NCBI RefSeq assembly: GCF_030384885.1
Contig: NZ_CP128613.1
Reading direction: 5' to 3' (one strand)
From: Escherichia coli
Lineage (GTDB): Bacteria > Pseudomonadota > Gammaproteobacteria > Enterobacterales > Enterobacteriaceae
DNA: 64,000 nucleotides
In this document: piece after piece, positions 1-64,000 of the stretch
Layout of the letters: every line of letters starts with the position of its first letter
How positions within the stretch are numbered: position 1 is the first letter of the stretch
Made by a program: the position numbers and the translations under genes
The notes under the pieces: model-generated
What the model was told of the DNA's origin: nothing
The model's database searches: none
What the model saw: only the letters and a program-made list of their open reading frames with translations

Positions 1-848
1 ATTTCCCACTTACCTTCGCGCCGCTGTAAAATCAATTCTTGCTCTTCGTTGTTGCCATTGGTCAGCGTAAAACGAACATGAATGCGGGCGGAATCGGCGG
101 TTTTCTCCAGGACTCGAATTTCATCAACGCGTGAAAATAGCGACTCTTCGCCAAAACAGATCGGATTGTCGTAAATAAATTGCCGTTCTATTTGCATATC
201 CTCATCGGGATTGTTGGCAGTCTTGAAGGTGGTTTTATAGAAGGCATTGACCGCCTGGCGGTAAGAGTCGGAAACCACCCACGTCCACGGCCAGCTATAA
301 TCAGCAATATGTTCAAAGAGTTCGGCAACAAAGGCTTCCGGCTGTTCTTTTTGCAACGAAGCTATAGCGGCCAGCGTTTTTTCATTCTCGCTATTAACTG
401 CTTGTAAGACGCTGCCATGATTGCTGACAATATCGTCAATGACCCAACGACCATTTTCCGCCACCATTTTCAGTGTCTGCGTGGTCTTTTCTTTATCGTC
501 TTTAAAGATACGAAAGCGCACAACGGCATCGGCATGATCGGCGTCAGGTTGGGTTATCGCTACGCTTTCTAACACCAGATCGCCAAAATCCTGACAATCA
601 CAAACCGGATCATAATCCAGCCAGCCAATATTGCCCGGCAGCGTAAGATTGTCGTTCAGGGTAAGCGCCTGTTGAATACGCGCAGAAGTTATCGCTCGCT
701 CTCCGGTTTCACCAAAATAAGGCGTACTGGCATCTGATTTATAGTTCTGATAAATCTGCCGGACTGTTTGTTCTACGGTCTGTGAGGGAGGCTGTGCGTG
801 TACGGTAAAACTTGCCAGGGCTGCTAAAAACAGAAGTATTATTTTCAT
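1..848 (-). CDS. yqhG: YqhG (DUF3828 periplasmic protein), 3' end runs off window start
   Basis: Manual translation from ATG ~848 gives MKIILLFLAALASFTVHAQPPSQTVEQ... with signal peptide; position next to dkgA as in E. coli; not in ORF track because no stop within window. Confidence 0.8.
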   Translation of the reverse strand, partial: MKIILLFLAALASFTVHAQPPSQTVEQTVRQIYQNYKSDASTPYFGETGERAITSARIQQALTLNDNLTLPGNIGWLDYDPVCDCQDFGDLVLESVAITQPDADHADAVVRFRIFKDDKEKTTQTLKMVAENGRWVIDDIVSNHGSVLQAVNSENEKTLAAIASLQKEQPEAFVAELFEHIADYSWPWTWVVSDSYRQAVNAFYKTTFKTANNPDEDMQIERQFIYDNPICFGEESLFSRVDEIRVLEKTADSARIHVRFTLTNGNNEEQELILQRREGKWE

Positions 849-1047
849 CTGTTTTTCACCTCTCCGTTGCGTTCATCCCGGGTGTAGATGAATTGTTCCT
901 TTAAGAGCTTCCGGCTCTGCATGATGATGCCCTTATATTTGGCGTTCCTGAACAAGGAAGAGTAACAATGGGCGTGACGCGAGGGGAATAAATGATTTCT
1001 GAAAAGTCCGGTAGCGGAACATTACCGCCACCGGAAGAATTTGCGCG

Positions 1048-1875
1048 TTAGCCGCCGAACTGGTCGGGATCGGGGCCGAGGCGTTTGCCCTGGTCGAGTT
1101 TGGCAATTTCACCTAGCTCGTCTTTGTCGAGACGGAAATCCCAGACATCAAAGTTTTCGGCAATACGTGAAGGTGTGACCGATTTCGGGATCACCACCAG
1201 GCCGTTATCCAGATGCCAGCGGATAACAATCTGCGCCGGGGTTTTGCCGTATTTATCTGCCAGATCGCGAATGACTTTCTGATCGAAAACGCCTTTCCCA
1301 CCTTGCGCTAATGGGCTCCAGGATTCGGTCTGGATTTTGTGTGTCGCGTTCCAGGCGTGAAGCTGGCGTTGCTGCATCAGCGGGTGGAGTTCAATCTGGT
1401 TTATCACCGGCGTCACGCCAGTTTCATCAATCAGGCGTTGCAGGTGGTGGATCTGGAAGTTGCACACGCCGATGCTTTTGATTAAGCCCTCTTTTTGCAA
1501 TTCGATCATGCCCTTCCATGCTTCGACATAATGGTCGATAGCAGGAACGGGCCAGTGCATTAAGTAAAGGTCGACATAATCAAGCTGGAGTTTTTTCAGG
1601 CTGTCGAGCAGGGCTTCGCGGGGGCGCTTGTGGTCGTCGTTCCAAAGTTTAGTGGTGATGAACAGTTCTTCTCTGTTAACTGAGGCATTTTTCAGGGCTT
1701 TGCCGACACCTTCTTCGTTCTTATAGGCCGCGGCGGTATCAATCGAGCGATAACCCACGTCTAACGCTTTTTGAATGGCAGTGATTACTTCCTCATTACT
1801 TGCTTGCCAGACGCCCAGTCCCAACTGGGGCATGACATTGCCATCCTGTAGCTTAATAACGGTTGGATTAGCCAT
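1048..1875 (-). CDS. dkgA: 2,5-diketo-D-gluconate reductase A / methylglyoxal reductase (aldo-keto reductase)
   Basis: Track ORF 275 aa MANPTVIKLQDGNVMPQLGLGVWQ...; matches E. coli DkgA (YqhE) from memory; AKR fold. Confidence 0.95.
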   Translation of the reverse strand: MANPTVIKLQDGNVMPQLGLGVWQASNEEVITAIQKALDVGYRSIDTAAAYKNEEGVGKALKNASVNREELFITTKLWNDDHKRPREALLDSLKKLQLDYVDLYLMHWPVPAIDHYVEAWKGMIELQKEGLIKSIGVCNFQIHHLQRLIDETGVTPVINQIELHPLMQQRQLHAWNATHKIQTESWSPLAQGGKGVFDQKVIRDLADKYGKTPAQIVIRWHLDNGLVVIPKSVTPSRIAENFDVWDFRLDKDELGEIAKLDQGKRLGPDPDQFGG

Positions 1876-1979
1876 ACGTTCCTCCTTTATATGAACTCAC
1901 CGGAGCAGGCTCCGGTGAGGTGTTGTGAACTTAAGTCTGGACGAAATGCCCGAAAACGAAAGTTTGAGGCGTAAAAAGC

Positions 1980-3143
1980 TTAGCGGGCGGCTTCGTATAT
2001 GCGGCGGCTGACATCCAGCGTAATGTCATGATTTTCGCCCAGTTGGGTCATACCGTGCTCTTCCAGTTTTTTCAACAAAGCCGGGATGGAGCTGCCGTCC
2101 AGACCGTAGTCGGAGAGGTGGGTCGGCACGCCTAATTGCTCAAAGAAATTGCGGGTTGCGGCAATCGCGGCGTCAATACGCTCATCGTCAGAACCTTCTG
2201 TGATGTTCCAGACGCGTTCAGCATATTGCAGCAGTTTAGCGCGTTTAGTGTCGCGTTTCTCATTCCACAGTGCAGGCAGGACGATAGCCAGCGTTTGCGC
2301 GTGATCCAGACCGTGCATCGCAGTCAGTTCGTGGCCCAGCATATGCGTTGCCCAATCCTGGGGTACACCTGCGCCAATTAAACCGTTCAGCGCCTGAGTC
2401 GCCGCCCACATAACGTTGGCGCGTACATCGTAGTTTTCTGGCTCTTTCAGGGCTTTCGGACCATCTTCGATCAGCGTCAGCAAAATGCCTTCTGCGAAAC
2501 GGTCCTGAATTTTGGCATCAACCGGTTTGGTAACATACTGTTCCACGGTGTGCACAAAGGCATCCACTACACCGTTAGCCACCTGACGCGGCGGCAGAGT
2601 GTAGGTATAAACCGGATCGAGCACGGCAAATACCGGCTGAACATGGGCAGAATGGAACGCCTGCTTGTCGCCTGTAGTTTTACGGGAGATGACCGCACCT
2701 GCGTTGGATTCTGAACCGGTCGCTGGCAGCGTCAGCACACAGCCCATCGGGATAGCGCTTTTAATCTCTTTACCGCCCGTTTGCAGAATGTGCCACGGAT
2801 CGATATTTTCTGGATAGTTAGCCGCCGCAGCGATAAATTTGGTGCCGTCCAGTACAGAACCGCCGCCAACCGCCAGCAGGAAGGTTACTTTCTGTTCGCG
2901 AACCAGTTTCACGGCGTTCATCAGCGTTTCATAAGCCGGGTTTGGCTCAATACCGCCAAATTCCAGCACGTCCATGCCTTTCAGGGCATCCAGAACTTGA
3001 TCGAGAACGCCGGTTTTTTTCACGCTGCCGCCGCCGTAGGTAATCAATACGCGAGCATCGTGAGGAATTTGTTCGCGTAAACCAGCGATTGCGCCTTTAC
3101 CAAAAAGAATGCGGGTTGGGGTGTGCAGATTAAAGTTGTTCAT
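1980..3143 (-). CDS. yqhD: NADPH-dependent aldehyde reductase (Fe-type alcohol dehydrogenase)
   Basis: Track ORF 1980..3167; start trimmed to [17 protein letters not shown] (annotated YqhD N-terminus, 387 aa). Confidence 0.95.
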
Positions 3144-3279
3144 TACTTGCTCCCTTTGCTGGGTCAATATGAGGGCAGAGATCGGTCTGCCTGATGTTTT
3201 TCATTGTGGTCGCCAGCGCCGTACCTCTCAATGCTCATTTCTGCCAATGTCTTGCCTATTTCTCCAGAGTGCTGGAGAA
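3144..3279. promoter_or_regulatory. yqhC / yqhD-dkgA divergent promoter region (expected YqhC operator)
   Basis: Intergenic between divergent yqhD and yqhC; YqhC is the known activator of yqhD-dkgA; operator not resolved by eye. Confidence 0.45.
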
Positions 3280-4236
3280 ATGCGACAAAATTGCGCACAA
3301 TCAAATTGCCGCATTATTCCTAAGAAATTACGCGATATGAAACGTGAAGAGATTTGCCGCTTGCTGGCGGGTAAAGTTAATAAACTGAAAAATAAAGAAA
3401 ATAGTTTATCAGAGCTATTGCCCGATGTGCGTTTGTTGTATGGCGAGACGCCTTTCGCACGTACGCCGGTGATGTACGAGCCTGGCATCATAATTCTCTT
3501 TTCTGGGCATAAAATCGGTTATATCAATGAACGCGTGTTTCGTTATGATGCAAATGAATATCTGCTGCTGACGGTGCCGTTGCCGTTTGAGTGCGAAACT
3601 TATGCCACGTCAGAGGTACCGCTGGCAGGGTTGCGTCTCAATGTCGATGTTTTGCAGTTACAAGAGCTGTTGATGGACATTGGCGAAGATGAGCATTTTC
3701 GGCCGTCGATGGCAGCCAGCGGGATTAACTCTGCCACGTTATCAGAAGAGATTTTATGTGCGGCGGAGCGGTTACTCGATGTGATGGAGCGACCGCTGGA
3801 TGCGCGTATTCTCGGCAAACAGATCATCCGCGAAATTCTGTACTACGTGCTGACCGGACCTTGCGGTGGCGCGTTACTGGCGCTGGTCAGCCGTCAGACT
3901 CACTTCAGCCTGATTAGTCGTGTGCTGAAACGAATTGAGAATAAATACACCGAAAACCTGAGCGTCGAGCAACTGGCGGCAGAAGCCAACATGAGCGTAT
4001 CGGCGTTCCACCATAATTTTAAGTCTGTCACTAGCACCTCGCCGTTGCAGTATTTGAAGAATTACCGTCTGCATAAGGCGCGGATGATGATTATCCACGA
4101 CGGCATGAAGGCCAGTGCAGCAGCGATGCGCGTCGGCTACGAAAGCGCGTCGCAATTTAGCCGTGAGTTTAAACGTTACTTTGGTGTGACACCGGGGGAG
4201 GATGCGGCAAGAATGCGGGCGATGCAGGGGAGTTAA
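3280..4236 (+). CDS. yqhC: AraC-family transcriptional activator of yqhD-dkgA
   Basis: Track ORF 3109..4236; start chosen at in-frame MRQNCAQ (318 aa, matching remembered YqhC length); C-terminal AraC HTH. Confidence 0.85.
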
Positions 4237-4275
4237 ATGCGTTCCCGGTACCGCAACCGGGAACGGGGGAAATTG

Positions 4276-4935
4276 TCAGGCGTTACAGTATTTCTTTTTA
4301 ATCACCACAAACAGCGTGCCTAACAAGCCTGCAGTTAACAAGGCAATCGGCAGGATCATCAGGAATGTCATTACCTGATCTTCATGCCGTTTAACGAACG
4401 GAATCATGCTTAAGGCATAGCCGAAACTGGTTACTACGCTGACCCACAGCAATCCGCTTAGCCAGTTGAAAAACTGGAAGCGGCGGTTTGGCAGACCGGA
4501 AATACCCGCCATGGTTGGCAACAGCGTACGGACAAATGCGAGAAAACGTCCAGCCAGCAGCGCCAGCAGACCGTGACGGTCAAACATACAGGTAGCACGC
4601 TGGTGATATTTGGCAGGAAGCTGTGCCAGCCAGCCTTTCACCGTTTTAGTATTCCCTAACCAGCGCCCCTGAATATAACTTAACCAGCAGCCCAAACTTG
4701 CTGCGGCGGTCAGGATCGCAATCGTTGGCAGAAAATCCATAACCCCCTGGGCAATCAATGCGCCTGCCAGTATCAACAAGCTGTCGCCTGGCAAAAATGA
4801 GGCGGGCAGCAGGCCGTTTTCTAAAAACAGCGTGGCAAACATGACAAAGTAAACAACGCTAACAATATGAGGATCCGCCAGCGCGGCAAAGTCGTGTTGC
4901 CAGAGCGCAGCGATGATATCTTGAATAACAGCCAT
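4276..4935 (-). CDS. yghB: DedA-family inner membrane protein
   Basis: Track ORF 219 aa [25 protein letters not shown]...; matches YghB. Confidence 0.9.
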
Positions 4936-5073
4936 GGACTTTCCTGTGGAACAGCGTTTAAGCCTTTATCTGCCTATTGTACTCCTGAATCACCCGGGAC
5001 GCCTTGATCCCGGACGCAACAATTTAAGACTTTTCACAATTAAATGTCTGCAAATTTGTCCAAACTGGCAACA

Positions 5074-6261
5074 TTACACAATTCGCGCAAAACCGGCGTC
5101 CAGATCGGCAATCAAATCATCGACATCTTCCAGACCAATATGCAGGCGAATCAAGGTCCCGCTAAAATCGATCTCGCCTTGCGGGCGAATGGCGGCGATA
5201 TGTTCTGGTTGATTTGCCAGGATCAACGATTCATACCCGCCCCACGAGTAGGCCATGCTGAATAAACTGTAGTTATCCAGATAGTTCGCCAGCTCTTCAT
5301 CATTGAGTTTTTTCTTAAGCACAAAGGAAAATAGCCCGCTGCTACCTGTAAAGTCTCGTTGCCAGAATTCGTGACCTTTACTGCCAGGCAGAGCAGGGTG
5401 GTTAACTCGCGCTACTTGCGGATGTTCCGCCAGCCATTCAGCTACTTTCAGGCTACTTTCGTGATGTTGACGCAGGCGAACACCCAAAGTGCGCAGGCCA
5501 CGACTGGTTATATAGGCGGTATCGGCATCGACCATCTGCCCCATCAGATAGGCATTCTCCCGTAGCTGCTCCCAGCAACGGGCATTGCATACGGCAGTAC
5601 CAATCATCGCATCTGAATGCCCAACCAGATATTTAGTAGCGGCCTGAATGGAAACATCAATGCCAAAATCCAGCGCCTTAAACAGCACGCCGGCCGCCCA
5701 GGTGTTATCGATCATAATGATGGCATCTGGCACTACACTGCGCACGGCGGCAACAATCGCCGGAACGTCGTGGACTTCCATGGTGATGGAGCCCGGCGAT
5801 TCCAGAAATACAATTTTAGTGTTTGGCTGTAGATGTTTAACAATATTCGCGCCAATCAGCGGATCAAACCACGATGTCGTTACGCCCAGTTTGCTGAGGA
5901 TTTTGCTACAGAAATCCTGACTCGGTTCATAGGCGGTGTTGGTCATCAACACATGATCGCCCTGTTTGACAAAAGCAAGAATGGAATTAGCAACCGCTGC
6001 TGCTCCGCAGGGGAACAGCACGCAGCCTGCGCCACCTTCCAGTTCGCACATCGCTTCTTGTAAGGAGAAATGGGTTAACGTTCCACGCCGTCCATAAAAC
6101 AACTCGCCATTGGCGCGATTGCGTGTCGCGTGTTTTTTGGCTTCCACACTGTCAAAGACCAGCGAAGACGCGCGCTGAATCACGCTATTTACCGCGCCGA
6201 GAGTGTATTTTTTGCTGCGTCCTGCGTTGACCAGTTGAGTATCAAGCTTGTTTTCCGCCAT
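5074..6261 (-). CDS. metC: cystathionine beta-lyase
   Basis: Track ORF 5074..6396; start trimmed to [25 protein letters not shown] (395 aa); PLP enzyme. Confidence 0.95.
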
Positions 6262-6512
6262 GTCCGGATTCCTGTTTTTATACGTCTGGATGTCTAAACT
6301 AGCATGAATATTCGCGGGCGCATCCTGAAGAATTGGCATAAAGCAGAAAATTTTTGCAAATGGCGTGCTGGTGACTTTTTTACTGCGTAAACGCAAGGAA
6401 AAGAAAGCAAAGGTACGGCAGTATGCAAATAGTAATGAGAACGACTATCAATTCGACGTCGTTTTGATATTATTATGCGCAGATTTTGTGACTTGCGTCC
6501 TGGAGATACACA
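6262..6512. promoter_or_regulatory. metC / exbBD divergent promoter region; met-box-like tandem (acgtctggatgtct, ~6283-6300) and Fur-box-like AT-rich segment (~6425-6450)
   Basis: Sequence motif by eye; metC is MetJ-repressed and exbB is Fur-repressed in E. coli. Confidence 0.45.
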
Positions 6513-7247
6513 GTGGGTAATAATTTAATGCAGACGGACCTTTCCGTCTGGGGTATGTATCAGCACGCCGATATTGTCGTTAAGTGCGTGATGATTGGGC
6601 TTATTTTGGCCTCCGTAGTCACTTGGGCAATCTTCTTCAGTAAGAGCGTTGAGTTCTTCAATCAGAAGCGTCGTCTTAAGCGCGAGCAGCAACTGCTGGC
6701 TGAAGCGCGTTCCTTAAACCAGGCCAACGATATCGCTGCTGATTTTGGTAGCAAAAGCTTGAGCCTGCATTTGCTCAATGAAGCGCAGAATGAGCTGGAA
6801 CTGTCAGAAGGCAGCGACGATAACGAAGGTATTAAAGAACGTACCAGCTTCCGTCTGGAGCGTCGGGTCGCCGCCGTGGGGCGTCAAATGGGCCGCGGTA
6901 ACGGCTACCTTGCAACCATCGGCGCGATTTCGCCGTTTGTGGGCCTCTTTGGTACGGTCTGGGGCATCATGAACAGCTTTATCGGTATTGCGCAAACGCA
7001 GACCACTAATCTGGCTGTCGTTGCGCCGGGTATCGCAGAAGCTCTGTTAGCAACGGCAATCGGCCTCGTGGCAGCGATTCCTGCGGTCGTTATCTATAAC
7101 GTATTTGCACGCCAGATTGGCGGCTTTAAAGCGATGCTGGGTGATGTCGCAGCGCAGGTATTATTGCTGCAAAGTCGTGACCTGGATCTGGAAGCCAGCG
7201 CCGCTGCGCATCCGGTTCGTGTCGCCCAAAAATTACGCGCAGGATAA
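6513..7247 (+). CDS. exbB: TonB-system energizer ExbB (GTG start)
   Basis: Track ORF 244 aa MGNNLMQTDLSVWGMYQHADIVVKCVMIG... Confidence 0.96.
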   Translation: MGNNLMQTDLSVWGMYQHADIVVKCVMIGLILASVVTWAIFFSKSVEFFNQKRRLKREQQLLAEARSLNQANDIAADFGSKSLSLHLLNEAQNELELSEGSDDNEGIKERTSFRLERRVAAVGRQMGRGNGYLATIGAISPFVGLFGTVWGIMNSFIGIAQTQTTNLAVVAPGIAEALLATAIGLVAAIPAVVIYNVFARQIGGFKAMLGDVAAQVLLLQSRDLDLEASAAAHPVRVAQKLRAG

Positions 7248-7253
7248 TGTTCG

Positions 7254-7679
7254 ATGGCAATGCATCTTAACGAAAACCTCGACGATAACGGCGAAATGCA
7301 TGATATCAACGTGACGCCATTTATCGACGTGATGTTGGTTCTGCTGATTATCTTTATGGTGGCAGCGCCGTTAGCGACGGTAGATGTGAAGGTGAACTTG
7401 CCTGCTTCTACCAGCACGCCGCAGCCTCGTCCGGAAAAACCGGTTTATCTGTCGGTGAAGGCGGACAACTCGATGTTTATCGGTAACGATCCGGTCACCG
7501 ATGAAACAATGGTTACAGCGCTGAATGCGTTAACCGAAGGTAAGAAAGATACCACTATCTTCTTCCGTGCGGATAAAACTGTCGATTACGAGACGTTGAT
7601 GAAGGTAATGGATACGCTGCATCAGGCGGGTTATCTAAAGATAGGTCTGGTTGGCGAAGAAACTGCCAAAGCGAAGTAA
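7254..7679 (+). CDS. exbD: TonB-system energizer ExbD
   Basis: Track ORF 141 aa MAMHLNENLDDNGEMHDINVTPFIDVMLVLLIIFMV... Confidence 0.96.
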   Translation: MAMHLNENLDDNGEMHDINVTPFIDVMLVLLIIFMVAAPLATVDVKVNLPASTSTPQPRPEKPVYLSVKADNSMFIGNDPVTDETMVTALNALTEGKKDTTIFFRADKTVDYETLMKVMDTLHQAGYLKIGLVGEETAKAK

Positions 7680-7688
7680 AGACAATTG

Positions 7689-7776
7689 CCTGATGCGCTA
7701 CGCTTATCAGGCCTACAAAATCTATCGCAACATATTGAATTTGCATGACATGTAGGCCGGATAAGGCGTTTAGACC
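7689..7776. repeat. REP/BIME element (two inverted REP units)
   Basis: gcctgatgcgctacgcttatcaggcctac ... gtaggccggataaggcgtttagaccgcatccggca; canonical E. coli REP sequence. Confidence 0.75.
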
Positions 7777-7805
7777 GCATCCGGCAAGAGTTAAATGCAT
7801 AATGA

Positions 7806-7840
7806 TGCCCGGTTGCTTTTCGCAACCGGGCATTTTTTTA
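7806..7840 (+). terminator. rho-independent terminator of exbBD
   Basis: Hairpin cccggttgc/gcaaccggg followed by T-run (cattttttt). Confidence 0.7.
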
Positions 7841-8722
7841 GCCTAAATGTTCGCCGCCGCACACGCCGTGTACTTCTGCGGTGACATAGCTCGACTCCTG
7901 ACTTGCCAGATAAACATACACTGGGGCCAGCTCCGCCGGTTGTCCTGCACGTTTCATTGGTGTTTGCTGACCAAACTGCGGGATCTTATCCTGCGTCTGT
8001 CCACCGGAAATTTGCAGTGCCGTCCAGATCGGGCCTGGTGCAACAATATTCACCCGAATACCTTTCTCCGCGACCTGCTTCGCCAGGCCACGGCTGTAGT
8101 TCAGAATCGCCGCCTTCGTAGCCGCATAGTCCAGCAAATGTGGGCTTGGCTGGTACGCCTGGATTGACGAAGTGGTGATGATACTGGCACCTTTCGGTAG
8201 CAGGGGGATCGCTTCCTGGGTTAGCCAGAACAGTGCGAAAACGTTAATGGCAAACGTCTTTTGAAACTGTTCGCTGGCGAGGTCTGCAATATCAGGAATG
8301 GCAACCTGTTTCCCGGCGACCAGCGCCATAATATCCAGCCCGCCTAGCGCCTTATGCGCTTCGTGAACCAGCGAACGGGCGAATTTCTCATCGCTTAAAT
8401 CGCCAGGCAGCAGGACGGCTTTGCGTCCGCATTCTTCAATGATCTTTTTCACATCCTGAGCGTCTTCTTCTTCCACAGGAAGATAACTGATCGCCACGTC
8501 AGCGCCTTCACGCGCGTAAGCAATGGCGGCAGCGCGACCGATTCCGGAATCGCCCCCTGTCACCAGTGCTTTACGATCTTTCAGGCGACCGCTACCAACA
8601 TAGGTTTTCTCGCCGCAATCCGGCACCGGTGTCATTTTCGCCTGGATGCCTGGCGTCGGTTGTTTCTGTTTGGGATATTCACCAGTGTAATACTGCGTGG
8701 TCGGGTCTTTTAAATGAGACAT
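7838..8722 (-). CDS. yghA: NADP-dependent short-chain dehydrogenase/reductase
   Basis: Track ORF 294 aa; SDR glycine-rich motif [12 protein letters not shown]; matches YghA. Confidence 0.9.
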
Positions 8723-8843
8723 TGTTTTTCTCCCTTCAGGTTCAACGTCCTTTAAGGGTAGACGCTCTCGATGCGTTGATAAGGGAACCAGGAAGATCCC
8801 TAAACCTCGGATTTATGCGATAAAGGTTTAACGGATATGTTGA

Positions 8844-9407
<564 letters not shown>

Positions 9408-9446
9408 TCTGATTCGGGCGCGGTTCTCGCGCCCGTTATTAACAGG

Positions 9447-10487
9447 TCATTTATCGGAAGACGCCTGCCACAGATTCAGCTCGCCATCGGCGATATGCTG
9501 ATCAATCTGCGCCAGCTCCTCGGTGCTAAATGTCAGATTATTCAGCGCCTGCACGTTCTCCTCAAGTTGCTCCGCGCGGCTGGCACCAATCAATACCGAC
9601 GTCACTCGCTCATCTTTCAGCAACCAGCTTAACGCCATTTGTGCCATTGATTGTCCACGCTGCTGTGCCATTTCATTCAATAACCGCAGGCTGTTGAGGT
9701 TGGCTTCGGTGAGCATTTTCGGCGTCAGGCCACGAACTTTATTCCCTTCACGATGCATCCGTGAATCTTGCGGAATACCGTTGAGATATTTTCCGGTCAG
9801 CAATCCCTGAGCCAGAGGAGTAAAGGCAATGCAGCCCACGCCGTTATGTTGCAGGGTATCCAGCAGGCCGCTTTTATCCACCCAGCGGTTCAGTAAATTG
9901 TATGAAGGTTGATGAATTAACAGCGGAATTTTCCATTCGTGCAGCAACTCGACCATTTTTTGCGTCCGCTCTGGCGAGTAAGAGGAGATCCCGACATAAA
10001 GCGCCTTACCGCTTTGTACCGCATGAGCCAGCGCAGAGGCGGTTTCTTCCATCGGCGTATTTTCATCGACGCGATGAGAGTAAAAGATATCGACATACTC
10101 CAGCCCCATACGCTTCAGGCTTTGGTCGAGGCTGGCGAGCATGTATTTACGTGAGCCGCCAGAGCCGTACGGGCCGGGCCACATATCGTAGCCAGCTTTG
10201 GTAGAGATAATCAGTTCATCGCGATAAGCGGCAAAATCCTCCCGCAGCAGGCGACCAAAGTTCTCTTCTGCGCTTCCTGGAGGCGGCCCGTAATTGTTGG
10301 CTAAATCAAAGTGCGTAATGCCCAAATCAAACGCTTTGCGCAGGATCGCACGCTGTGATTCCAGTGCGTTAACGTGACCGAAATTGTGCCATAAACCGAG
10401 CGATAACGCGGGCAGGCGTAAACCGCTTTTTCCGCAATAGCGGTATTGCATCTGCCCGTAACGTTCGGGATTCGCTAACCAGACCAT
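9447..10487 (-). CDS. gpr: L-glyceraldehyde 3-phosphate reductase (aldo-keto reductase)
   Basis: Track ORF 9447..10598; start trimmed to MVWLANPERYGQMQYRYCGKSG (346 aa); YghZ/Gpr. Confidence 0.9.
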   Translation of the reverse strand: MVWLANPERYGQMQYRYCGKSGLRLPALSLGLWHNFGHVNALESQRAILRKAFDLGITHFDLANNYGPPPGSAEENFGRLLREDFAAYRDELIISTKAGYDMWPGPYGSGGSRKYMLASLDQSLKRMGLEYVDIFYSHRVDENTPMEETASALAHAVQSGKALYVGISSYSPERTQKMVELLHEWKIPLLIHQPSYNLLNRWVDKSGLLDTLQHNGVGCIAFTPLAQGLLTGKYLNGIPQDSRMHREGNKVRGLTPKMLTEANLNSLRLLNEMAQQRGQSMAQMALSWLLKDERVTSVLIGASRAEQLEENVQALNNLTFSTEELAQIDQHIADGELNLWQASSDK

Positions 10488-10640
10488 GACCTCTCCTTTC
10501 CACCATTCAATTTCGAAACAATGTTTCCAGTTTAGCGATTTACCAGGGGGGATCCCGTAGCATCGCTCACAGTGTGACGAAAAACTGGGCAAAAACACGT
10601 GCTTATGCTTTGCTTAAAAAAACACCAATTGAGGAGTACA

Positions 10641-11531
10641 ATGATGCCGCGTCTGACCGCTAAAGATTTCCCACAAGAGTTGCTGGATTACTACGACTAT
10701 TACGCTCACGGGAAAATTTCGAAACGTGAGTTCCTCAACCTTGCGGCGAAGTATGCGGTGGGCGGGATGACGGCATTAGCGTTGTTTGATTTGCTCAAGC
10801 CAAATTATGCGCTGGCGACTCAGGTAGAGTTTACCGACCCGGAAATTGTTGCTGAGTACATCACGTATTCTTCGCCAAATGGTCACGGCGAGGTACGGGG
10901 TTATCTGGTGAAGCCCGCAAAGATGAGCGGCAAAACGCCAGCTGTGGTGGTGGTGCATGAGAATCGTGGACTGAATCCGTATATCGAAGATGTGGCACGG
11001 CGAGTAGCGAAGGCGGGGTATATCGCCCTGGCACCTGACGGCTTAAGTTCCGTTGGAGGTTATCCGGGTAATGATGATAAAGGTCGTGAGCTGCAACAGC
11101 AGGTTGATCCAACCAAACTGATGAATGATTTCTTTGCCGCAATTGAGTTTATGCAACGCTATCCGCAAGCGACAGGCAAAGTGGGTATTACCGGATTTTG
11201 CTATGGCGGTGGTGTATCGAACGCGGCGGCTGTCGCGTATCCGGAACTGGCCTGCGCGGTGCCGTTTTATGGTCGTCAGGCACCCACTGCCGATGTGGCG
11301 AAGATTGAAGCGCCTTTACTGCTCCACTACGCGGAACTGGATACCCGAATCAACGAGGGCTGGCCCGCTTACGAGGCGGCGTTGAAAGCCAATAATAAGG
11401 TCTATGAGGCGTATATCTATCCGGGGGTTAATCACGGATTCCATAATGATTCCACGCCCCGTTATGACAAATCTGCCGCCGATCTTGCCTGGCAAAGGAC
11501 GCTGAAATGGTTCGATAAATATCTCTCCTGA
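10641..11531 (+). CDS. yghX: dienelactone hydrolase family protein, uninterrupted reading frame
   Basis: Track ORF 10599..11531; ATG at 10641 preceded by gaggag RBS; MMPRLTAKDFPQELLDYYDYYAHG...; 296 aa with no frameshift. Confidence 0.8.
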   Translation: MMPRLTAKDFPQELLDYYDYYAHGKISKREFLNLAAKYAVGGMTALALFDLLKPNYALATQVEFTDPEIVAEYITYSSPNGHGEVRGYLVKPAKMSGKTPAVVVVHENRGLNPYIEDVARRVAKAGYIALAPDGLSSVGGYPGNDDKGRELQQQVDPTKLMNDFFAAIEFMQRYPQATGKVGITGFCYGGGVSNAAAVAYPELACAVPFYGRQAPTADVAKIEAPLLLHYAELDTRINEGWPAYEAALKANNKVYEAYIYPGVNHGFHNDSTPRYDKSAADLAWQRTLKWFDKYLS

Positions 11532-11649
11532 TAGGTTTATCTCTTACGGGATTACGTCTTAAACAAGCATGAAAAAATAGCGTGCGCAAAAGTCGTTCTT
11601 TGCCTAAAATATCGCTATATATGACAATATATAGCGAATGAGGTGAACG

Positions 11650-11937
11650 ATGAATAACCATTTTGGTAAAGGCTTAATGGCGGGATTAAAAGCAACGCAT
11701 GCCGACAGTGCGGTTAATGTGACAAAATACTGTGCCGATTATAAACGCGGTTTTGTATTAGGCTACTCACACCGGATGTACGAAAAGACCGGAGATCGCC
11801 AGCTTAGCGCCTGGGAAGCGGGGATTCTGACGCGCCGCTATGGACTGGATAAAGAGATGGTAATGGATTTCTTTCGTGAGAATAATTCCTGTTCTACGTT
11901 GCGCTTTTTTATGGCCGGTTATCGCCTCGAAAATTGA
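11650..11937 (+). CDS. yghW: DUF2623 protein
   Basis: Track ORF 95 aa [35 protein letters not shown]... Confidence 0.8.
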
Positions 11938-12125
11938 TCAAACATACGTATTATCTTGCTTTAATTAATTACACTAATGCTTATTCCCTTCGTTTTAGTG
12001 CCCCGCCGCAGTATCATGATATCGATAACCATAATAAATGTGTGGTAAATGGCGCATCGATCGCATTATTGATTTTGCGATTGAGGCAAAATATATGCCA
12101 GGTCTTCGCAACGGAATAACTATAA

Positions 12126-13244
12126 ATGACTGGAGATAACACCCTCATCCATTCTCACGGCATTAACCGTCGTGATTTCATGAAGCTTTGTGCAGCATTA
12201 GCCGCCACCATGGGGTTAAGTAGCAAAGCCGCTGCAGAAATGGCCGAATCGGTTACTAACCCGCAGCGTCCGCCAGTTATCTGGATTGGCGCGCAGGAGT
12301 GCACCGGTTGTACGGAATCTCTGCTTCGTGCAACGCATCCAACGGTAGAAAACCTCGTGCTGGAGACTATCTCTCTCGAGTATCACGAAGTGCTTTCCGC
12401 CGCCTTCGGTCATCAGGTCGAAGAGAACAAACATAACGCTCTCGAGAAGTACAAAGGGCAGTATGTGTTAGTGGTGGATGGTTCCATCCCATTAAAAGAT
12501 AATGGTATTTATTGCATGGTTGCCGGTGAGCCGATTGTGGATCACATCCGCAAAGCGGCGGAAGGCGCAGCAGCCATTATCGCTATCGGTTCCTGCTCTG
12601 CGTGGGGCGGTGTTGCCGCAGCTGGAGTTAACCCAACTGGCGCTGTCAGCCTGCAAGAAGTTCTGCCGGGCAAAACCGTTATCAACATTCCGGGCTGCCC
12701 ACCGAACCCGCACAACTTCCTCGCGACCGTTGCGCACATCATCACTTACGGCAAACCGCCGAAACTGGATGACAAAAACCGTCCGACTTTCGCCTATGGC
12801 CGTCTGATTCACGAACACTGCGAACGCCGCCCGCACTTCGATGCTGGTCGTTTTGCCAAAGAGTTCGGTGATGAAGGCCACCGCGAAGGCTGGTGCCTGT
12901 ACCACCTCGGCTGTAAAGGGCCAGAAACTTACGGCAACTGCTCAACGCTGCAATTCTGCGACGTTGGTGGCGTGTGGCCGGTGGCGATTGGTCACCCGTG
13001 CTATGGCTGTAACGAAGAAGGTATCGGCTTCCATAAAGGCATCCATCAGCTTGCCAACGTCGAAAACCAGACTCCGCGTTCGCAGAAACCGGATGTTAAC
13101 GCTAAAGAGGGCGGCAACGTCTCTGCGGGCGCTATCGGTTTGCTCGGCGGTGTGGTTGGGCTGGTTGCCGGTGTCAGCGTGATGGCGGTGCGTGAACTGG
13201 GTCGTCAGCAAAAGAAAGATAACGCTGACTCACGGGGAGAATAA
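12126..13244 (+). CDS. hybO: hydrogenase 2 small subunit (Tat signal RRDFMK)
   Basis: Track ORF 372 aa; twin-arginine motif and [NiFe] small-subunit Cys clusters. Confidence 0.97.
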
Positions 13245-13246
13245 CC

Positions 13247-14233
13247 GTGAACAGACGTAATTTTATTAAAGCAGCCTCCTGCGGGGCATTGCTGACGGGC
13301 GCGTTGCCGTCGGTCAGTCATGCGGCTGCTGAAAACCGCCCGCCAATTCCGGGATCGCTGAGTATGTTGTATGACTCGACGCTGTGCGTAGGCTGCCAGG
13401 CGTGCGTCACTAAGTGTCAGGATATCAACTTCCCTGAACGTAACCCACAAGGGGAACAGACCTGGTCGAACAACGACAAACTGTCGCCGTACACCAATAA
13501 CATCATTCAGGTGTGGACCAGCGGCACGGGAGTCAACAAAGACCAGGAAGAGAACGGCTATGCGTACATTAAGAAACAGTGTATGCACTGCGTCGATCCG
13601 AACTGTGTCTCCGTGTGCCCGGTCTCCGCGCTGAAAAAAGATCCGAAAACCGGCATTGTCCATTACGACAAAGATGTGTGCACCGGCTGCCGTTACTGCA
13701 TGGTCGCCTGCCCATACAACGTGCCGAAGTACGACTACAACAACCCGTTTGGTGCGCTGCATAAGTGCGAGCTGTGCAACCAGAAAGGTGTGGAACGTCT
13801 CGATAAAGGCGGTCTGCCTGGCTGCGTAGAAGTGTGCCCGGCGGGCGCGGTGATTTTTGGTACGCGTGAAGAGCTGATGGCGGAGGCGAAAAAACGTCTG
13901 GCGCTGAAGCCTGGCAGCGAATACCACTATCCACGTCAGACGCTGAAATCTGGCGACACTTACCTGCACACGGTGCCGAAATATTATCCGCATCTGTACG
14001 GCGAGAAAGAGGGCGGCGGTACTCAGGTTCTGGTACTGACGGGTGTGCCTTATGAAAATCTCGACCTGCCGAAACTGGACGATCTTTCTACTGGTGCGCG
14101 TTCCGAACATGTTCAACACACCCTGTATAAAGGCATGATGCTACCACTGGCTGTGCTGGCGGGCTTAACCGTGCTGGTTCGTCGCAACACCAAAAACGAC
14201 CATCACGACGGAGGAGACGATCATGAGTCATGA
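13247..14233 (+). CDS. hybA: hydrogenase 2 4Fe-4S ferredoxin-type component (GTG start, Tat signal)
   Basis: Track ORF 328 aa [19 protein letters not shown]...; multiple CxxCxxCxxxCP motifs. Confidence 0.96.
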
Positions 14234-15401
14234 TCCACAACCGCTGGGCGGCAAAATCATCAGTAAACCGGTCATGATTTTTGGACCGTTAATCGTCATC
14301 TGTATGCTCCTGATTGTGAAGCGTCTGGTGTTCGGTCTGGGCTCTGTCTCTGACCTGAACGGCGGCTTCCCGTGGGGCGTGTGGATCGCGTTTGACCTGT
14401 TGATCGGCACCGGCTTTGCCTGTGGCGGCTGGGCGCTGGCGTGGGCGGTATACGTCTTTAATCGTGGGCAATACCATCCGCTGGTGCGTCCGGCACTGTT
14501 GGCAAGTCTGTTTGGTTACTCACTGGGTGGCTTGTCGATCACTATCGACGTGGGGCGCTACTGGAACCTGCCGTACTTCTACATTCCGGGTCACTTCAAC
14601 GTGAACTCGGTACTGTTCGAGACGGCGGTCTGTATGACTATCTACATCGGCGTGATGGCACTCGAGTTTGCTCCGGCACTGTTTGAACGTCTGGGCTGGA
14701 AAGTATCGCTACAGCGTCTGAACAAGGTGATGTTCTTCATCATCGCGCTCGGCGCGCTGCTGCCAACCATGCACCAGTCTTCAATGGGGTCGCTGATGAT
14801 CTCGGCGGGCTACAAGGTGCATCCGCTGTGGCAAAGCTATGAAATGTTGCCGCTGTTCTCGCTGTTGACGGCGTTCATCATGGGCTTCTCGATTGTCATC
14901 TTTGAAGGTTCGCTGGTGCAGGCGGGTCTGCGTGGCAACGGTCCGGATGAAAAGAGCCTGTTCGTCAAACTGACCAACACCATCAGTGTGTTGCTGGCGA
15001 TTTTCATCGTGTTGCGCTTTGGCGAGCTGATCTATCGCGACAAGCTGTCGTTAGCGTTTGCCGGTGACTTCTACTCCGTGATGTTCTGGATTGAAGTCCT
15101 GCTGATGCTCTTCCCGCTGGTCGTTCTGCGTGTGGCGAAGCTGCGTAATGATTCCCGCATGCTGTTCCTGTCAGCACTGAGCGCACTGTTAGGTTGTGCA
15201 ACCTGGCGTCTGACCTATTCGCTGGTGGCATTCAACCCGGGCGGCGGTTACGCCTACTTCCCGACCTGGGAAGAACTGTTGATTTCTATTGGTTTTGTGG
15301 CTATTGAGATTTGCGCCTACATCGTACTCATTCGTCTACTGCCGATACTTCCTCCTTTAAAACAAAACGATCATAATCGTCATGAGGCGAGCAAAGCATG
15401 A
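14223..15401 (+). CDS. hybB: hydrogenase 2 membrane anchor (cytochrome b-like)
   Basis: Track ORF 392 aa polytopic; overlaps hybA stop. Confidence 0.95.
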
Positions 15402-17101
15402 GCCAGAGAATTACTATTGATCCGGTAACCCGTATTGAGGGGCATTTACGCATCGATTGCGAAATCGAAAATGGCGTCGTTTCGAAAGCATGGGCTTCCG
15501 GTACCATGTGGCGCGGCATGGAAGAGATCGTGAAAAACCGCGATCCGCGCGATGCATGGATGATTGTGCAACGTATCTGTGGCGTATGTACGACTACTCA
15601 CGCGCTGTCTTCCGTTCGTGCGGCAGAGAGCGCGCTGAATATCGACGTTCCGGTTAACGCGCAATACATCCGTAACATCATTCTGGCTGCGCACACCACG
15701 CATGACCATATCGTTCATTTCTATCAGCTTTCGGCGCTGGACTGGGTGGACATCACTTCTGCACTGCAAGCTGATCCAACCAAAGCCTCCGAAATGCTGA
15801 AAGGCGTTTCGACCTGGCATCTGAACAGCCCGGAAGAGTTCACCAAAGTTCAGAACAAGATCAAAGATCTGGTTGCCAGCGGTCAGTTGGGTATTTTCGC
15901 CAATGGCTACTGGGGTCACCCGGCGATGAAACTGCCGCCAGAAGTGAACCTGATTGCGGTAGCGCACTACCTGCAAGCGCTGGAGTGCCAGCGTGATGCT
16001 AACCGTGTAGTGGCGCTGCTGGGCGGTAAAACCCCGCACATTCAGAACCTGGCGGTAGGCGGTGTCGCGAACCCAATCAACCTCGACGGTCTGGGCGTGC
16101 TGAACCTTGAGCGCCTTATGTATATCAAGTCTTTCATCGACAAGCTGAGCGACTTTGTAGAGCAGGTTTACAAGGTTGATACCGCAGTTATCGCCGCGTT
16201 TTACCCGGAATGGCTGACGCGCGGTAAAGGTGCGGTGAACTATCTGAGCGTGCCGGAATTTCCGACCGACAGCAAAAACGGTAGCTTCCTGTTCCCGGGC
16301 GGCTACATCCAGAATGCCGATCTGTCGACTTACCGTCCGATCACTTCTCATTCCGATGAATATCTGATCAAAGGGATTCAGGAAAGCGCGAAGCACTCCT
16401 GGTATAAAGACGAAGCGCCGCAGGCACCGTGGGAAGGCACCACTATTCCGGCTTATGATGGTTGGTCTGACGACGGCAAATATTCCTGGGTGAAATCACC
16501 GACTTTCTACGGCAAAACGGTAGAAGTGGGGCCGCTGGCTAACATGCTGGTGAAACTGGCGGCAGGACGCGAGTCTACCCAGAACAAACTGAATGAAATC
16601 GTTGCGATTTATCAGAAACTGACTGGCAACACGCTGGAAGTGGCGCAGCTGCACTCCACGCTGGGCCGTATCATTGGTCGTACCGTTCACTGCTGCGAAT
16701 TGCAGGATATCCTGCAAAACCAATACAGTGCACTGATCACCAATATCGGCAAAGGCGATCACACCACCTTTGTGAAACCGAACATTCCGGCTACAGGTGA
16801 GTTCAAAGGTGTTGGCTTCCTTGAAGCACCGCGCGGTATGCTCTCTCACTGGATGGTGATCAAAGACGGAATTATCAGTAACTACCAGGCAGTTGTTCCA
16901 TCAACCTGGAACTCTGGCCCGCGTAACTTCAATGATGACGTCGGTCCTTACGAGCAGTCGCTGGTGGGTACGCCGGTTGCCGATCCGAATAAACCGCTGG
17001 AAGTGGTGCGTACCATTCACTCCTTCGACCCGTGCATGGCCTGTGCGGTACACGTAGTGGATGCCGACGGCAACGAAGTGGTTTCAGTGAAGGTCCTGTA
17101 A
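15398..17101 (+). CDS. hybC: hydrogenase 2 large subunit ([NiFe])
   Basis: Track ORF 567 aa; N-terminal RICGVCTTTH and C-terminal DPCMACAVH nickel-binding motifs. Confidence 0.97.
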   Translation: MSQRITIDPVTRIEGHLRIDCEIENGVVSKAWASGTMWRGMEEIVKNRDPRDAWMIVQRICGVCTTTHALSSVRAAESALNIDVPVNAQYIRNIILAAHTTHDHIVHFYQLSALDWVDITSALQADPTKASEMLKGVSTWHLNSPEEFTKVQNKIKDLVASGQLGIFANGYWGHPAMKLPPEVNLIAVAHYLQALECQRDANRVVALLGGKTPHIQNLAVGGVANPINLDGLGVLNLERLMYIKSFIDKLSDFVEQVYKVDTAVIAAFYPEWLTRGKGAVNYLSVPEFPTDSKNGSFLFPGGYIQNADLSTYRPITSHSDEYLIKGIQESAKHSWYKDEAPQAPWEGTTIPAYDGWSDDGKYSWVKSPTFYGKTVEVGPLANMLVKLAAGRESTQNKLNEIVAIYQKLTGNTLEVAQLHSTLGRIIGRTVHCCELQDILQNQYSALITNIGKGDHTTFVKPNIPATGEFKGVGFLEAPRGMLSHWMVIKDGIISNYQAVVPSTWNSGPRNFNDDVGPYEQSLVGTPVADPNKPLEVVRTIHSFDPCMACAVHVVDADGNEVVSVKVL

Positions 17102-17595
17102 TGCGTATTTTAGTCTTAGGGGTTGGCAATATTTTGCTGACCGATGAAGCCATCGGTGTGCGGATTGTCGAAGCGTTAGAGCAACGATACATTCTGCCGG
17201 ATTATGTTGAGATCCTCGATGGCGGCACGGCGGGAATGGAGCTGCTTGGCGACATGGCAAATCGCGATCATCTGATTATCGCCGATGCCATTGTGTCGAA
17301 AAAGAACGCGCCGGGAACGATGATGATCCTGCGGGATGAAGAAGTTCCGGCGTTGTTTACCAACAAAATCTCTCCGCATCAGCTTGGCCTGGCCGACGTA
17401 TTGTCGGCCCTGCGCTTCACCGGCGAGTTTCCGAAAAAGCTGACCCTGGTCGGCGTGATCCCGGAATCGCTGGAGCCGCACATCGGCTTGACGCCGACGG
17501 TCGAAGCGATGATTGAACCTGCGCTTGAGCAGGTTCTGGTTGCGCTGCGCGAATCAGGCGTGGAAGCCATCCCACGGGAGGCGACTCATGAATGA
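17101..17595 (+). CDS. hybD: hydrogenase 2 maturation endopeptidase
   Basis: Track ORF 17032..17595; start trimmed to MRILVLGVGNILLTDEAIG (164 aa); TAATG overlap with hybC. Confidence 0.93.
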   Translation: MRILVLGVGNILLTDEAIGVRIVEALEQRYILPDYVEILDGGTAGMELLGDMANRDHLIIADAIVSKKNAPGTMMILRDEEVPALFTNKISPHQLGLADVLSALRFTGEFPKKLTLVGVIPESLEPHIGLTPTVEAMIEPALEQVLVALRESGVEAIPREATHE

Positions 17596-18076
17596 AGAGA
17601 TAGCAGGTTTTCAGACCTCCCCGAAGGCGCAAGTACAGGCAGCGTTTGAAGAAATTGCCCGGCGTTCGATGCACGATCTCTCTTTTCTGCATCCTTCAAT
17701 GCCGGTGTACGTTTCCGACTTTACGTTGTTCGAAGGTCAGTGGACGGGGTGTGTAATCACCCCATGGATGCTGAGTGCAGTTATCTTCCCCGGCCCGGAT
17801 CAACTCTGGCCGCTGCGCAAAGTGAGTGAAAAAATCGGTCTGCAACTGCCGTATGGCACCATGACCTTTACTGTTGGTGAACTGGACGGTGTTTCGCAAT
17901 ACCTCTCCTGCTCGCTGATGTCGCCGCTTTCGCACAGCATGTCGATTGAAGAGGGCCAACGCCTGACGGATGACTGCGCACGAATGATCCTTTCGCTGCC
18001 AGTCACGAATCCGGATGTACCACACGCAGGGCGTCGTGCCCTGCTATTTGGCCGCAGGAGTGGCGAAAATGCATGA
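17588..18076 (+). CDS. hybE: hydrogenase 2-specific chaperone
   Basis: Track ORF 17513..18076; start trimmed to MNEEIAGFQTSPKAQ (162 aa). Confidence 0.9.
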   Translation: MNEEIAGFQTSPKAQVQAAFEEIARRSMHDLSFLHPSMPVYVSDFTLFEGQWTGCVITPWMLSAVIFPGPDQLWPLRKVSEKIGLQLPYGTMTFTVGELDGVSQYLSCSLMSPLSHSMSIEEGQRLTDDCARMILSLPVTNPDVPHAGRRALLFGRRSGENA

Positions 18077-18410
18077 GTTGTCGCTTTGCCAGAGCGCCGT
18101 TGAAATTATCCAACGGCAGGCGGAGCAGCATGATGTTAAGCGCGTCACCGCCGTGTGGCTGGAAATTGGCGCGCTCTCCTGCGTTGAGGAGAGCGCCGTC
18201 CGTTTTAGTTTTGAAATTGTCTGCCACGGAACGGTGGCGCAAGGGTGCGATTTACATATCGTCTATAAACCCGCCCAGGCCTGGTGCTGGGATTGCAGCC
18301 AGGTAGTGGAGATTCATCAGCACGATGCGCAATGCCCGCTCTGTCATGGCGAGCGGTTGCGTGTCGATACCGGCGATTCGCTGATCGTCAAAAGTATTGA
18401 AGTTGAATAA
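18069..18410 (+). CDS. hybF: hydrogenase nickel incorporation protein (HypA paralog)
   Basis: Track ORF 18015..18410; start trimmed to MHELSLCQSAVEIIQ (113 aa); CxxC...CxxC zinc site. Confidence 0.92.
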   Translation: MHELSLCQSAVEIIQRQAEQHDVKRVTAVWLEIGALSCVEESAVRFSFEIVCHGTVAQGCDLHIVYKPAQAWCWDCSQVVEIHQHDAQCPLCHGERLRVDTGDSLIVKSIEVE

Positions 18411-18422
18411 CCGGAGTTAACA

Positions 18423-18671
18423 ATGTGTATTGGCGTTCCAGGCCAGGTGCTGGCTGTCGGTGAAGATATTCACCAGCTTGCGCAGGTAGAAGTATGTGGT
18501 ATCAAGCGCGACGTGAATATCGCCCTGATTTGTGAAGGTAACCCTGCCGATTTGCTGGGCCAGTGGGTACTGGTACACGTCGGATTTGCCATGAGCATCA
18601 TCGACGAAGATGAAGCCAAAGCCACATTAGACGCGCTGCGCCAAATGGATTACGACATTACCAGCGCGTGA
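18423..18671 (+). CDS. hybG: hydrogenase maturation factor (HypC paralog)
   Basis: Track ORF 82 aa starting MCIGVPGQV (HypC-type N-terminal Cys). Confidence 0.93.
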
Positions 18672-18675
18672 TGAT

Positions 18676-18766
18676 TAGCTTTCGTAGGCCTGATAAGACG
18701 CGACAGCGTCGCATCAGGCATTGTGCACGATTGCCGGATGCGGCGTGAACGCCTTATCCGGCCTGG
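18676..18766. repeat. REP/BIME element
   Basis: gtaggcctgataagacgcgacagcgtcgcatcaggc ... gccggatgcggcgtgaacgccttatccggcctg. Confidence 0.75.
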
Positions 18767-18793
18767 ATGGCTTGCTGCGACGAACACCAACCC

Positions 18794-19660
18794 TTACCCC
18801 TGACGCTTATCTTCCGTATTCGTCTCAAAATCACTGGCGTCATGGCGCTCGTGCAACTGCTCGTTCAGCGGCCCGTTGGTGCGGTTAACAATACGCCCAC
18901 GCTTCACCGCCGGACGTTCGCCCACTTCTTTCGCCCAGCGTTGCACGTGTTTATAACTGCCCGCATCAAGAAACTCTGCGGCATCATACACACCACCTAA
19001 CACCACGTTGCCAAACCACGGCCAGATCGCCATATCCGCAATGGTGTACTCATCGCCCGCAACAAACTTATGCTGCGCCAGTTGCTTATCCAGCACGTCG
19101 AGCAGGCGCTTGGCTTCCATGGTAAACCGGTTGATGGCGTATTCAATTTTCACCGGCGCGTAATGGTAAAAGTGACCAAAACCACCGCCGAGGAACGGCG
19201 CGGCACCTTGTAACCAGAACAGCCAGTTCATTGCTTCAGTACGTTTCGCCAGATCCTGCGGCAGGAAGTAGCCAAATTTCTCCGCCAGATAAAGCAGAAT
19301 CGATCCAGACTCAAACACGCGGATCGGCGGAGTATGGGTATGATCGCGTAGCGCCGGGATCTTCGAGTTTGGGTTCACTTCGACAAAGCCGCTGGAGAAT
19401 TGATCGCCATCGCCAATACGAATCAGCCAGGCGTCGTACTCTGCACCAGTAACGCCCAGCGCCAGCAGCTCTTCAAGCATAATCGTTACTTTCTGACCGT
19501 TTGGCGTACCCAGTGAATAGAGTTGCAGCGGATGTTTGCCCACCGGCAGCGTTTTTTCATGCGTCGGACCAGAAACCGGGCGATTGATATTGGCGAACGC
19601 GCCGCCAGCGGATTTATCCCACGTCCAGACTTTCGCGGGCTGATAAGTATTGTCTGTCAT
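18794..19660 (-). CDS. yghU: glutathione transferase-like protein (disulfide-bond reductase)
   Basis: Track ORF 18794..19708; start trimmed to MTDNTYQPAKVWTWDKSAGG (288 aa). Confidence 0.92.
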   Translation of the reverse strand: MTDNTYQPAKVWTWDKSAGGAFANINRPVSGPTHEKTLPVGKHPLQLYSLGTPNGQKVTIMLEELLALGVTGAEYDAWLIRIGDGDQFSSGFVEVNPNSKIPALRDHTHTPPIRVFESGSILLYLAEKFGYFLPQDLAKRTEAMNWLFWLQGAAPFLGGGFGHFYHYAPVKIEYAINRFTMEAKRLLDVLDKQLAQHKFVAGDEYTIADMAIWPWFGNVVLGGVYDAAEFLDAGSYKHVQRWAKEVGERPAVKRGRIVNRTNGPLNEQLHERHDASDFETNTEDKRQG

Positions 19661-19864
19661 AGTGAGTTGCCTTCTGAGTGGTAGTGTTGAAGCAGTGTAG
19701 CAGGTCACTTGCTGTACAGAATGTGAATTTTTTAACCCTTTGCGCCAGCCGCTGCGATGAGGTGTATGATTAGTCTGACCTCTGTCCGGTTAATGTCGCT
19801 GAGCAGGTAATCAGAGCACAACAATTACGCCAACTGCTTAGGTTGTATTGTTAAAGGTAAAGTG

Positions 19865-21724
19865 ATGAGCAAAGGAACGACCAGCCAGGATGCCCCGTTC
19901 GGGACATTATTGGGCTACGCCCCAGGTGGGGTAGCAATCTACTCTTCAGATTACAGTTCTCTCGATCCGCAGGAATACGAAGATGACGCCGTATTCCGTA
20001 GCTATATCGACGACGAATATATGGGCCACAAATGGCAATGCGTTGAATTTGCTCGCCGTTTTCTCTTTCTGAATTACGGTGTGGTCTTCACTGACGTGGG
20101 TATGGCGTGGGAGATTTTCTCGCTGCGCTTCCTGCGTGAAGTGGTTAATGACAACATCCTGCCATTGCAGGCATTTCCTAACGGCTCGCCGCGTGCGCCG
20201 GTCGCGGGTGCGCTTCTTATCTGGGATAAAGGCGGTGAATTTAAAGACACTGGCCATGTCGCCATCATTACCCAATTGCATGGCAACAAAGTCCGTATTG
20301 CGGAACAGAACGTGATTCATTCCCCGTTACCGCAAGGGCAACAGTGGACACGCGAGCTGGAGATGGTGGTCGAAAACGGCTGCTATACCCTTAAAGACAC
20401 GTTTGATGACACCACCATTCTGGGCTGGATGATCCAGACGGAAGATACCGACTACAGCTTACCGCAGCCGGAAATTGCAGGCGAGCTGCTGAAAATCAGC
20501 GGAGCGCGTCTGGAAAACAAAGGTCAGTTTGACGGTAAATGGCTGGATGAAAAAGATCCGCTACAAAATGCCTACGTGCAGGCCAACGGTCAGGTGATCA
20601 ATCAGGATCCGTATCATTACTACACCATTACCGAGAGCGCAGAGCAGGAGCTGATTAAAGCCACCAACGAGCTGCACCTGATGTATCTTCACGCAACCGA
20701 CAAGGTGCTAAAAGATGACAACCTGCTGGCACTGTTCGACATTCCGAAAATCCTCTGGCCACGTTTGCGTCTCTCCTGGCAGCGTCGCCGTCACCATATG
20801 ATCACCGGTCGTATGGATTTCTGCATGGACGAACGTGGCCTGAAGGTCTACGAATACAACGCCGATTCCGCCTCCTGTCATACCGAAGCGGGCTTGATCC
20901 TCGAACGTTGGGCGGAGCAGGGCTATAAAGGCAATGGCTTCAATCCTGCGGAAGGGCTGATTAACGAACTGGCTGGTGCCTGGAAACACAGTCGTGCACG
21001 TCCGTTTGTCCATATCATGCAGGACAAAGATATCGAGGAAAACTATCACGCGCAGTTTATGGAGCAGGCGCTGCACCAGGCGGGCTTTGAAACGCGTATC
21101 TTGCGTGGGTTGGATGAACTGGGCTGGGATGCTGCCGGGCAACTGATTGATGGGGAAGGGCGACTGGTTAACTGCGTGTGGAAAACCTGGGCGTGGGAAA
21201 CCGCGTTTGATCAGATTCGTGAAGTTAGCGACCGTGAGTTTGCTGCGGTGCCGATCCGTACCGGTCATCCGCAAAATGAAGTGCGTTTAATTGACGTATT
21301 GCTGCGCCCGGAAGTGCTGGTCTTTGAGCCGCTGTGGACGGTGATCCCCGGCAACAAAGCGATTCTGCCGATCCTCTGGTCGCTGTTCCCGCACCATCGT
21401 TACCTACTGGATACCGATTTCACTGTTAATGATGAACTGGTAAAAACAGGTTACGCAGTGAAACCGATCGCCGGTCGCTGTGGCAGTAACATCGACCTCG
21501 TCAGCCATCATGAAGAGGTGCTGGATAAAACCAGCGGTAAATTTGCCGAGCAGAAAAACATCTATCAGCAACTGTGGTGTTTGCCGAAAGTGGACGGTAA
21601 ATACATCCAGGTATGTACTTTCACCGTTGGCGGCAACTACGGTGGGACGTGTTTGCGCGGTGATGAATCACTGGTCATCAAAAAAGAGAGTGATATTGAA
21701 CCGTTAATTGTCGTGAAAGAGTAA
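19865..21724 (+). CDS. gss: bifunctional glutathionylspermidine synthetase/amidase
   Basis: Track ORF 19862..21724; ATG at 19865, MSKGTTSQDAPFGTLLGYAPGG (619 aa). Confidence 0.96.
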   Translation: MSKGTTSQDAPFGTLLGYAPGGVAIYSSDYSSLDPQEYEDDAVFRSYIDDEYMGHKWQCVEFARRFLFLNYGVVFTDVGMAWEIFSLRFLREVVNDNILPLQAFPNGSPRAPVAGALLIWDKGGEFKDTGHVAIITQLHGNKVRIAEQNVIHSPLPQGQQWTRELEMVVENGCYTLKDTFDDTTILGWMIQTEDTDYSLPQPEIAGELLKISGARLENKGQFDGKWLDEKDPLQNAYVQANGQVINQDPYHYYTITESAEQELIKATNELHLMYLHATDKVLKDDNLLALFDIPKILWPRLRLSWQRRRHHMITGRMDFCMDERGLKVYEYNADSASCHTEAGLILERWAEQGYKGNGFNPAEGLINELAGAWKHSRARPFVHIMQDKDIEENYHAQFMEQALHQAGFETRILRGLDELGWDAAGQLIDGEGRLVNCVWKTWAWETAFDQIREVSDREFAAVPIRTGHPQNEVRLIDVLLRPEVLVFEPLWTVIPGNKAILPILWSLFPHHRYLLDTDFTVNDELVKTGYAVKPIAGRCGSNIDLVSHHEEVLDKTSGKFAEQKNIYQQLWCLPKVDGKYIQVCTFTVGGNYGGTCLRGDESLVIKKESDIEPLIVVKE

Positions 21725-21730
21725 TAGATG

Positions 21731-21768
21731 TTGTAGCAACCCCGTACTGATTATGAAGAATAATCAGT
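21731..21768 (+). terminator. hairpin downstream of gss (terminator candidate)
   Basis: ccccgtactgattat ... ataatcagtgcgggg inverted repeat immediately after gss stop; weak U-tract. Confidence 0.5.
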
Positions 21769-22015
21769 GCGGGGATTAATCAAAATATTCAATATTTATA
21801 TATTTCAATGTCTATTCATTTTATATGTGAATATATTAACCAGCAGAATACCTGTGTTCTAATTATTTTTAAATATTTTGAATGAATGCTTATTGTCTGA
21901 TACACAAGAAATAACACTCTTTTTATCGTTAAAAGATGATATTTCACTTTGCCCACGCCGTGAAAGTCACTGATAATGCGTCCGTTCGTAAATTCAAAAT
22001 GGCGTAATCTAATAT

Positions 22016-23515
22016 ATGCTAAATTTATTTGTTGGCCTTGATATATACACAGGGCTTTTGTTATTACTTGCTCTGGCATTTGTGTTGTTCTACGAAGCAA
22101 TCAATGGTTTTCATGACACGGCGAATGCGGTGGCAACCGTTATTTATACTCGTGCCATGCAGCCACAGCTTGCCGTGGTGATGGCGGCATTTTTTAACTT
22201 TTTTGGCGTATTGCTAGGCGGACTTAGCGTTGCCTATGCCATTGTCCATATGTTGCCAACCGATTTGTTGCTGAATATGGGGTCAACTCACGGCCTGGCG
22301 ATGGTCTTTTCCATGCTGCTGGCGGCGATTATCTGGAACCTGGGAACGTGGTTCTTTGGTTTACCGGCCTCCAGTTCGCATACCTTGATTGGTGCGATTA
22401 TCGGCATCGGTTTAACCAACGCGCTGTTAACCGGCTCATCGGTGATGGATGCGTTAAACCTGCGTGAAGTGACCAAAATTTTCTCCTCGCTGATTGTTTC
22501 CCCTATCGTCGGCCTGGTCATTGCGGGAGGCCTGATATTCCTGCTGCGCCGCTACTGGAGCGGGACGAAAAAGCGTGACCGTATTCACCGCATTCCGGAA
22601 GATCGCAAAAAGAAAAAAGGCAAACGTAAGCCACCATTCTGGACGCGTATTGCGCTGATTGTTTCCGCTGCGGGCGTGGCGTTTTCGCACGGCGCGAACG
22701 ACGGGCAGAAAGGGATCGGACTGGTGATGCTGGTACTGGTGGGGATTGCTCCTGCTGGTTTCGTCGTCAATATGAATGCGTCCGGCTATGAAATTACCCG
22801 TACCCGCGATGCCGTCACCAACTTTGAACACTATCTGCAACAGCATCCTGAACTGCCGCAGAAGTTGATTGCGATGGAACCTCCATTGCCTGCGGCATCG
22901 ACTGATGGCACGCAAGTAACGGAGTTTCATTGTCATCCGGCAAATACCTTTGATGCGATTGCGCGCGTTAAAACGATGTTGCCAGGTAATATGGAAAGCT
23001 ACGAGCCGTTAAGCGTGAGTCAGCGCAGCCAGCTGCGCCGCATTATGCTGTGCATCTCTGATACCTCTGCGAAGCTGGCGAAACTGCCAGGCGTCAGTAA
23101 AGAAGATCAGAACCTGCTGAAAAAACTGCGCAGCGATATGTTAAGCACCATTGAGTACGCTCCGGTGTGGATCATCATGGCGGTAGCACTGGCGCTCGGC
23201 ATTGGCACCATGATTGGCTGGCGTCGTGTAGCGATGACCATCGGTGAGAAGATTGGTAAGCGCGGCATGACGTATGCGCAAGGCATGGCGGCACAAATGA
23301 CGGCGGCAGTGTCTATCGGCCTTGCCAGTTATATTGGGATGCCCGTCTCCACAACGCACGTCCTCTCGTCTGCGGTAGCAGGGACGATGGTGGTGGACGG
23401 CGGTGGGTTACAGCGTAAAACGGTAACCAGCATCCTGATGGCGTGGGTGTTTACTTTACCGGCGGCGATTTTTCTGTCTGGTGGGTTGTACTGGATAGCA
23501 TTGCAGTTGATTTAA
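22016..23515 (+). CDS. pitB: low-affinity inorganic phosphate transporter
   Basis: Track ORF 499 aa [39 protein letters not shown]... Confidence 0.95.
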
Positions 23516-23563
23516 CCTTCCTGAAAATGCCCGGTCCTGGCGATCGGGCATTTCCATTTTTGA

Positions 23564-24256
23564 CTAGTGATAACCACACGCGGTCATAAAATCCGTAATC
23601 GCTTTTTCTGCATCAACCAGCACCTTTTCCAGTGGCTGATTGGCGTCGATATCAACCAGTTGTGCACCACCAAAGGTTAACTGTGGCGTTATGGCAATCT
23701 TTCTCGCCAGCGATTCCCGTTTATGGTCGGGTTTACGCGCGCAGGCAACTTCAAGGTCAACATTGAGTTTGATAACCAGATCAGGCTTATGGCTCGCCAT
23801 CCAGTGAAATGCTTTACGTTCCTGGCTTGCCAGCCATGAGACAAACCGGCCGCCTTCAACGTTAGGTGGGAACACCGTACCATCGTAAGCGCCAGGAATT
23901 TGGTCCTGAGGATAACGATCGGTTAAGACAATCAGCCCGCGACGACGACAGGCGAGCATATGACGAAAGCGTAACAGTCGGCGGGCGACGAAAGCGGTGA
24001 TCACCAGGGCCGGAACCGGACCCGGCAATTTTTTTGCCGTTTTCACTTCATTTTTTTCAATAGTCTTGTGCAGAGACTTTCCCATCAACGGTAATTTTGT
24101 CACTGCACGACCGACATTTCCGGCCTGTTTTCCTAAATGAACTCTTTCGGCAGCACCATATTTTTCGACAACGGTAATAAGATGTTCACACACCGTTGAC
24201 TTGCCTGAACCATCGCTACCAATAACGGCAATTAATGGAGGTGTTATTGACTGCAT
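23564..24256 (-). CDS. yghT: P-loop NTPase (Walker [11 protein letters not shown]), YghR/S/T paralog family
   Basis: Track ORF 230 aa; shares Walker A, DRYPQ and ARKPDH motifs with the two downstream paralogs. Confidence 0.88.
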
Positions 24257-24429
24257 GAATATATCCTTAAATTTAAATATCCATCAAAAATATTTATTTG
24301 GTTAATATGTTTTTATGAAAGCGTAATTCAGGTCAATGTCACAATTAACCATTGTCACAATAAGGTTGAACGGATATTCTGAGCACGGACCACGTAATAT
24401 TCAATACATTATTTTCTGCCGGGTTTTTC

Positions 24430-25143
24430 GTGAATCAACGTAATATGTCAATAATTAATTCCACGCCAGTGCGTGTTATTGCCATTGTAGGATGTGATGG
24501 TTCAGGTAAATCGACCCTCACGGCAAGCCTAGTAAATGAACTGGCAGCAACAATGCCAACAGAACACATTTATCTCGGGCAATCGTCCGGGCGAATTGGC
24601 GAATGGATTTCACAGCTCCCTGTTATTGGCGCACCTTTTGGGCGTTATCTGCGAAGTAAAGCGGCACATGTGCACGAAAAGCCCTCCACACCGCCTGGCA
24701 ATATTACTGCGCTGGTTATTTATCTGCTTTCCTGCTGGCGGGCGTATAAGTTTCGCAAAATGTTGTGTAAAAGCCAGCAAGGCTATCTGCTCATCACCGA
24801 CCGCTACCCGCAGGTTGAAGTGCCGGGTTTTCGCTTTGATGGCCCGCAACTGGCAAAAAACACGGGCGGTAACGGCTGGATAAAAATGTTAAGACAGCGC
24901 GAGCTCAAACTTTACCAATGGATGGCGTCTTATTTGCCCGTATTGTTGATTCGTCTTGGCATTGATGAACAAACCGCGTTTGCGCGTAAACCTGACCACC
25001 AACTGGCGGCGTTACAGGAAAAAATCGCTGTTACGCCGCAACTGACATTCAATGGCGCAAAGATCCTTGAACTGGATGGTCGGCAACCAGCCGATGAAAT
25101 TCTGCAAGCGTCACTACGCGCAATTCACGCCGCGCTTTCCTGA
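24430..25143 (+). CDS. yghS: P-loop NTPase (Walker A VGCDGSGKST), YghR/S/T paralog family
   Basis: Track ORF 237 aa, GTG start. Confidence 0.88.
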   Translation: MNQRNMSIINSTPVRVIAIVGCDGSGKSTLTASLVNELAATMPTEHIYLGQSSGRIGEWISQLPVIGAPFGRYLRSKAAHVHEKPSTPPGNITALVIYLLSCWRAYKFRKMLCKSQQGYLLITDRYPQVEVPGFRFDGPQLAKNTGGNGWIKMLRQRELKLYQWMASYLPVLLIRLGIDEQTAFARKPDHQLAALQEKIAVTPQLTFNGAKILELDGRQPADEILQASLRAIHAALS

Positions 25144-25173
25144 TCACCAAATGGATAGGGGATGATTTAACGA

Positions 25174-25932
25174 ATGGATGCACTACAAACACAAACTGTT
25201 AATAGTACAACCGCGCCGCAGCCCAACTACATTCCGGGGCTGATTGCGGTGGTCGGGTGTGATGGCACCGGTAAATCCACACTGACCACTGACCTGGTGA
25301 AATCGCTGCAACAACACTGGCAAACCGAGCGCCGCTATCTGGGGCTGCTCTCCGGCGAAGACGGCGACAAAATCAAACGGTTGCCGCTCGTTGGCGTCTG
25401 GCTGGAACGGCGACTGGCGGCCAAATCCTCGAAAACCCAAAGCATGAAAACCAAATCTCCGGCGCTATGGGCGGCGGTGATTATGTACTGCTTCTCGCTG
25501 CGAAGAATGGTGAATCTACGCAAGGTTCAGCGACTGGCGCAAAGTGGCGTTCTGGTGGTCAGCGATCGCTTCCCGCAGGCTGAAATTTCGGGCTTTTATT
25601 ATGACGGACCGGGGATTGGCGTCGAGCGTGCGACCGGGAAAATCAGCATGTTTCTGGCACAGCGCGAACGGCGTTTATACCAAAAAATGGCGCAATACCG
25701 TCCTGAATTAATTATTCGTTTGGGGATTGATATTGATACTGCCATCTCCCGCAAGCCTGACCATGACTATGCCGAGCTGCAGGACAAAATCGGTGTCATG
25801 TCGACGATTGGCTATAACGGCACAAAAATTCTTGAGATTGATTCCAGAGCGCCCTACAGCGAAGTGCTGGAACAGGCACAGAAGGCGGTTTCTCTGGTTG
25901 CAATCGTTTCTGACCGCCGAAGTTTAACTTAA
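25174..25932 (+). CDS. yghR: P-loop NTPase (Walker A VGCDGTGKST), YghR/S/T paralog family
   Basis: Track ORF 252 aa MDALQTQTVNSTTAPQPNYIPGLIAVVGCDGTGKST... Confidence 0.88.
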   Translation: MDALQTQTVNSTTAPQPNYIPGLIAVVGCDGTGKSTLTTDLVKSLQQHWQTERRYLGLLSGEDGDKIKRLPLVGVWLERRLAAKSSKTQSMKTKSPALWAAVIMYCFSLRRMVNLRKVQRLAQSGVLVVSDRFPQAEISGFYYDGPGIGVERATGKISMFLAQRERRLYQKMAQYRPELIIRLGIDIDTAISRKPDHDYAELQDKIGVMSTIGYNGTKILEIDSRAPYSEVLEQAQKAVSLVAIVSDRRSLT

Positions 25933-25977
25933 GGTTGGCGGGATACTTTTTACTATCAACGATAAGGTCAGGCTGAA

Positions 25978-27327
25978 TTGGCGGGGTTTAACATCAAACA
26001 TTGGTTTGCAGATGGCGCGTTTCGCACCATTATTCGCAATAGCGCCTGGTTAGGCTCCAGTAATGTCGTGAGCGCTTTGCTGGGTCTGTTGGCGCTCTCG
26101 TGTGCCGGTAAAGGGATGACGCCCGCCATGTTTGGCGTACTGGTGATTGTGCAATCGTACGCCAAGTCGATCAGCGATTTTATTAAGTTTCAGACATGGC
26201 AGCTGGTGGTTCAGTACGGAACGCCAGCCTTGACCAATAATAATCCGCAGCAATTTCGCAATGTCGTCTCATTTTCCTTCTCGTTGGATATCGTCAGCGG
26301 CGCGGTGGCGATTGTCGGCGGCATTGCCTTACTCCCTTTTCTTTCCCATTCATTAGGTCTGGATGACCAAAGCTTTTGGCTGGCAGCGCTGTATTGCACG
26401 CTCATTCCTTCAATGGCTTCCTCCACACCGACCGGCATTCTGCGTGCGGTAGATCGCTTCGATTTGATTGCTGTACAGCAGGCGACGAAACCTTTTCTGC
26501 GCGCAGCGGGGAGCGTCGTAGCCTGGTATTTTGATTTTGGTTTTGCGGGTTTTGTTATTGCCTGGTACGCATCGAATCTGGTTGGCGGCACCATGTACTG
26601 GTGGTTTGCCGCGCGCGAATTACGCCGCAGAAATATCCATAACGCCTTCAAATTGAATCTGTTTGAGTCTGCCCGACACATTAAAGGCGCGTGGAGTTTT
26701 GTCTGGTCAACCAACATTGCCCACTCCATCTGGTCGGCACGTAACTCGTGCAGCACAGTGTTGGTGGGGATCGTGTTAGGACCCGCTGCCGCCGGGTTAT
26801 TTAAAATCGCCATGACATTCTTCGATGCCGCCGGAACGCCAGCGGGTTTACTGGGCAAAAGTTTTTACCCAGAGGTAATGCGTTTAGATCCGCGTACCAC
26901 CAGACCGTGGTTGTTAGGCGTGAAGTCCGGTTTACTGGCGGGCGGAATCGGTATTCTGGTGGCGCTCGCGGTGTTGATCGTCGGCAAGCCGCTCATTTCG
27001 CTGGTGTTTGGCGTTAAGTATCTCGAAGCGTATGACCTGATTCAGGTAATGCTTGGCGCAATTGTGATTTCGATGCTGGGCTTCCCACAGGAGTCATTGC
27101 TATTGATGGCGGGAAAACAGCGCGCTTTTCTCGTGGCGCAAACCATCGCCTCAATCGGCTACATCGTATTGCTGTTCATGTTCTGTCATCTGTTTGGCGT
27201 GCTGGGGGCTGCATTTGCTTACTTCGGTGGGCAATGTCTGGATGTGGTGCTCTCGTTAATTCCAACCTTAAAGGCATTTTTTCAGCGCCATTCCTTGCTT
27301 TATAACGCAGCCGGAGAGAAATCCTGA
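25978..27327 (+). CDS. yghQ: polytopic inner membrane protein, MOP/Wzx-type flippase-like; start codon uncertain (first ATG in frame at 26116)
   Basis: Track ORF 449 aa (non-ATG start at 25978); many hydrophobic helices; stop overlaps next gene start (TGATG). Confidence 0.8.
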   Translation: MAGFNIKHWFADGAFRTIIRNSAWLGSSNVVSALLGLLALSCAGKGMTPAMFGVLVIVQSYAKSISDFIKFQTWQLVVQYGTPALTNNNPQQFRNVVSFSFSLDIVSGAVAIVGGIALLPFLSHSLGLDDQSFWLAALYCTLIPSMASSTPTGILRAVDRFDLIAVQQATKPFLRAAGSVVAWYFDFGFAGFVIAWYASNLVGGTMYWWFAARELRRRNIHNAFKLNLFESARHIKGAWSFVWSTNIAHSIWSARNSCSTVLVGIVLGPAAAGLFKIAMTFFDAAGTPAGLLGKSFYPEVMRLDPRTTRPWLLGVKSGLLAGGIGILVALAVLIVGKPLISLVFGVKYLEAYDLIQVMLGAIVISMLGFPQESLLLMAGKQRAFLVAQTIASIGYIVLLFMFCHLFGVLGAAFAYFGGQCLDVVLSLIPTLKAFFQRHSLLYNAAGEKS

Positions 27328-28151
27328 TGATGAGAAAATATTTCCCGCTTGAGGCGAGCGAGCGTCTATTTATTGCAGTTGAAGAAGATGATGTCGTTGA
27401 TGCGCAGGTCAGTTTACCGCCGACTATCGCAACAGGTTGTACCACCGAAATCATTCATGATAATTACGCGTTATGCCTGCAATTCTGGCTGAATGGCGTT
27501 GATCGTCAGGAATTACTGCGTTTAATCCACAAACAAGCCAAAGGCGAGGGGCTTACGGCTGACGAGCGTAAACAGTTTAAATATATGCGGGCGCGTTATA
27601 AGCATCTGCGTTTCGCTCAGCGACTGTATCTGAAAAAACACAAGGCAGGATTTTTATTCGGCAAAACGACGGTATGTCTGGGCCATTTTCAGGATGGTTT
27701 CCGTAACGGTAAAAAAAATATTGTGTCGTATTACGGCAACCTGTTACGGATTTATTTAAGCTCTCCGGTCTGGTCGTTGGTGAACTATTCATTACGCCAT
27801 AGCCAGTTAGAAAGCGTAAGCGGTTTTATTGCCTATCGGCAAAAGCAAATGCATACCCTGAAAGAGATAATTGCCAAACCGCGACTAACCGGCAGGGAAT
27901 TTCATGATGTGCGAAAAATCATCAGCCAGCAGGTTTCTTATTACGACACCCTAAGATCGCTTGATCCTGAAAAAAAAGAAGCGTTACAGATTTCCCGCTT
28001 CCTCGCCGCCATTAATGGCCTGATGGGGGATAAACACGACGACATGGTGGCGGATGATATGGAAAACCGCCAGTCGTATGATGCACCGATGGCGCTGGAT
28101 AGCGATATTCGTCAGCGCTTAGAACTGCTGATTTCGCGTTTTCCGCTATAA
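27327..28151 (+). CDS. hypothetical soluble protein, no recognisable motif
   Basis: Track ORF 274 aa MMRKYFPLEASERLFIAVEEDD...; start overlaps yghQ stop; codon usage protein-like. Confidence 0.6.
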   Translation: MMRKYFPLEASERLFIAVEEDDVVDAQVSLPPTIATGCTTEIIHDNYALCLQFWLNGVDRQELLRLIHKQAKGEGLTADERKQFKYMRARYKHLRFAQRLYLKKHKAGFLFGKTTVCLGHFQDGFRNGKKNIVSYYGNLLRIYLSSPVWSLVNYSLRHSQLESVSGFIAYRQKQMHTLKEIIAKPRLTGREFHDVRKIISQQVSYYDTLRSLDPEKKEALQISRFLAAINGLMGDKHDDMVADDMENRQSYDAPMALDSDIRQRLELLISRFPL

Positions 28152-28159
28152 CCGGAGCA

Positions 28160-28723
28160 ATGATGTCATCTCGTTTGATTATTGCGCTGATTATCATGCT
28201 CTTAGCCCCGGGTGTGCAGGCACACAATTTCGTCACGGGTAAAACGGTTACCCCTGTTTATATCCAGGAAGGCGGCGAGCTGCTTCTGAATAGCGACGAC
28301 GAAATTCACTACCAAAAGTGGAACAGCACACAGCTGGCGGGAAAAGTCCGCATTATTCAGTATATCGCCGGGCGTAAGTCGGCGAAGAAAAAGAACTCAC
28401 TGTTAATTAAAGCGGTTGAAGCGGCAAACTTTCCGCAGGATCGTTTTCAGCCCACCACCATTGTGAACACCGATGATGCCATCTTTGGTACTGGCTATTT
28501 TGTCGTTGGCAAAATCGAAAAAAATAAACGCCGCTATCCGTGGGCGCAATTCGTTATTGACGGCAATGGACAGGGACGCGTTGCCTGGCGGTTGCCGGAG
28601 CAGAGTTCAACCATTCTGGTGCTGAATAAAGCCGGGCAAATTCAGTGGGCAAAGGACGGCAGCCTGACGCCGGAAGAGGTAGATCATGTCATTGCGCTGG
28701 CGCAGAAGCTGATCAATGAATAA
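28160..28723 (+). CDS. YtfJ-family periplasmic protein (paralog of core ytfJ), signal peptide MMSSRLIIALIIMLLAPGVQA
   Basis: Track ORF 187 aa; collinear similarity to remembered E. coli YtfJ (shared stretches VVQYIAGR.., TTIVNTDDAI, YPW.QFV.D, WAKDG.LTPEEV). Confidence 0.75.
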   Translation: MMSSRLIIALIIMLLAPGVQAHNFVTGKTVTPVYIQEGGELLLNSDDEIHYQKWNSTQLAGKVRIIQYIAGRKSAKKKNSLLIKAVEAANFPQDRFQPTTIVNTDDAIFGTGYFVVGKIEKNKRRYPWAQFVIDGNGQGRVAWRLPEQSSTILVLNKAGQIQWAKDGSLTPEEVDHVIALAQKLINE

Positions 28724-28752
28724 AAATTCAAAGGATTGAGGGCGTTAGTGAG

Positions 28753-29823
28753 ATGAAGCTGGTTGAACACTACATCATGCGTGGTACTCGCCGTCTGGTG
28801 CTGATTATCGTCGGTTTTCTGATCTTTATTTTCGCCAGCTACTCCGCACAGCGTTATCTGACCGAAGCGGCAAATGGGACATTAGCTCTTGATGTTGTGC
28901 TGGATATTGTTTTCTACAAGGTGCTGATTGCACTGGAGATGTTGTTACCTGTTGGACTGTATGTGTCAGTTGGCGTGACGCTAGGGCAGATGTATACCGA
29001 CTCGGAAATTACCGCTATTTCTGCGGCGGGGGGGAGTCCGGGACGCTTGTACAAAGCCGTTCTTTATCTGGCGATACCGCTAAGTATTTTTGTCACCCTT
29101 CTGTCGATGTATGGTCGTCCGTGGGCTTATGCGCAGATTTATCAACTGGAGCAACAGTCGCAGTCGGAGCTGGATGTTCGCCAGTTGCGGGCAAAGAAAT
29201 TTAACACTAACGATAACGGACGAATGATCCTTTCGCAGACGGTTGATCAGGATAATAATCGCCTGACTGACGTGCTGATTTATACTTCTACTGCCAATCG
29301 AACCCGTATTTTCCGCGCCCGTTCGGTTGATGTAGTTGACCCATCACCCGAGAAACCGACCGTTATGTTGCATAACGGGACCGCCTATCTTCTCGATCAT
29401 CAGGGACGTGACGACAACGAACAGATCTACCGTAATCTGCAATTGCATCTGAATCCGCTGGATCAAAGCCCTAACGTCAAACGCAAAGCAAAATCGGTCA
29501 CGGAGCTGGCGCGCTCCGCCTTTCCTGCCGATCATGCCGAACTGCAATGGCGACAAAGCCGTGGCCTGACAGCATTGTTGATGGCGCTGCTGGCCATTTC
29601 ATTAAGTCGGGTAAAACCGCGGCAAGGGCGATTTTCAACGTTATTGCCACTGACGTTGCTGTTTGTTGCCATTTTTTATGGCGGCGACGTCTGCCGTACG
29701 CTGGTGGCTAACGGCGCGATTCCCCTCATTCCTGGTTTGTGGTTAGTACCCGGACTCATGCTAATGGGCCTGCTGATGCTGGTCGCACGCGACTTCTCTT
29801 TGCTGCAGAAATTTTCCCGATGA
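28753..29823 (+). CDS. LptF-like permease (YjgP/YjgQ family), paralog of core lptF
   Basis: Track ORF 356 aa; N-terminal TM bundle, conserved YTDSEITAISAAG segment resembling LptF LYTESEITVMHACG, large periplasmic insert, C-terminal TMs. Confidence 0.8.
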   Translation: MKLVEHYIMRGTRRLVLIIVGFLIFIFASYSAQRYLTEAANGTLALDVVLDIVFYKVLIALEMLLPVGLYVSVGVTLGQMYTDSEITAISAAGGSPGRLYKAVLYLAIPLSIFVTLLSMYGRPWAYAQIYQLEQQSQSELDVRQLRAKKFNTNDNGRMILSQTVDQDNNRLTDVLIYTSTANRTRIFRARSVDVVDPSPEKPTVMLHNGTAYLLDHQGRDDNEQIYRNLQLHLNPLDQSPNVKRKAKSVTELARSAFPADHAELQWRQSRGLTALLMALLAISLSRVKPRQGRFSTLLPLTLLFVAIFYGGDVCRTLVANGAIPLIPGLWLVPGLMLMGLLMLVARDFSLLQKFSR

Positions 29824-30899
29824 ATGTTTTCAGTCGCTATTTAATCCGTCATCTCTTTCTCGGTTTTGCCGCCGCCGCAGGGCTATTGCTGCCGCTTTTT
29901 ACTACCTTCAACCTGATTAACGAACTGGATGATGTCAGCCCGGGTGGTTATCGCTGGACTCAGGCGGTGCTGGTGGTGCTGATGACCTTACCGCGCACAC
30001 TGGTCGAACTTTCGCCGTTTATCGCCTTATTGGGGGGGATTGTCGGCTTGGGGCAGTTATCGAAAAACAGTGAGCTTACCGCCATTCGCAGCACGGGGTT
30101 TTCTATCTTCCGTATTGCACTGGTGGCGCTGGTTGCCGGGATATTGTGGACTGTTTCATTAGGCGCGATAGATGAGTGGGTGGCGTCGCCATTGCAGCAA
30201 CAGGCGCTGCAAATCAAATCGACTGCCACTGCGTTGGGGGAGGACGATGACATTACCGGCAATATGCTGTGGGCCAGGCGTGGTAATGAATTTGTGACGG
30301 TGAAATCGCTGAACGAGCAGGGCCAGCCGGTGGGCGTGGAGATATTTCATTACCGCGACGATCTCTCGCTCGAATCCTACATTTATGCACGCAGTGCCAC
30401 CATTGAAGACGACAAAACGTGGATCCTGCATGGTGTGAATCATAAAAAATGGCTGAATGGCAAAGAAACGCTGGAAACATCTGATAATCTTGCCTGGCAA
30501 TCGGCCTTCACCAGTATGAATCTTGAAGAGTTATCGATGCCGGGAAATACTTTTTCTGTCCGTCAACTTAATCATTACATCCATTATTTGCAGGAAACCG
30601 GGCAACCCAGCAGCGAATACCGCCTTGCACTGTGGGAAAAACTGGGACAACCCATCTTGACCCTGGCGATGATTTTGCTGGCTGTGCCGTTTACCTTTAG
30701 TGCCCCGCGTTCGCCTGGGATGGGTAGCCGTCTCGCTGTAGGCGTCATCGTGGGCTTACTCACCTGGATCAGCTATCAAATCATGGTCAATCTGGGATTG
30801 CTATTTGCGTTGAGCGCACCTGTTACCGCGCTCGGTTTACCGATAGCGTTTATGCTGGTGGCGTTGAGCCTGGTGTATTGGTATGACAGTCAACATTAA
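29820..30899 (+). CDS. LptG-like permease (YjgP/YjgQ family), paralog of core lptG
   Basis: Track ORF 29739..30899; start trimmed to MNVFSRYLIRHLFLGF (359 aa), ATGA overlap with upstream permease; segment NSELTAIRSTGFS resembles LptG. Confidence 0.8.
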   Translation: MNVFSRYLIRHLFLGFAAAAGLLLPLFTTFNLINELDDVSPGGYRWTQAVLVVLMTLPRTLVELSPFIALLGGIVGLGQLSKNSELTAIRSTGFSIFRIALVALVAGILWTVSLGAIDEWVASPLQQQALQIKSTATALGEDDDITGNMLWARRGNEFVTVKSLNEQGQPVGVEIFHYRDDLSLESYIYARSATIEDDKTWILHGVNHKKWLNGKETLETSDNLAWQSAFTSMNLEELSMPGNTFSVRQLNHYIHYLQETGQPSSEYRLALWEKLGQPILTLAMILLAVPFTFSAPRSPGMGSRLAVGVIVGLLTWISYQIMVNLGLLFALSAPVTALGLPIAFMLVALSLVYWYDSQH

Positions 30900-30933
30900 A
30901 CCCGCCGTGGCGCAGCACCACAGCGGGCTCACA

Positions 30934-32106
30934 TTACTGCTTCAGAGTAGCAAATGCCTGAATGATGGCATCGATTTGCTCACGAGTGTGGGCAGCGTTT
31001 ACGCTACAGCGCAGCAGCGTGATGCCTGCAGGCGCGGCAGGTGGCAGGATAAGATTCACATAAACGCCCAGCGAAATAAGCTCGCGCCAGATGCGTAAAC
31101 CTTCCTCTTTCGAACCGATTATCACTGGCACTACCGGGCTAATATGTGAACTTAACTCGTAACCCAGTTTTTGCAGACCGTCATACAGATGGTTGGCGTT
31201 ATCCATCAGCTTTTGCCGCAACTCTGGTTGTGAGGCAATGGTTCTTAACGACGAGCGCACGGTCGCAATGCAGGACGGAGAAGGAGAGGCGGTAAAAATA
31301 TACGGGCGGCTGCCGTAGCGCAGCACTTCCATCGCTTCCGAACCGACAGCAAAACCGCCAATCGAGGCCAGACTTTTACTGAAAGTACCAACGATAATAT
31401 CCACATCATCTTCAACGCCAACGGCTTCAGCCAGTCCGCGCCCCGTTGCGCCTAACACGCCAAACGAATGCGCTTCATCGACAATCAAATAACCACCGAG
31501 ACGACGTTTGATATCAACAATTTCCGCCAGCGGCGCAATGTCACCGAGCATACTGTAGATGCCTTCAACGATGATAATCGCCTCTTTTGCCCGTTCACCG
31601 AGGCGAACCATGCGCCGTTCCAGATCTTTAGCATCGTTATGGCGGAAACGAATAATTTCCGCTCCACCGAGAGAACAGGCGTCATAAATACTGGCGTGGC
31701 TGTCGGCATCCAGTAACACTACGGCGTTATGGTCGGCAAGTGCGCTGATGACACCTAAATTAGCGGTATAACCGGTTGAAAAAACGATAGCGGTAGGGCG
31801 ATTGAAAAACTCGGCAATTTCTTTCTCTAACGCCAGATGTGGCGCATAGCTGCCATTAGCCATACGAGAACCGGTAGTGCCGGTGCCTTGGGCCGCTAAC
31901 GCTGCCTGACCTTCGGCGATGGCATCATGATTGAAGGTTAAACCGAGATAATTATTGGTCCCGGCCAGGATCACGTTTTTATCGCCGATCCGGCCTTCGG
32001 TGGCGGAATACACTTCATCAATACAGGTACCAAACGGCGTTAACCCGTTGTCACTAAATTGCAGTCGCTCGCCAGCAAGGCGCGCATATTTATCGTATAG
32101 CCCCAT
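30934..32106 (-). CDS. PLP-dependent alpha-oxoamine synthase, serine palmitoyltransferase-like (third AOS paralog besides bioF and kbl)
   Basis: Track ORF 390 aa; PLP-lysine motif IVGTFSKSLASIGG, DEAHSFG motif, glycine-rich GTGTTGSR segment; TAATG overlap with upstream ACP. Confidence 0.85.
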   Translation of the reverse strand: MGLYDKYARLAGERLQFSDNGLTPFGTCIDEVYSATEGRIGDKNVILAGTNNYLGLTFNHDAIAEGQAALAAQGTGTTGSRMANGSYAPHLALEKEIAEFFNRPTAIVFSTGYTANLGVISALADHNAVVLLDADSHASIYDACSLGGAEIIRFRHNDAKDLERRMVRLGERAKEAIIIVEGIYSMLGDIAPLAEIVDIKRRLGGYLIVDEAHSFGVLGATGRGLAEAVGVEDDVDIIVGTFSKSLASIGGFAVGSEAMEVLRYGSRPYIFTASPSPSCIATVRSSLRTIASQPELRQKLMDNANHLYDGLQKLGYELSSHISPVVPVIIGSKEEGLRIWRELISLGVYVNLILPPAAPAGITLLRCSVNAAHTREQIDAIIQAFATLKQ

Positions 32107-32354
32107 TATTTATTCTCCAGCCATGGAAGTAGAGTTTCCATTAATTGCGCAGGGGTTTTGACATCCAGCAGAATATTAATAGGAATGGAAATATCGAATC
32201 TGTCTTCCAGCATCATTAAGAGATCCATCACTTTGATCGACTCCAGGCCAAGATCGTTGACGAGATCGCTGTCGGGCTTAATTTCCACACCGTTTTCGAC
32301 CAAATCCTGTAAACAGGAAAGGATGTAATCCATTACTATTTCACGATTTACCAT
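32106..32354 (-). CDS. acyl carrier protein (dedicated), candidate phosphopantetheine site in DLGLESIKVMDL
   Basis: Track ORF 82 aa; acidic four-helix ACP-like sequence; position between reductase and AOS. Confidence 0.7.
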   Translation of the reverse strand: MVNREIVMDYILSCLQDLVENGVEIKPDSDLVNDLGLESIKVMDLLMMLEDRFDISIPINILLDVKTPAQLMETLLPWLENK

Positions 32355-32385
32355 AGAAACGTTAACACACCTTTAAACAAGACAA

Positions 32386-33300
32386 TCAAAATAGCCCGTT
32401 GCGTAATGCGTGTTCCAGGCTAATCCCGGGAAACCAATTAATATCTTCAGAAATACGGTTATTACTTGCTGACCAGTCGGTGTGGGTTAATTCACGGATT
32501 TTCGAGCGGGTCAGCATAGGTTCTTTACCTGCCAGGCGACTCAACGCGGTACTGATATCCGCAAGGCAGGTGAGTACCGACAGAGGAATACCAACCATTC
32601 GAACGGAACCGCAACGGGCGTCGGCGGCAAGTTGCTGTACGCGTTGCCAGTCATAGCCGCCGGCGACGCCATCGCATAATTCATAGGTTTGCGTCTGTAC
32701 AGTTTCGGCGCTTAACCACTGCCCCACGGCTTGCGCGAAATCGGTGACGTGCAGGAAAGAGAGCTGTGTATCTGGCGCACCAAGTCGTGGCAGCAGGCCG
32801 CGCAGCATCCAGTCAAACAGCGGTTTTAACTCTTTATCGCCGGGACCATACACGGCTGTCGGGCGAAAAATGCCCAGCGTAATTTCGTCAGCCATTGCGG
32901 TCAGTCGTTGTTCGGCGACGTGTTTGGAATTTGCGTACCAGGAGAGTTCGGGATGGCGCGCCGCCAGCGAAGAGATAAACAGAAAACGTTGGCAAAAGCC
33001 GCTCTCTTTTGCCGCTTGCATCAGGCGCAGGCTGCCGTCAACGTTACAGCGGGTAAAAATCTCTTCTTTGTGTCCGCGCACTTGCCCGGCGCAATGGACC
33101 ACCGCGCTGGCTCCGGCAACCAGTTCGCTAAGCGAATGTGTATCTTCCAGCGAACCGCGCACCCAGATGAGATTATCATTGACGTGAGCGCGGGCAGTAC
33201 GCGTCAATGCGCGAACGTGAAAGCCGCGGGCGAGCAGGTTATCGATAATATATTTACCGATAAACCCGGTAGCGCCCGTCACCGCGACAGTTTGATTCAT
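32386..33300 (-). CDS. NAD(P)-dependent reductase of the epimerase/dehydratase SDR type (candidate 3-keto-sphinganine/ceramide reductase)
   Basis: Track ORF 304 aa; N-terminal VAVTGATGFIGKY Rossmann motif, YANSK (YxxxK); ATGA overlap with upstream FAAL. Confidence 0.8.
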   Translation of the reverse strand: MNQTVAVTGATGFIGKYIIDNLLARGFHVRALTRTARAHVNDNLIWVRGSLEDTHSLSELVAGASAVVHCAGQVRGHKEEIFTRCNVDGSLRLMQAAKESGFCQRFLFISSLAARHPELSWYANSKHVAEQRLTAMADEITLGIFRPTAVYGPGDKELKPLFDWMLRGLLPRLGAPDTQLSFLHVTDFAQAVGQWLSAETVQTQTYELCDGVAGGYDWQRVQQLAADARCGSVRMVGIPLSVLTCLADISTALSRLAGKEPMLTRSKIRELTHTDWSASNNRISEDINWFPGISLEHALRNGLF

Positions 33301-35015
33301 GCCATTGATTCCTGCACATGAAGGCTTGCAGCATAACGTTTTTTCGCTTCCGCACGGGCAGGCTTGCCGGAGGACGTTCGGGGAATACTGTGGGGCGGCA
33401 ACAGATCGATAGCCGCTGTTACGCCAAATTCGCTTTGGATCCGTGCTGCCAGTGCGTGGATAAGCTGCCCACGACGTTCTTCGTCGCTGATCCTACACTG
33501 GATCTGCAAAATGATTTTTTCCTGGGCGGTAACAAAAGCAATCGCATCGCCAGAATGAATTTCCGGTTCCTGTTCCGCAATATATTCAATATCCTGCGGC
33601 CAGATATTACGGCCACGAATAATAATCAGATCTTTAATGCGCCCGGTGACATACAGATAACCGTCCAGCAGATAACCGAGGTCGCCGGTATCTAACCAGC
33701 CCGTCGCGGCAATCTCGTCTTGCGAAACCTGGTCGCCAAAGTAACCGCTCATCAGGCTGGGGCCGGAGATGCAAATATGGCCTACCACACGTTCCGCGAC
33801 TGGCATACCTGCTTCATTGCGGATTTCAATGCCATGTTCCGGCAACGCTTTACCGCAGTTGACGAAAGTCGATACGGCGCGTGTTTCAGCACCCGGCGTG
33901 ACGGCTTTGCCCTGATATTCAAGAATGTCGCGATCCACTTCGTTAACCACAACCCCGGAGGCTTCATCAGAGAAGCTGACAGCCAGCGCATTTTCTGCCA
34001 GTCCGTAGCACGGCATGAAAGTTTTATCGTCAAAGTTAACCTGACGGAAACATTCAGCGAATTGATGGAGTTGTTCTGCGGAGATCGGCTCAGCACCAAT
34101 ACCAGCAACGCGCCAGCAGGAAAGATCCAGTTCAGCGAGATCTTTTTCATTCACGCGGCGCTGGCACAATTCATAGCCAAACGGCGGCGCAACGGAAACG
34201 GTGCCGCGATTTTTACTGATCAATTTAAGCCATTGCAGAGGACGCATGGCAAAATCCTGAGTGCGCAAATAATCTACTGAGAGCTGCGTGGCGACGGGGG
34301 TCAGGAGAAAGCCGACCAGTCCCATATCATGGTAGAAAGGCAGCCAGGAGACGCAGCGGTCGCCAGGGCGTAATTTAATGCCATCGTGGCTTATAGCACG
34401 TAGATTAGCCATCACTTCGCGATGGGTGATAATGACGCCACGGGGAAAACGGGTGCTGCCGGAGGTGTACTGGAGGTAGGCGATATCGTTCGGAACTGGA
34501 CGCTGGAGTACAACATCGGCTTCCGGTAATGCCTTAAACCAGGCGTGGCTTAAAACATGTAATTCGGGGTTGTTATGCGTAGCAGCATTGACCAGTGGCA
34601 ACCACTCATCACCAGTGATAATGGCTGCGGGCTGGCAACTTGCCAGTAGACCCTGCAGTTTGGCGCTCCAGGAATCCCGCTGACCGACGCCCATTGGAAT
34701 TGCCAACGGGACGGCGACTAAGCCGGCATACTGGCAGGCAAAAAAAGCCTCTACAAACCCGCTACTCGTTTCGGCAATCAGCGCCACGCGATCGCCTTTT
34801 TTCAGATTCAGTGATAACAACCGCTTCGCACCAGCTTCGGCACGCGCTTTTAACGTCTGATATTCCAGTTGATCTTCAAGTTGGCAACGTCTGTCATAAA
34901 AATTCATTCCGGCGCTACTCAGAGCGGCGTAGTCCAAAGCATCAACCAGCGTTGGAAAATCGGCATAGCGCATAGGTAGGGAATGCGTAAAGATGTTATT
35001 AGACATATACACCAC
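33297..35015 (-). CDS. fatty acyl-AMP ligase / acyl-ACP synthetase (adenylate-forming); start at GTG 35015 or ATG ~35006
   Basis: Track ORF 572 aa; AMP-binding signature YTSGSTRFPRGV, second motif TGDLGY; first gene of the minus-strand operon. Confidence 0.85.
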   Translation of the reverse strand: MVYMSNNIFTHSLPMRYADFPTLVDALDYAALSSAGMNFYDRRCQLEDQLEYQTLKARAEAGAKRLLSLNLKKGDRVALIAETSSGFVEAFFACQYAGLVAVPLAIPMGVGQRDSWSAKLQGLLASCQPAAIITGDEWLPLVNAATHNNPELHVLSHAWFKALPEADVVLQRPVPNDIAYLQYTSGSTRFPRGVIITHREVMANLRAISHDGIKLRPGDRCVSWLPFYHDMGLVGFLLTPVATQLSVDYLRTQDFAMRPLQWLKLISKNRGTVSVAPPFGYELCQRRVNEKDLAELDLSCWRVAGIGAEPISAEQLHQFAECFRQVNFDDKTFMPCYGLAENALAVSFSDEASGVVVNEVDRDILEYQGKAVTPGAETRAVSTFVNCGKALPEHGIEIRNEAGMPVAERVVGHICISGPSLMSGYFGDQVSQDEIAATGWLDTGDLGYLLDGYLYVTGRIKDLIIIRGRNIWPQDIEYIAEQEPEIHSGDAIAFVTAQEKIILQIQCRISDEERRGQLIHALAARIQSEFGVTAAIDLLPPHSIPRTSSGKPARAEAKKRYAASLHVQESMA

Positions 35016-35377
35016 GAAAAAAATTGGATATCAGAAATAAAATGACAATAATGCGGTGGATTATATAGGCATAAAAGATAAATGAGATAGTATTTTCATC
35101 GGTGCGATATTGAACATTGATTTAAATAATAGGTTTGGCTTTGTTGTTTTTATTGTGAATGATATTTAATTTATGAATATATTAAGAAGAAGCCTTGTTT
35201 GGTTGCCTTAAATCGACAAAAGGCATTGAGGCGCTTCTGTGTAGTCTCTGACCTTATCTTAATTATTAATAAATACTATTTATTCTTTGTTTGTATTCAT
35301 TGGGTTGATTATTAAGATGCCGTTCGTTGCTGTTGCAATCTGTTTGTCACCGTTAATTATTTGTTATCCACAGAGAT
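35016..35377. promoter_or_regulatory. AT-rich divergent promoter region between the FAAL operon (-) and yghO (+)
   Basis: ~360 bp strongly AT-rich with A/T tracts; flanked by divergent start codons; typical of H-NS-bound, horizontally acquired regulatory regions. Confidence 0.5.
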
Positions 35378-36520
35378 ATGGAATGCGATCTGCTGATGAT
35401 TAAAATTGAAAAAGTAATTAATAAAAATGACATTAAGGCATTTATCGCTTTTCCGTCATCACTTTATCCCGATGATCCAAACTGGATACCCCCTTTGTTC
35501 ATTGAACGCAGCGAGCATTTGTCGGCGAAGAATCCGGGGACGGACCATATTATCTGGCAGGCGTGGGTAGCAAAAAAAGCGGGGCAGATAGTCGGGCGGA
35601 TTACCGCGCAAATCGATACCTTGCACCGCGAGCGTTACGGTGACGATACCGGTCATTTTGGCATGATTGACGCCATTGATGATCCGCAGGTTTTTGCCGC
35701 TTTGTTTGGCGCAGCGGAAGCATGGTTGAAGTTACAAGGTGCCAGTATGATCAGCGGGCCTTTCAGCCTGAATATCAATCAGGAAAGCGGATTACTGATT
35801 GAAGGTTTCGACACTCCGCCCTGTGCGATGATGCCGCACGGTAAACCGTGGTATGCCGCGCATATTGAACAATTGGGTTATCACAAAGGTATTGATTTAC
35901 TGGCGTGGTGGATGCAACGAACCGATCTCACTTTCTCTCCGGCGCTAAAAAAACTGATGGATCAGGTACGCAAAAAGGTGACCATTCGTTGCATCAATCG
36001 TCAGCGGTTTGCTGAAGAGATGCAGATCCTGCGTGAGATTTTCAACTCTGGCTGGCAGCACAACTGGGGATTTGTGCCGTTTACCGAACATGAATTCGCT
36101 ACCATGGGCGATCAACTAAAGTATCTGGTACCGGACGATATGATCTACGTCGCTGAGATTGGTTCTGCACCCTGCGCGTTTATTGTCGGCTTGCCGAACA
36201 TCAACGAGGCGATTGCCGATCTGAACGGATCGCTCTTTCCCTTCGGCTGGGCAAAATTGCTGTGGCGCTTAAAAGTCAGCGGTGTGCGAACTGCGCGAGT
36301 GCCGCTGATGGGCGTGCGTGACGAGTATCAGTTCAGCCGCATCGGCCCGGTGATTGCGCTGTTATTGATTGAAGCCTTACGCGATCCGTTTGCTCGCCGG
36401 AAGATCGATGCGCTGGAAATGTCATGGATCCTCGAAACCAATACAGGCATGAATAACATGCTGGAACGCATTGGAGCGGAGCCGTACAAGCGTTACCGAT
36501 TGTATGAAAAGCAGATTTAA
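35378..36520 (+). CDS. yghO: YghO, full-length; candidate N-acyltransferase (GNAT/FemAB-like fold suspected, not verified)
   Basis: Track ORF 380 aa MECDLLMIKIEKVINKNDIKAF...; position between the lipid operon and glcC. Confidence 0.75.
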   Translation: MECDLLMIKIEKVINKNDIKAFIAFPSSLYPDDPNWIPPLFIERSEHLSAKNPGTDHIIWQAWVAKKAGQIVGRITAQIDTLHRERYGDDTGHFGMIDAIDDPQVFAALFGAAEAWLKLQGASMISGPFSLNINQESGLLIEGFDTPPCAMMPHGKPWYAAHIEQLGYHKGIDLLAWWMQRTDLTFSPALKKLMDQVRKKVTIRCINRQRFAEEMQILREIFNSGWQHNWGFVPFTEHEFATMGDQLKYLVPDDMIYVAEIGSAPCAFIVGLPNINEAIADLNGSLFPFGWAKLLWRLKVSGVRTARVPLMGVRDEYQFSRIGPVIALLLIEALRDPFARRKIDALEMSWILETNTGMNNMLERIGAEPYKRYRLYEKQI

Positions 36521-36658
36521 TACCAGATCCCATTAAGCGCACGGACGGTCATTCGGGAGAGTGTATAGATGAACAGATTTAACATCAGATCCTATTAAGC
36601 GCAGGGGCGGTCCCCTCGCCCCTCAGGGAGAGGGTTAGGGTGAGGGGGAAAACTCGGC

Positions 36659-37429
36659 TCACATTCCCCCCTTGTTCATCTCCAGTGGCACCGCCGAGCG
36701 AATCAAATGGTGGCCTTCCAGTTCGATATCGTGGAGATTCTTTTTCACGGTCCGCACATGATCACGTGCGGCGCGCTGGGCGACGTGCGGCAGTCGCTGC
36801 AACACCGCGTTGTAGATCCGCGCATGTTGGCGATCGATCTGCTTTTTTTGCTGTGGTCGATGGTAGAGATTATTTACGCTGGCAAACACTGAATTAAACA
36901 TCAGATCGGTCAATGATTGCAGCGTAAAAACTAGCACCTGATTGTGGGAAGCCTGACAAATGGCAAGATGGAAAGCATGATCCAGCTGCGCGTGTTCGAT
37001 CAGCGAAATTTCTTTGTTGTTTTCACTGGCGGCGAGCATTTTTTCATAACAGCGGGTTATCAAAACAAAATCCGCCTGGGTTCCCAGCGTAGCTGCCAAC
37101 CTTGCCGATTCGCCTTCCAGCAATGCGCGAACGTCGAGTAGATCGTATAGCGTTCGCGGCTGTGTACTGAACAGATGGATCAGCGGGCTGGTGTCCTGCA
37201 CGCGATTAAGGCGTGCGACACGAGAATCGCGCCCCTGTGCTGTTTCAATAATCCCGCGTCCGCGCAGCACGGTCAGCCCTTCACGCAGTGCGGAACGCGA
37301 GAAGCCGAGCTTTTCACACAGTCGACGCTCCGAAGGAAGCGGCTGACCGACCTTCAGCACGCCGTCGATAATTAACCGTTCGATACTCTCTGCAACCACT
37401 TCGCAAATAGGGCGACGTTCATCTTTCAT
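36659..37429 (-). CDS. glcC: GntR-family activator of the glycolate operon
   Basis: Track ORF 36659..37489; start trimmed to MKDERRPICEVVAESIERLIIDG. Confidence 0.93.
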   Translation of the reverse strand: MKDERRPICEVVAESIERLIIDGVLKVGQPLPSERRLCEKLGFSRSALREGLTVLRGRGIIETAQGRDSRVARLNRVQDTSPLIHLFSTQPRTLYDLLDVRALLEGESARLAATLGTQADFVLITRCYEKMLAASENNKEISLIEHAQLDHAFHLAICQASHNQVLVFTLQSLTDLMFNSVFASVNNLYHRPQQKKQIDRQHARIYNAVLQRLPHVAQRAARDHVRTVKKNLHDIELEGHHLIRSAVPLEMNKGGM

Positions 37430-37679
37430 TCCCGGACCTCGTGCACAGGTAGGACCAATTTTTCTGTTCTTGATTCGCAAAACACGCACATCACGTAAGT
37501 GATTATGTTACATCAATTTAACATTAAGTTAACCAAGGCAAGGTCACAGAGCTGGAAAAAAAATGGTCTGACCGGTAGCTAAAGAGATAGACGAAAACGA
37601 AAAGCCCGCTTAATAACTGTTCACAGAAGCAGCGCGCAAAAATCAGCTGCCACACAACACAACAAAGCGAACCCTACTC
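37430..37679. promoter_or_regulatory. glcC / glcDEFGBA divergent promoter region
   Basis: Intergenic between divergent glcC and glcD; known regulated promoter pair in E. coli. Confidence 0.5.
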
Positions 37680-39179
37680 ATGAGCATCTTGTACGAAGAG
37701 CGTCTTGATGGCGCTTTACCCGATGTCGACCGTACATCGGTACTGATGGCACTGCGTGAGCATGTCCCTGGACTGGAGATCCTGCATACCGATGAGGAGA
37801 TCATTCCTTACGAGTGTGACGGGTTGAGCGCGTATCGTACGCGTCCATTACTGGTTGTTCTGCCTAAGCAGATGGAACAGGTGACGGCGATTCTCGCTGT
37901 CTGCCACCGTTTGCATGTACCGGTAGTGACCCGTGGCGCAGGCACCGGACTTTCTGGCGGTGCGCTGCCGCTGGAAAAAGGTGTGTTGTTGGTGATGGCG
38001 CGCTTTAAAGAAATCCTCGACATTAACCCCGTTGGTCGCCGTGCGCGTGTGCAGCCGGGCGTGCGTAACCTGGCGATCTCCCAGGCTGTTGCGTCGCATA
38101 ATCTCTATTACGCGCCGGATCCTTCCTCACAAATCGCCTGTTCCATTGGCGGCAACGTGGCGGAAAACGCCGGGGGCGTCCACTGTCTGAAATATGGTCT
38201 GACCGTACATAATCTGCTGAAAATTGAAGTGCAAACGCTGGATGGCGAGACACTAACGCTGGGATCGGACGCGCTGGATTCGCCCGGTTTTGACCTGCTG
38301 GCGCTGTTCACCGGATCGGAAGGCATGCTCGGCGTGACCACCGAAGTGACGGTAAAACTGCTGCCGAAGCCCCCTGTGGCACGAGTTCTGTTAGCCAGCT
38401 TTGACTCAGTAGAAAAAGCCGGACTTGCGGTTGGCGACATCATCGCTAATGGCATTATCCCCGGCGGGCTGGAGATGATGGATAACCTGTCGATCCGCGC
38501 GGCGGAAGATTTTATTCATGCCGGTTATCCCGTCGATGCCGAAGCAATTTTATTATGTGAGTTGGACGGCGTGGAGTCTGATGTACAGGAAGACTGCGAG
38601 CGAGTTAACGACATCTTACTGAAAGCGGGCGCGACTGACGTCCGTCTGGCGCAGGATGAAGCGGAGCGCGTGCGTTTCTGGGCCGGTCGCAAAAATGCTT
38701 TTCCAGCGGTAGGACGTATTTCCCCGGATTACTACTGCATGGACGGCACCATCCCGCGCCGCGCGTTGCCTGGCGTACTGGAAGGCATTGCCCGTTTATC
38801 GCAGCAATATGATTTACGCGTTGCCAACGTCTTTCATGCCGGAGACGGCAATATGCACCCGTTAATCCTTTTCGATGCCAACGAACCCGGTGAATTCGCC
38901 CGTGCGGAAGAATTGGGTGGGAAGATCCTTGAACTCTGTGTTGAAGTAGGCGGCAGTATCAGTGGGGAACATGGCATCGGGCGCGAAAAAATCAATCAGA
39001 TGTGCGCCCAGTTCAACAGTGATGAAATTACTACCTTTCATGCAGTCAAGGTGGCGTTTGATCCTGATGGTTTGCTGAACCCTGGGAAAAACATCCCCAC
39101 ACTGCACCGCTGCGCTGAATTTGGTGCCATGCACGTGCATCACGGTCATTTACCTTTCCCTGAACTGGAGCGTTTCTGA
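37680..39179 (+). CDS. glcD: glycolate oxidase FAD-linked subunit
   Basis: Track ORF 499 aa MSILYEERLDGALPDVDRTSVLMALREHVPGLEILH... Confidence 0.96.
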   Translation: MSILYEERLDGALPDVDRTSVLMALREHVPGLEILHTDEEIIPYECDGLSAYRTRPLLVVLPKQMEQVTAILAVCHRLHVPVVTRGAGTGLSGGALPLEKGVLLVMARFKEILDINPVGRRARVQPGVRNLAISQAVASHNLYYAPDPSSQIACSIGGNVAENAGGVHCLKYGLTVHNLLKIEVQTLDGETLTLGSDALDSPGFDLLALFTGSEGMLGVTTEVTVKLLPKPPVARVLLASFDSVEKAGLAVGDIIANGIIPGGLEMMDNLSIRAAEDFIHAGYPVDAEAILLCELDGVESDVQEDCERVNDILLKAGATDVRLAQDEAERVRFWAGRKNAFPAVGRISPDYYCMDGTIPRRALPGVLEGIARLSQQYDLRVANVFHAGDGNMHPLILFDANEPGEFARAEELGGKILELCVEVGGSISGEHGIGREKINQMCAQFNSDEITTFHAVKVAFDPDGLLNPGKNIPTLHRCAEFGAMHVHHGHLPFPELERF

Positions 39180-40231
39180 TGCTACGCGAGTGTGATTACA
39201 GCCAGGCGCTGCTTGAGCAGGTGAATCAGGCGATTAGCGATAAAACGCCGCTGGTGATTCAGGGCAGCAATAGCAAAGCCTTTTTAGGTCGTCCTGTCAC
39301 CGGGCAAGCGCTGGATGTGCGTTGTCATCGAGGCATTGTTAATTACGACCCGACCGAGCTGGTGATAACCGCGCGTGCCGGAACGCCGCTGGTGGCGATT
39401 GAAGCGGCGCTGGAGAGCGCGGGGCAAATGCTCCCCTGCGAGCCACCGCATTATGGTGACGAAGCCACCTGGGGCGGTATGGTCGCCTGCGGGCTGGCAG
39501 GGCCGCGTCGCCCGTGGAGTGGTTCGGTACGCGATTTTGTCCTCGGTACGCGCATTATTACCGGTACTGGAAAACATCTGCGCTTTGGTGGCGAAGTGAT
39601 GAAAAACGTTGCCGGATACGATCTCTCGCGGTTAATGGCCGGAAGCTACGGCTGTCTTGGCGTGCTCACTGAAATCTCGATGAAAGTGTTGCCGCGACCG
39701 CGCGCCACACTGAGCTTGCGTCGGGAAATAAGCCTGCAAGAAGCCATGAGTGAAATCGCCCAGTGGCAACTCCAGCCATTACCCATTAGTGGCTTATGTT
39801 ACTTCGACAATGCGTTGTGGATCCGCCTTGAAGGCGGTGAAGGATCGGTAAAAGCAGCACGTGAACTGCTGGGTGGCGAAGAGGTTGCGGGTCAGTTCTG
39901 GCAGCAATTGCGTGAACAACAACTGCCGTTCTTCTCATTACCGGGCACTTTATGGCGTATTTCCTTACCCACCGATGCGCCGATGATGGATTTACCCGGC
40001 GAGCAACTGATCGACTGGGGCGGCGCGTTACGTTGGCTGAAATCGACAGCCGATGACAATCAAATCCATCGCATTGCCCGCAACGCAGGCGGTCATGCGA
40101 CCCGCTTTAGTGCCGGAGACGGTGGCTTTGCCCCGCTACCGGCTCCTTTATTCCGCTATCACCAGCAGCTTAAACAGCAGCTCGACCCTTGCGGCGTGTT
40201 TAACCCCGGTCGCATGTACGCGGAACTTTAA
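39179..40231 (+). CDS. glcE: glycolate oxidase FAD-binding subunit
   Basis: Track ORF 350 aa MLRECDYSQALLEQVNQAISDKTPLVIQG... Confidence 0.95.
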   Translation: MLRECDYSQALLEQVNQAISDKTPLVIQGSNSKAFLGRPVTGQALDVRCHRGIVNYDPTELVITARAGTPLVAIEAALESAGQMLPCEPPHYGDEATWGGMVACGLAGPRRPWSGSVRDFVLGTRIITGTGKHLRFGGEVMKNVAGYDLSRLMAGSYGCLGVLTEISMKVLPRPRATLSLRREISLQEAMSEIAQWQLQPLPISGLCYFDNALWIRLEGGEGSVKAARELLGGEEVAGQFWQQLREQQLPFFSLPGTLWRISLPTDAPMMDLPGEQLIDWGGALRWLKSTADDNQIHRIARNAGGHATRFSAGDGGFAPLPAPLFRYHQQLKQQLDPCGVFNPGRMYAEL

Positions 40232-40241
40232 GGAGCAGGCT

Positions 40242-41465
40242 ATGCAAACCCGGTTAACTGAAGAGATGCTTCAGAACGCGCGTGCGCTGGAAGCCGACAG
40301 CATCCTGCGCGCCTGTGTTCACTGTGGATTTTGTACCGCAACCTGCCCAACTTATCAGCTTTTAGGCGATGAACTGGACGGGCCGCGCGGGCGCATCTAT
40401 CTGATTAAACAGGTGCTGGAGGGCAACGAAGTCACGCTTAAAACGCAGGAGCATCTCGATCGCTGTCTCACTTGTCGCAATTGTGAAACCACCTGTCCTT
40501 CTGGTGTGCGCTATCACAATTTGCTGGATATCGGGCGTGATATTGTCGAGCAGAAAGTGAAACGCCCACTGCCAGAACGAATGCTGCGCGAAGGGTTGCG
40601 CCAGGTTGTGCCGCGTCCGGCGGTCTTCCGTGCGCTGACGCAGGTAGGGCTGGTGCTGCGACCATTGTTACCAGAGCAAGTCAGAGCAAAATTGCCCGCT
40701 GGAACCATGAAAGCCAAACCGCGTCCGCCGCTGCGCCATAAGCGCCGGGTTTTAATGCTGGAAGGCTGCGCCCAACCTACGCTTTCGCCCAATACCAACG
40801 CGGCAACTGCGCGAGTGCTGGATCGTCTGGGGATCAGCGTGACGCCAGCTAATGAAGCAGGCTGTTGTGGCGCGGTGGACTATCATCTTAATGCGCAAGA
40901 GAAAGGGCTGGCGCGGGCGCGCAATAATATTGATGCCTGGTGGCCCGCGATTGAAGCAGGTGCCGAGGCAATTTTACAAACCGCCAGCGGTTGCGGCGCG
41001 TTCGTGAAAGAGTATGGGCAGATGCTGAAAAGTGATGCGTTGTACGCCGATAAAGCGCGTCGGGTCAGTGAACTGGCGGTCGATTTAGTCGAACTTCTGC
41101 GCAAGGAACCGCTGGAAAAACTGGCAATTCGCGGCGATAAAAAACTGGCCTTCCACTGCCCGTGTACCCTACAACATGCGCAAAAGCTGAACGGCGAAGT
41201 GGAAAAAGTGTTACTTCGTCTTGGATTTACCTTAACGGACGTTCCCGACAGCCATCTGTGCTGCGGCTCTGCGGGAACATATGCGTTAACGCATCCCGAT
41301 CTGGCGCGCCAGCTGCGGGATAACAAAATGAATGCGCTGGAAAGCGGCAAACCGGAAATGATCGTCACCGCCAACATTGGTTGCCAGATGCATCTGGCGA
41401 GTGCCGGTCGTACCTCTGTGCGTCACTGGATTGAAATTGTAGAACAAGCCCTTGAAAAGGAATAA
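40242..41465 (+). CDS. glcF: glycolate oxidase iron-sulfur subunit
   Basis: Track ORF 40053..41465; start trimmed to MQTRLTEEMLQNARALEADSILRACVHCGFCTATCPTYQ (407 aa), preceded by aggag. Confidence 0.95.
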   Translation: MQTRLTEEMLQNARALEADSILRACVHCGFCTATCPTYQLLGDELDGPRGRIYLIKQVLEGNEVTLKTQEHLDRCLTCRNCETTCPSGVRYHNLLDIGRDIVEQKVKRPLPERMLREGLRQVVPRPAVFRALTQVGLVLRPLLPEQVRAKLPAGTMKAKPRPPLRHKRRVLMLEGCAQPTLSPNTNAATARVLDRLGISVTPANEAGCCGAVDYHLNAQEKGLARARNNIDAWWPAIEAGAEAILQTASGCGAFVKEYGQMLKSDALYADKARRVSELAVDLVELLRKEPLEKLAIRGDKKLAFHCPCTLQHAQKLNGEVEKVLLRLGFTLTDVPDSHLCCGSAGTYALTHPDLARQLRDNKMNALESGKPEMIVTANIGCQMHLASAGRTSVRHWIEIVEQALEKE

Positions 41466-41469
41466 CAAA

Positions 41470-41874
41470 ATGAAAACTAAAGTCATTCTTAGCCAGCAAA
41501 TGGCGAGTGCAATTATTGCCGCAGGTCAGGAAGAGGCGCAGAAAAATAACTGGTCTGTTTCCATTGCTGTTGCCGATGACGGCGGTCATCTGCTGGCGTT
41601 AAGTCGCATGGACGATTGCGCGCCGATTGCGGCTTACATCTCCCAGGAGAAAGCGCGTACCGCCGCGCTGGGGCGTCGTGAAACTAAGGGCTATGAAGAG
41701 ATGGTGAACAACGGACGTACCGCGTTCGTGACTGCGCCGTTACTGACGTCGCTGGAAGGTGGCGTACCGGTTATTGTGGATGGGCAAATTATTGGTGCCG
41801 TGGGCGTTTCTGGTTTAACCGGAGCACAGGATGCGCAGGTCGCGAAAGCGGCAGCAGCGGTGTTGGCGAAATAA
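41470..41874 (+). CDS. glcG: GlcG (heme-binding-like protein of glc operon)
   Basis: Track ORF 41452..41874; start trimmed to MKTKVILSQQMASAIIAAG (134 aa). Confidence 0.93.
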   Translation: MKTKVILSQQMASAIIAAGQEEAQKNNWSVSIAVADDGGHLLALSRMDDCAPIAAYISQEKARTAALGRRETKGYEEMVNNGRTAFVTAPLLTSLEGGVPVIVDGQIIGAVGVSGLTGAQDAQVAKAAAAVLAK

Positions 41875-41895
41875 GCGAAAACGAGGAGATAAACA

Positions 41896-44067
41896 ATGAG
41901 TCAAACCATAACCCAGGGCCGTTTACGCATTGACGCCGACTTTAAACGTTTTGTGGATGAAGAAGTTTTGCCTGGCGTGGAACTGGATGCTGCCGCGTTC
42001 TGGCGCAATGTTGATGAGATTGTTCACGATCTGGCGCCAGAAAATCGTCAGTTGCTGGCAGACCGCGATCGCATTCAGGCGGCGCTTGATGAGTGGCATC
42101 GCAGCAATCCGGGGCCGGTAAAAGATAAAGCGGCCTATAAATCTTTCCTGCGTGAACTGGGCTACCTGGTGCCACAGCCTGACCACGTTACGGTGGAAAC
42201 CACGGGCATCGACAGCGAAATCACCAGTCAGGCGGGGCCACAGCTGGTGGTTCCGGCAATGAATGCTCGCTACGCGCTGAACGCGGCGAACGCTCGCTGG
42301 GGATCGCTGTACGACGCGCTATACGGCAGTGACATCATCCCGCAGGAAGGGGCGATGGTCAGCGGCTACGATCCGCAGCGCGGTGCGCTGGTTATCGCCT
42401 GGGTTCGACGTTTCCTCGATGAATCACTGCCGCTGGAAAATGGCAGCTATCAGGATGTGGTGGCGTTTAGCGTGGTCGACAAACAATTACGTATCCAGTT
42501 GAAAAATAGTCAAGAAAGCACGTTACGTACACCGGCACAGTTTGTCGGTTACCGTGGCGATGCCGCTGCGCCAACCTGCATTTTGCTGAAAAATAACGGC
42601 CTGCATATCGAGCTACAAATCGATGCCAACGGGCGGATTGGCAAAGACGATCCGGCGCACATCAACGATGTTATCGTCGAAGCGGCCATCAGTACCATTC
42701 TCGACTGTGAAGATTCGGTCGCAGCGGTTGATGCGGAAGATAAAATCCTACTGTACCGCAACCTGCTGGGCCTGATGCAGGGGACTCTGCAAGAGAAAAT
42801 GGAGAAAAACGGTCGGCAAATCGTGCGTAAACTGAATGACGATCGTCAGTACACCGCCGCCGATGGCTCTGAAATTTCTCTGCACGGACGTTCGCTGCTG
42901 TTTATCCGCAACGTAGGTCATTTGATGACCATTCCTGTGATTTGGGACAGCGAAGGTAATGAAATTCCGGAAGGTATTCTTGATGGCGTCATGACTGGTG
43001 CGATTGCCCTCTACGACTTAAAAGTGCAGAAAAACTCGCGTACCGGCAGTGTTTATATTGTGAAACCGAAAATGCACGGTCCACAGGAAGTGGCTTTTGC
43101 CAACAAACTGTTTACCCGCATTGAGACAATGCTTGGTATGAAACCGAATACCCTGAAAATGGGCATTATGGATGAAGAACGCCGGACCTCGCTGAACTTG
43201 CGTAGCTGTATCGCTCAGGCGAGCAACCGCGTGGCGTTTATCAACACTGGCTTCCTCGACCGTACCGGCGATGAGATGCATTCGGTGATGGAAGCGGGCC
43301 CGATGCTGCGTAAAAACCAGATGAAATCGACGCCGTGGATCAAAGCCTACGAGCGCAATAACGTGCTTTCCGGCCTGTTCTGCGGGCTGCGCGGTAAAGC
43401 GCAAATCGGTAAAGGGATGTGGGCAATGCCGGACCTGATGGCAGACATGTACAGCCAGAAGGGCGATCAGTTACGCGCCGGGGCGAACACGGCCTGGGTT
43501 CCGTCGCCAACTGCCGCTACACTCCATGCGCTGCACTACCATCAAACCAACGTACAGAGTGTGCAAGCCAACATTGCCCAGACCGAGTTCAATGCTGAAT
43601 TTGAACCGCTGCTGGACGATCTGCTGACCATTCCGGTTGCTGAAAACGCTAACTGGTCGGCACAAGAGATCCAACAAGAGCTGGATAACAACGTACAGGG
43701 GATTCTGGGTTACGTGGTGCGCTGGGTGGAGCAGGGGATTGGTTGTTCAAAAGTGCCGGATATTCACAACGTGGCGCTGATGGAAGACCGTGCAACGTTG
43801 CGTATCTCCAGCCAGCATATCGCCAACTGGTTACGTCACGGTATTTTGACCAAAGATCAGGTGCATGCGTCGCTGGAGAACATGGCGAAAGTGGTGGATC
43901 AGCAAAATGCTGGCGATCCGGCATATCGTCCGATGGTCGGGAATTTCGCTAACTCGTGTGCCTTTAAAGCTGCCAGCGATTTGATCTTCCTCGGCGTGAA
44001 ACAGCCAAACGGTTATACCGAACCGTTATTACACGCCTGGCGTTTACGTGAAAAAGAAAGTCATTAA
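41896..44067 (+). CDS. glcB: malate synthase G
   Basis: Track ORF 723 aa [27 protein letters not shown]... Confidence 0.97.
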
Positions 44068-44422
44068 TAGCATCAAAAAAGCCCCGGCAAGTTTTATTGT
44101 CGGGGCTATGATAGTAACTGCGGTAGTATATTTATCCCGGAAATAACCGGGGCGATTATCAGGGTTTAACAATATTAAATACCCGTAGCGCATCACTAGC
44201 GGGACTAAAACAACATTATGGACATCTTTACGATACTCTGCGCCTGTGTGTGCGGAACAGAAACCCTTACCCGATATACTTGTTATGCCAGAGGTAGCAA
44301 TTGCGTTAGCGGCGTGCTGTTGCTGTAAAGTATAACGCCTATATTTTACAGTTCAGTCCTCTTTTGCTTATTACAAACCTTAAATATATCAAGTATATAA
44401 AGATAATAAGAGACTGAACAAT

Positions 44423-46105
44423 ATGGTTACCTGGACCCAAATGTATATGCCGATGGGAGGACTGGGGCTATCCGCTCTGGTCGCCCTGATCCCGATAATA
44501 TTCTTCTTCGTTGCACTCGCGGTATTACGTCTGAAAGGGCATGTTGCTGGAGCAATAACCCTTATATTATCTATCCTGATTGCGATATTCGCCTTTAAAA
44601 TGCCAATTGATATGGCATTTGCTGCTGCGGGCTATGGCTTTATTTATGGATTATGGCCTATTGCGTGGATTATTGTCGCGGCGGTATTCCTGTATAAATT
44701 AACCGTTGCCAGCGGGCAGTTTGATATTATCCGCAGTTCGGTTATCTCCATCACCGATGATCAGCGTTTGCAGGTGTTACTGATTGGTTTCTCCTTTGGC
44801 GCACTGCTGGAAGGAGCGGCTGGCTTTGGCGCGCCGGTGGCGATTACAGGCGCTCTGCTGGTGGGGCTGGGCTTCAAACCGTTATATGCGGCGGGGTTGT
44901 GTCTGATTGCCAACACTGCGCCGGTGGCGTTTGGTGCGTTGGGCGTGCCGATTCTGGTCGCTGGTCAGGTAACGGGAATCGATCCGTTTGATATTGGCGC
45001 AATGGCGGGACGTCAGTTACCGTTCCTGTCGGTTCTTGTGCCATTCTGGCTGGTGGCAATGATGGACGGTTGGAAAGGGGTGAAAGAGACCTGGCCAGCG
45101 GCGCTGGTTGCAGGGGGAAGCTTCGCTGTCACGCAGTTCTTTACCTCTAACTACATTGGTCCGGAACTGCCGGATATTACTTCGGCGCTGGTGAGTATTG
45201 TCTCACTCGCTTTATTCCTTAAAGTCTGGCGGCCGAAAAATACCGAAACGGCAATCAGCATGGGGCAATCCGCAGGTGCGATGGTGGTAAATAAGCCATC
45301 TTCTGGCGGTCCCGTGCCTTCAGAATATAGTCTGGGGCAAATCATTCGTGCATGGTCACCGTTTTTAATCTTAACGGTACTGGTTACCATCTGGACGATG
45401 AAACCATTTAAAGCGTTATTTGCTCCGGGCGGTGCGTTTTATTCGCTGGTGATTAATTTCCAGATCCCTCATTTGCATCAACAAGTGTTGAAAGCGGCAC
45501 CCATTGTCGCCCAGCCAACGCCAATGGATGCGGTGTTTAAATTCGACCCCCTCTCTGCTGGCGGCACCGCTATTTTTATTGCGGCGATTATCTCTATCTT
45601 CATCCTCGGCGTGGGGATCAAGAAAGGTATTGGCGTCTTTGCCGAAACGCTAATTAGCCTGAAGTGGCCGATACTGTCGATTGGCATGGTGCTGGCGTTC
45701 GCCTTCGTCACCAACTATTCCGGTATGTCCACCACGCTGGCGCTGGTACTGGCGGGCACAGGCGTGATGTTCCCGTTCTTCTCACCGTTCCTTGGCTGGT
45801 TGGGTGTATTTCTCACGGGTTCGGATACGTCTTCTAACGCCCTGTTTGGTTCACTGCAATCAACGACGGCGCAGCAAATCAACGTCTCTGACACCCTGCT
45901 GGTGGCAGCAAACACCAGCGGTGGCGTGACCGGCAAGATGATCTCCCCGCAATCTATCGCCGTGGCCTGTGCCGCGACAGGTATGGTGGGTCGAGAATCT
46001 GAACTGTTCCGCTACACCGTGAAGCACAGTCTGATTTTTGCCAGCGTTATCGGCATTATCACCCTGCTGCAGGCGTATGTGTTTACCGGAATGTTAGTCT
46101 CGTAA
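44423..46105 (+). CDS. glcA: glycolate/lactate permease
   Basis: Track ORF 560 aa [29 protein letters not shown]... Confidence 0.95.
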
Positions 46106-46107
46106 AT

Positions 46108-46140
46108 CAATAAAGCCGGATGATCGTTAATATCATCCGG
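46108..46140 (+). terminator. rho-independent terminator of glcA
   Basis: gccggatgat cgttaat atcatccggc followed by ttcattctttg. Confidence 0.7.
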
Positions 46141-46599
46141 CTTCATTCTTTGTTCATTACATTATTCTGTCTTATTAATTTAAAATCATTTCCTGCTTTA
46201 TTATCTATACAGTAATAATGTATTGCATTCAGATAACATACTAAATAATTAAGGGTGTGAGAATATCTGTTTTTTTATCACGCAAAACAAGTCTGTATTA
46301 ATTATGTTCGCTTGATGAGCAAACACCGTTCTATCTGTTGCTTTTGCAATCTAAATCGTTAAAACTATCAACGAATTTATATGGTTACGCTGTGAAAAGT
46401 TGTTGATTTTTTGTTTGTTGAAATTTCGTAAAAATAACCTGGCAGATATCGTATAGGGGATATTCTTATAGATTTCACCTGTTTTTCTATAAATGATGCC
46501 GTTTTCTTAAGAATGGAGGAAGTTATTAGAGAAAATAAAGCATAAAACTATTTTCCCAGTTACAAATTCTTTAATTTTATTTTGTCACTTGCGTTATTA

Positions 46600-47592
46600 A
46601 TGAATAAGAAATTTAAATATAAAAAATCGCTTTTAGCGGCTATTTTAAGCGCAACCTTATTAACCGGTTGTGATGGCGGTGGTTCAGGATCGTCCTCCGA
46701 TACGCCGTCTGTAGATTCTGGAGCAGGGACTTTGCCGGAAGTGAAACCCGATCCAATACCAACCCCGGAACCGACACCTGAGCCGACGCCGGACCCAGAA
46801 CCTACACCAGACCCGACACCCGATCCAGAGCCGACACCAGAACCGGAGCCAGAACCTGTTCCTACGAAAACGGGGTATCTGACCCTGGGCGGAAGCCAGC
46901 GGGTAACTGGTGCTACCTGTAATGGTGAATCCAGCGACGGCTTTACCTTTACGCCAGGCAATACCGTGAGTTGTGTGGTGGGCAGTACGACCATTGCAAC
47001 ATTCAACACCCAGTCAGAGACTGCGCGTAGCCTGCGTGCGGTTGACAAAGTGTCGTTTAGCCTTGAGGACGCGCAGGAGCTGGCGGATTCTGCAAATAAG
47101 AAAACCAACGCCATCTCTCTGGTGACGTCCAGCGACAGTTGCCCCGCAGATGCAGAACAGCTTTGTCTTACTTTCTCGTCAGTGGTTGATCGCGCGCGTT
47201 TTGAAAAACTGTATAAGCAAATTGATCTGGCAACAAACGATTTCAGCAAGCTGGTCAATGAAGAGGTGGAAAACAATGCTGCGACTGATAAAGCGCCGTC
47301 CACCCATACCTCAACGGTAGTGCCAGTCACGACAGAGGGAACAAAACCGGATCTGAACGCGTCCTTCGTGTCGGCTAACGCGGAACAGTTTTATCAGTAT
47401 CAACCAACTGAAATCATTCTTTCCGAAGGCCATCTGGTGGATAGCCTGGGGAACGGTGTTGCTGGCGTAGACTACTACACCAATTCAGGCCGTGGCGTAA
47501 CTGACGAAAACGGTAAATTCTCCTTTAGCTGGGGCGAAACCATCTCCTTTGGTATCGATACCTTTGAACTGGGCTCAGTACGCGGCAATAAG
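46600..47592 (+). pseudogene. yghJ: sslE/yghJ lipoprotein mucinase, 5' fragment only (~330 of ~1500 codons), then out-of-context tail to stop at 47664
   Basis: Track ORF 46582..47664; MNKKFKYKKSLLAAILSATLLTGCDGGG lipobox, PEPT-repeat linker, collinear with SslE N-terminus up to ...ISFGIDTFELGSVRGNK, after which similarity stops. Confidence 0.8.
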
Positions 47593-47603
47593 ATCCGCAG
47601 AAA

Positions 47604-47861
47604 ATTTTTAACTATATCCAGCTTACGCCTGTGCGTAAGGAGGGAATTGTCGGTTATGCAGTGAAGCCGGGGGCAGATCGTTCTCTGTTCGATGCCAGCG
47701 GTTTCAGGGAAGGCGATATCGCCATTGCGCTCAATCAGCAGGATTTCACTGATCCACGAGCAATGATTGCTCTGATGCGGCAGTTACCTTCAATGGATTC
47801 CATTCAACTTACGGTTTTACGCAAGGGTGCGCGCTACGACATTTCCATCGCGCTGCGCTAA
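47604..47861 (+). pseudogene. gspC: gspC (T2SS-beta) 3' fragment encoding only the C-terminal PDZ-like region
   Basis: Frame continuing into track ORF 47631..47861 reads ...NYIQLTPVRKEGIVGYAVKPGADRSLFDASGFREGDIAIALNQQDFTDPRAMIALMRQLPSMDSIQLTVLRKGARYDISIALR; no 5' part present. Confidence 0.7.
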
Positions 47862-47890
47862 CCGCATTTAATCCAGGAGAATCATTCATC

Positions 47891-48807
47891 GTGTTTTGGC
47901 GTGATATTACGTTGTCGGCCTGGCGTAAGAAGACAACTGGCCTCAAAACAAAAAAGCGTTTACTGCCGCTGGTGCTGGCAGCGGCATTATGCAGTTCACC
48001 GGTCTGGGCGGAAGAAGCCACTTTCACCGCTAATTTTAAAGATACCGACCTGAAATCGTTCATCGAAACCGTCGGCGCTAACCTTAATAAAACCATCATT
48101 ATGGGGCCGGGCGTACAGGGGAAAGTGAGTATTCGTACCATGACCCCACTCAATGAACGCCAGTATTACCAGCTATTCCTTAACCTGCTGGAAGCACAGG
48201 GGTATGCCGTCGTACCGATGGAAAACGACGTGCTGAAGGTGGTGAAATCCAGCGCCGCGAAAGTCGAGCCGCTGCCGCTGGTCGGTGAAGGCAGCGACAA
48301 CTACGCGGGCGATGAAATGGTCACCAAAGTAGTGCCGGTACGTAATGTGTCGGTCCGCGAACTGGCACCGATTTTGCGCCAGATGATCGACAGCGCAGGC
48401 TCAGGCAACGTTGTTAATTACGATCCCTCCAACGTAATTATGCTCACCGGACGCGCCTCCGTCGTAGAGCGCCTGGCGGTCTGATGGACGATCAGGCGGG
48501 AGAAAGCGTGGCGAAAGTGCCGCTGCTGGGCGATATCCCGTTGATTGGTAACCTGTTTAAATCGACGGCGGATAAAAAAGAAAAACGTAACCTGATGGTG
48601 TTTATCCGCCCGACCATTCTGCGTGATGGTATGGCGGCAGACGGCGTGTCGCAGCGCAAATATAACTATATGCGCGCCGAACAGATCTATCGCGATGAGC
48701 AAGGCTTAAGCCTGATGCCGCACACCGCGCAGCCGATATTGCCTGCGCAAAATCAGGCTCTACCGCCGGAAGTTCGTGCGTTCCTTAATGCCGGGAGAAC
48801 GCGTTAA
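47891..48807 (+). pseudogene. gspD: gspD secretin with large internal deletion/frameshift (N0-domain fragment 47891..48484 plus C-terminal fragment 48484..48807)
   Basis: Track ORFs of 197 aa (signal peptide + N0 domain, ends ...VNYDPSNVIMLTGRASVVERLAV) and 107 aa (secretin C-terminal motif VPLLGDIPLIGNLF) in different frames; intact GspD is ~650 aa. Confidence 0.8.
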
Positions 48808-50300
48808 TGGTGCCTGTAGCACAGGAAACCACTGCTAACACCGTGCGTCTGCCCTACAGTTTCAGCCGTCGGTTTAGCCTGGTGGCATGGTGCGAAGCGT
48901 CGCTGGAGATCCTCCATGTGCATCCGTTGTCGCTCTCTGTTTTGCAGGAGCTGCAACGGGGGCTGAACGCGCCCTTTACGCTGCGGCAAATCGACGAAGC
49001 CGAATTTGAACAGCGGCTGAATGCGGTCTGGCAACGGGACTCTTCCGAGGCCCGCCAGCTGATGGAAGATCTCGGTTCTGCTGAGGACTTTTTTACCCTC
49101 GCGGAAGAACTGCCGGAAACGGAAGATCTGCTGGAAAGTGACGATGATGCGCCGATCATCAAACTGATCAACGCCATGCTGGCAGAGGCGATTAAAGAAG
49201 GCGCTTCGGATATCCACATCGAGACGTTTGAAAAGAGTCTGGTGATCCGTTTTCGCGTTGACGGCACATTACATGAAATGCTGCGTCCGGGGCGCAAACT
49301 GGCCTCGCTGCTGGTATCGCGTATTAAGGTGATGGCACGGCTGGATATCGCCGAAAAACGCGTACCGCAGGATGGGCGCATTGCGCTGCTGCTGGGCGGT
49401 CGGGCGATTGACGTGCGTGTCTCCACCATGCCTTCCGCCTGGGGCGAGCGCGTGGTGCTGCGACTGCTGGACAAAAACCAGGCCCGCCTGACGCTGGAAC
49501 GTCTGGGGTTGAGCCATGAACTGACCGCGCAGTTGCGCCAGCTACTGCACAAACCGCACGGCATCTTTCTGGTGACGGGGCCGACAGGTTCCGGCAAAAG
49601 CACCACGCTGTACGCCGGATTGCAGGAGCTGAACAACCACTCGCGCAACATTCTCACGGTTGAAGACCCCATCGAATACATGATTGAAGGGATCGGTCAG
49701 ACACAGGTTAACACCCGCGTCGGCATGACCTTCGCCCGTGGCCTGCGCGCGATTTTGCGTCAGGACCCGGATGTGGTGATGGTCGGTGAAATCCGCGATA
49801 CCGAAACCGCAGAAATCGCCGTCCAGGCGTCATTGACCGGACACCTGGTACTTTCCACGCTGCATACCAACACGGCGGTGGGGGCGATCACGCGTTTGCA
49901 GGATATGGGCGTTGAGCCTTTCCTGCTCTCTTCCAGCCTGACGGGCGTGATGGCGCAGCGACTTGTTCGCACACTGTGCACCGACTGCCGCCAGCCCGCG
50001 CCTGCCACTGATGAAGAAAAACGCCTGCTGGGAATTACCGATGTGCGTACCGTCACGCTGTACCATCCGCAGGGCTGCCCCGCCTGTAATCACAAAGGTT
50101 TTCGCGGGCGTACTGCCATCCATGAGCTGATCGTGGTAGACGCCACATTGCGTGATTTGATTCACCGTCAGGCCGGGGAACTGGAGCTGGAACGTTATGT
50201 CCGGCAACACTCTGCGGGTATCCGCAGCAACGGCATTGAGAAAGTGCTTGCCGGAGAAACCTCTCTCGATGAAGTGCTGCGGGTAACGATGGAGGCGTAA
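48807..50300 (+). CDS. gspE: type II secretion ATPase GspE (reading frame intact)
   Basis: Track ORF 497 aa; Walker [10 protein letters not shown], tetracysteine CTDC...CPAC motif. Confidence 0.9.
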
Positions 50301-50995
50301 TGGCACTGTTTTACTATCAGGCGTTACAGCGTAATGGTCGCAAAACCAAAGGCATGATTGAGGCGGATTCCGCGCGTCATGCCCGCCAGTTGTTGCGCGG
50401 TAAAGAGCTTATCCCCGTACACATTGAAGCCCGGATGAATGCTTCGTCAGGGGGAATGTTGCAGCGTCGGCGACACGCACATCGTCGTGTGGCGGCGGCA
50501 GATCTGGCGCTGTTCACTCGCCAACTGGCAACGCTGGTGCAGGCAGCAATGCCGCTGGAAACCTGCTTACAGGCGGTCAGTGAGCAAAGTGAAAAACTGC
50601 ATGTAAAAAGCCTCGGAATGGCGCTACGCAGCCGGATTCAGGAAGGTTACACCCTGTCGGACAGCCTGCGCGAACATCCCCGCGTCTTTGACTCCCTGTT
50701 TTGTTCGATGGTGGCTGCCGGAGAAAAATCCGGGCATCTCGACGTGGTGCTCAATCGCCTGGCGGATTACACCGAACAGCGACAGCGCCTGAAATCACGC
50801 CTGCTGCAGGCCATGCTCTATCCGCTGGTACTGCTGGTGGTGGCAACGGGCGTGGTCACTATTTTGCTGACGGCGGTGGTGCCGAAAATTATCGAACAGT
50901 TTGATCATCTCGGACACGCGCTGCCTGCCTCCACCCGCGCTCTTATCGCTATGAGCGACGCGTTGCAGACCAGCGGCGTTTACTGGCTGACCGGT
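50300..50995 (+). pseudogene. gspF: gspF inner-membrane platform protein, 3'-truncated (~230 of ~400 codons); ORF continues into unrelated sequence to 51088
   Basis: Track ORF 50300..51088 262 aa; GspF-like N-terminal cytoplasmic domain and first TM; last ~30 residues non-GspF. Confidence 0.75.
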
Positions 50996-51239
50996 GCCAT
51001 GTATCACGGGCCTGTGCATCCATTAAGGAAAGCATCCCTGAACGTTGCATCAGGTCACGCCAGATTTCGCGATCGAGATTGCGTGTGATGGCTTTCATTG
51101 CGGTTTCCGGTTTCTCCATCAGCCAGCAGCCGCAGCGAAAATCCTGTTTCATGGCCCAGTCCGGGGCGGCTTTACCGCCAATACTTTCTGTCATTGCTGA
51201 TATTTCAGCCAGTTGCCGGATAAGTGTGTCGTGTAGTGG

Positions 51240-52539
<1,300 letters not shown>

Positions 52540-52620
52540 TGATGTGGGGGGAATCTGGTTGAGTTCGGTAGAATTGATTTGGAGGCAGAACGCTTAAATT
52601 GTGGCGTTCTGAAACGAAAA

Positions 52621-52644
52621 ACGGACCTCCGTGGAGGTCCGTTG
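52621..52644 (-). terminator. pheV terminator hairpin
   Basis: aacggacctccgtggaggtccgtt perfect inverted repeat just 3' of the tRNA, followed on the minus strand by ttttcgtttc. Confidence 0.6.
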
Positions 52645-52654
52645 ATATGAATTT

Positions 52655-52730
52655 TGGTGCCCGGACTCGGAATCGAACCAAGGACACGGGGATTTTCAAT
52701 CCCCTGCTCTACCGACTGAGCTATCCGGGC
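52655..52730 (-). tRNA. pheV: tRNA-Phe (GAA anticodon)
   Basis: Reverse complement reads GCCCGGATAGCTCAGTCGGTAGAGCAGGGGATTGAAAATCCCCGTGTCCTTGGTTCGATTCCGAGTCCGGGCACCA, the E. coli tRNA-Phe sequence. Confidence 0.97.
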
Positions 52731-52835
52731 AACGGGGCGCATTAAACCTGATTCGCCTCGTCTCGTCAATCAAATTTCTTCAATTTACTGCAGACTGCAC
52801 AATCTATCATCACTTTGTCGCTATTGCACGCACTG

Positions 52836-53543
52836 TCAGGCAAACCAGGCGGTCCAGGCTGCGGAAAGCGGCATTGCCAGAAGGAGTGCTGGAAGCATGT
52901 TGACCACCGGGAACATTTTAATGCCACAGATGCGTAAGCCGGTTGCCAGCAGCAATAAACCGCCCACGGCGCTGAAGTCTGCCATCATCGACGGTGTGGT
53001 CAGCGGTAATATCAGTGCGGCAGCCCACGCCAGCGTTAACTGGATGATCAGTAATGGAATGCTAATCACCGATACCGCGATGCCCAGTGAGCAGGCGAAG
53101 ATCATTGCCGTAAAAAAATCAAGAAATGACTTGGCGATTAAAATACTCGGATCGCCGGTCATACCTTCGTTCATCGCACCGAAGATCCCGGTGCCGCTGG
53201 CGCAAAACAGGACAATAATCGCGACAAAATTCTGAATAAAAGATTCATGCGCTGGCTTCTTACGTGAGTGACGAAACAGATTTTGTGCTTTGGCGACTGC
53301 TGTATTGACACCTTTCTCCAGCAAACAAATTTCGCCAATTAGAGCGCCAAGTAGCGTAGCTAAAACCATCGCTGGAAGGTTGGCGCATTTCACCACCAGT
53401 AAAATACCAATCCCCAGCGATGCCAGACCAAAAATAGATGTCATGGAGACGCGGATACGTTCCGGTAAACGTTGGCTGAGCAGAGCGCCGATAACGCCAC
53501 CCAGTAAGACTGCACTCGCGTTGATAAAAGGGCCGATGACCAC
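52836..53543 (-). CDS. yqgA: DUF554 inner membrane protein
   Basis: Track ORF 235 aa MVIGPFINASAVLLGGVIGALLSQRLPERIRVSMTS... Confidence 0.9.
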   Translation of the reverse strand: MVIGPFINASAVLLGGVIGALLSQRLPERIRVSMTSIFGLASLGIGILLVVKCANLPAMVLATLLGALIGEICLLEKGVNTAVAKAQNLFRHSRKKPAHESFIQNFVAIIVLFCASGTGIFGAMNEGMTGDPSILIAKSFLDFFTAMIFACSLGIAVSVISIPLLIIQLTLAWAAALILPLTTPSMMADFSAVGGLLLLATGLRICGIKMFPVVNMLPALLLAMPLSAAWTAWFA

Positions 53544-53935
53544 AAGAGTTCCTGTTAACTGTATTGTTTGATTTTCTTATTATGAACTTTTTGCCTTGTT
53601 GATGGCTTGTTTGGTCGCAAAGTCCTGGCTTGCACGCTTTAGCGAAAGGTGCCATGATTGCGCGAATTTTCTCCTCTCTGTACGGAGTTTGCCCGATGCA
53701 CGCCACCTCCTTACATTCTCTCGCTTATCGCCGTTTCGCGCGAAACTCCTCCCTTTTTCTGCTCATGCGGTGAAGTTAACGCACGCTCACTGCAGGACAA
53801 CAGTAAAATCAGAGCGTTTCTGCTTTTACTGATGTCTGGCGGTCGGAGCTGGTGACCAGTTTGACCCATATCTCGTGGGGCAGGGTTTTTCACCTTGTCC
53901 GGTATTCTTACTTCCCCGAAACGGGTTTTGCACTT

Positions 53936-56071
53936 ATGAAATCAATGAATATTGCCGCCAGTAGTGAACTGGTATCCCGACTTTCTACTCATCGCCGCGT
54001 GGTGGCGTTGGGAGATACTGATTTTACGGACGTCGCGGCAGTCGTCATTACCGCTGCGGATAGCCGCAGTGGCATTCTTGCGTTGCTTAAGCGCACCGGT
54101 TTTCATCTACCGGTGTTTTTGTATTCCGAACATGTTGTTGAATTACCCGCGGGCGTTACGGCGGTAATCAACGGCAACGAGCAGCAGTGGCTGGAGCTGG
54201 AATCCGCAGCCTGTCAGTATGAAGAGAATTTGCTGCCACCGTTTTATGACACGCTGACGCAGTACGTTGAGATGGGCAACAGCACCTTTGCTTGCCCTGG
54301 GCATCAACATGGTGCGTTCTTTAAAAAGCATCCTGCTGGTCGTCATTTTTATGATTTCTTTGGCGAGAACGTCTTTCGTGCCGATATGTGTAACGCCGAC
54401 GTGAAACTGGGCGATTTGCTTATTCATGAAGGTTCGGCGAAGGATGCACAGAAATTCGCAGCCAAAGTCTTTCATGCCGATAAAACCTATTTTGTGCTGA
54501 ACGGCACATCGGCAGCGAATAAAGTGGTGACGAATGCGCTATTAACGCGTGGCGATCTGGTGCTCTTCGACCGTAACAACCATAAGTCGAATCATCATGG
54601 TGCGTTGATTCAGGCGGGGGCGACGCCGGTCTATCTGGAAGCTTCACGTAACCCGTTTGGTTTCATTGGCGGTATTGATGCGCACTGTTTTAATGAAGAG
54701 TATCTGCGCCAGCAAATTCGCGACGTTGCGCCAGAAAAAGCAGACCTGCCGCGTCCGTTTCGCCTGGCGATTATTCAGCTGGGAACCTATGACGGCACTG
54801 TCTATAACGCCCGACAGGTGGTCGATACCGTTGGGCATCTGTGTGATTACATTCTGTTTGATTCCGCGTGGGTCGGTTACGAACAGTTTATCCCGATGAT
54901 GGCAGATAGCTCGCCGCTGCTGTTAGAGCTTAACGAAAACGATCCGGGGATCTTTGTGACGCAGTCGGTGCATAAACAGCAGGCGGGCTTCTCGCAGACA
55001 TCGCAGATCCATAAAAAAGATAACCATATTCGCGGGCAGGCGCGTTTTTGCCCGCATAAGCGGTTAAATAATGCCTTTATGCTCCATGCTTCTACCAGCC
55101 CGTTCTATCCGCTGTTTGCCGCGCTGGACGTTAACGCCAAAATTCATGAAGGGGAGAGTGGGCGTCGGCTGTGGGCGGAGTGCGTTGCGTTGGGGATTGA
55201 AGCGCGCAAGGCGATTCTTGCGCGCTGTAAGCTGTTCCGCCCGTTTATTCCACCCGTTGTTGATGGCAAATTGTGGCAGGATTATCCGACGTCAGTGTTA
55301 GCCAGCGACCGTCGTTTTTTCAGTTTTGAGCCGGGGGCGAAGTGGCACGGCTTTGAAGGATATGCCGCGGAGCAGTATTTTGTCGATCCGTGTAAGCTGT
55401 TACTGACCACACCAGGTATTGATGCTGAAACCGGTGAATATAGCGACTTTGGCGTTCCGGCGACGATTCTGGCGCATTATCTGCGTGAGAACGGTATTGT
55501 GCCGGAGAAGTGCGATCTCAACTCCATTCTGTTCTTATTAACGCCGGCGGAAAGCCACGAGAAGCTGGCACAACTGGTGGCGATGCTGGCGCAGTTTGAA
55601 CAGCATATTGAGGATGACTCACCGCTGGCGGAGGTGTTGCCGAGCGTTTATAACAAATATCCGGTGCGCTATCGCGACTACACTTTGCGCCAGTTGTGTC
55701 AGGAGATGCATGATCTGTATGTCAGTTTCGACGTCAAAGACCTACAAAAAGCGATGTTCCGCCAGCAGAGTTTCCCGTCAGTGGTGATGAATCCCCAGGA
55801 TGCGCATAGCGCTTATATTCGCGGTGAAGTGGAGTTGGTGCGGATTCGTGATGCCGAAGGGCGAATTGCGGCAGAAGGGGCTTTGCCTTATCCCCCTGGC
55901 GTGCTTTGCGTGGTGCCTGGGGAAGTCTGGGGCGGGGCTGTCCAGCGTTATTTCCTTGCGCTGGAAGAAGGGGTGAATTTGCTGCCAGGTTTTTCACCGG
56001 AGCTGCAAGGTGTCTATAGCGAAACCGATTCGGATGGTATGAAACGGTTGTACGGGTATGTGTTGAAGTAA
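53936..56071 (+). CDS. speC: ornithine decarboxylase, constitutive
   Basis: Track ORF 53852..56071; start trimmed to MKSMNIAASSELVSRLSTHRRVVALGDTDF (711 aa). Confidence 0.96.
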   Translation: MKSMNIAASSELVSRLSTHRRVVALGDTDFTDVAAVVITAADSRSGILALLKRTGFHLPVFLYSEHVVELPAGVTAVINGNEQQWLELESAACQYEENLLPPFYDTLTQYVEMGNSTFACPGHQHGAFFKKHPAGRHFYDFFGENVFRADMCNADVKLGDLLIHEGSAKDAQKFAAKVFHADKTYFVLNGTSAANKVVTNALLTRGDLVLFDRNNHKSNHHGALIQAGATPVYLEASRNPFGFIGGIDAHCFNEEYLRQQIRDVAPEKADLPRPFRLAIIQLGTYDGTVYNARQVVDTVGHLCDYILFDSAWVGYEQFIPMMADSSPLLLELNENDPGIFVTQSVHKQQAGFSQTSQIHKKDNHIRGQARFCPHKRLNNAFMLHASTSPFYPLFAALDVNAKIHEGESGRRLWAECVALGIEARKAILARCKLFRPFIPPVVDGKLWQDYPTSVLASDRRFFSFEPGAKWHGFEGYAAEQYFVDPCKLLLTTPGIDAETGEYSDFGVPATILAHYLRENGIVPEKCDLNSILFLLTPAESHEKLAQLVAMLAQFEQHIEDDSPLAEVLPSVYNKYPVRYRDYTLRQLCQEMHDLYVSFDVKDLQKAMFRQQSFPSVVMNPQDAHSAYIRGEVELVRIRDAEGRIAAEGALPYPPGVLCVVPGEVWGGAVQRYFLALEEGVNLLPGFSPELQGVYSETDSDGMKRLYGYVLK

Positions 56072-56077
56072 GAATAA

Positions 56078-56112
56078 AAAAACGGGTCACCTTCTGGCGA
56101 CCCGTTTTTCTT
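56078..56112. terminator. hairpin between convergent speC and nupG (bidirectional terminator candidate)
   Basis: aaaaaaacgggtcacc ttct ggcgacccgtttttctt : stem flanked by A-run and T-run. Confidence 0.6.
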
Positions 56113-56119
56113 TGCGTAA

Positions 56120-57376
56120 TTAGTGGCTAACCGTCTGTGTGCCTGTCGGGACACGAACGTGTTTATATTTGAACATCGCCATGAACGCGAAGGCCAGAAT
56201 CACGGAGTAACCTGCGAAAATCAGCCATACGGTCTGCCAGTCGGTAATGCCGTTTTGGGTGTACATCTCAACCACTTTACCGCTCACGATGCCGCCGAGG
56301 ATACAGCCGAAGCCGTTAGTCATCATCAGGAACATCCCCTGCGCACTGGCGCGAATTGCCGGGCTAACTTCTTTTTCGACAAACACCGAACCAGAGATGT
56401 TGAAGAAGTCGAATGCGCAACCGTAAACGATCATCGACAGTACCAGCAGCACGGTACCGAACGGAGTCGGGTCGCCGTAAGCAAACAGCGCAAAACGCAG
56501 GATCCACGCCACGATACTGATCATCATTACGTTCTTAATACCGTAGCGGCTTAAGAAGAACGGGATGGTCAGAATGAACAGGGTTTCAGAGATCTGCGAA
56601 ATCGACATGATGATTGACGCATGCTGCACGATGAAGCTGCTGGCAAACATCGGATCTTTGTCGAAGCTGTGCAGGAAGGTATTACCGAACATGTTGGTAA
56701 TCTGCAGTTCCGCGCCCAGCAGCATTGAGAAGATGAAGAAGATTGCCATACGCTTGTTTTTAAACAGCGCGAATGCGTCGAGGCCCAGCAGGGTTGTCCA
56801 GCTCTGATTCGCTTGCTGTTTAGCAACCGGAATATGCGGCAGAGTCAGGGTAAACAGAACCAGAATGGCGGAAAGGGCTGCGCCAATATATAGCTGCATG
56901 TGGCTTAATTCGAAGCCGGACAGGCTCACCACCCACATTGCCATGATAAAGCCGATGGTGCCCCAGATACGGATTGGCGGGAAGTCAGTAACGATATCCA
57001 TCCCGGCATTTTGCAGGCGATAGTAAGAGATGGTGTTGATTAACCCAAGCGTTGGCATATAAGCAAACGAGTTAATCAATATCACAAGGAACATCGCTTC
57101 CGGCGTCGTGACCTGTGCTGCCATGAACAGCGTGATAGCGCCAATGGTGTGGCAAATGGCATATACCCATTTCGCACTTAACCATTTGTCGGCCACAATC
57201 CCCAGCAGCGCAGGCATAAAGACCGCGGCGATACCCAGTGAGCTATAAACTGCGCCAATAGAAGCACCGTCAAACTTCAGGGTAACAAACATATAGGAAC
57301 CGAGGGTCGTCAGCCAACTTCCCCACAGACAGAACTGCAGAAAAGAGAGGATTTTCAGCTGCAGCTTAAGATTCAT
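56120..57376 (-). CDS. nupG: nucleoside:H+ symporter
   Basis: Track ORF 56120..57424; start trimmed to MNLKLQLKILSFLQFCLWGSWLTTLGSYMF (418 aa). Confidence 0.95.
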   Translation of the reverse strand: MNLKLQLKILSFLQFCLWGSWLTTLGSYMFVTLKFDGASIGAVYSSLGIAAVFMPALLGIVADKWLSAKWVYAICHTIGAITLFMAAQVTTPEAMFLVILINSFAYMPTLGLINTISYYRLQNAGMDIVTDFPPIRIWGTIGFIMAMWVVSLSGFELSHMQLYIGAALSAILVLFTLTLPHIPVAKQQANQSWTTLLGLDAFALFKNKRMAIFFIFSMLLGAELQITNMFGNTFLHSFDKDPMFASSFIVQHASIIMSISQISETLFILTIPFFLSRYGIKNVMMISIVAWILRFALFAYGDPTPFGTVLLVLSMIVYGCAFDFFNISGSVFVEKEVSPAIRASAQGMFLMMTNGFGCILGGIVSGKVVEMYTQNGITDWQTVWLIFAGYSVILAFAFMAMFKYKHVRVPTGTQTVSH

Positions 57377-57577
57377 GTTAATTTCCTCACATCGTGATGC
57401 GGATGAGTGTTTGAAAAAGCACATTTGACCGTGCGAGATGATGCGATTCTATCAACTTCGCAGACTGGTTTTTTGTTACCTGTGGCAAATAATTGCAAAC
57501 ATTCCCAATTTGCAAAACGAAATTGTGATGTGGATAGCATTTTTGCCCCTGAGCATCGTCAGGGGCGGTAAGTGGAA

Positions 57578-58684
<1,107 letters not shown>

Positions 58685-58721
58685 TTATGCAAGTTGCCGG
58701 AGACGTGCTCCGGCACTGTTT

Positions 58722-59000
<279 letters not shown>

Positions 59001-59024
59001 TCATCCTCTTTATCGACTCACGCG

Positions 59025-60077
59025 CTAAACCGGCGCGCCAGTGCGTAACTGCTGTAACAAACGCTCCACGGGAGCCGCCAGGCCAACTGACGGCGGTTGC
59101 GCTAAGTTATACCAGAGCGCATTGCCTTCATCCATGCAGCCGGTGAATGACGACACGGGAAGCCACATAGGCACAATATCTAAGTGGAAATGGCTGAAGG
59201 TATGGCGAAACGCGGTCAGCTGCGTCAGGTTATCGGCAGCAATCTGCCGTTGCGCCAGCCATTGCCGCAAACTTTCTTCATCGGCAAACTGCGGGAAACA
59301 GTATAAACCGCCCCACAATCCGCTCGGCGGACGCTGCGCCAGAAATACTTCATCTTTGTGCTGTAACAGCAGAAAGTAGCCGGTGCGCTCCGGTAGCGTC
59401 TGTTTCGGTTTTTTGCCCGGATAAAGCGACCAGCTATTGTTGGCGGCGGCAATACATCCGTTTTGTAGCGGACAGAGCGAACATTTCGGTTTCGAACGCG
59501 TACAAATCATCGCGCCCAAATCCATCATCGCCTGGTTAAACCGTTCCACGCCAACCGCGGGCGTCACCTGCTCGCTTAAACTCCATAGTTTGTTCTCGAC
59601 CTCTTTTTTCCCAGGCCAGCCGCTTACAGCATAGCAGCGCGCCAGCACCCGTTTGACGTTACCGTCGAGAATCGGAAAGTGCTTACCCAGAGAAAGCGAG
59701 AGAATCGCGCCTGCGGTGGAACGCCCGACGCCCGGCAGTGCTGCAACTTCCTCAAAGGTTTCCGGGAATTTACCGCCGTGTAAGGCCGCCACTTGTTGTG
59801 CCGCTTTATGTAGGTTGCGCGCGCGGGCGTAATAGCCAAGCCCGGTCCACAAGTGGAGAACTTCGTCCAGCGGCGCATTGGCGAGATCGGTCACCGTCGG
59901 GAAGCGCGCCATAAAGCGTTCAAAATAGGGGATAACGGTCGCAACCTGAGTTTGTTGCAACATCACTTCTGAGAGCCATACTTTGTAGGGCGTCTTGTCA
60001 ATTTGCCAGGGCAGAGATTTTCGCCCGTATTTATCGTACCAGTCCAGAACCTGGGCTGAAAATTGCGACGCTTGCAT
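59025..60077 (-). CDS. mutY: adenine DNA glycosylase
   Basis: Track ORF 59025..60107; start trimmed to [20 protein letters not shown] (350 aa); [4Fe-4S] Cys cluster [17 protein letters not shown]. Confidence 0.96.
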
Positions 60078-60237
60078 GGTCACCGAATTCACTGTTGTTG
60101 GGGGCAAGATTGCAGCACAGCGACGGCAGGGTGTAAACCGGAACTTTCCGCAGCCACGGCCTTATCATGCTTGCATCCGGCAACTAACTTTGGATAATGC
60201 CCGTTTTCAGAACACTTTCACAAGCGACTAAATCTTT

Positions 60238-60957
60238 ATGAAAAACGACGTCATCTCACCGGAATTTGATGAAAACGGCCGCCCACTGCGCCGTATCCGT
60301 AGTTTTGTGCGCCGCCAGGGGCGACTGACCAAAGGCCAGGAACATGCGCTGGAAAACTACTGGCCGGTGATGGGCGTTGAGTTCAGCGAAGATATGCTGG
60401 ATTTCCCTGCGCTTTTTGGCCGTGAAGCGCCGGTGACGCTTGAGATTGGTTTTGGCATGGGGGCGTCGCTGGTGGCAATGGCTAAAGATCGCCCTGAGCA
60501 GGACTTCCTCGGCATTGAAGTGCATTCACCAGGCGTTGGTGCGTGCCTGGCTTCTGCGCATGAAGAAGGCTTAAGCAACCTGCGCGTGATGTGTCATGAT
60601 GCGGTTGAAGTGCTACACAAAATGATTCCTGACAATTCATTGCGCATGGTGCAGCTCTTTTTCCCTGACCCGTGGCACAAAGCGCGCCATAATAAACGCC
60701 GTATCGTTCAGGTGCCGTTTGCCGAACTGGTAAAAAGCAAACTGCAACTGGGTGGCGTATTCCATATGGCGACCGACTGGGAACCTTATGCGGAACATAT
60801 GCTTGAAGTGATGTCTTCTATTGACGGTTATAAAAACCTGTCAGAGAGCAATGATTACGTACCGCGTCCGGCATCACGTCCGGTGACGAAATTTGAACAA
60901 CGTGGTCATCGTCTTGGTCACGGAGTATGGGACTTAATGTTCGAGAGGGTGAAATAA
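60238..60957 (+). CDS. trmB: tRNA (guanine-N7)-methyltransferase
   Basis: Track ORF 239 aa [43 protein letters not shown]... Confidence 0.95.
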
Positions 60958-61283
60958 TGGCAAAGAACCGTAGCCGTCGTCTGCGTAAAAAAATGCACAT
61001 CGACGAATTCCAGGAATTAGGATTTTCGGTGGCATGGCGATTCCCGGAAGGTACATCGGAAGAACAGATTGATAAAACCGTTGATGACTTTATTAACGAG
61101 GTTATCGAACCGAACAAACTGGCCTTTGACGGCAGCGGTTATCTGGCCTGGGAAGGTCTGATCTGCATGCAGGAAATCGGCAAATGCACCGAAGAACATC
61201 AGGCGATTGTGCGTAAGTGGCTGGAAGAGCGCAAACTGGATGAGGTACGCACCAGCGAACTTTTCGACGTTTGGTGGGACTAA
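60957..61283 (+). CDS. yggL: DUF469 protein YggL
   Basis: Track ORF 60927..61283; start trimmed to [23 protein letters not shown] (108 aa); TAATG overlap with trmB. Confidence 0.9.
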   Translation: MAKNRSRRLRKKMHIDEFQELGFSVAWRFPEGTSEEQIDKTVDDFINEVIEPNKLAFDGSGYLAWEGLICMQEIGKCTEEHQAIVRKWLEERKLDEVRTSELFDVWWD

Positions 61284-61296
61284 GAAAGCATACGGG

Positions 61297-61405
<109 letters not shown>

Positions 61406-61466
61406 GTACTTTGTTATCAATCTGGGGCCAGCAAATGCTGGCCTGATTTGTTCTTGAGGGAAGACT

Positions 61467-62186
61467 ATGATGCGCAAAATGCTGCTGGCGGCAGCACTTT
61501 CAGTGACGGCGATGACCGCTCACGCCGACTACCAGTGCAGCGTCACGCCGCGTGACGATGTGATTGTCAGCCCGCAAACCGTGCAGGTGAAGGGCGAAAA
61601 CGGCAATCTGGTGATCACGCCAGACGGCAACGTGATGTATAACGGTAAGCAATATGCCCTGAACGCCGCCCAGCGCGAGCAGGCGAAGGATTATCAGGCT
61701 GAACTGCGTAGCACGCTGCCGTGGATTGATGAAGGCGCGAAAAGCCGCGTCGAGAAAGCCCGTATTGCGCTGGATAAAATTATCGTTCAGGAGATGGGCG
61801 AAAGCAGCAAAATGCGCAGCCGTCTGACCAAACTTGATGCGCAGCTGAAAGAGCAGATGAACCGCATTATCGAAACGCGCAGCGATGGCCTGACGTTCCA
61901 CTATAAAGCCATTGATCAGGTTCGCGCCGAAGGCCAGCAATTAGTGAATCAGGCAATGGGCGGAATTTTACAGGACAGCATTAATGAAATGGGCGCGAAA
62001 GCGGTGCTGAAAAGCGGTGGTAACCCATTACAGAATGTGCTGGGAAGCCTGGGCGGTCTGCAATCCTCAATCCAGACCGAATGGAAAAAGCAGGAAAAAG
62101 ACTTCCAGCAGTTTGGCAAAGATGTCTGTAGCCGCGTTGTGACTCTGGAAGATAGCCGCAAAGCCCTGGTCGGGAATTTAAAATAA
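61467..62186 (+). CDS. yggN: DUF2884 periplasmic protein
   Basis: Track ORF 239 aa MMRKMLLAAALSVTAMTAHADYQCSVTPRDD... Confidence 0.9.
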   Translation: MMRKMLLAAALSVTAMTAHADYQCSVTPRDDVIVSPQTVQVKGENGNLVITPDGNVMYNGKQYALNAAQREQAKDYQAELRSTLPWIDEGAKSRVEKARIALDKIIVQEMGESSKMRSRLTKLDAQLKEQMNRIIETRSDGLTFHYKAIDQVRAEGQQLVNQAMGGILQDSINEMGAKAVLKSGGNPLQNVLGSLGGLQSSIQTEWKKQEKDFQQFGKDVCSRVVTLEDSRKALVGNLK

Positions 62187-62361
62187 TCCTCTATTTTAAG
62201 ACGGCATAATACTTTTTTATGCCGTTTAATTCTTCGTTTTGTTACCTGCCTCTAACTTTGTAGATCTCCAAAATATATTCACGTTGTAAATTGTTTAACG
62301 TCAAATTTCCCATACAAAGCTAAGGGATAATGCGTAGCGTTCACGTAACTGGAGGAATGAA

Positions 62362-63408
62362 ATGGAGTTTTTCAAAAAGACGGCACTTGCCGCACTGGTT
62401 ATGGGTTTTAGTGGTGCAGCATTGGCATTACCCAATATCACCATTTTAGCAACCGGCGGGACCATTGCCGGTGGTGGTGACTCCGCAACCAAATCTAACT
62501 ACACAGCGGGTAAAGTTGGCGTAGAAAATCTGGTTAATGCGGTGCCGCAACTGAAGGACATTGCGAACGTTAAAGGCGAGCAGGTAGTGAATATCGGCTC
62601 CCAGGACATGAACGATAATGTCTGGCTGACACTGGCGAAAAAAATTAACACCGACTGCGATAAAACCGACGGCTTCGTCATTACTCACGGTACCGACACG
62701 ATGGAAGAAACCGCTTACTTCCTCGACCTGACGGTGAAATGCGACAAACCGGTGGTGATGGTCGGCGCAATGCGCCCGTCCACGTCCATGAGCGCAGACG
62801 GTCCATTCAACCTGTATAACGCGGTAGTGACCGCAGCTGATAAAGCCTCCGCTAATCGTGGCGTGCTGGTGGTGATGAACGACACCGTACTGGACGGTCG
62901 CGATGTCACCAAAACCAACACCACCGACGTAGCGACCTTCAAGTCTGTTAACTACGGTCCTCTGGGTTACATTCACAACGGTAAGATTGACTACCAACGT
63001 ACCCCGGCACGTAAGCATACCAGCGACACGCCGTTCGATGTCTCTAAGCTGAATGAACTGCCGAAAGTCGGCATCGTTTATAACTACGCTAACGCATCCG
63101 ATCTTCCGGCTAAAGCACTGGTAGATGCGGGCTATGATGGCATCGTCAGCGCTGGTGTGGGTAACGGTAACCTGTATAAATCCGTGTTCGACACTCTGGC
63201 GACCGCCGCGAAAAACGGCACTGCAGTAGTGCGTTCTTCCCGCGTACCGACGGGCGCTACCACTCAGGATGCCGAAGTGGATGATGCGAAATATGGCTTC
63301 GTGGCCTCTGGCACGCTGAACCCGCAAAAAGCGCGCGTTCTGCTGCAACTGGCTCTGACGCAAACCAAAGATCCGCAGCAGATCCAGCAGCTCTTCAATC
63401 AGTACTAA
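62362..63408 (+). CDS. ansB: L-asparaginase 2 (periplasmic)
   Basis: Track ORF 348 aa MEFFKKTALAALVMGFSGAALALPNITILATGGTIAGGG... Confidence 0.97.
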   Translation: MEFFKKTALAALVMGFSGAALALPNITILATGGTIAGGGDSATKSNYTAGKVGVENLVNAVPQLKDIANVKGEQVVNIGSQDMNDNVWLTLAKKINTDCDKTDGFVITHGTDTMEETAYFLDLTVKCDKPVVMVGAMRPSTSMSADGPFNLYNAVVTAADKASANRGVLVVMNDTVLDGRDVTKTNTTDVATFKSVNYGPLGYIHNGKIDYQRTPARKHTSDTPFDVSKLNELPKVGIVYNYANASDLPAKALVDAGYDGIVSAGVGNGNLYKSVFDTLATAAKNGTAVVRSSRVPTGATTQDAEVDDAKYGFVASGTLNPQKARVLLQLALTQTKDPQQIQQLFNQY

Positions 63409-63416
63409 TCACCTCG

Positions 63417-63441
63417 CCCCGGTATCGTGCCGGGGTTTTTC
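63417..63441 (+). terminator. rho-independent terminator of ansB
   Basis: ccccggtatcgtgccgggg followed by ttttt. Confidence 0.75.
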
Positions 63442-63523
63442 ACTTCAGACTCACGTCCATTGCCAATTTTCATCACCCTAATGATAATCACCGGAATAAA
63501 TTATTCCGCGCGAGGGTTTTCGG

Positions 63524-64000
63524 GTGAAAAAGCAATGGATTGTTGGCACGGCGCTGCTTATGTTGATAACTGGTAATGCCTGGGCAGATGGCGAACCGCC
63601 AACTGAAAATATCTTAAAAGATCAATTCAAAAAGCAGTATCACGGCATTCTCAAGCTTGATGCCATCAGCTTAAAAAATCTTGATGCTAAGGGTAATCAG
63701 GCCACCTGGTCAGCGGAAGGCGATGTCTCTTCCAGTGACGATCTCTATACCTGGGTCGGTCAGTTGGCAGATTACGAACTGCTCGAACAGACCTGGACGA
63801 AAGATAAACCGGTAAAATTCTCGGCGATGTTAACCAGTAAAGGAACGCCCGCGTCTGGCTGGTCGGTGAACTTTTACTCTTTTCAGGCGGCAGCCAGCGA
63901 TCGTGGGCGGGTGGTCGACGATATCAAAACGAATAATAAATATCTGATCGTGAATAGCGAAGATTTCAATTATCGCTTTAGTCAGCTTGAATCAGCGTTG
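63524..64000 (+). CDS. yggM: DUF1202 protein, 5' part (GTG start), runs off window end
   Basis: Manual translation VKKQWIVGTALLMLITGNAWADGEPPTENILKDQFKKQYHGILKLDAISLKNLD...; no stop before 64000. Confidence 0.8.
   Translation, partial: MKKQWIVGTALLMLITGNAWADGEPPTENILKDQFKKQYHGILKLDAISLKNLDAKGNQATWSAEGDVSSSDDLYTWVGQLADYELLEQTWTKDKPVKFSAMLTSKGTPASGWSVNFYSFQAAASDRGRVVDDIKTNNKYLIVNSEDFNYRFSQLESAL

Follow-up and report, generated by a model that had tools for sequence, protein, structure and literature searches.

An uninterrupted yghX allele in Escherichia coli encoding a YghX-family protein of the dienelactone-hydrolase fold with a conserved N-terminal leader

The window analyzed here, a stretch of 64,000 nucleotides of Escherichia coli DNA, very probably carries the intact ancestral form of yghX, whose 295 codons specify the precursor of an enzyme of the YghX family, with the alpha/beta fold of dienelactone hydrolases (DLHs). 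Two small deletions have cost K-12 and roughly a quarter of the sequenced E. coli this gene. The YghX protein, the K-12 pseudogene and a crystal structure are already in public databases, and the intact form is already known and unsurprising. An intact yghX matters little beyond bookkeeping: the K-12 reference represents a derived, broken state at this locus, and the present strain, like most E. coli, retains a strongly conserved Cys-hydrolase.

The yghX reading frame and its K-12 counterpart

The features of the locus to which the following text refers are listed below.

10631-10636, plus strand: Shine-Dalgarno sequence GAGGAG, conserved in K-12 and located 7 nt ahead of ATG 10644 (4 nt ahead of ATG 10641)
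10644-11531, plus strand: yghX coding sequence, 295 codons plus TGA (ORF list, RefSeq CDS of strain 2013C-4282, NF041440, PF01738)
10752-10753, plus strand: TA dinucleotide in codon 37, kept here and missing in K-12 (-2 frameshift; alignments and allele probes)
10869-10871, plus strand: Ser76 (TCT); K-12 has CCT (Pro) at this codon, and the 80 related sequences all have Pro
11113-11114, plus strand: CC in codon 157, a single C in K-12 (-1, original frame restored; alignments and allele probes)

A plus-strand frame without interruption was found in both the ORF list and the sequence, running from ATG 10641 to TGA 11529-11531 (296 codons). An earlier reading of the window made from the letters alone (hereafter the sequence-only reading) had described this single frame correctly, as well as the good ribosome-binding site that precedes it. 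The mechanical ORF of the region reaches back to GTG 10599 (310 aa). The open frame claimed in that reading was confirmed, but not its start at 10641: the yghX start is likely the second ATG, at 10644, as judged from the conserved N terminus of the relatives, in which M-x-R-[LM]-T-A-K-D-F opens every related sequence covering the start, and from the RefSeq annotation of strain 2013C-4282, whose CDS maps to 10644-11531 (295 aa, WP_001360974.1, “YghX family hydrolase”). The 2013C-4282 sequence was 100% identical to the window over 10541-11631, and within the first 29 kb of the window the two differed at only four positions. Bases 10641-10646 read ATGATG in the window and ACGATG in K-12 and BL21, and the in-frame ATG at 10641 is an extra codon that results from this base difference.

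Profile searches indicated that the yghX frame is a real gene and not a chance ORF. The translated sequence matched all 292 positions of the NCBIfam model NF041440 (YghX family hydrolase), scoring 586.3 bits (E=9e-177), more than the curated cutoff of 460 bits. Residues 85-295 likewise covered all 217 positions of the Pfam model PF01738 (dienelactone hydrolase) with 164.6 bits and E=3e-48, where the gathering score is 21 bits. The protein of 295 aa aligned without insertions or deletions to that of BL21 and to the related sequences of other species. Compared with the E. coli YghX hydrolase represented by WP_001360974.1, NF041440 and the PDB entry 4ZV9, with which it has the synteny gpr, yghX, yghW, hybO in common, nothing of substance differed; the window protein has Ser76 and Tyr229 against the usual Pro76 and Phe229.

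In the MG1655 annotation, yghX is listed as a pseudogene (b4658) whose 5' end holds a distinct gene of 47 codons, yqhI (b4755), and in a RefSeq K-12 derivative yghX is flagged “frameshifted”. The sequence-only reading had described K-12 yghX as a frameshifted pseudogene and had suggested an alignment to locate the lesion. The pseudogene and the frameshifting were both corroborated, but a single frameshift was not, since the alignment revealed two deletions and no base-for-base match. The K-12 locus (b4658/b4755) shares its position, start codon and Shine-Dalgarno sequence with the window yghX, whereas it lacks TA 10752-10753 and one C of 11113-11114, both of which are present in the window; besides these two deletions, 19 base substitutions were found over 888 nt. 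Codons 1-36 of K-12 yghX are in frame, codons 37-157 are out of frame, and the frame is regained afterwards. Translation from the native start in K-12 ends at 47 aa (36 native and 11 out-of-frame residues), and the product, MPRL...LAAKCGRRDDGISVV, is exactly YqhI (window equivalent, 10644-10784). We also considered the second K-12 deletion as a rescue of the first and rejected this idea, because stop codons lie between the two in the shifted frame. K-12 and related genomes carry a derived pseudogene that arose through a 2-bp and then a 1-bp deletion, with the 47-aa YqhI as its translated remnant.

YqhI has been detected in K-12 by chromosomal epitope tagging, with the same start codon as yghX (PMC6001520), and ribosome profiling and RNA-seq have shown that it is induced by Mg2+ limitation independently of PhoQP (PMC11429745). 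The latter preprint contains no mention of yghX or of pseudogenes in connection with YqhI, and in the former yghX_2 appears merely as a flanking gene of yqhI, with no description of a yghX remnant. We observed that the tagged and low-Mg2+-induced YqhI of K-12 corresponds to an orphaned remnant of the YghX leader, although neither of the two papers calls it a remnant of yghX; this K-12 small protein is best regarded as a stump of YghX that is still translated. The translation and induction of YqhI in K-12 support, by analogy, an active promoter and ribosome-binding site ahead of the window yghX. The K-12 locus also serves as a “neutral” integration site, e.g., in W3110; the same site is a live, conserved gene in BL21 and most natural isolates.

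Allele states, ancestry and selective constraint

The state of both deletion sites was counted with short indel-centered probes by megablast against 5,426 complete E. coli genomes. Because of the 28-base exact word of megablast, each probe matches only genomes of its own indel state, and the counts are lower bounds for each haplotype and blind to other lesions. At site 1 (TA 10752-10753), 3,783 genomes were undeleted and 1,505 carried the K-12 deletion; at site 2 (CC 11113-11114), the corresponding numbers were 4,221 and 1,199. Approximately 70% of the complete genomes were undeleted at both sites, and the -2 lesion was present in at least 28%. The intact yghX is the majority state in E. coli and not something special to this strain. 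The site counts (3,783 + 306 + 132 = 4,221) agree with a nested order in which the -2 deletion came first and some of the genomes carrying it later acquired the -1 deletion, and a genome with the -2 deletion only, that of AVS0750, was confirmed. The frequency of broken alleles in nature is probably lower than counted, since RefSeq is enriched for K-12 laboratory derivatives.

Other changes were seen as well. BL21 yghX is intact, strain 0H15 has an extra in-frame GTG in the GTGGTGGTGGTG run at approximately 10943 (a GTG repeat, codons 100-104), giving a protein of 296 aa, and public data hold several other independent truncated YghX fragments of 87-88 aa. The 0H15 insertion and the independent truncations suggest that yghX has been hit repeatedly in E. 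coli.

Relatives were collected from a scan of one genome per GTDB species, in which 588 related stretches were found; the best 80 were analyzed and, together with the window YghX, make up the set of 81 sequences used below. These best 80 of 588 loci, all from other GTDB species, were uninterrupted over the matched 293-295 residues and 74-98% identical to the window protein; they came from Citrobacter, Enterobacter, Klebsiella, Erwinia, Serratia, Pseudomonas, Rhizobium, Brucella, Paracoccus and others, so that among the best 80 the family is kept at this level of identity across Enterobacteriaceae, Pseudomonas and alphaproteobacteria. The dN/dS values of yghX were 0.03 against K-12, 0.06 against BL21 and 0.02 against Citrobacter. 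Taken together, the uninterrupted relatives and the dN/dS range of 0.02-0.06 indicate that the intact allele is ancestral and constrained and that the family is under strong purifying selection. When read in the original frame, the out-of-frame segment of K-12 differed from the window by six synonymous changes and one nonsynonymous change, indicating that the inactivation is recent.

In a separate observation, the window yghX region proved to be a rare haplotype, with a dS of approximately 0.09 to both K-12 and BL21; the locus 10541-11631 was matched at 99% identity or more in only 18 of 5,425 matching E. coli genomes, most of which showed 95-99%.

Two alternatives bear on the view that a functional ancestral allele has been retained here, as the sequence-only reading supposed. 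It is extremely improbable that the K-12 state is the original one or a sequencing artifact and the window frame a secondary “repair”. The K-12 deletions total -3, which is a superficial hint of compensation, and nothing else was found that speaks for a repair; against it, the frame is continuous in the best 80 loci from other species, and the shifted segment of K-12 contains stops in frame 0 while its original frame is still open. An artifact, for its part, is contradicted by the 1,199-1,505 independent complete genomes that carry the K-12 deletions. The ancestral part of the earlier claim was accordingly upheld by the relatives and the dN/dS values, while “functional” carries a caveat in Ser76, as an open frame by itself is no proof of YghX activity.

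The second alternative is that Pro76Ser impairs the window protein; the allele would then not be a functional one that has been retained but a cryptic pseudogene at an early stage. Such an impairment would be consistent with the presence of Pro76 in 80 of the 81 sequences (in the context Y-P-S-P in the relatives) and of Ser in the window only, with the confinement of the Ser76 allele to 76 of 5,426 E. coli genomes, and with the repeated loss of yghX in this species. We nevertheless regard it as improbable, because Ser76 is one conservative change that lies outside the catalytic residues; in the ClcD alignment it falls near Gln9/Ser10, where the first strand begins. Apart from Tyr229, the residue found in most of the family (72 of 81 sequences; most E. 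coli have Phe229), the allele otherwise diverges only synonymously, and the Ser76 allele persists in its 76 genomes in varied hosts.

Catalytic domain and N-terminal leader

The closest solved structure was PDB 4ZV9, with approximately 98% identity (four differences) over residues 59-294 (E=8e-160). This entry, the mature domain of the E. coli protein, was deposited as “uncharacterized” and without a publication; it has since been described with a triad in which Cys replaces Ser (PMC11878206), and a 2026 preprint, in which the protein is named EcoDLH, reported its purification and found no phosphotriesterase activity. In this respect EcoDLH differs from many DLHs, which show that activity as a promiscuous one. 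The active-site residues were mapped by a phmmer alignment to 4U2C, with ClcD numbering, and their invariance was assessed over the 81 sequences, as follows.

10959-10961, plus strand: Glu106 (GAG) in V-H-E-N-R-G, aligned with ClcD Glu36, invariant in 81 of 81
11199-11201, plus strand: Cys186 (TGC), nucleophile in G-F-C-Y-G-G, aligned with ClcD Cys123, invariant in 81 of 81
11340-11342, plus strand: Asp233 (GAT), triad acid, aligned with ClcD Asp171, invariant in 81 of 81
11433-11435, plus strand: His264 (CAC), triad base in N-H-G-F-H, aligned with ClcD His202, invariant in 81 of 81

The triad Cys186-His264-Asp233 of a dienelactone hydrolase, with Glu106, was thus found at the ClcD positions. 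The sequence-only reading had proposed a check of a Ser-Asp-His triad; His264 and Asp233 are conserved, but the nucleophile is Cys186, and the G-x-S-x-G motif of classical serine hydrolases was not found in the YghX elbow, in which Cys is invariant in the 81 sequences. A check of Cys186, His264 and Asp233 should therefore replace the one for Ser. ClcD of Pseudomonas knackmussii (PDB 1DIN and 4U2C; EC 3.1.1.45) shares the alpha/beta-hydrolase DLH fold with YghX, and its Cys-His-Asp triad and Cys-gating Glu all have aligned counterparts in YghX; the two proteins are distant (E about 5e-15), and ClcD, of 236 aa, is cytoplasmic and has no N-terminal leader, whereas YghX has one of 58 residues. Chlorocatechol pathway genes were absent among the conserved yghX neighbors recovered, and nothing ties E. 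coli yghX to that pathway. As judged from the family, YghX would hydrolyze an ester, lactone or thioester bond via a Cys-acyl intermediate: Cys186 would attack the carbonyl, His264/Asp233 would act as the general base, and Glu106 would control the conformation of the Cys as in ClcD.

The leader that precedes this domain is encoded as follows.

10644-10817, plus strand: N-terminal 58 codons, a candidate cleavable export signal of the Tat type (KR variant), assigned from motif positions

In the YghX leader, a conserved segment of residues 1-25 is followed by S-K-R-E-F-L (codons 26-31; 10719-10736), a Gly/Ala/Thr/Leu-rich hydrophobic stretch and Y-A-L-A (codons 55-58; 10806-10817). The motif [KR]-R-x-F-[LVI] was present in 81 of 81 sequences, as RR in 21 and KR in 60, and could be extended to [S/T/N]-[K/R]-R-x-F-L at residues 26-31. 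Four residues (R28, F30, Y55 and A58) did not vary at all, L31 and A56 varied very little, and position 27 was occupied by K or R. The leader closes with P-x-Y-A-x-A, and in 76 of the 81 sequences residue 58 is the last of A-x-A; position 59 is variable and is followed by Q-V-x-F-T-D-P, and the 4ZV9 chain aligns from residue 59 of YghX. An uncharged stretch with a subsequent A-x-A, which are features of Tat-exported proteins, was found in the window protein, with A-L-A at residues 56-58 and 12 uncharged residues; the median length of the stretch was 15 in the KR forms and 25 in the RR forms. The 21 RR-type orthologues, from Pseudomonas, Thalassospira and Rhodoferax, have the canonical RR with 17-28 uncharged residues, and a more distant homologue has S-S-R-R-D-V-L.

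With moderate confidence, we interpret the leader as a naturally occurring KR variant of a Tat-type signal; residues 1-58 would direct YghX to the periplasm via Tat and be cleaved off behind A-L-A58. For comparison, natural KR variants exist among Tat signal peptides, e.g., in Salmonella TtrB. YghX and KR-variant Tat signals are alike in [S/T/N]-[K/R]-R-x-F-L, in a moderately hydrophobic, Gly/Thr/Ala-rich stretch and in A-x-A; YghX differs from them in that the segment ahead of the motif is unusually long (25 aa) and highly conserved, and in that no profile match was obtained. Specifically, when the 70-residue N termini of E. coli YghX and three RR-type orthologues were scanned with Pfam and NCBIfam at E values up to 10, no Tat-signal profile matched and only the YqhI-like and YghX models did, so that the case for export is one of motif positions. 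A literature search for “dienelactone hydrolase” with “Tat substrate” returned no papers.

A Tat signal cleaved after Ala58 has to be weighed against the possibility, which we consider less probable yet worth attention, that YghX is functional and its leader is a structural or regulatory module or an uncleaved anchor, with the protein in the cytoplasm or at the inner membrane. The segment of residues 1-25 (10644-10718) had a mean column identity of 86% over the 81 sequences and was as conserved as the catalytic domain, and AlphaFold2 predicted three N-terminal helices with a pLDDT of about 80-88 for residues 11-50; such conservation and such confident helices are unusual for a disposable signal peptide. 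The failure of the Tat-signal HMMs to match, the KR in place of RR in the enterics and the uncharged run of only 12 residues point in the same direction. On the other side, the invariant and nearly invariant positions are precisely the ones by which a Tat motif and a signal-peptidase site are recognized, the 21 orthologues show the canonical RR and the longer uncharged stretches, and the 4ZV9 chain aligns from residue 59, indicating that the domain folds without the leader. When the 58-aa leader alone was used as a database query, only short fragments (102 aa or less) and partial DLH proteins were retrieved, with no other domain context, which also argues against a structural module. The idea that the YghX leader also stands before other enzyme families was not borne out, as this query gave only truncated sequences of the DLH type; it also brought to light additional truncated yghX alleles of independent origin.

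Tentatively, the leader may be more than a generic signal and have a dedicated partner, e.g., a Tat proofreading chaperone, or a regulatory role, with YqhI as an orphaned leader; a partner or a role of this kind would fit the finding that residues 1-25 are as conserved as the enzyme. Their consensus, x-R-L-T-A-K-D-F-x-x-x-L-L-x-x-Y-D-x-Y-x-H-G, was shared by alpha- and gammaproteobacteria. A proofreading chaperone, if there is one, would serve an apparently cofactor-less cysteine hydrolase, and if YqhI is the leader of YghX, data on YqhI would report on the regulation of yghX. The Pfam family PF23678 (“YqhI-like”) covers residues 2-37 of YghX; it takes its name from the K-12 stump, and what it describes, we note, is the leader at the N terminus of YghX-family proteins.

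Flanking genes and other observations in the window

The gene upstream of yghX is as follows.

9447-10487, minus strand: gpr (L-glyceraldehyde 3-phosphate reductase), the divergent neighbor, which shares a 156-bp intergenic region with yghX

An orthologue of gpr (82-91% identity) adjoins yghX on the opposite strand in 20 related loci, all of the enterobacterial type. The Pseudomonas yghX loci have aldo-keto reductases that are paralogues of gpr with approximately 25% identity, in a different arrangement. A conserved partner that would hint at a substrate was looked for, and only gpr was kept next to yghX, in 20 of 79 related loci, which gave no functional lead. In a promoter scan of the gpr-yghX intergenic region, the sole plus-strand match overlapped the start codon, and matches were no more common than in shuffled sequences, so that none was taken as a promoter.

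Between yghX and yghW, an AT-rich palindrome with 11-bp arms was noticed at 11612-11637, TCGCTATATAT-GACA-ATATATAGCGA. It lies a few bases before the ribosome-binding site of yghW, and a terminator scan flagged it solely on the minus strand; it may act as an operator or form an RNA hairpin.

Further along the window, an lptF-like paralogue at 28753-29823 (plus strand) is an intact ORF of 356 aa with a G7 run at about 29028-29034. Its counterpart in 2013C-4282 has G6 and the RefSeq flag “frameshifted”; the G7/G6 difference may reflect a sequencing error at the homopolymer in either strain, or phase-type variation. This gene belongs to the region from yghS to yghO (25174-35005), which, as annotated in the near-identical 2013C-4282, is a cluster resembling one for LPS biosynthesis. 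The cluster comprises YtfJ, paralogues of lptF and lptG, a serine palmitoyltransferase (spt), an acyl carrier protein, an epimerase and a fatty acyl-AMP ligase, and it looks like a biosynthesis island of the sphingolipid or lipid type.

Follow-up and report, generated by a model that had tools for sequence, protein, structure and literature searches.

The genes yghT, yghS, yghR and yghQ of Escherichia coli appear to form one half, for head group and export, of a gene cluster for sphingolipid synthesis. They lie in the window, by which we mean the whole 64,000-nucleotide stretch of DNA that was analysed. The best reading of YghT, YghS and YghR is that they are three ancient, non-redundant, soluble cytoplasmic proteins of the thymidylate-kinase (NMP-kinase) fold, with putative kinase activity. 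Acting on a presumed sphingolipid substrate, they would make an anionic phospho-sphingolipid before it is flipped by YghQ and exported by LptF2G2, a reading to which we give a probability of roughly 0.55. We found no published proposal of such a role for these genes in the literature. The features of the locus are as follows.

23525..23553, no strand assigned: hairpin terminator between the convergent pitB and yghT; left boundary of the locus
23564-24256, minus strand: yghT, 230 aa; putative Tmk-fold P-loop kinase paralog T, soluble, divergent from yghS
24257..24429, no strand assigned: AT-rich putative divergent promoter region of yghT and yghS (GC 0.39)
24430-25143, plus strand: yghS, 237 aa; putative Tmk-fold kinase paralog S
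25174-25932, plus strand: yghR, 252 aa; putative Tmk-fold kinase paralog R
25978-27327, plus strand: yghQ, 449 aa, TTG start; polytopic membrane protein resembling Wzx/PST-type MOP flippases
27327..28151, plus strand: gene of a CHAD-fold protein, 274 aa, uncharacterised, cytoplasmic, all-helical; translationally coupled to yghQ
28160..28723, plus strand: YtfJ-family periplasmic protein (paralog, signal peptide); TIGR01626, 212 bits, above cutoff
28753..29823, plus strand: lptF2 (LptF paralog); TIGR04407, 323 bits
29820..30899, plus strand: lptG2 (LptG paralog); TIGR04408, 308 bits, and RefSeq annotation
30934..32106, minus strand: spt, serine palmitoyltransferase; RefSeq annotation, BL21 ortholog ECD_02854 (PMC9386255)
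32106..32354, minus strand: acpR, specialised acyl carrier protein; annotation, PMC9386255
32386..33300, minus strand: cerR/epi, ceramide reductase homolog of the NAD-dependent epimerase/dehydratase family; annotation, PMC9386255, PMC11087976
33297..35015, minus strand: aasR, acyl-AcpR synthetase (fatty acyl-AMP ligase); annotation, PMC9386255
35378..36520, plus strand: yghO, N-acyltransferase (aca / bacterial ceramide synthase homolog); annotation, PMC9386255 (ECD_02850 = aca)

An E. coli chromosome with 99.99% identity carries the same yghT, yghS, yghR and yghQ genes in its RefSeq annotation. As the preliminary description had it, yghS and yghR are in tandem (30-nt gap) and yghT is inverted, diverging from them across a 173-bp AT-rich spacer. 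This spacer carries promoter-like sites on both strands and a direct repeat (CAATGTCACAAT / CATTGTCACAAT, at 24334-24361) that is kept in Pseudocitrobacter, Citrobacter, Shimwellia and Hafnia. From yghS to lptG2 the intergenic gaps are, in order, 30, 45, -1, 8, 29 and -4 nt, with two overlapping junctions. Reading the sequence bears out the earlier claim that the yghQ stop overlaps the next gene, since TGA (27325-27327) and ATG (27327-27329) share one base in TGATG; lptF2 and lptG2 overlap by 4 nt. The terminator at the left boundary, a 12-bp stem (6 GC pairs) with a T run behind it, is the sole strong terminator-like site in 23400-31100, and no convincing one lies between the genes from yghS to lptG2. 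As no gap exceeds 45 nt, neighbouring genes overlap at two junctions and the interior lacks a convincing terminator, yghS through lptG2 is probably one operon, divergent from yghT, whose genes are predicted to be co-transcribed.

The neighbouring lipid module consists of the ceramide genes known from the literature (spt, acpR, cerR, aasR and yghO) together with LptF2/LptG2, with all five ceramide genes on the same segment and within 11 kb. Orthologs of the E. coli ceramide genes have been named and partly assayed in BL21 (PMC9386255). That the module is a bacterial ceramide pathway already in print had been overlooked in the preliminary description. The lptF2 and lptG2 products score above the LptF and LptG cutoffs and are encoded in a sphingolipid locus as in Caulobacter, where the LptF2/G2 homologs are required for sphingolipid transport (bioRxiv 10.64898/2026.04.12.717747). 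Unlike the LptB2FG extractor of LPS, they are second copies without an LptB or LptC of their own (annotation and NCBIfam give no lptB paralog in the locus), and they are preceded by the gene of a YtfJ-family periplasmic protein. This protein has a hydrophobic N-terminus and was found in Enterobacterales loci only; an LptA-like gene has a similar position in Halioglobus-type loci. By annotation and NCBIfam the E. coli cluster contains no glycosyltransferase, CDP-alcohol transferase or DAGK-type ceramide kinase. With no other head-group enzyme encoded, the kinases are the only head-group chemistry available in it.

The three kinases are full-length paralogs of 230-252 aa, as described before, and align end to end at 33-36% identity, a likeness that goes far beyond a common P-loop. 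Of the alignment columns, 55 are invariant among the three and 21 across 122 homologs. Of the motifs said to be shared by all three, Walker A (G[CS]DG[ST]GKST; GCDGTGKST in YghR) is indeed in each, whereas DRYPQ and ARKPDH hold for YghT and YghS and are replaced in YghR by DRFPQ and SRKPDH. In the more general form of Walker A (P-loop GxxGxGK[ST]), DRxP (DR[YHF]) and RKxDH (the basic LID) these motifs are invariant in 122/122 homologs of T, S and R, so no degenerate pseudo-enzyme is found among them. Each orthogroup also has its own conserved signature in residues ~40-70 (YLGQSSG in YghS). Hydropathy gives none of the three a TM segment or membrane anchor.

The fold had been proposed by analogy with LpxK or dNMP kinases, and only the second half of that analogy stands. 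All three proteins have the three-dimensional fold of Tmk, their LID segment aligns with the Tmk LID, and Tmk is their nearest family by both sequence and fold. LpxK is absent from the best 60 structural matches. It combines an N-terminal membrane helix with a two-domain architecture, and no such helix is present in YghT, YghS or YghR. The likeness in function on which the earlier analogy drew is that LpxK, also with a P-loop, phosphorylates its membrane lipid on the cytoplasmic side, ahead of flipping. Polyphosphate kinase 2 (PPK2) was considered and is not the closest structural or sequence family. A ceramide kinase of the DAG-kinase type (CpgB/CERK) was likewise rejected, with no Pfam or NCBIfam match and no GGDG in the three sequences.

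YghQ was correctly described as flippase-like and polytopic: it matches Pfam Polysacc_synt (PF01943, 2.7e-8) and PF13440 (1.3e-7), and hydropathy gives at least 8 strongly hydrophobic segments. Its match to the NCBIfam MOP flippase model is weak (1.4e-8, 34 bits against an equivalog cutoff of 273), and thus it is not a WzxC ortholog. It differs from the Wzx/PST-type flippases in having no polysaccharide gene cluster around it and in its presumed cargo, a sphingolipid and not an undecaprenyl-diphosphate-linked glycan. The 274-aa protein encoded by the first gene of the accessory module is the most conserved partner of the kinases and has the CHAD helical fold, which known polyphosphate-binding modules share. 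No sequence similarity between it and solved CHAD chains could be detected; the E. coli protein has no match to Pfam CHAD (PF05235), and 1 of 48 homologs does (2.1e-5). The residues invariant in its family (R60, R88, K92, H93, R95, H105, H193, R196 and H237) include basic ones that, judging from sequence, are compatible with polyphosphate binding. When compared with CHAD domains and phosins (Ricinus CHAD 6qv5, PptA 6rn5 and the E. coli YgiF CYTH-CHAD 5a61), it is without a CYTH fusion and is encoded with kinases and a lipid flippase, not with polyphosphate-granule genes. This fold in the closest partner of the kinases, overlooked earlier, changes the likely chemistry.

The tie of the kinases and yghQ to the lipid module, earlier argued from their placement, held up through synteny, presence in sphingolipid taxa and operon-like spacing. 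We surveyed 79 loci from several proteobacterial orders (44 Enterobacterales-like and 35 other), counting as linked those with ceramide genes within 10 kb. Linkage was found in 51 of the 79 loci, 42/44 among the Enterobacterales-like and 9/35 among the others, and is nearly universal in Enterobacterales and Xanthomonadales. The kinases keep company with spt/acpR/cerR/aasR/yghO, yghQ and lptF2G2 through at least five gene orders in Enterobacterales, Xanthomonadales and beta- and gamma-proteobacterial MAGs. For example, yghR adjoins spt in one locus (L012) and yghO in two more (L020, L026). The order is hyp274-yghQ-spt-acpR-cerR-aasR..yghR-yghS/yghT in Dyella, Rhodanobacter and Luteibacter, and cerR-acpR-spt-yghQ'..yghR-yghS-hyp274/yghT in Methylotenera and Rhodocyclaceae MAGs. 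The family is represented in Enterobacterales, Sphingomonadales, Zymomonas, Acetobacteraceae, Azotobacter and some Pseudomonas, taxa that are known or predicted sphingolipid producers or carry spt (PMC11324152, PMC9386255). The gene yghS is always paired with yghR, and natural fusions join S to R (P0241), T to R (P0028/L081, Oecophyllibacter), a MOP flippase to an NTase and a kinase (P0374), and a GT4 to a kinase (P0334). Sister clusters add two PAP2 phosphatases (one LpxE-like, one SepP/PgpB/LpxF-like) and, in translational coupling with yghT, a lipid-phosphate O-methyltransferase resembling LmtA. An acyl hydroxylase of the OlsC/LpxO kind and an LptA-like protein are also among the neighbours.

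In the pathway we favor, aasR, acpR, spt and yghO would build (oxo)ceramide on the cytoplasmic side of the inner membrane. The kinases and the CHAD-fold protein would then use ATP to place one or more phosphates onto the C1 hydroxyl and/or an existing phosphate, giving an anionic phospho-sphingolipid head group. The Wzx-like YghQ could take this product to the periplasmic face, from where LptF2/LptG2, probably powered by the housekeeping LptB, would send it towards the outer membrane. Paralogy with motif competence, ceramide linkage, phyletic pattern, lipid-phosphate neighbours, fusions, the lack of any other head-group enzyme in the cluster, the CHAD partner and the operon features all count in favor of this reading. 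There is also a precedent in Caulobacter, which makes ceramide phosphate-based lipids with cluster-encoded enzymes (PMC10331486, PMC11324152). CpgB (CC_1160) and CpgA/CpgC/CC_1152/1153/1158 are, like the trio, soluble cytoplasmic enzymes encoded beside spt-acpR-cerR-aasR and LptF2/G2, and they convert ceramide to anionic phosphosphingolipids, as YghT, YghS and YghR putatively do (PMC10331486, PMC11324152). However, CpgB is of the DAG-kinase type with GGDG (PMC10331486), whereas YghT, YghS and YghR are P-loop proteins of the Tmk fold with no similarity to CpgB; the E. coli cluster has no Cpg genes and carries the trio and the CHAD-fold protein instead. According to PMC11087976, no protein is known to flip the lipid across the inner membrane; this includes Caulobacter.

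Several observations count against this reading. Only Spt, AcpR and AasR of BL21 have been assayed (PMC9386255). CerR is reported to be periplasmic in Caulobacter (PMC11087976), which makes it uncertain which lipid species a cytoplasmic kinase would meet. Orthologs of the CpgB-type ceramide kinase have been reported from Zymomonas and Azotobacter (PMC11324152), genera that also hold YghT-family members, and thus the trio is not simply "the" ceramide kinase. In K-12 the three kinase genes are intact without the ceramide genes, and K-12 knockouts left silkworm virulence unchanged in the screen of PMC9278758.

The acceptor could also be other than ceramide. It is possible, if doubtful, that the kinases serve the sphingolipid pathway by acting on a soluble head-group precursor (a sugar, a glycerate-like acid or a nucleotide), with another enzyme, possibly encoded elsewhere, transferring the product to ceramide. 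The NMP-kinase fold normally handles small soluble substrates, GT4 genes are found in several non-enterobacterial clusters, and the proposed Caulobacter CPG2 pathway uses nucleotidyltransferases (PMC11324152). The fusion of distant family members to an NTP_transf_5-like nucleotidyltransferase or GT4, as in kinase-plus-activation pathways, fits such a substrate too and to that extent speaks against a lipid acceptor. However, no attaching transferase is encoded in the clusters of E. coli, Citrobacter, Erwinia, Serratia or Xanthomonadales, and the recurring PAP2 and LmtA-like neighbours act on lipid-bound phosphates. Given the 9/35 linkage outside the Enterobacterales-like loci and the beta-proteobacterial loci with spt out of reach, the ancestral substrate could instead be another envelope lipid. 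We think it quite unlikely that YghT and the CHAD protein form a module whose core substrate is such a lipid (e.g. a lipid A/Kdo phosphate or polyprenyl phosphate), secondarily recruited beside sphingolipid genes in some lineages. The two do occur together with GT4, two PAP2, LmtA-like and RND efflux genes, and with no spt within 10 kb, in loci of Nitrotoga, of the Methylotenera type and of other beta-proteobacteria, and the best matches of those neighbours are lipid A and undecaprenyl-diphosphate enzymes. Against this, spt may lie elsewhere in those genomes, spt is contiguous with these very genes in the Methylotenera MAG L057, and linkage to ceramide genes is nearly universal in two orders.

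The proteins might also not phosphorylate an envelope component at all. The conservation of three paralogs and their S-R and T-R fusions point to a complex, and with no lptB paralog in the locus the three could be NTPases without phosphotransfer, joined in a hetero-oligomer whose task is to regulate, assemble or energise YghQ, LptF2G2 or the CHAD protein. We hold this to be unlikely. MOP flippases are secondary transporters, ABC models match YghT, YghS and YghR in the P-loop region only, with no ABC signature or Walker B features, and the invariant DR motif and the LID-like RKxDH belong to kinases; the Caulobacter LptF2G2 is served by the housekeeping LptB (bioRxiv 10.64898/2026.04.12.717747). 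The RefSeq product name "dTMP kinase" and the closeness to Tmk would fit ordinary nucleotide kinases whose position beside lipid genes has no functional meaning, which we regard as very improbable. The three proteins score 25.7, 24.7 and 30.6 bits against the TIGR00041 family cutoff of 83.25 (NCBIfam), and Pfam Thymidylate_kin (PF02223) is not significant (i-Evalue 0.025 for YghS). They differ further from Tmk by a conserved insert of ~40 residues (about 40-79) between the P-loop helix and the DR strand, which carries the orthogroup signatures, and by the invariant RKPDH LID. They are kept together as three paralogs in a context of lipid synthesis, not nucleotide metabolism, their ceramide-gene linkage survives many rearrangements across classes, and the family is confined to particular taxa and not universal. 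E. coli has a separate essential tmk.

By analogy with NMP and NDP kinases, the phospho-sphingolipid reading can be extended, improbable as we consider this form of it. The three Tmk-fold paralogs might act in series to give a ceramide di- or tri-phosphate or a polyphosphate-primed head group, with the CHAD protein holding the oligophosphate. What YghQ flips would be a product of the lipid-diphosphate type, comparable to the undecaprenyl-diphosphate cargo of Wzx and MurJ, and in other taxa periplasmic PAP2 and LmtA-like enzymes would trim or cap the phosphates. If true, a new class of lipid would be added to those of bacterial outer membranes, and the CHAD fold would serve a new purpose.

The genes yghQ, yghR, yghS and yghT have long been of unknown function in the best-studied bacterium, and the proposed role is testable. 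Through the kinase trio, the CHAD-fold partner and the Wzx-like flippase, the locus offers candidates for three questions in sphingolipid biology: gamma-proteobacterial head groups, the inner-membrane flippase and the cargo choice of LptF2G2. Were the role confirmed, bacteria would have two unrelated routes to anionic sphingolipids, this one and that of Caulobacter CpgABC; a CHAD-fold protein would have a function not tied to polyphosphate granules, and the widely used annotation "dTMP kinase" would be corrected. In Caulobacter an anionic sphingolipid bears on host interaction and on sensitivity to polymyxin and detergents, and one in the outer membrane of E. coli could do likewise. The genes were rightly called orphans in K-12, and this traces to an IS5-associated 8.4-kb deletion: K-12 has an IS5 element in place of 27047-35417 of the window (8,371 bp), which truncates yghQ. 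The locus is intact in 4,099 of 5,426 complete E. coli genomes, about three quarters, including pathogens and the production strain BL21.

We consider it very likely that the P-loop genes yghT, yghS and yghR (the trio) belong to a sphingolipid pathway, and likely that their products are kinases. The full statement, in which the phosphate acceptor is borne on a lipid, we would put at a probability of roughly 0.55. The genes of the locus are laid out as follows.

Genes of the locus, in window order
Left flank: hyb genes, yghU, gss, pitB
23564-24256, minus strand: yghT
24430-25143, plus strand: yghS
25174-25932, plus strand: yghR
25978-27327, plus strand: yghQ
27327-28151, plus strand: hypothetical protein of 274 aa
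28160-28723, plus strand: YtfJ-family protein (ytfJ2)
28753-29823, plus strand: lptF-like (lptF2)
29820-30899, plus strand: lptG-like (lptG2)
Next, minus strand: spt, acyl carrier protein (acpR), epimerase/dehydratase-family (cerR/epi) and fatty acyl-AMP ligase (aasR) genes
Right end: yghO (plus strand), then glcC

The closest public genome is that of E. coli 2013C-4282, whose chromosome matches 15400-39000 at 99.99% identity, with one gap and one mismatch over 23.6 kb. Among the 5,426 complete genomes examined for E. coli, 4,099 contain at least 80% of 23400-31000; BL21(DE3), CFT073 and Nissle are strains in which the locus is intact. In K-12 the homology ends at 27046, inside yghQ, and restarts at 35418, just inside yghO, with an IS5 element occupying the gap, from which we conclude that this strain lost 8.37 kb (27047-35417). 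The loss covers the end of yghQ, the 274-aa gene, ytfJ2, lptF2, lptG2, spt, acpR, cerR, aasR and the start of yghO, leaving yghQ truncated and the yghO start replaced. The yghQRST genes thus look orphaned in K-12 because the segment carrying their ceramide genes was replaced by IS5. No Rfam family was found across 23000-37000. An anti-phage defence reading was rejected, as PADLOC gave only P-loop-level noise for the trio, and it had no matches to the 274-aa protein, YghQ or YtfJ2.

The five genes to the right of yghQ-lptG2 are the published rhodobacterial ceramide genes. Their orthologs in E. coli BL21 (ECD_02850-02854) have been named aca (yghO), aasR, epi, acpR and spt, and activity has been demonstrated for AcpR, AasR and Spt (PMC9386255). 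The LptF and LptG paralogs exceed the NCBIfam cutoffs and correspond to Caulobacter LptF2 and LptG2, which are required, with the housekeeping LptB, for sphingolipid transport (2026 preprint, bioRxiv 10.64898/2026.04.12.717747). Deleting lptF2G2 in Caulobacter is reported to be toxic, or to trap the lipid in the inner membrane, only with the pathway active. The lptF paralog of 2013C-4282 (locus L001, 13354-14423) is annotated as frameshifted; in the window lptF2 is an intact 356-aa open reading frame with an end-to-end TIGR04407 match. The YtfJ-family gene between the 274-aa gene and lptF2, which encodes a second periplasmic protein of this family, is limited to Enterobacterales. Since an LptA-like gene adjoins lptF2 in its place in Halioglobus-type loci (L068, L074), YtfJ2 may be a periplasmic lipid-handling partner of LptF2G2.

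YghT, YghS and YghR are 33-36% identical along their whole length. The preliminary description had given all three a Walker A motif together with DRYPQ and ARKPDH; the Walker A stands (GCDGTGKST in YghR), as do the other two motifs in YghT and YghS, but YghR has DRFPQ and SRKPDH. With these two small corrections its observation as a whole holds, and its open reading frames, lengths and strands for the trio and yghQ agree with the window sequence. Pfam finds nothing significant in the trio, and the NCBIfam dTMP-kinase matches are weak (25-31 bits against a cutoff of 83.25). We regard "dTMP kinase", the product name in RefSeq, as an overcall. The best solved relatives of a profile built from 122 homologs are thymidylate kinases (E 2e-6), with the P-loop, DR region and LID all aligned. 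The LpxK-like identity that had been proposed by analogy was rejected on the ranking of structural matches. What sets the family apart from Tmk is an insert of about 40 residues. It carries a distinct conserved signature in each orthogroup, HLGKQaGN in T, YLGQSSG in S and YLGLvSGE.GDKIK in R, a sign that the paralogs differ in acceptor or in their role within a complex. A genuine dTMP kinase whose position is meaningless is extremely improbable, and we reject it on the scores, the insert and the ceramide-gene context. Twelve residues are invariant in all 122 T, S and R sequences (G13, D15, G16, G18, K19, D113, R114, P116, R174, K175, D177 and H178 in YghT numbering); from these all three proteins look catalytically competent, and it seems quite unlikely to us that they form a non-catalytic NTPase complex. 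No membrane segment was found in any of the three. Homology to Caulobacter CpgB was rejected, CpgB being of the DAGK type, and P-loop kinases have not been described among the remaining genes of the Caulobacter cluster (PMC11324152). Three yghR orthologs have an in-frame stop or ambiguous base in their tblastn range (L015:8349-9074, Erwinia persicina NBRC 102418; L038:8265-8960, Tatumella morbirosei; L069:6975-7670, a Rhodocyclaceae MAG), which could reflect pseudogenisation or sequencing error.

For the comparative analysis, 14 window proteins were placed by tblastn on 79 loci from a scan with one genome per species. Of the 44 Enterobacterales-like loci, 42 have ceramide genes no more than 10 kb from yghT and 43 have all three trio genes. 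The linkage survives rearrangement, as can be seen from the gene orders below.

Gene orders among the compared loci
Window order: Escherichia, Citrobacter, Erwinia
Ceramide genes on the opposite side of yghT: Serratia, Mangrovibacter, Klebsiella indica, some Pantoea (L033, L039)
yghR directly adjoining spt: L012
yghR adjoining yghO: Sodalis (L020), Erwinia endophytica (L026)
spt-acpR-cerR-aasR, yghO, yghR-yghS, yghT: Rahnella, Rosenbergiella, Pantoea coffeiphila and other loci of that type
274-aa gene-yghQ-spt-acpR-cerR-aasR, then yghR-yghS and divergent yghT: Dyella, Rhodanobacter, Luteibacter
cerR-acpR-spt-yghQ', then yghR-yghS-274-aa gene and divergent yghT: Methylotenera, Rhodocyclaceae, several gamma-proteobacterial MAGs

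Among the other 35 loci, ceramide genes are within reach in 9, a yghQ-like flippase in 17, a homolog of the 274-aa protein in 21 and all three trio genes in 20. In distant taxa T, S and R have 46-64% identity to their E. coli orthologs as compared to 31-36% between paralogs (tblastn), hence the triplication is old. A Foldseek search of AFDB50 placed the family in Sphingobium (three members, whose accessions are consecutive), Novosphingobium, Zymomonas, Acetobacter, Gluconobacter, Commensalibacter, Azotobacter and some Pseudomonas, which are known or predicted sphingolipid makers (PMC9386255, PMC11324152). Two loci, from a "Pseudomonas sp." MAG (L027) and "Martelella alba" (L028), hold clusters of the enterobacterial type whose proteins are 62-78% identical to those of E. 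coli, which points to horizontal transfer, mis-binning or contamination.

No neighbour accompanies the trio more constantly than the 274-aa protein, a partner overlooked in the preliminary description and present in 61 of the 79 loci, even where spt is out of reach. The E. coli protein has no Pfam or NCBIfam match and, by sequence, no match to a solved structure in the PDB; it is comparison of the predicted fold alone (a very confident all-helical model, pLDDT 94.9) that points to a CHAD identity, and the Pfam CHAD model is matched by one homolog out of 48 (2e-5). Domains of the CHAD type bind polyphosphate. The protein is rich in invariant Arg, Lys and His positions, and neither a signal peptide nor a membrane segment was found in it. 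YghQ had been described as a polytopic flippase-like protein whose stop overlaps the next gene; it is indeed polytopic, matches Pfam Polysacc_synt (2.7e-8), and the final base of its TGA is also the first base of the 274-aa gene's ATG.

To look at other neighbours, all open reading frames of the 79 loci were clustered and the cluster representatives scanned. The non-enterobacterial clusters (for example L057:10696-12255, L061:9234-9974, L040:7595-8353 and related loci) hold two PAP2 lipid phosphatases, one LpxE-like (19 loci) and one SepP/PgpB/LpxF-like (14), an LmtA-like lipid-phosphate O-methyltransferase (9), an OlsC/LpxO-like acyl hydroxylase (14) and an LptA-like protein (5), as well as GT4 glycosyltransferases and MdtBC-type RND pumps with an outer-membrane factor. 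In L061 the stop of the LmtA-like gene overlaps the yghT start, so that the two are translationally coupled. PAP2 enzymes and LmtA act on phosphates borne by membrane lipids, and their recurrence here gives independent support for a phosphorylated lipid product. In a search of 1.84 billion representatives, cutoffs of E<=1e-30 and E<=1e-10 gave 312 and 1,743 relatives, respectively. These include S-R (P0241) and T-R (P0028, Oecophyllibacter) fusions, the latter adjoining a homolog of the 274-aa protein, and two single metagenomic proteins from a distant branch of the family, a MOP flippase-nucleotidyltransferase-kinase fusion (P0374) and a GT4-kinase fusion (P0334). A large distant subfamily has an N-terminal NTP_transf_5-like nucleotidyltransferase domain (e.g. 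P0281). The P0281 loci (L083/L084) contain no ceramide, CHAD or flippase genes, and the neighbours there have weak or no matches to the kinase and CHAD profiles; with a context unrelated to sphingolipid loci, this subfamily was left out as evidence for a lipid link.

Genes for a glycosyltransferase, a CDP-alcohol transferase or a DAG-kinase-type ceramide kinase are all absent from the E. coli cluster, which leaves the trio as the only head-group chemistry encoded. In the mechanism we propose, Spt and YghO make the (oxo)ceramide and the trio would phosphorylate it on the cytoplasmic side of the membrane. The ligand of the CHAD-fold protein would be either the phosphate-rich head group or a polyphosphate donor. 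The anionic product would be flipped by YghQ and extracted by LptF2G2 together with LptB. What the data show is paralogy, fold, conservation of motifs and of linkage, fusions and the types of neighbour; kinase activity, the acceptor, the step order and co-transcription are inferred. In Caulobacter, Spt and bCerS have a cytoplasmic location, a periplasmic one is reported for CerR, and the flippase is not known (PMC11087976); a cytoplasmic kinase step ahead of flipping is topologically reasonable. That the CHAD protein holds a ceramide oligophosphate built up step by step we regard as quite unlikely. The nucleotidyltransferase and GT4 fusions favor a soluble head-group precursor as the substrate instead, but enterobacterial clusters are without any transferase, and we think this possible though unlikely. 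Loci with YghT and the CHAD protein but with spt out of reach suggest that another envelope lipid could have been the ancestral substrate, which we hold to be very unlikely. Earlier knowledge covers sphingolipid clusters of bacteria, lipids based on ceramide phosphate, and LptF2G2. Searches on yghQRST, E. coli sphingolipids, CHAD with sphingolipid and thymidylate kinase with sphingolipid found no functional study, and the sphingolipid literature found does not mention yghQ, yghR, yghS, yghT or the 274-aa gene in connection with ceramide or LptF2G2. What is new in the searchable literature is the assignment to the sphingolipid pathway of a putative Tmk-fold kinase trio, a CHAD-fold protein and YghQ, whose families have no relation to Caulobacter CpgABC.

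The gaps from yghS to lptG2 are 30, 45, -1, 8, 29 and -4 nt, terminator-like matches inside genes are short and weak, and the 173 bp yghT-yghS spacer is AT-rich with promoter-like sites on both strands. Taken together this fits a single predicted seven-gene operon, yghS-lptG2, divergent from yghT. The only strong terminator in 23400-31100 is the pitB-yghT hairpin at 23525-23553. A Pho box in the yghT-yghS spacer was rejected, as the TGTCAC repeats are 16 nt apart and not 11. The spacer holds a direct repeat, CAATGTCACAAT / CATTGTCACAAT (24334-24361, 16-nt spacing), which overlaps the predicted -35 of the yghS promoter and is kept in Pseudocitrobacter, Citrobacter, Shimwellia and Hafnia, making it a candidate operator for a regulator. 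The aasR-yghO spacer (35016-35377) is also very AT-rich (GC 0.31 in 35000-35499) and probably serves the locus as a second divergent promoter region.

What the first reader, a model, noticed from the sequence alone, without database searches (positions are those of the whole stretch)
27327..30899. Accessory LptF/LptG-like permease pair with a YtfJ-like periplasmic protein and a hypothetical protein, convergent on the lipid operon
Four plus-strand genes follow yghQ with coupled junctions (TGATG overlap yghQ/hypothetical, ATGA overlap between the two permeases). The two permeases (356 and 359 aa) have LptF/LptG (YjgP/YjgQ) architecture but are clearly not the essential core lptFG. The 187-aa secreted protein is a YtfJ paralog. 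Extra LptFG-like pairs next to a lipid-biosynthesis operon suggest a dedicated system for extracting or exporting an unusual lipid from the inner membrane, analogous to LPS extraction by LptB2FG. No ATPase gene is present in the module, so it may borrow LptB or another ABC ATPase.
Basis: partly seen in the sequence, partly recalled or inferred. Interest (0 to 1): 0.75.

Follow-up and report, generated by a model that had tools for sequence, protein, structure and literature searches.

The report
Second LptFG pair for E. coli sphingolipids
These four genes are the back half of a 13-gene sphingolipid cassette found in most E. coli but deleted in K-12, and they probably pull the cassette's lipid out of the inner membrane; this idea was published for Caulobacter in 2026, but the two small accessory proteins are unstudied.

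Summary
Four intact, tightly packed plus-strand genes follow yghQ: a 274-aa protein, a YtfJ paralogue, an LptF-like permease and an LptG-like permease. They converge on the serine palmitoyltransferase (spt) operon.

PLoS Pathogens 2024 and a bioRxiv preprint of April 2026 describe sphingolipid-locus LptF2/LptG2 in Caulobacter. That pair uses the LPS ATPase LptB, and the preprint draws the E. coli UTI89 locus.

What I add:
- The pair travels with spt in 4,051 of the 4,103 complete E. coli genomes that carry it, and in all 13 enterobacterial loci examined. It is also on a conjugative Klebsiella plasmid and in three distant taxa. K-12 lost all of it in one IS5 deletion.
- Both permeases keep the glutamate that docks LptB. 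LptG2 replaces the lipid A-binding lysines K34/K40/K41 with N/D/D.
- All four genes are under purifying selection (dN/dS 0.04–0.14).
- The "hypothetical" protein is a divergent CHAD-fold protein (a polyphosphate-binding type). It recurs with YghRST-type P-loop kinases and a YghQ-type flippase in sphingolipid-making alphaproteobacteria.
- YtfJ2 is a periplasmic thioredoxin-fold protein with no cysteines.

The lipid itself is unknown. Verdict: new member of a known kind, moderate interest.

The parts
23564..24256 (-). yghT: P-loop kinase-like paralogue 1. It is transcribed divergently from the yghS operon.
   Evidence: It has a Walker A motif, GSDGSGKST. It matches the dTMP-kinase models only remotely, at 26 bits, below the cut-off. 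It is present in all 13 enterobacterial loci.
24430..25143 (+). yghS: P-loop kinase-like paralogue 2, and the probable first gene of the 7-gene operon.
   Evidence: A profile of the YghR/S/T family finds thymidylate kinases in the PDB only remotely (E about 1e-6). It matches no Pfam family, including PPK2.
25174..25932 (+). yghR: P-loop kinase-like paralogue 3.
   Evidence: The motifs DRYPQ and RKPDH are shared by all family members.
25978..27327 (+). yghQ: a MOP-superfamily (Polysacc_synt) membrane protein, the putative flippase for the lipid.
   Evidence: It matches the NCBIfam MOP flippase model weakly, and its orthologues carry Pfam PF01943/PF13440. The putative Caulobacter sphingolipid flippase CC_1166 carries IPR002797, the InterPro entry for polysaccharide-biosynthesis (Polysacc_synt) proteins. 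K-12 has a truncated copy ending at IS5. dN/dS is 0.02-0.03.
27327..28151 (+). The 'hypothetical protein': a soluble, basic, all-helical stand-alone protein with a divergent CHAD fold. Its start is coupled to the yghQ stop.
28160..28723 (+). ytfJ2: a secreted YtfJ-family paralogue with a thioredoxin fold and no cysteines.
28753..29823 (+). lptF2: an LptF-type permease.
   Evidence: TIGR04407 at 323 bits against a cut-off of 230. It aligns full-length to solved LptF chains. It is 28.8% identical to K-12 LptF. The coupling-helix residue E84 is kept, and R33 is kept. Its nearest non-enterobacterial relatives all lie beside spt. dN/dS is 0.06-0.08.
29820..30899 (+). lptG2: an LptG-type permease.
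   Evidence: TIGR04408 at 308 bits against a cut-off of 240. It aligns full-length to E. coli LptG, PDB 6mhu_G. It is 28.2% identical to K-12 LptG. E88 is kept. K34 becomes N, D37 becomes N, K40 becomes D and K41 becomes D, while K62 becomes R and R136 becomes K. dN/dS is 0.04-0.05.
30901..30927 (.). A GC-rich hairpin in the 34-nt spacer between the convergent lptG2 and spt genes. It is a possible bidirectional terminator.
   Evidence: -15.7 kcal/mol, z -2.4. There is no T-run, so the evidence is weak.
30934..32106 (-). spt: serine palmitoyltransferase.
   Evidence: NF047599 at 600 bits against a cut-off of 500. PGAP names it spt. The E. coli BL21 enzyme has been characterised (PMC9386255).
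32106..32354 (-). acpR: the specialised acyl carrier protein.
32386..33300 (-). epi/cerR: an NAD-dependent reductase of the ceramide pathway.
33297..35015 (-). aasR: a fatty acyl-AMP ligase that acts as the acyl-AcpR synthetase. PGAP places the start at 35006.
   Evidence: NF006624 at 873 bits against a cut-off of 600..
35378..36520 (+). yghO: an N-acyltransferase, the bacterial ceramide synthase homologue (aca/cerS).
   Evidence: PMC9386255 equates yghO (ECD_02850) with Caulobacter CC_1154. It is present in every locus that extends far enough.

Best explanation
LptF2 and LptG2 form the membrane half of an ABC-type lipid extractor dedicated to the sphingolipid made by the adjacent genes.

Proposed pathway, with the status of each step:
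1. AasR, AcpR, Spt, CerR and YghO make (dihydro)ceramide in the cytoplasm. The first three enzymes have been shown to work for E. coli BL21; the rest follows from homology.
2. The P-loop kinase-like proteins YghT, YghS and YghR, together with the CHAD-fold protein, probably build or handle a phosphorylated head group. This is inferred.
3. YghQ, a MOP-family protein, flips the lipid to the periplasmic leaflet. This is inferred from the family and from the analogy with Caulobacter CC_1166.
4. An LptF2-LptG2 heterodimer, powered by the cell's only LptB dimer, pulls the lipid out of the inner membrane. It then hands the lipid to the shared LptC/A/DE bridge or to another carrier for delivery to the outer membrane. 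This is inferred from the conserved coupling-helix glutamates, the absence of an ATPase gene in the locus, and the Caulobacter pull-downs.
5. YtfJ2 acts in the periplasm at or after extraction. Its role is unknown. My best guess is a head-group-binding accessory that takes the place of the Caulobacter-specific LptC2.
For: Family and architecture:
- Both permeases exceed the curated LptF/LptG cut-offs and align end to end with solved LptF/G chains.
- The coupling-helix glutamates are kept: LptF E84 in 129 of 129 LptF-like representatives and in every LptF2, and LptG E88 in every LptG2.
- The locus has no ABC ATPase.

Substrate is not lipid A:
- LptG K34, K40 and K41 are N/T/D/E, D/E and D in every sphingolipid-locus LptG2, from E. 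coli to Pseudomonas sp. LS-2 and two metagenome-assembled genomes (MAGs).
- In core LptG, K34 and K40 contact the lipid A phosphates and K41 the inner core. K34E is lethal in core LptG (PMC6744409).

Linkage to spt:
- 4,103 complete E. coli genomes carry the four genes, and 4,051 carry at least 80% of the whole 13-kb locus in one place.
- All 13 enterobacterial loci hold the full gene set, although the spt operon is upstream in Serratia and Mangrovibacter and convergent in Escherichia, Pseudocitrobacter and Hafnia.
- The whole cassette sits on a conjugative IncFIB plasmid in Klebsiella michiganensis.
- The three nearest non-enterobacterial LptF2 relatives all sit beside aasR-cerR-acpR-spt.
- K-12 lost lptF2, lptG2 and spt in a single IS5 deletion.

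The genes are functional: dN/dS is 0.04-0.14 for the four genes.

Precedent: Caulobacter LptF2/LptG2 bind each other and LptB, and can be deleted only in spt or cpgB mutants.
Against: - No experiment has been done in E. coli, and I found no report of an E. coli sphingolipid.
- Orthology to the Caulobacter pair is not shown. Gammaproteobacterial sphingolipid-locus LptF2/G2 are only 24-25% identical to CC_1156/CC_1155, which is no closer than LptF2 is to core LptF.
- An LptF-like gene lies beside the CHAD/kinase/flippase module on an Acetobacter plasmid with no spt within 12 kb.
- A Methylomarinovum relative at 36% identity has no spt within 10 kb.
- The acidic TM1 of LptG2 is hard to reconcile with a strongly anionic substrate unless it acts by excluding LPS or through bridging cations.
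- About a quarter of complete E. coli genomes do without the locus.
Confidence: 0.68

Rival explanations
1. The yghS-to-lptG2 operon exports a different envelope molecule made by its own genes, for example a phosphorylated or polyprenyl-linked glycolipid handled by the kinases, the CHAD protein and the YghQ flippase. On this view the spt operon is only a frequent neighbour.
For: - The kinase + YghQ + CHAD core occurs without spt within 12 kb in Novosphingobium. A CHAD-plus-kinase pair occurs on a P. veronii plasmid. On an Acetobacter plasmid the core lies next to an LptF-like gene.
- MOP flippases classically move polyprenyl-linked glycans (established knowledge).
- A glycosyltransferase gene follows lptG2 on the Klebsiella plasmid.
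Against: - LptF2/G2 lie next to spt in taxa that have no YghQ, CHAD or YtfJ genes.
- The link survives rearrangement and plasmid transfer.
- Novosphingobium and Acetobacter are themselves sphingolipid producers whose pathway genes are scattered.
- The locus encodes no polyprenyl-phosphate glycosyltransferase.
Confidence: 0.12
2. LptF2/LptG2 are spare or condition-specific LPS permeases that move ordinary or modified LPS. This is what the PGAP names imply.
For: Both score above the curated 'equivalog' cut-offs for LptF and LptG and are named as such in RefSeq. The 1-phosphate contacts LptF R33, LptG K62 (as R) and R136 (as K) are retained.
Against: - LptG K34, K40 and K41 are replaced by N, D and D, and K34E is lethal in core LptG.
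- Identity to the core proteins is only 28-29%.
- At least 150 clusters from other taxa are closer to LptF2 than E. coli's own LptF is (136-694 bits against 94 bits).
- The pair is strictly linked to spt.
- K-12 makes normal LPS without the pair.
Confidence: 0.06
3. The locus is a silent, decaying remnant in E. coli with no current function.
For: - K-12 and about 24% of complete genomes lack it.
- One strain carries a frameshift in a G7 run of lptF2.
- No E. coli sphingolipid has been reported.
Against: - dN/dS is 0.02-0.14 for yghQ and the four genes within Escherichia and across genera.
- The ORFs are intact in all loci examined.
- The cassette is carried on a conjugative plasmid.
- The E. 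coli BL21 enzymes are active.
Confidence: 0.05
4. LptF2/LptG2 work in the opposite direction or as a regulator. They might retrieve or import sphingolipid, or titrate LptB to couple LPS export to sphingolipid synthesis.
For: They share the single LptB (by inference and from the Caulobacter data), so competition with LptFG is unavoidable.
Against: All characterised LptB2FG complexes extract lipid outward. The Caulobacter genetics point to toxic inner-membrane accumulation when the pair is missing.
Confidence: 0.04

Closest known systems
Caulobacter crescentus LptF2/LptG2 (CCNA_01214/CCNA_01213; CC_1156/CC_1155), the sphingolipid-locus paralogues of LptFG. Sources: PLoS Pathog 2024 (PMC11324152) and bioRxiv 10.64898/2026.04.12.717747.
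   Same: - An adjacent F-G gene pair lies inside the sphingolipid biosynthesis locus.
- The locus has no ATPase gene.
- A MOP/Polysacc_synt-type putative flippase is also in the locus (CC_1166 in Caulobacter, YghQ here).
- The inferred job is the same: extracting sphingolipid from the inner membrane using the housekeeping LptB.
- The preprint itself draws the E. coli UTI89 locus and says such pairs occur in gammaproteobacterial sphingolipid loci.
   Different: - E. coli has no LptC2.
- The head-group genes differ. E. coli has three YghRST P-loop kinase-like genes and a CHAD-fold protein. Caulobacter has CpgB (a DAGK_cat ceramide kinase), CpgA, CpgC and NTP-transferase genes.
- E. coli has a YtfJ paralogue that Caulobacter-type loci lack.
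- Sequence relatedness is probably low. Gammaproteobacterial pairs are 24-25% identical to the Caulobacter pair, so common descent of the 'F2/G2' pairs is not shown.
- Nothing has been tested in E. coli.
Core E. coli LptB2FG(C), the LPS extractor (PDB 6MHU, 6S8H and others).
   Same: The family is the same (PF03739; TIGR04407/TIGR04408). The proteins have the same length, and the hydropathy profile and full-length alignment fit six TM helices with a periplasmic insert between TM3 and TM4. The coupling-helix glutamates E84/E88 that dock LptB are conserved, and the F and G genes overlap.
   Different: - Identity is 28-29%.
- The pair is not essential (it is absent from K-12).
- LptG K34, K40 and K41 are replaced by N, D and D, LptG R133 becomes L, and LptF K30 and K322 are lost.
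- The pair sits in a lipid biosynthesis cassette rather than next to pepA.
Archaeal PPK3 operon: two thymidylate-kinase-like paralogues, a CHAD protein and PPX (J Biol Chem 2026, PMC12995831).
   Same: Paralogous proteins annotated as dTMP kinases are encoded next to a CHAD-type protein. In E. coli they also lie next to the phosphate transporter gene pitB.
   Different: YghR/S/T match thymidylate kinases only remotely and match no PPK family. The E. coli genes sit in a lipid and flippase context. No polyphosphate activity has been tested. This is a lead, not a classification.
YtfJ (b4216) / HI0045 family: TIGR01626, PF09695.
   Same: YtfJ2 is 54% identical to K-12 YtfJ. Both are secreted, both have the same invariant motifs, and neither has a known function.
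   Different: YtfJ2 is encoded directly upstream of lptF2-lptG2 in every enterobacterial sphingolipid locus, whereas the K-12 ytfJ gene stands alone.

Membership tests
LptF/LptG permease family (YjgP/YjgQ, PF03739; TIGR04407/TIGR04408) | Profile score above the curated family cut-off over the full length | tested here: met
   LptF2 scores 323 bits against a cut-off of 230, and LptG2 308 bits against 240. Both align full-length to solved LptF/LptG chains.
LptF/LptG permease family (YjgP/YjgQ, PF03739; TIGR04407/TIGR04408) | Three TM helices, then a periplasmic domain of about 150 aa, then three more TM helices; adjacent F and G genes | tested here: met
   The hydropathy peaks and the end-to-end alignment fit this layout. 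The genes overlap by ATGA. The beta-jellyroll fold itself was not modelled.
LptF/LptG permease family (YjgP/YjgQ, PF03739; TIGR04407/TIGR04408) | Coupling-helix glutamate that docks LptB (LptF E84, LptG E88) | tested here: met
   Both are conserved in all orthologues. E84 is invariant in 129 of 129 LptF-like representatives.
LPS-specific LptFG (function: lipid A extraction) | Basic residues that contact the lipid A phosphates or inner core: LptG K34, K40, K41, K62, R133 and R136; LptF R33 and K317 | tested here: not met
   K34 becomes N/T, K40 becomes D/E, K41 becomes D and R133 becomes L. K62 (as R), R136 (as K) and LptF R33 are kept. The K317 mapping depends on the alignment.
LPS-specific LptFG (function: lipid A extraction) | Essential for viability | tested here: not met
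   K-12 MG1655 and roughly a quarter of complete E. coli genomes lack the pair.
Sphingolipid-locus LptF2/LptG2 (as defined in Caulobacter) | Encoded within or next to the spt/acpR/aasR/cerR/cerS locus, with no ATPase of its own | tested here: met
Sphingolipid-locus LptF2/LptG2 (as defined in Caulobacter) | Orthology (shared descent) with CCNA_01214/CCNA_01213 | tested here: inconclusive
   I could not obtain the Caulobacter sequences. The published tables give only 24-25% identity between the Caulobacter pair and gammaproteobacterial sphingolipid-locus pairs. E. coli LptF2 is 55% identical to the Pseudomonas sp. LS-2 copy, which has the P. luteola-type gene layout.
Sphingolipid-locus LptF2/LptG2 (as defined in Caulobacter) | F2-G2 complex that binds LptB; deletion tolerated only when sphingolipid synthesis is off | not testable with these tools
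   This needs pull-downs and genetics.
Sphingolipid-locus LptF2/LptG2 (as defined in Caulobacter) | An accompanying LptC2 | tested here: not met
   PGAP annotates no LptC-like gene in the locus. The preprint itself says lptC2 is restricted to Caulobacter.
YtfJ family (TIGR01626 / PF09695) | Profile score above the cut-off; secreted protein of about 185 aa | tested here: met
   212 bits against a cut-off of 151. It is 54% identical to K-12 YtfJ and has a signal peptide.
Thiol-disulfide oxidoreductases of the TlpA/DsbE/peroxiredoxin fold | Thioredoxin fold | tested here: met
Thiol-disulfide oxidoreductases of the TlpA/DsbE/peroxiredoxin fold | Catalytic CXXC or a peroxidatic Cys | tested here: not met
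   The mature YtfJ2 has no Cys, and 40 of 48 family members examined have none. The invariant IAGRxSAKKKN stretch lies at the strand-to-helix junction where I infer the motif would be.
CHAD domain (PF05235) | Match to the sequence profile | tested here: not met
   No Pfam hit for the protein or for any of 50 homologues. A profile search of PDB sequences found nothing.
CHAD domain (PF05235) | All-helical CHAD fold with conserved histidines and basic residues | tested here: met
CHAD domain (PF05235) | Binds inorganic polyphosphate | not testable with these tools
   This needs a binding assay. The property is known for other CHAD domains (bioRxiv 10.1101/567040).

The most novel reading that the evidence does not exclude
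Enterobacterales, including most E. coli, carry a self-contained, horizontally mobile cassette for a still undescribed sphingolipid with a phosphate-rich head group. On this reading:
- The head group is built by a PPK3-like trio of thymidylate-kinase-fold proteins (YghT/S/R) working with a CHAD-fold protein that binds polyphosphate.
- YghQ flips the lipid.
- LptB2-LptF2-LptG2 extract it.
- The cysteine-free thioredoxin-fold protein YtfJ2 is a new kind of periplasmic partner in place of LptC2.
- By extension, the housekeeping YtfJ would have a matching, unrecognised role in envelope lipid traffic.
Probability: 0.15. Interest if true: 0.8.

Novelty: new member of a known kind. Interest (0 to 1): 0.5.

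Why it matters
- E. coli is the organism in which LPS transport is best understood, and most wild strains carry a second LptFG pair that the K-12 reference lacks. That makes E. coli a ready genetic and structural system for a question the Caulobacter work left open: how one LptB and one periplasmic bridge serve two different lipids.
- The natural K34N/K40D/K41D changes in LptG2 point to where substrate choice is made in this transporter class, which is an antibiotic target.
- It raises a plain, unanswered question: do E. coli, Serratia, Hafnia and relatives put a sphingolipid on their surface, and what is it? This matters for host interaction and for polymyxin and detergent resistance.
- RefSeq names these genes "LPS export permease LptF/LptG" in thousands of genomes, which is probably wrong as a statement of function.

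Tried and rejected
- The genome-contig scan with LptF2 returned only 10 loci, because the exact peptide patterns reach only close relatives. It could not fetch the Caulobacter or Sphingomonas loci, so direct identity to CCNA_01213/01214 was not measured.
- The sigma-70 promoter scan gave no more sites than shuffled sequence (13 against 15.4 expected). The only sensible site is 24352-24380, upstream of yghS. I did not use it as evidence.
- Sequence searches for the 274-aa protein (NCBIfam, Pfam, PDB, and a PDB profile search) all came back empty. Only fold comparison identified it.
- I looked for YtfJ-like or CHAD-like genes in the distant sphingolipid loci L006-L009 with HMMs and found none. 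I first concluded that the CHAD protein was specific to Enterobacterales, then rejected that after the AFDB and plasmid searches.
- I first scored LptF K317 as lost. A larger alignment places an Arg there, so I withdrew the claim.
- I considered the LptF R212-to-A/G/S change as a sign of independence from LptC, because R212G/S/C bypass LptC (PMC9972910). Only 30 of 129 LptF-like representatives have Arg at that position, so it carries little weight.
- I tested whether YghR/S/T are PPK2-like or clear dTMP kinases. They match no Pfam family, and thymidylate kinases appear only remotely.

Full report
**What is there.** The window is an E. coli chromosome segment: hyb - yghU - gss - pitB - yghT/S/R/Q ... 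yghO - glc.
- The yghQ stop and the start of the 274-aa ORF share one base (TGATG).
- The next two gaps are 8 and 29 nt.
- lptF2 and lptG2 overlap by ATGA.
- A 34-nt spacer with a modest GC hairpin separates lptG2 from the convergent spt gene.
- Upstream, yghS-yghR-yghQ are separated by only 30 and 45 nt. The likely unit is therefore a seven-gene operon, yghS to lptG2, divergent from yghT.

**Identity of the four proteins.**
- LptF2 and LptG2 exceed the curated NCBIfam cut-offs for LptF and LptG (323 against 230 bits; 308 against 240 bits). They align end to end with solved LptF/LptG chains.
- They are only 28.8% and 28.2% identical to the K-12 core proteins, which are encoded next to pepA.
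- The 187-aa protein is a YtfJ-family member (212 against 151 bits). It is 54% identical to K-12 YtfJ and has a signal peptide ending PGVQA|HNF.
- The 274-aa protein matches nothing by sequence.

**The neighbourhood is the bacterial sphingolipid pathway.** The convergent operon is aasR-cerR(epi)-acpR-spt, and yghO is the ceramide synthase homologue.
- Spt scores 600 bits on the serine palmitoyltransferase model, against a cut-off of 500.
- Padilla-Gomez et al. showed that E. coli BL21 AasR, AcpR and Spt work together to make 3-oxo-sphinganine. They noted that all five ceramide genes are clustered only in Caulobacter and E. coli BL21 (PMC9386255).

**Prior art.**
- Olea-Ozuna et al. 2024 named second copies of LptC, LptF and LptG, plus a putative flippase, in the Caulobacter sphingolipid locus as probable transport genes (PMC11324152).
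- Uchendu, Isom and Klein (bioRxiv, April 2026) showed three things. Caulobacter lptF2, lptG2 and lptC2 can be deleted only in spt or cpgB mutants. LptF2 and LptG2 co-purify. Both bind the sole LptB.
- The preprint's Figure 2B draws the E. coli UTI89 locus, and the text says such pairs occur in alpha- and gammaproteobacterial sphingolipid loci.
I found nothing on the E. coli genes themselves beyond that figure.

- Of 5,426 complete E. coli genomes, 4,103 carry at least 80% of the four-gene segment. 4,051 carry at least 80% of the whole 13-kb stretch from yghT to yghO in one place.
- K-12 MG1655 has an IS5 element where the 3' end of yghQ, the four genes, spt, acpR, cerR and aasR should be.
- In 13 enterobacterial loci every gene of the set is present: five Escherichia, three Pseudocitrobacter, two Mangrovibacter, two Serratia and one Hafnia.
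- In Serratia and Mangrovibacter the spt operon lies upstream on the same strand instead of convergent downstream. Linkage therefore survives rearrangement.
- The complete cassette is also on a 301-kb conjugative IncFIB plasmid of Klebsiella michiganensis.
- A search of 1.84 billion representative proteins shows that E. coli's own LptF (94 bits in the PDB search) is much further from LptF2 than the 150 best clusters (136-694 bits).
- The nearest non-enterobacterial relatives are Pseudomonas sp. LS-2 (55% identity) and two metagenome-assembled genomes (38% and 36%). All three have lptF2-lptG2 beside aasR-cerR-acpR-spt.
- One relative at 36% identity, in Methylomarinovum, has no spt within 10 kb.

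**Sequence clues to mechanism.**
- The coupling-helix glutamates that dock LptB are conserved. LptF E84 is invariant in 129 of 129 LptF-like representatives and in every LptF2, and LptG E88 is kept in every LptG2. The LptF coupling-helix stretch is the best conserved segment, at 11 of 21 identical residues against 29% overall.
- No ABC signature motif occurs in any reading frame of the locus.
- Tang et al. listed the LPS contacts in the cryo-EM structure and showed that LptG K34E and R136E are lethal (PMC6744409).
- In LptG2, TM1 aligns without gaps. K34 becomes N (T, D or E in other taxa), D37 becomes N, K40 becomes D/E and K41 becomes D. This holds in every sphingolipid-locus LptG2 from E. 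coli to Pseudomonas and the two MAGs.
- By contrast K62 (as R), R136 (as K/R) and LptF R33 remain.
- My reading: the pocket for the bis-phosphorylated disaccharide is dismantled, but one anion site may survive. This argues against LPS as the substrate.
- Two initial claims were weakened on a larger alignment: the loss of LptF K317, and the significance of R212 becoming A/G/S.

**The genes are in use.** dN/dS within Escherichia is 0.04-0.14 for the four genes and 0.02-0.03 for yghQ.

**The "hypothetical protein".**
- An AlphaFold2 model (pLDDT 94) is all-helical and soluble.
- Foldseek against AFDB50 finds full-length matches (TM 0.92-0.97, 25-43% identity) annotated as CHAD domain proteins. 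They come from Sphingomonas, Zymomonas, Komagataeibacter, Acetobacter, Gluconobacter, Commensalibacter and Pseudomonas veronii. Several of these genera (Sphingomonas, Zymomonas, Gluconobacter) are listed as spt carriers in PMC9386255.
- The family has 19 conserved Lys/Arg/His residues and a pI of 9.3.
- CHAD domains bind inorganic polyphosphate.

Its gene context recurs outside Enterobacterales (tblastn against plasmids; contexts):
- Novosphingobium resinovorum pSA1 has two YghRST-like genes, a YghQ-like gene (51% identity) and the CHAD-like gene (40%), in the same order as E. coli.
- Acetobacter pomorum pSH1 has a YghQ-like gene divergent from CHAD-like, YghT-like and an LptF-like permease.
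- A P. veronii plasmid has CHAD-like followed by YghT-like.

So the conserved core is P-loop kinase(s) plus a MOP flippase plus a CHAD-like protein. The 274-aa protein is not an orphan. A suggestive parallel is the archaeal PPK3 operon, which has two thymidylate-kinase-like paralogues and a CHAD protein (PMC12995831). However, YghR/S/T resemble thymidylate kinases only remotely and match no PPK family. This remains a lead.

**YtfJ2.**
- The mature protein has no cysteine.
- The invariant basic stretch IAGRxSAKKKN sits at the strand-to-helix junction (strand 63-70, helix from 75). That is where I infer, from the fold, that the CXXC motif of redox-active relatives would lie.
- The first residue after signal-peptide cleavage is an invariant His.
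- It is therefore not a redox enzyme. An anion- or head-group-binding role is plausible but untested.
- It is specific to the enterobacterial version of the locus.

**How it most likely works.**
1. Ceramide is made in the cytoplasm.
2. It is decorated, probably with phosphate, by YghT/S/R with the CHAD protein.
3. YghQ flips it.
4. LptF2-LptG2 extract it, driven by the shared LptB.
5. It passes to the outer membrane over the shared bridge, with YtfJ2 acting somewhere in the periplasmic step.

Steps 1 and 4 rest on homology plus experiments in other organisms. Steps 2, 3 and 5 are inference from context and fold. The E. coli head-group genes differ from the Caulobacter CpgABC set, which includes a DAGK-type ceramide kinase. 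The product is therefore probably a different lipid.

**Comparison and novelty.**
- Function and context match the Caulobacter LptF2/LptG2 system. Shared descent is not shown, because gammaproteobacterial pairs are only 24-25% identical to the Caulobacter pair.
- I file this as a new, untested member of a known kind.
- Three elements are, as far as I could find, undescribed: the CHAD-fold protein, the YtfJ paralogue, and the acidic TM1 signature of LptG2.
- The RefSeq names "LPS export permease LptF/LptG" are probably misleading as to substrate.

Noticed in passing
window about 29026-29032 (inside lptF2): There is a run of seven G in the coding sequence. The otherwise identical strain 2013C-4282 has six G, and RefSeq therefore annotates its lptF as a frameshifted pseudogene. 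This could be a sequencing error or a slippage-prone switch.
   Followed up: partly
window 27327-28723 (the 274-aa gene and ytfJ2): These two genes are much more variable within E. coli than their neighbours. They show 89-91% amino-acid identity to another E. coli allele, against 96-98% for yghQ, lptF2 and lptG2, and dS reaches 0.7. They coincide with a GC dip to 46-47%. Only 11 of 4,175 matching genomes are at least 99% identical to the window across the four genes.
   Followed up: partly
L010 (K-12 MG1655 3,130,146-3,131,340) against window about 27000-35400: The K-12 reference lacks the whole sphingolipid and transport block. An IS5 element (insH9) sits between a truncated yghQ and yghO. 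K-12 work therefore cannot reveal this system.
   Followed up: yes
L025 (Klebsiella michiganensis K5-3 plasmid NZ_CP106839.1, 107-122 kb): The complete 13-gene cassette, in the Serratia-type order, is carried on a 301-kb conjugative IncFIB plasmid. It is flanked by a diacylglycerol kinase gene, a family-2 glycosyltransferase gene and tra genes. A Rahnella plasmid also carries the CHAD-like gene (H43).
   Followed up: partly
L022 9242-12828; L024 10299-14790; L023 4914-6416: A conserved module recurs on large plasmids or chromids of Novosphingobium, Acetobacter and P. veronii: YghRST-like P-loop kinase(s), a YghQ-like flippase and a CHAD-like protein. In Novosphingobium it lies next to a PmrAB/QseBC-like two-component system. 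It resembles the archaeal PPK3 operon, which has two dTMP-kinase-like genes plus a CHAD gene.
   Followed up: partly
window 28160-28723, and K-12 ytfJ (L011 4709-5263): Across the YtfJ family the first residue of the mature protein is an invariant His (A|H-N/Q-F). The stretch IAGRxSAKKKN is invariant at the strand-to-helix junction of the thioredoxin fold. Either could mark a metal- or anion-binding site. The housekeeping YtfJ has no known function.
   Followed up: no
L006 57-1695 (Pseudomonas sp. LS-2): This Caulobacter-type sphingolipid locus has a DAGK-type kinase and NTP-transferase genes. It also holds two YghT/S/R-like genes (37-43% identity) next to an MsbA-like ABC transporter. The P-loop kinase family is therefore linked to sphingolipid loci beyond Enterobacterales.
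   Followed up: no
P0032 and H39: Some E. coli records show a GspM-CHAD-like fusion protein, or a yghT fragment abutting gspL. This suggests other deletion variants that join the type II secretion locus to this region.
   Followed up: no
L021 (Falsirhodobacter sp. 20TX0035, a 241-bp contig): A 241-bp contig at 0.9x coverage is 99% identical at protein level to E. coli lptF2. It is almost certainly E. coli contamination in that assembly.
   Followed up: no

Follow-up and report, generated by a model that had tools for sequence, protein, structure and literature searches.

The sphingolipid genes of E. coli have been characterised in BL21(DE3), whose Spt, AcpR and AasR make 3-oxo-sphinganine biochemically via acyl-AcpR; with empty vectors no 3-oxo-sphinganine was formed, and production required overexpression (Padilla-Gomez et al., 2022, PMC9386255). 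These genes, ECD_02850–ECD_02854 (yghO/aca, aasR, epi, acpR, spt), have the same location and order as in the window, that is, the whole 64,000-nt stretch of E. coli DNA analyzed here. The passages of that paper considered here present them as characteristic of "E. coli B", with K-12 and IS5 not mentioned, whereas we find the segment in 75% of complete genomes and locate the K-12 gap to the base. Two more papers describe the K-12 stocks NCM3722, with "7 kb of new sequence" (Lyons et al., 2011, PMC3045373), and WG1, with an IS5-flanked gene block (Browning et al., 2023, PMC9997739). Both blocks are the same DNA, comprising the genes that MG1655 lacks at the yghO IS5, with yghO restored, and in both IS5 interrupts a gene for a pantetheine-binding protein. 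The sphingolipid genes were recognised in neither stock, biotin synthesis having been considered for NCM3722, and lptG, acpP and oleD being named in WG1; nor do the passages considered here contain the junction logic (common left end, no duplication, prior TAG) or the population frequency. Contrary to what the initial annotation suggested for the reference strain, the locus has not escaped functional study, as the spt, acpR and aasR products had been characterised from BL21(DE3) and the block had been described in NCM3722 and WG1. The loss of the ceramide cluster in K-12 is already known from separate publications, and the present analysis adds the reconstruction of the junctions and the genome survey.

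A similar case is provided by K-12 alleles rfb-50 (IS5 in wbbL) and rfb-51 (deletion), representing a second envelope-lipid pathway inactivated differently in MG1655/EMG2 and WG1/NCM3722 with involvement of IS5 (PMC9997739, PMC3045373). However, rfb-50 is a simple, repairable insertion, whereas here approximately 8.4 kb of coding sequence is missing from MG1655.

The sphingolipid region of Caulobacter crescentus, CC_1152–CC_1168, also contains LptC2, LptF2, LptG2 and a flippase (PMC11324152). In both species the five ceramide genes are found next to a flippase and an additional LptF and LptG, the latter three being proposed to carry sphingolipids to the outer membrane. The Caulobacter region was reportedly studied by Olea-Ozuna and coauthors in 2021 and by Stankeviciute and coauthors in 2022. 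There are also differences: E. coli lacks the Caulobacter head-group genes for ceramide phosphoglycerate and, unlike Caulobacter, a recognisable LptC2; the Caulobacter ceramide kinase CpgB is of the DAG-kinase type, different from YghR, YghS and YghT; and it is E. coli rather than Caulobacter that has three P-loop kinase-like genes, a YtfJ-like protein and a 274-aa protein.

Within the window the genes run pitB, yghT, yghS, yghR, yghQ, eight further genes, yghO, glcC, according to the open reading frame list and the annotation of NZ_CP027579.1, a near-identical annotated record with two SNPs and one indel relative to the window across 20 kb. The eight genes encode a 274-aa hypothetical protein, a YtfJ-family protein, LptF-like and LptG-like permeases, Spt, an acyl carrier protein, an NAD-dependent epimerase/dehydratase and a fatty acyl-AMP ligase. 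No IS elements were found between yghQ and yghO in the window, which bears out the initial annotation in that the K-12 flanking genes enclose here eight additional genes with no IS. The features are as follows; the five models given with scores and cut-offs are NCBIfam equivalogs.

23564–24256, minus strand: yghT, P-loop kinase-like (annotation); outer end of the conserved module, kept in K-12
24430–25143, plus strand: yghS, P-loop kinase-like (open reading frame list, annotation); kept in K-12
25174–25932, plus strand: yghR, P-loop kinase-like (open reading frame list, annotation); kept in K-12
25978–27327, plus strand: yghQ, intact, 449 aa, membrane protein of the MOP/polysaccharide-flippase family
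27046–35417, no strand: segment absent from MG1655-type strains, about 8.37 kb, with one IS5 (1,195 bp) in its place (BLAST and junction sequences)
27327–28151, plus strand: 274-aa soluble hypothetical protein; start overlaps the yghQ stop
28163–28723, plus strand: YtfJ-family protein (TIGR01626, 212 bits, cut-off 151)
28753–29823, plus strand: LptF-like permease paralogue, 356 aa (TIGR04407, 323 bits, cut-off 230)
29820–30899, plus strand: LptG-like permease paralogue, 359 aa (TIGR04408, 308 bits, cut-off 240)
30934–32106, minus strand: spt, serine palmitoyltransferase (NF047599 equivalog, 599.9 bits, cut-off 500, full length)
32106–32354, minus strand: acpR, specialised acyl carrier protein, 82 aa; abuts spt, directly upstream in the operon
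32386–33300, minus strand: putative epi/CerR, NAD-dependent epimerase/dehydratase-family reductase (SDR-type matches, all under family cut-offs)
33297–35006, minus strand: AasR, fatty acyl-AMP ligase/acyl-AcpR synthetase (NF006624, 873 bits, cut-off 600)
35007–35377, no strand: AT-rich divergent intergenic region between aasR and yghO, GC about 0.41; inside the deleted segment, gone from K-12
35378–36520, plus strand: yghO, intact, 380 aa; by the published BL21 comparison, orthologous to CC_1154, the Caulobacter acyl-CoA N-acyltransferase/ceramide synthase

The K-12 map had been given correctly in the initial annotation: MG1655 (NZ_CP097881.1) has pitB, yghT, yghS, yghR, a truncated yghQ of 1,065 bp, IS5, yghO and glcC, and its YghQ is indeed shorter than 449 aa. 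In the alignment with MG1655 proposed there, the eight genes are missing and IS5 is situated exactly at the deletion, K-12 matching the window at 21000–27046 and 35418–36526 (BLAST) with the 1,195-bp IS5 in between. IS5 alone does stand in place of the approximately 8 kb, but the limits are 27046/27047 (the left boundary is ambiguous by one base) and 35417, rather than 27327–35377 as first suggested. The deletion takes the last 94 codons of yghQ and the first 40 bp of yghO together with all eight genes between them, so that K-12 yghO is devoid of its first 13 codons and promoter region and the annotated protein begins within IS5, with MISYQGLVRTF... in place of MECDLLMIKIEKVI... The element is flanked by TTAG on the left and TTAA (35418–35421) on the right, not by the identical 4-bp direct repeats of a simple IS5 insertion. 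Instead, as in IS-associated deletions, the IS lies at the novel joint, genes are cut to its left and right, and close relatives retain the DNA that is missing: BL21(DE3) is colinear with the window, its flanks being 99.4–99.9% identical to K-12 and its locus 96.4% identical to the window.

Gene truncation at both junctions in K-12 refutes the opposite polarity, in which the K-12 arrangement would be ancestral and the 8 kb an island acquired by the other strains. Nothing beyond the bare presence/absence pattern speaks for such a gain, and we assign it a negligible probability. Under the criterion of at least 80% of the segment, it is present in 4,063 of 5,426 complete genomes (75%), including BL21, H10407, 042, UTI89, JJ1886 and O111:H8, which represent several phylogroups. 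Moreover, divergence of the segment from other strains (95–97%) matches that of the flanks, it is not bordered by mobility genes or repeats, and the same 13-gene order is found in Erwinia. The gene set is syntenic in Erwinia persicina and Serratia proteamaculans, where the flanking genes are unrelated.

The initial reading that K-12 lost the module by an IS5-associated deletion stands, given the truncated genes, the lack of duplication and the colinear relatives, but not as one simple event. In the early K-12 stocks WG1 and NCM3722 the left junction is the same as in MG1655, while the loss is only 1.36 kb and the right junction of the first IS5 copy (TTAG, IS5, TTAA) is at a different site, TTAA at 28403–28406 in the YtfJ-family gene. 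One IS junction common and the other different is what is expected of IS-associated deletions, and the common left junction together with the smaller loss points to a stepwise loss within the K-12 pedigree. Both stocks carry a second IS5 in acpR (TTAA at 32141–32144) with a perfect TTAA duplication, that is, a simple insertion. All three IS5 copies are identical in sequence.

The left TTAG itself is formed by codon 356 of yghQ (27043–27045), which is CAG in the window and TAG in K-12; BL21(DE3), with its intact locus, has TCAG at this site. A 30-mer comprising this T and downstream yghQ sequence was found in nine wild genomes without IS5, and in L9, which is among the nine, the 6,048-bp left flank shows 100% identity to MG1655, again with no IS5 at the site. 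As nine wild genomes carry TAG without IS5, the nonsense change predates the insertion. For IS5, the target consensus given in the literature is C(A/T)A(G/A) (PMC11677980), and the T-first sites observed here fit it at only three of four positions; still, the TTAA duplication at the second WG1 copy indicates that such sites can be used by IS5.

We therefore consider, with a probability of about 0.85, the intact locus, with its genes for ceramide synthesis and presumed export, to be the ancestral majority state, lost by K-12 in IS5-linked steps; the junctions, their common left and different right ends, the wild TAG without IS5 and the frequencies are observed directly. A CAG-to-TAG nonsense change in yghQ codon 356 created TTAG, and IS5 would then have entered there. 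Subsequently, DNA to the right of IS5 would have disappeared as far as a TTAA, through either an adjacent deletion mediated by IS5 or recombination between this copy and another IS5, ending at 28403 in WG1/NCM3722 (1.36 kb lost) and at 35418 in the EMG2/MG1655/W3110 line (8.37 kb lost), and WG1 and NCM3722 would further have gained the IS5 in acpR. We infer the order of insertion and deletion, the molecular deletion mechanism and the timing in laboratory storage; as the IS5 copies are identical, adjacent deletion and IS5–IS5 recombination are not separable.

For the same reason, a recombinant between same-orientation IS5 copies at the yghQ TTAG and the yghO TTAA would leave no trace, and a one-step loss of this kind, with WG1/NCM3722 a parallel independent event, is a possibility to which we give less than even odds. 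Its predicted product, one IS5 between TTAG and TTAA, is what is observed, and the K-12 pedigree did put several IS5 into TTAA sites here, as seen from the second WG1 copy. On the other hand, no strain has IS5 at 35418 with the upstream genes kept (the deletion is present in 353 of 353 genomes with the junction), and yghO is intact in the five WG1-type genomes. As this scheme, too, requires the common left IS5 first, it is a variant of the stepwise loss rather than an alternative to it.

The MG1655 junction was identified in 353 of the 5,426 genomes, and among the matches listed, 60 of 60 are K-12 laboratory derivatives. The left IS5 junction is present in 347 genomes, a number that does not exceed that of the K-12 strains. 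The WG1-type junction is found in five genomes, WG1, NCM3722 and three CY strains, the latter presumably NCM3722 derivatives. All this argues against deletions that preceded the laboratory, the 1922 isolate being already mixed or both allele types circulating in nature, as does the lack of IS5 at the yghQ site in any wild isolate. The yghQ nonsense change is natural, being carried by nine wild isolates, and hence decay of the locus began before isolation, but we regard deletions of that age as improbable and retain the stepwise loss within the K-12 pedigree. Its simple-insertion intermediate (TTAG–IS5–TTAG with downstream genes intact) was not found in the 5,426-genome collection.

Other lineages have lost the locus differently. 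A larger, O157:H7-type deletion (the pheV-island deletion) is observed in 296 of 5,426 genomes, and in other genomes the locus is deleted with IS1 or IS26; these deletion-type counts leave approximately 700 segment-lacking genomes unsorted. Repeated IS-mediated loss (IS5, IS1, IS26) along with the O157:H7 pheV-island deletion suggests that the locus is dispensable or costly in some niches.

The segment forms the middle of a conserved locus of 13 genes, yghT–yghO, in which aasR, epi/cerR, acpR, spt and the N-acyltransferase gene yghO constitute the ceramide set, their enzymatic roles being known from the literature. The spt gene is of the proteobacterial type, with the acyl carrier protein gene directly upstream and the AasR-type ligase nearby, and aasR sits in one operon with epi, acpR and spt; the window AcpR (WP_000248097.1) is identical to the BL21(DE3) protein. 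YghO has no match in Pfam, NCBIfam or PDB. According to PMC9386255, the BL21 orthologue of YghO, ECD_02850, is 44% identical to CC_1154 (E = 1e-107), the orthologue of Epi, ECD_02852, is 34% identical to CC_1164 at 94% coverage (Table S2), and the spt orthologue ECD_02854 was assayed.

The export apparatus, presumed by analogy with Caulobacter, would include the flippase-like YghQ, the LptF/LptG-like permeases and the putatively periplasmic YtfJ-like protein, which has a signal-peptide-like sequence at its N-terminus. The paired LptF and LptG permeases of an LptB2FG exporter are both present (323 and 308 bits), the start of the LptG-like gene overlapping the end of the LptF-like one, and no gene for an LptB-type ABC ATPase is found among the 13 genes of the locus. 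In PDB, the LptF-like protein reaches about 94 bits with the LptF structures of E. coli itself and about 116 bits with those of P. aeruginosa and V. cholerae. Given the lack of LptB and the low identity to LptF, it is an old paralogue similar to Caulobacter LptF2/G2, and the LPS exporter LptB2FG itself was rejected as a candidate. The LptF-like gene is intact in the window and frameshifted in NZ_CP027579.1 through a 1-bp difference at 29028.

As for the remaining genes, YghT has weak dTMP-kinase matches, under the family cut-off, and 73% identity to the syntenic Erwinia persicina gene; yghS and yghR are syntenic in Erwinia and Serratia; and the 274-aa protein has no match in Pfam, NCBIfam or PDB, and 57% identity to the Erwinia syntenic gene. 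We tentatively suggest, at somewhat less than an even chance, that yghT–yghO may be a single unit making, modifying (YghR, YghS, YghT and the 274-aa protein) and exporting a ceramide-based lipid in most wild E. coli, with exit to the outer membrane via YghQ, the YtfJ-like protein and LptF2/LptG2. If so, the five K-12 y-genes yghO, yghQ, yghR, yghS and yghT would be dead remnants, and the E. coli lipidome of the textbooks, which is based on K-12, would miss a lipid class within reach of three quarters of strains.

At this locus the K-12 reference strain is a degraded representative of the species: MG1655-type K-12 is unable to make the locus products, yghO (a chimera with an IS5-derived start) and yghQ are truncated, and yghR, yghS and yghT are orphaned. 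K-12-based screens and annotation hence tell little about these genes, and BL21, E. coli C or a wild isolate are better suited for the study of E. coli sphingolipids. Restoration of the locus in MG1655 would take approximately 8.4 kb and repair of the yghQ stop codon, and in NCM3722/WG1, 1.36 kb, the same stop codon repair and removal of IS5 from acpR.

Gene order in the window was taken from the ORF list and from the annotation of a near-identical record, E. coli 2013C-4282 (NZ_CP027579.1), with two SNPs and one single-base indel relative to the window over 20 kb. Both bear out the initial annotation in placing eight genes and no IS between yghQ and yghO:

pitB, before yghT
yghT, (-) strand, between pitB and yghS
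yghS, then yghR, after yghT and before yghQ
25978-27327, yghQ, 449 aa
27327-28151, hypothetical protein, 274 aa
28163-28723, YtfJ-family protein
28753-29823, LptF-like permease
29820-30899, LptG-like permease
30934-32106, spt, strand opposite to the LptF/LptG-like genes
32106-32354, acyl carrier protein (ACP), same strand as spt
32386-33300, epimerase/dehydratase-family protein, same strand as spt
33297-35006, fatty acyl-AMP ligase, same strand as spt
371-bp AT-rich gap between the ligase gene and yghO
35378-36520, yghO, followed by glcC

The indel is an extra G in the window at 29028, the SNPs being at 26199 and 39052. With this base the LptF-like gene is intact in the window, and it is annotated as frameshifted in NZ_CP027579.1; the difference is either a sequencing error in that record or a real inactivating mutation.

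In MG1655 (NZ_CP097881.1) the order is pitB, yghT, yghS, yghR, yghQ (marked incomplete, 1,065 bp), IS5, yghO, glcC. BLAST alignment of MG1655 to the window covers 21000-27046 (96.8%), 35418-36526 and 36674-41000, so the same flanking genes enclose IS5 in MG1655 and the eight genes in the window. The absence of 27327-35377 from K-12, as initially proposed, is thus confirmed by alignment, with slightly wider limits: window 27046/27047-35417, approximately 8.37 kb, is missing, comprising the last 94 yghQ codons, the eight genes, the divergent intergenic region and the first 40 bp of yghO. The element at the joint is a complete 1,195-bp IS5 with inverted ends GGAAGGTGCG…CGCACCTTCC, and the annotated K-12 YghO starts within it, MISYQGLVRTF-LNKND… replacing MECDLLMIKIEKVI-NKND…. 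As genes are truncated at both ends, the DNA was lost by K-12 rather than gained by other strains. This truncation, together with IS5 at the joint, supports the earlier interpretation that K-12 lost the module with IS5 at the deletion. The element has TTAG on its left side and TTAA on its right; lacking matching 4-bp repeats, it does not represent a simple insertion.

The interpretation is refined by an early K-12 stock, WG1 (NZ_CP099590.1, Palo Alto), which surfaced in the genome survey, and by NCM3722, identical to it over the locus. Both share the left junction of MG1655 (…CCTGATTTAG|IS5), while the right junction, IS5|TTAATTAAAGCGG, corresponds to window 28403 within the ytfJ-like gene. 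Their loss is only 1.36 kb, and the LptF-like and LptG-like genes, spt, epi (the epimerase-family gene), the ligase gene and an intact yghO are retained; within the 3' end of the ACP gene lies a second IS5, bordered by a perfect TTAA duplication (window 32141-32144). A common left junction and two different right junctions, each with TTAA contiguous with intact sequence, indicate the order of events. IS5 was probably fixed first at the left site, and at least two losses of DNA to the right of it then followed in the K-12 pedigree, either through adjacent deletion mediated by IS5 or through recombination with another IS5 copy. IS5 transposition is mainly copy/paste (PMC11677980). All three IS5 copies are identical, so differences between them are uninformative, and sequence cannot separate adjacent deletion from recombination. 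The ancestor with a simple insertion (TTAG-IS5-TTAG) was not found, the left junction being present in 347 genomes, which does not exceed the number of K-12 strains.

The left site reads TCAG in the window and in BL21(DE3), an intact relative whose flank is 99.86% identical to that of K-12. Its CAG is yghQ codon 356, and the TTAG of K-12 yields a TAG stop, hence the 355-aa YghQ of K-12. A 30-mer composed of the variant T and normal downstream yghQ, with the variant base in every 28-base word, matched nine genomes (chicken, pork, fish, faeces, human gut). Among these, L9 matches MG1655 at 100.000% identity across the left flank of 6,048 bp. It lacks IS5 at this site and reads 37 bp further into yghQ, where a different deletion begins that reaches gspL; by annotation, TUM12357 and EC06 have the same truncated-yghQ/gspL arrangement. 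The stop variant without IS5 in wild isolates indicates that the nonsense change is of natural origin and predates IS5. TTAG is closer than TCAG to the IS5 target consensus C(A/T)A(G/A) (PMC11677980), and the second WG1 copy demonstrates a T-first site, TTAA, in use. We infer that the nonsense mutation created the IS5 target. The three inspected carriers out of nine (L9, TUM12357, EC06) have the yghQ stop codon of K-12 and flanking proteins identical to those of K-12, together with a deletion free of IS that runs from yghQ codon ~368 to gspL, adjoining a pheV-type island; the deletion junction, read in L9 only, is …GCTGGGCTT|TATGGC….

The survey of presence and absence covered 5,426 complete E. 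coli genomes, with the 8,371-bp segment as the query. Some match to it is found in 4,267 genomes, and at least 80% of the segment in 4,063 (75%), among them BL21(DE3), REL606, E. coli C, NCTC86, H10407, 042, UTI89, O111:H8 strains and ST131 JJ1886. The right junction of the MG1655 type is present in 353 genomes, the 60 listed all being K-12 laboratory derivatives (C600, J53, RR1, HMS174, BW25113 and others), and the WG1-type junction in five (WG1, NCM3722, CY598, CY706, CY708). In O157:H7 Sakai (NC_002695.2, 3850000-3880100) the pheV island SpLE3 (espL2, nleB1, nleE, efa1') abuts a truncated pitB, and the chromosome lacks the type II secretion genes, sslE, the glc operon, yghO and the entire sphingolipid locus; a query centred on this junction, an IS remnant adjoining truncated pitB, matched 296 genomes. 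Sporadic independent losses involve IS1 (F11, FORC_082, TUM9812, PCP06238) and IS26 (NR1430). IS-mediated loss has thus struck this locus repeatedly. The loss classes given here account for all but ~700 of the genomes without the segment.

The IS1- or IS26-bounded deletions of F11, FORC_082, TUM9812 and NR1430 differ in their end points: yghT-yghO, gss-yghO, yghT-sslE, and an IS26-flanked fragment moved elsewhere. Some E. coli contigs also carry fusion ORFs, in which LptF is joined to YtfJ (553 aa), to a PitB/PHO4 domain (450 aa, 34 contigs), to an AMP-binding domain (556 aa) or to a T2SS-F domain; they probably represent additional alleles of the locus that arose by deletion or frameshift.

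Divergence of the segment from other strains equals that of its flanks, and it contains no mobility genes; it behaves like ancestral chromosome rather than an island. LptF-like orthologues (65-76% identity) are found in Citrobacter, Hafnia, Shimwellia, Sodalis, Serratia, Erwinia and Raoultella. Erwinia persicina and Serratia proteamaculans have homologues of yghT, yghS, yghR and yghQ, the hypothetical protein, YtfJ, LptF, LptG and the spt operon together, among unrelated neighbours; the Erwinia set also includes a yghO homologue (identities: YghO 76%, hypothetical protein 57%, YghT 73%). Such conservation supports yghT to yghO as a putative single module. The yghT-like gene of Serratia has the spt operon on its other flank, so the module was reshuffled without being split up.

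NCBIfam equivalog matches exceed their cut-offs (in bits) for spt (600/500), the acyl-AMP ligase (873/600), LptF (323/230), LptG (308/240) and YtfJ (212/151). The LptF-like protein is an old paralogue: it reaches ~94 bits with the LptF structures of E. coli and ~116 bits with the best-matching ones, which we take to be those of P. aeruginosa and V. cholerae. The locus encodes no ABC ATPase. YghO has no match in Pfam, NCBIfam or PDB. According to Padilla-Gomez et al., 2022 (PMC9386255), who studied the same locus in BL21(DE3) as ECD_02850-02854, a specialised AcpR is the ACP, the ligase is the acyl-AcpR synthetase AasR, and acyl-AcpR is the preferred substrate of Spt; YghO is orthologous to Caulobacter CC_1154, an N-acyltransferase (44% identity, E = 1e-107), and the epimerase-family protein to CC_1164 (34% identity), and 3-oxo-sphinganine was not detectable in BL21 with empty vectors. 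A limited literature search, which does not prove absence, found nothing on native sphingolipid production by E. coli.

The Caulobacter sphingolipid region contains a second LptC, LptF and LptG and a flippase, proposed carriers of sphingolipids to the outer membrane (PMC11324152), and the E. coli locus likewise holds extra LptF/LptG-like genes beside the ceramide genes. Two further correspondences were considered. The 274-aa protein finds no support as an LptC2 equivalent: it is soluble-looking, has no signal or anchor sequence, and matches nothing in Pfam, NCBIfam or PDB. YghR/S/T are not counterparts of the ceramide kinase CpgB, which has an LCB5/DAG-kinase domain; their profile matches are weak, to a dTMP-kinase-like P-loop only.

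The initial finding is correct but already known. Lyons et al., 2011 (PMC3045373) describe "7 kb of new sequence" in NCM3722, restoring yghO and containing a bioF-like gene, an acyl-CoA synthase, an epimerase, an IS5-interrupted pantetheine-binding protein and two yjgP/yjgQ permeases; Browning et al., 2023 (PMC9997739) note the IS5-flanked block in WG1. The ceramide function of the genes was published in 2021-2022. Our literature search found no explicit statement that the K-12 IS5 deletion removes ceramide genes, which does not prove that none exists. Added here are the link between the NCM3722/WG1 and ceramide literatures, the base-level reconstruction of the junctions, the pre-existing yghQ nonsense codon and the genome frequencies.

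Between yghO and glcC the window has a 147-bp insert (36527-36673), absent from K-12 and BL21(DE3), where the gap is 6-9 bp. With its imperfect direct repeat, AGATCC[C/T]ATTAAGCGCA…, and a palindromic, G-rich stretch, CCCCTCGCCCCTCAGGGAGAGGGTTAGGGTGAGGGG, it resembles a small intergenic repeat element; its core occurs once in the window. Window 24000-38000 has at least 99% identity in only 13 of the 5,426 genomes, nearly all others being at 95-97%, and identity to K-12 in the glc flank is only ~94.7%; the source of the window is an uncommon, rather divergent E. coli lineage.

Follow-up and report, generated by a model that had tools for sequence, protein, structure and literature searches.

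The window analysed here is a stretch of 64,000 nucleotides of Escherichia coli DNA (contig NZ_CP128613.1), in which a sphingolipid locus occupies positions 25978–35015. The locus consists largely of two convergent transcription units. On the plus strand, a run of genes in the order yghS, hypothetical, Polysacc_synt flippase, hypothetical, YtfJ-family, lptF-like and lptG-like ends with the lptG-like gene, and the last two members of the run are joined by an ATGA overlap. On the minus strand, the aasR-epi-acpR-spt operon has spt as its last gene. The genes around the point where the two units meet are the following:

28753–29823, plus strand: lptF-like permease (Pfam LptF_LptG, full length, E 1.9e-55)
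29820–30899, plus strand: lptG-like permease of the LptG2 type (Pfam LptF_LptG, E 2.7e-69; named lptG in the near-identical RefSeq record)
30934–32106, minus strand: spt, serine palmitoyltransferase of the alpha-oxoamine synthase family (Pfam Aminotran_1_2; RefSeq product name)
32106–32354, minus strand: acpR, dedicated ACP, upstream in the spt operon
32386–33300, minus strand: epi, epimerase/reductase, upstream in the spt operon
33297–35015, minus strand: aasR, acyl-AMP ligase, upstream in the spt operon
35378–36520: yghO, 380 aa, divergent from the spt operon

An earlier note on this DNA had described an export operon and a biosynthetic operon ending face to face, with an LptG-like permease and an alpha-oxoamine synthase gene at their ends. 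The coordinates of the open reading frames bear out this arrangement, and the Pfam matches (LptF_LptG and Aminotran_1_2, the alpha-oxoamine synthase gene being spt) bear out both gene assignments. The description is correct, and it was already known. The genes aasR-epi-acpR-spt form the published dihydroceramide cluster of E. coli, ECD_02850–02854 in BL21(DE3), where the spt gene ECD_02854 makes 3-oxo-sphinganine and yghO has been put forward as the N-acyltransferase gene for the ceramide synthase step (PMC9386255); the spt of the window was likened to ECD_02854 by cluster gene order. YghO (380 aa) gave no Pfam-A match at E <= 1e-3. LptF/LptG paralogues encoded in the Caulobacter sphingolipid locus have been implicated in sphingolipid transport, in a preprint that also draws the locus of E. 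coli UTI89 (10.64898/2026.04.12.717747). A literature search with yghO/yghQ and ECD_0285x returned gene-function papers only, with neither 3'-end data nor a prior mention of the junction.

Bases 29800–32200 of the window are 100% identical to E. coli 2013C-4282 (NZ_CP027579.1). A G run within the lptF-like gene, at 29027–29034, counts seven bases in the window and six in NZ_CP027579.1, so that either the window is not literally NZ_CP027579.1 or that record has a homopolymer error. The lptF of NZ_CP027579.1 is annotated as frameshifted in RefSeq. A broken exporter was nevertheless rejected for the window, whose lptF-like reading frame is intact with the G7 run (356 aa, full-length Pfam match, no gap relative to other Escherichia).

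Among 5426 complete E. coli genomes, the junction between lptG and spt was found in about 4111–4145 (~76%) and is missing from the remainder. E. coli K-12, the strain behind most Term-seq and SEnd-seq studies, is not known to have the cluster, the explanation being a deletion between yghQ and yghO.

The stop codon of the lptG-like gene (TAA, 30897–30899) and that of spt (TAA, 30936–30934, minus strand) enclose a very short spacer, for which the earlier estimate of about 34 bp is exact. Its elements, and the tail that adjoins it, are:

30900–30933, both strands: spacer between the two convergent stop codons, 34 bp
30901–30910, plus-strand reading: 5' arm of the inverted repeat, CCCGCCGTGG
30911–30917: loop, CGCAGCA (CGCAACA or CGCAAACA in the common E. 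coli alleles)
30918–30927: 3' arm, CCACAGCGGG
30891–30900, minus strand: U-rich tail of the spt-sense hairpin, UUUAAUGUUG, T-score about 3.0

The inverted repeat that had been noticed as cccgc...gcggg is therefore present, and it is longer than stated, with ten pairs (30901–30910/30918–30927). In its perfect form the stem reads CCCGCCGTGG-N7/8-CCACGGCGGG. In the window, nine of the ten plus-strand pairs are Watson-Crick and the remaining one, 30906/30922, is C·A; the same position forms a G·U on the minus strand.

Folding of 40-nt segments gave stable structures on both strands. For the common E. coli allele, the energies were −21.9 kcal/mol on the plus strand (z −4.6) and −29.3 kcal/mol on the minus strand (z −6.0). 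For the window, they were −15.7 kcal/mol on the plus strand (z −2.75, equalled by 2 of 200 shuffles) and −27.1 kcal/mol on the minus strand (z −5.9, 0 of 200). The 27-nt core stem behaved similarly: −24.2 kcal/mol for the common allele and −22.0 for the window in the spt sense, versus −20.8 and −14.6 kcal/mol in the lptG sense, the last value being low because of the C·A at 30906/30922. A stable GC-rich stem-loop, as in Rho-independent terminators, is present in both senses. An extended helix of 24 pairs could be drawn in the spt sense; it includes many G·U pairs between the stop-codon regions and was regarded as incidental. The spt-sense stem, of 10–12 pairs, begins 6 nt past the spt stop codon, and the lptG-sense hairpin only 1 nt past the lptG stop codon. 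Given the usual footprint of a ribosome, one that terminates at either stop codon could transiently occlude the 5' arm of the adjacent stem, as both stems begin 1–6 nt past such a codon.

The hairpin is not a member of a repeat family. No Rfam match was found at the spacer, neither at gathering level on the whole window nor at E <= 10 on 30600–31250, and a 48-nt query spanning the junction matched a median of one place per E. coli genome even at E <= 10. A REP/BIME assignment was rejected on these two grounds. The spacer resembles REP/BIME elements in being a GC-rich extragenic palindrome between convergent genes that may act as a terminator or stabiliser, but unlike them it is single-copy, has no Rfam match and no match elsewhere in E. 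coli genomes, and its place at the junction is taken by unrelated spacers in other genera. The window does contain a REP-type element, at 18687–18763 between the convergent genes hybG and yghU, with Rfam naRNA4 matches on both strands; this is the only naRNA4 match in the window, and it lies away from the spacer between lptG and spt.

The two sides of the hairpin differ. Downstream of the stem in the spt sense, the tail UUUAAUGUUG has five U in the first 8 nt, directly after the stem. It is the reverse complement of the end of lptG (...CAA CAT TAA) plus one base of the spacer. By E. coli standards this U-tract is weak, being interrupted after three U; short as it is and interrupted, it may terminate even spt-sense transcripts inefficiently. 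In the lptG sense the tail is CUCACAUUAC (CUCACAUUACUG), with a T-score of 0.7; it is not a U-tract, and all Escherichia species are alike in this respect. On the plus strand, a run is seen only on the lptG-proximal side (TTAAA), the spt-proximal side being CTCACATT. The U-rich tail was found in 11 of 13 distinct aligned Escherichia junction sequences, and the two from E. albertii have A UUUAAUGUUU. As the tail consists of the stop codon and the last two codons of lptG, its conservation may reflect coding constraint and not terminator function.

An approximate d'Aubenton-Carafa d-score, which is indicative only (modern energy parameters were used with the formula), was +15 to +25 in the spt sense and −30 to −52 in the lptG sense; for E. 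albertii it was slightly negative in the spt direction (−7). Tail scores were computed with the core stem fixed. Terminator prediction on both strands, which had been proposed as a check, placed a site in the spacer on the minus strand and none on the plus strand. Over 3 kb, the scan returned six terminator-like sites versus 3.2 expected from shuffles, barely above expectation. The suggestion that the repeat is a bidirectional terminator thus holds in part: there is a hairpin and a probable transcript-end signal, with a U-tail in the spt sense (T-score 3.0), whereas the U-tract is absent in the lptG sense (0.7). The spacer fails the symmetric definition of A-tract, hairpin and U-tract, because the U-tail is present only for the minus strand and, in the window, the plus-strand hairpin is weakened by the C·A.

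In the spt sense, the spacer resembles E. coli Rho-independent terminators by its GC-rich stem of 10–12 pairs, its short loop and the immediate U-rich stretch, past the last gene of an operon; it departs from them in that its U-tract is short, interrupted and made of the last coding bases of the gene opposite, and in that the lptG sense has none. It shares with symmetric bidirectional intrinsic terminators the use of one hairpin by two convergent units across a short spacer. A textbook example of that class lies in the same window between pitB and yghT (23517–23564, GAAAATGCCCGGTCCTGGCGATCGGGCATTTCCATTTTT, about −21 kcal/mol on both strands), where runs are found on both sides (GAAAATGCCCG...CGGGCATTTCCATTTTT), unlike the junction between lptG and spt, which has a run on one side only.

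The alleles of the hairpin were counted as exact 48–49-nt matches among the approximately 4111 genomes having the junction. A perfect 10-bp stem with a 7-nt loop was present in 1386 genomes, a perfect stem with an 8-nt loop in 1187, and a perfect stem with a C>T change just outside it in 391. Together these three perfect-stem alleles account for 2964 of ~4111 genomes, at least 72%. A G>A stem allele was found in 653 genomes; adding the variant carried by the window, it amounts to about 16% of E. coli genomes. At most 73 genomes are within one mismatch of the 116-nt junction of the window, which combines the G>A change with an A>G in the loop. The A at 30922 is derived, since E. albertii, E. 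whittamii and the other Escherichia spp., that is every outgroup species, have G. Only the hairpin in the lptG sense is weakened by this change (−20.8 to −14.6 kcal/mol), that in the spt sense going just from −24.2 to −22.0 kcal/mol. We considered whether the strand polarity of single stem mutations could serve as a clue to the selected strand. The bias was inconsistent, the stem alleles of the window (and L002) and of E. albertii favouring the spt sense and those of EC2 and L011 the lptG sense, so the clue was dropped and provides no argument for which strand is selected.

A separate observation concerns E. coli PK8217 (L010, NZ_CP080121.1, 1501–1650), in which an IS5 interrupts spt about 24 bp from its 3' end and the remainder of the operon is missing. 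This strain retains the hairpin as well as the lptG-like gene, the latter being annotated as frameshifted.

Conservation was examined on 80 spt loci from a set of species-representative genomes, plus E. albertii and metagenomic contigs. The spacer measures 34–36 bp in every Escherichia species examined. In comparisons with five other Escherichia lineages, 9 of 100 stem positions (9%) are different, versus 501 of 1847 (27%) fourfold-degenerate sites of the flanking genes; the stem has therefore accumulated changes at one third of the neutral rate (Fisher p 2e-5, the lineages not being independent). The loop and the 6 nt between the spt stop codon and the stem vary freely across Escherichia, and four of these six differ in the three most distant lineages. 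In the alignment of the 13 distinct Escherichia junctions, pairing is kept in 96.2% of stem cells. Both partners have been substituted at two pairs, from G-C to A-U in E. whittamii and from C-G to U-A in L012, and most single changes are transitions that leave one of the two strands with a wobble pair. The covariation is modest, as two events underlie it and 22 of 500 shuffles reach it.

Outside Escherichia, none of the loci in this collection has the Escherichia-type spacer of 34–36 bp with its hairpin. Orthologues of Spt at 84–87% identity are patchily distributed in Pseudocitrobacter, Citrobacter amalonaticus, Hafnia and Shimwellia; the other loci retrieved, many of them from Erwiniaceae, Serratia and Pseudomonas, have 57–82% identity. 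A convergent lptG-like gene directly past spt was observed in Escherichia, Pseudocitrobacter, Citrobacter amalonaticus, C. youngae, Hafnia, Shimwellia and two Erwinia species, and Pluralibacter has an extra gene between the two. Most Enterobacterales loci have a strong hairpin just past spt. In Pseudocitrobacter, the spacer between lptG and spt is 44–45 nt long and contains an unrelated hairpin of 11–13 pairs, GTTCAGCCATGCG...CGCATGGCTGAAC. This type (L016, L020, L023, L093 and L094; Pseudocitrobacter and relatives) has no U-run on either side, and its version in P. vendiensis carries a compensatory T/A swap, which suggests that hairpins without U-runs have been selected at this junction in Pseudocitrobacter and relatives. 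In Shimwellia each strand has a separate canonical terminator of its own, and Pluralibacter and C. youngae have hairpins of the A-tract/stem/T-tract type. A hairpin is not obligatory, since no convincing one was found in the 76-nt spacer of Hafnia paralvei (best −7 kcal/mol) nor in the 18-nt spacer of Erwinia rhapontici. Judging from these alignments, a hairpin at this operon boundary is recurrent and selected, yet not universal.

From the hairpin, its conservation and covariation, its one-sided U-tail and its single-copy status, we infer how transcription might end at the junction. The reading that we favour, and hold to be rather probable, is that the spacer hairpin is the shared 3' boundary of the two convergent operons of the sphingolipid locus and that it is polar in action. 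For the aasR-epi-acpR-spt operon, it is probably an intrinsic terminator. RNA polymerase coming from spt would transcribe a GC-rich stem of 10–12 pairs followed by UUUAAUGUUG, the anatomy of a Rho-independent terminator; since the U-rich tail is immediate, the transcript would be released once the polymerase has moved a few bases into the last lptG codons. For the lptFG-like operon, the same element would be at most a non-canonical pause, roadblock or stabiliser. Polymerases arriving from lptG would produce a somewhat weaker hairpin followed by no U-tract, which could act as a pause or roadblock site, or as an element protecting the 3' end. Release of the lptG-sense RNA might then occur by collision with polymerases coming from spt, or through Rho further downstream, with exonucleases trimming the transcript back to the stem.

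Other readings differ mainly in what they assign to the lptG direction. It is possible, though we find it doubtful, that the spacer is strictly a unidirectional terminator for spt, so that transcription from lptG reads into antisense spt and is ended there by Rho, the hairpin serving as an exonuclease stop that stabilises the mRNA. The missing U-tract in the lptG sense agrees with this, as does a stretch of the untranslated antisense-spt RNA, 130–260 nt downstream, in which C exceeds G (C/G 1.5–2.0) and which may be a Rho loading site. There is also a precedent, REP-type hairpins in E. coli having been described as combined partial Rho-dependent terminators and mRNA stabilisers (10.64898/2026.03.23.713779). 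Against it, the first 130 nt past the hairpin are G-rich (C/G 0.66–0.9), hence poor for Rho. Moreover, this possibility overlaps with the polar boundary that we favour and does not exclude it.

At the other extreme, termination would be truly bidirectional and depend on the hairpin together with collision: the hairpin would pause RNA polymerase arriving from either side, and head-on plus trailing collisions would release both transcripts without U-tracts or Rho, leaving overlapping and precise 3' ends. Terminators of this class are reported to be prevalent between convergent E. coli genes, to be Rho-independent and to bear no resemblance to intrinsic terminators (10.1101/2022.10.23.513370). 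The location suits them, as the spacer is a very short one between convergent genes with a hairpin in both senses, and in common with the ynaJ-uspE model of the same SEnd-seq study (10.1101/2022.10.23.513370) at least one of its two senses is unlike a strong intrinsic terminator. The replacement hairpin of Pseudocitrobacter, conserved with a compensatory change yet having no U-tail on either side, is also in line with collision. We regard this account as unlikely, however. It needs simultaneous and reasonably strong transcription of both operons, and the G>A allele, present in about 16% of genomes, weakens only the lptG sense, suggesting less constraint there; the latter argument is countered by the EC2 and L011 alleles, which weaken the spt sense instead.

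A bolder extension would be that the synthesis and export transcripts, overlapping by ~30 nt at their 3' ends, affect each other, the transcription of one operon setting termination or stability of the other by polymerase collision or by RNase III cleavage of the duplex, and tying sphingolipid synthesis to export capacity. The argument for it is the geometry of the junction, and we judge it improbable. If it were true, the natural alleles (perfect stem, G>A with a weaker export-sense hairpin, C>T with a weaker synthesis-sense one) would be expression variants.

That the palindrome acts as DNA, as the site of a dimeric regulator or as a target for recombination or insertion, is very improbable: its perfect 10-bp arms with a 7–8-bp centre and the IS5 insertion of PK8217 about 30 bp away, with loss of the spt operon, would suit such a role, but the bases covary to keep pairing instead of being held constant, Pseudocitrobacter has an unrelated hairpin at this position, the element sits at gene 3' ends and not at a promoter, and the IS5 junction is outside the palindrome. 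A chance inverted repeat with no function deserves equally little credit, for although short GC-rich repeats are common and the scan was scarcely enriched (six sites per 3 kb for 3.2 expected), the z-scores reach −6, the stem has evolved at one third of the neutral rate and contains compensatory changes, and hairpins recur at orthologous junctions.

Taken as the polar boundary of the two operons, the spacer hairpin is plausibly an ordinary transcript-end signal of a familiar type, within a gene cluster that has already been published. By itself it matters little, and its modest value is practical. The sphingolipid locus of E. coli is under active study, with aasR-epi-acpR-spt and yghO on one side versus a transport module of flippase, ytfJ-like and lptFG-like genes on the other (PMC9386255; 10.64898/2026.04.12.717747), and knowing the ends of both operons helps the design of clean deletions and reporters. 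Deleting spt with its 3' flank would also deprive the lptFG-like transcript of its 3'-end structure, because the two ends share one hairpin and the U-tail lies inside the last codons of lptG. The natural allele series, in which at least 72% of genomes have the perfect stem and variants of two kinds each weaken one strand only, offers a ready test of strand-specific hairpin function.

Some other features of the window were recorded in passing. The 138-bp spacer between yghO and glcC (36510–36670) contains a direct repeat of ~38 bp, AGATTTAAYAYCAGATCCYATTAAGCGCA.GG.CGGTC, in two copies ~62 bp apart, the first of which overlaps the yghO stop codon. Past this repeat lies a G/C-rich palindromic block, GGGGCGGTCCCCTCGCCCCTCAGGGAGAGGGTTAGGGTGAGGGGG, that resembles a dispersed enterobacterial repeat. 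Rfam and ARAGORN matches at 44122–44343, 52299–52421, 52655–52730 and 1914–1977 correspond to the C0719 sRNA, isrC adjoining tRNA-Phe (GAA), and the ES173 sRNA; genomic islands often integrate at tRNA-Phe genes.
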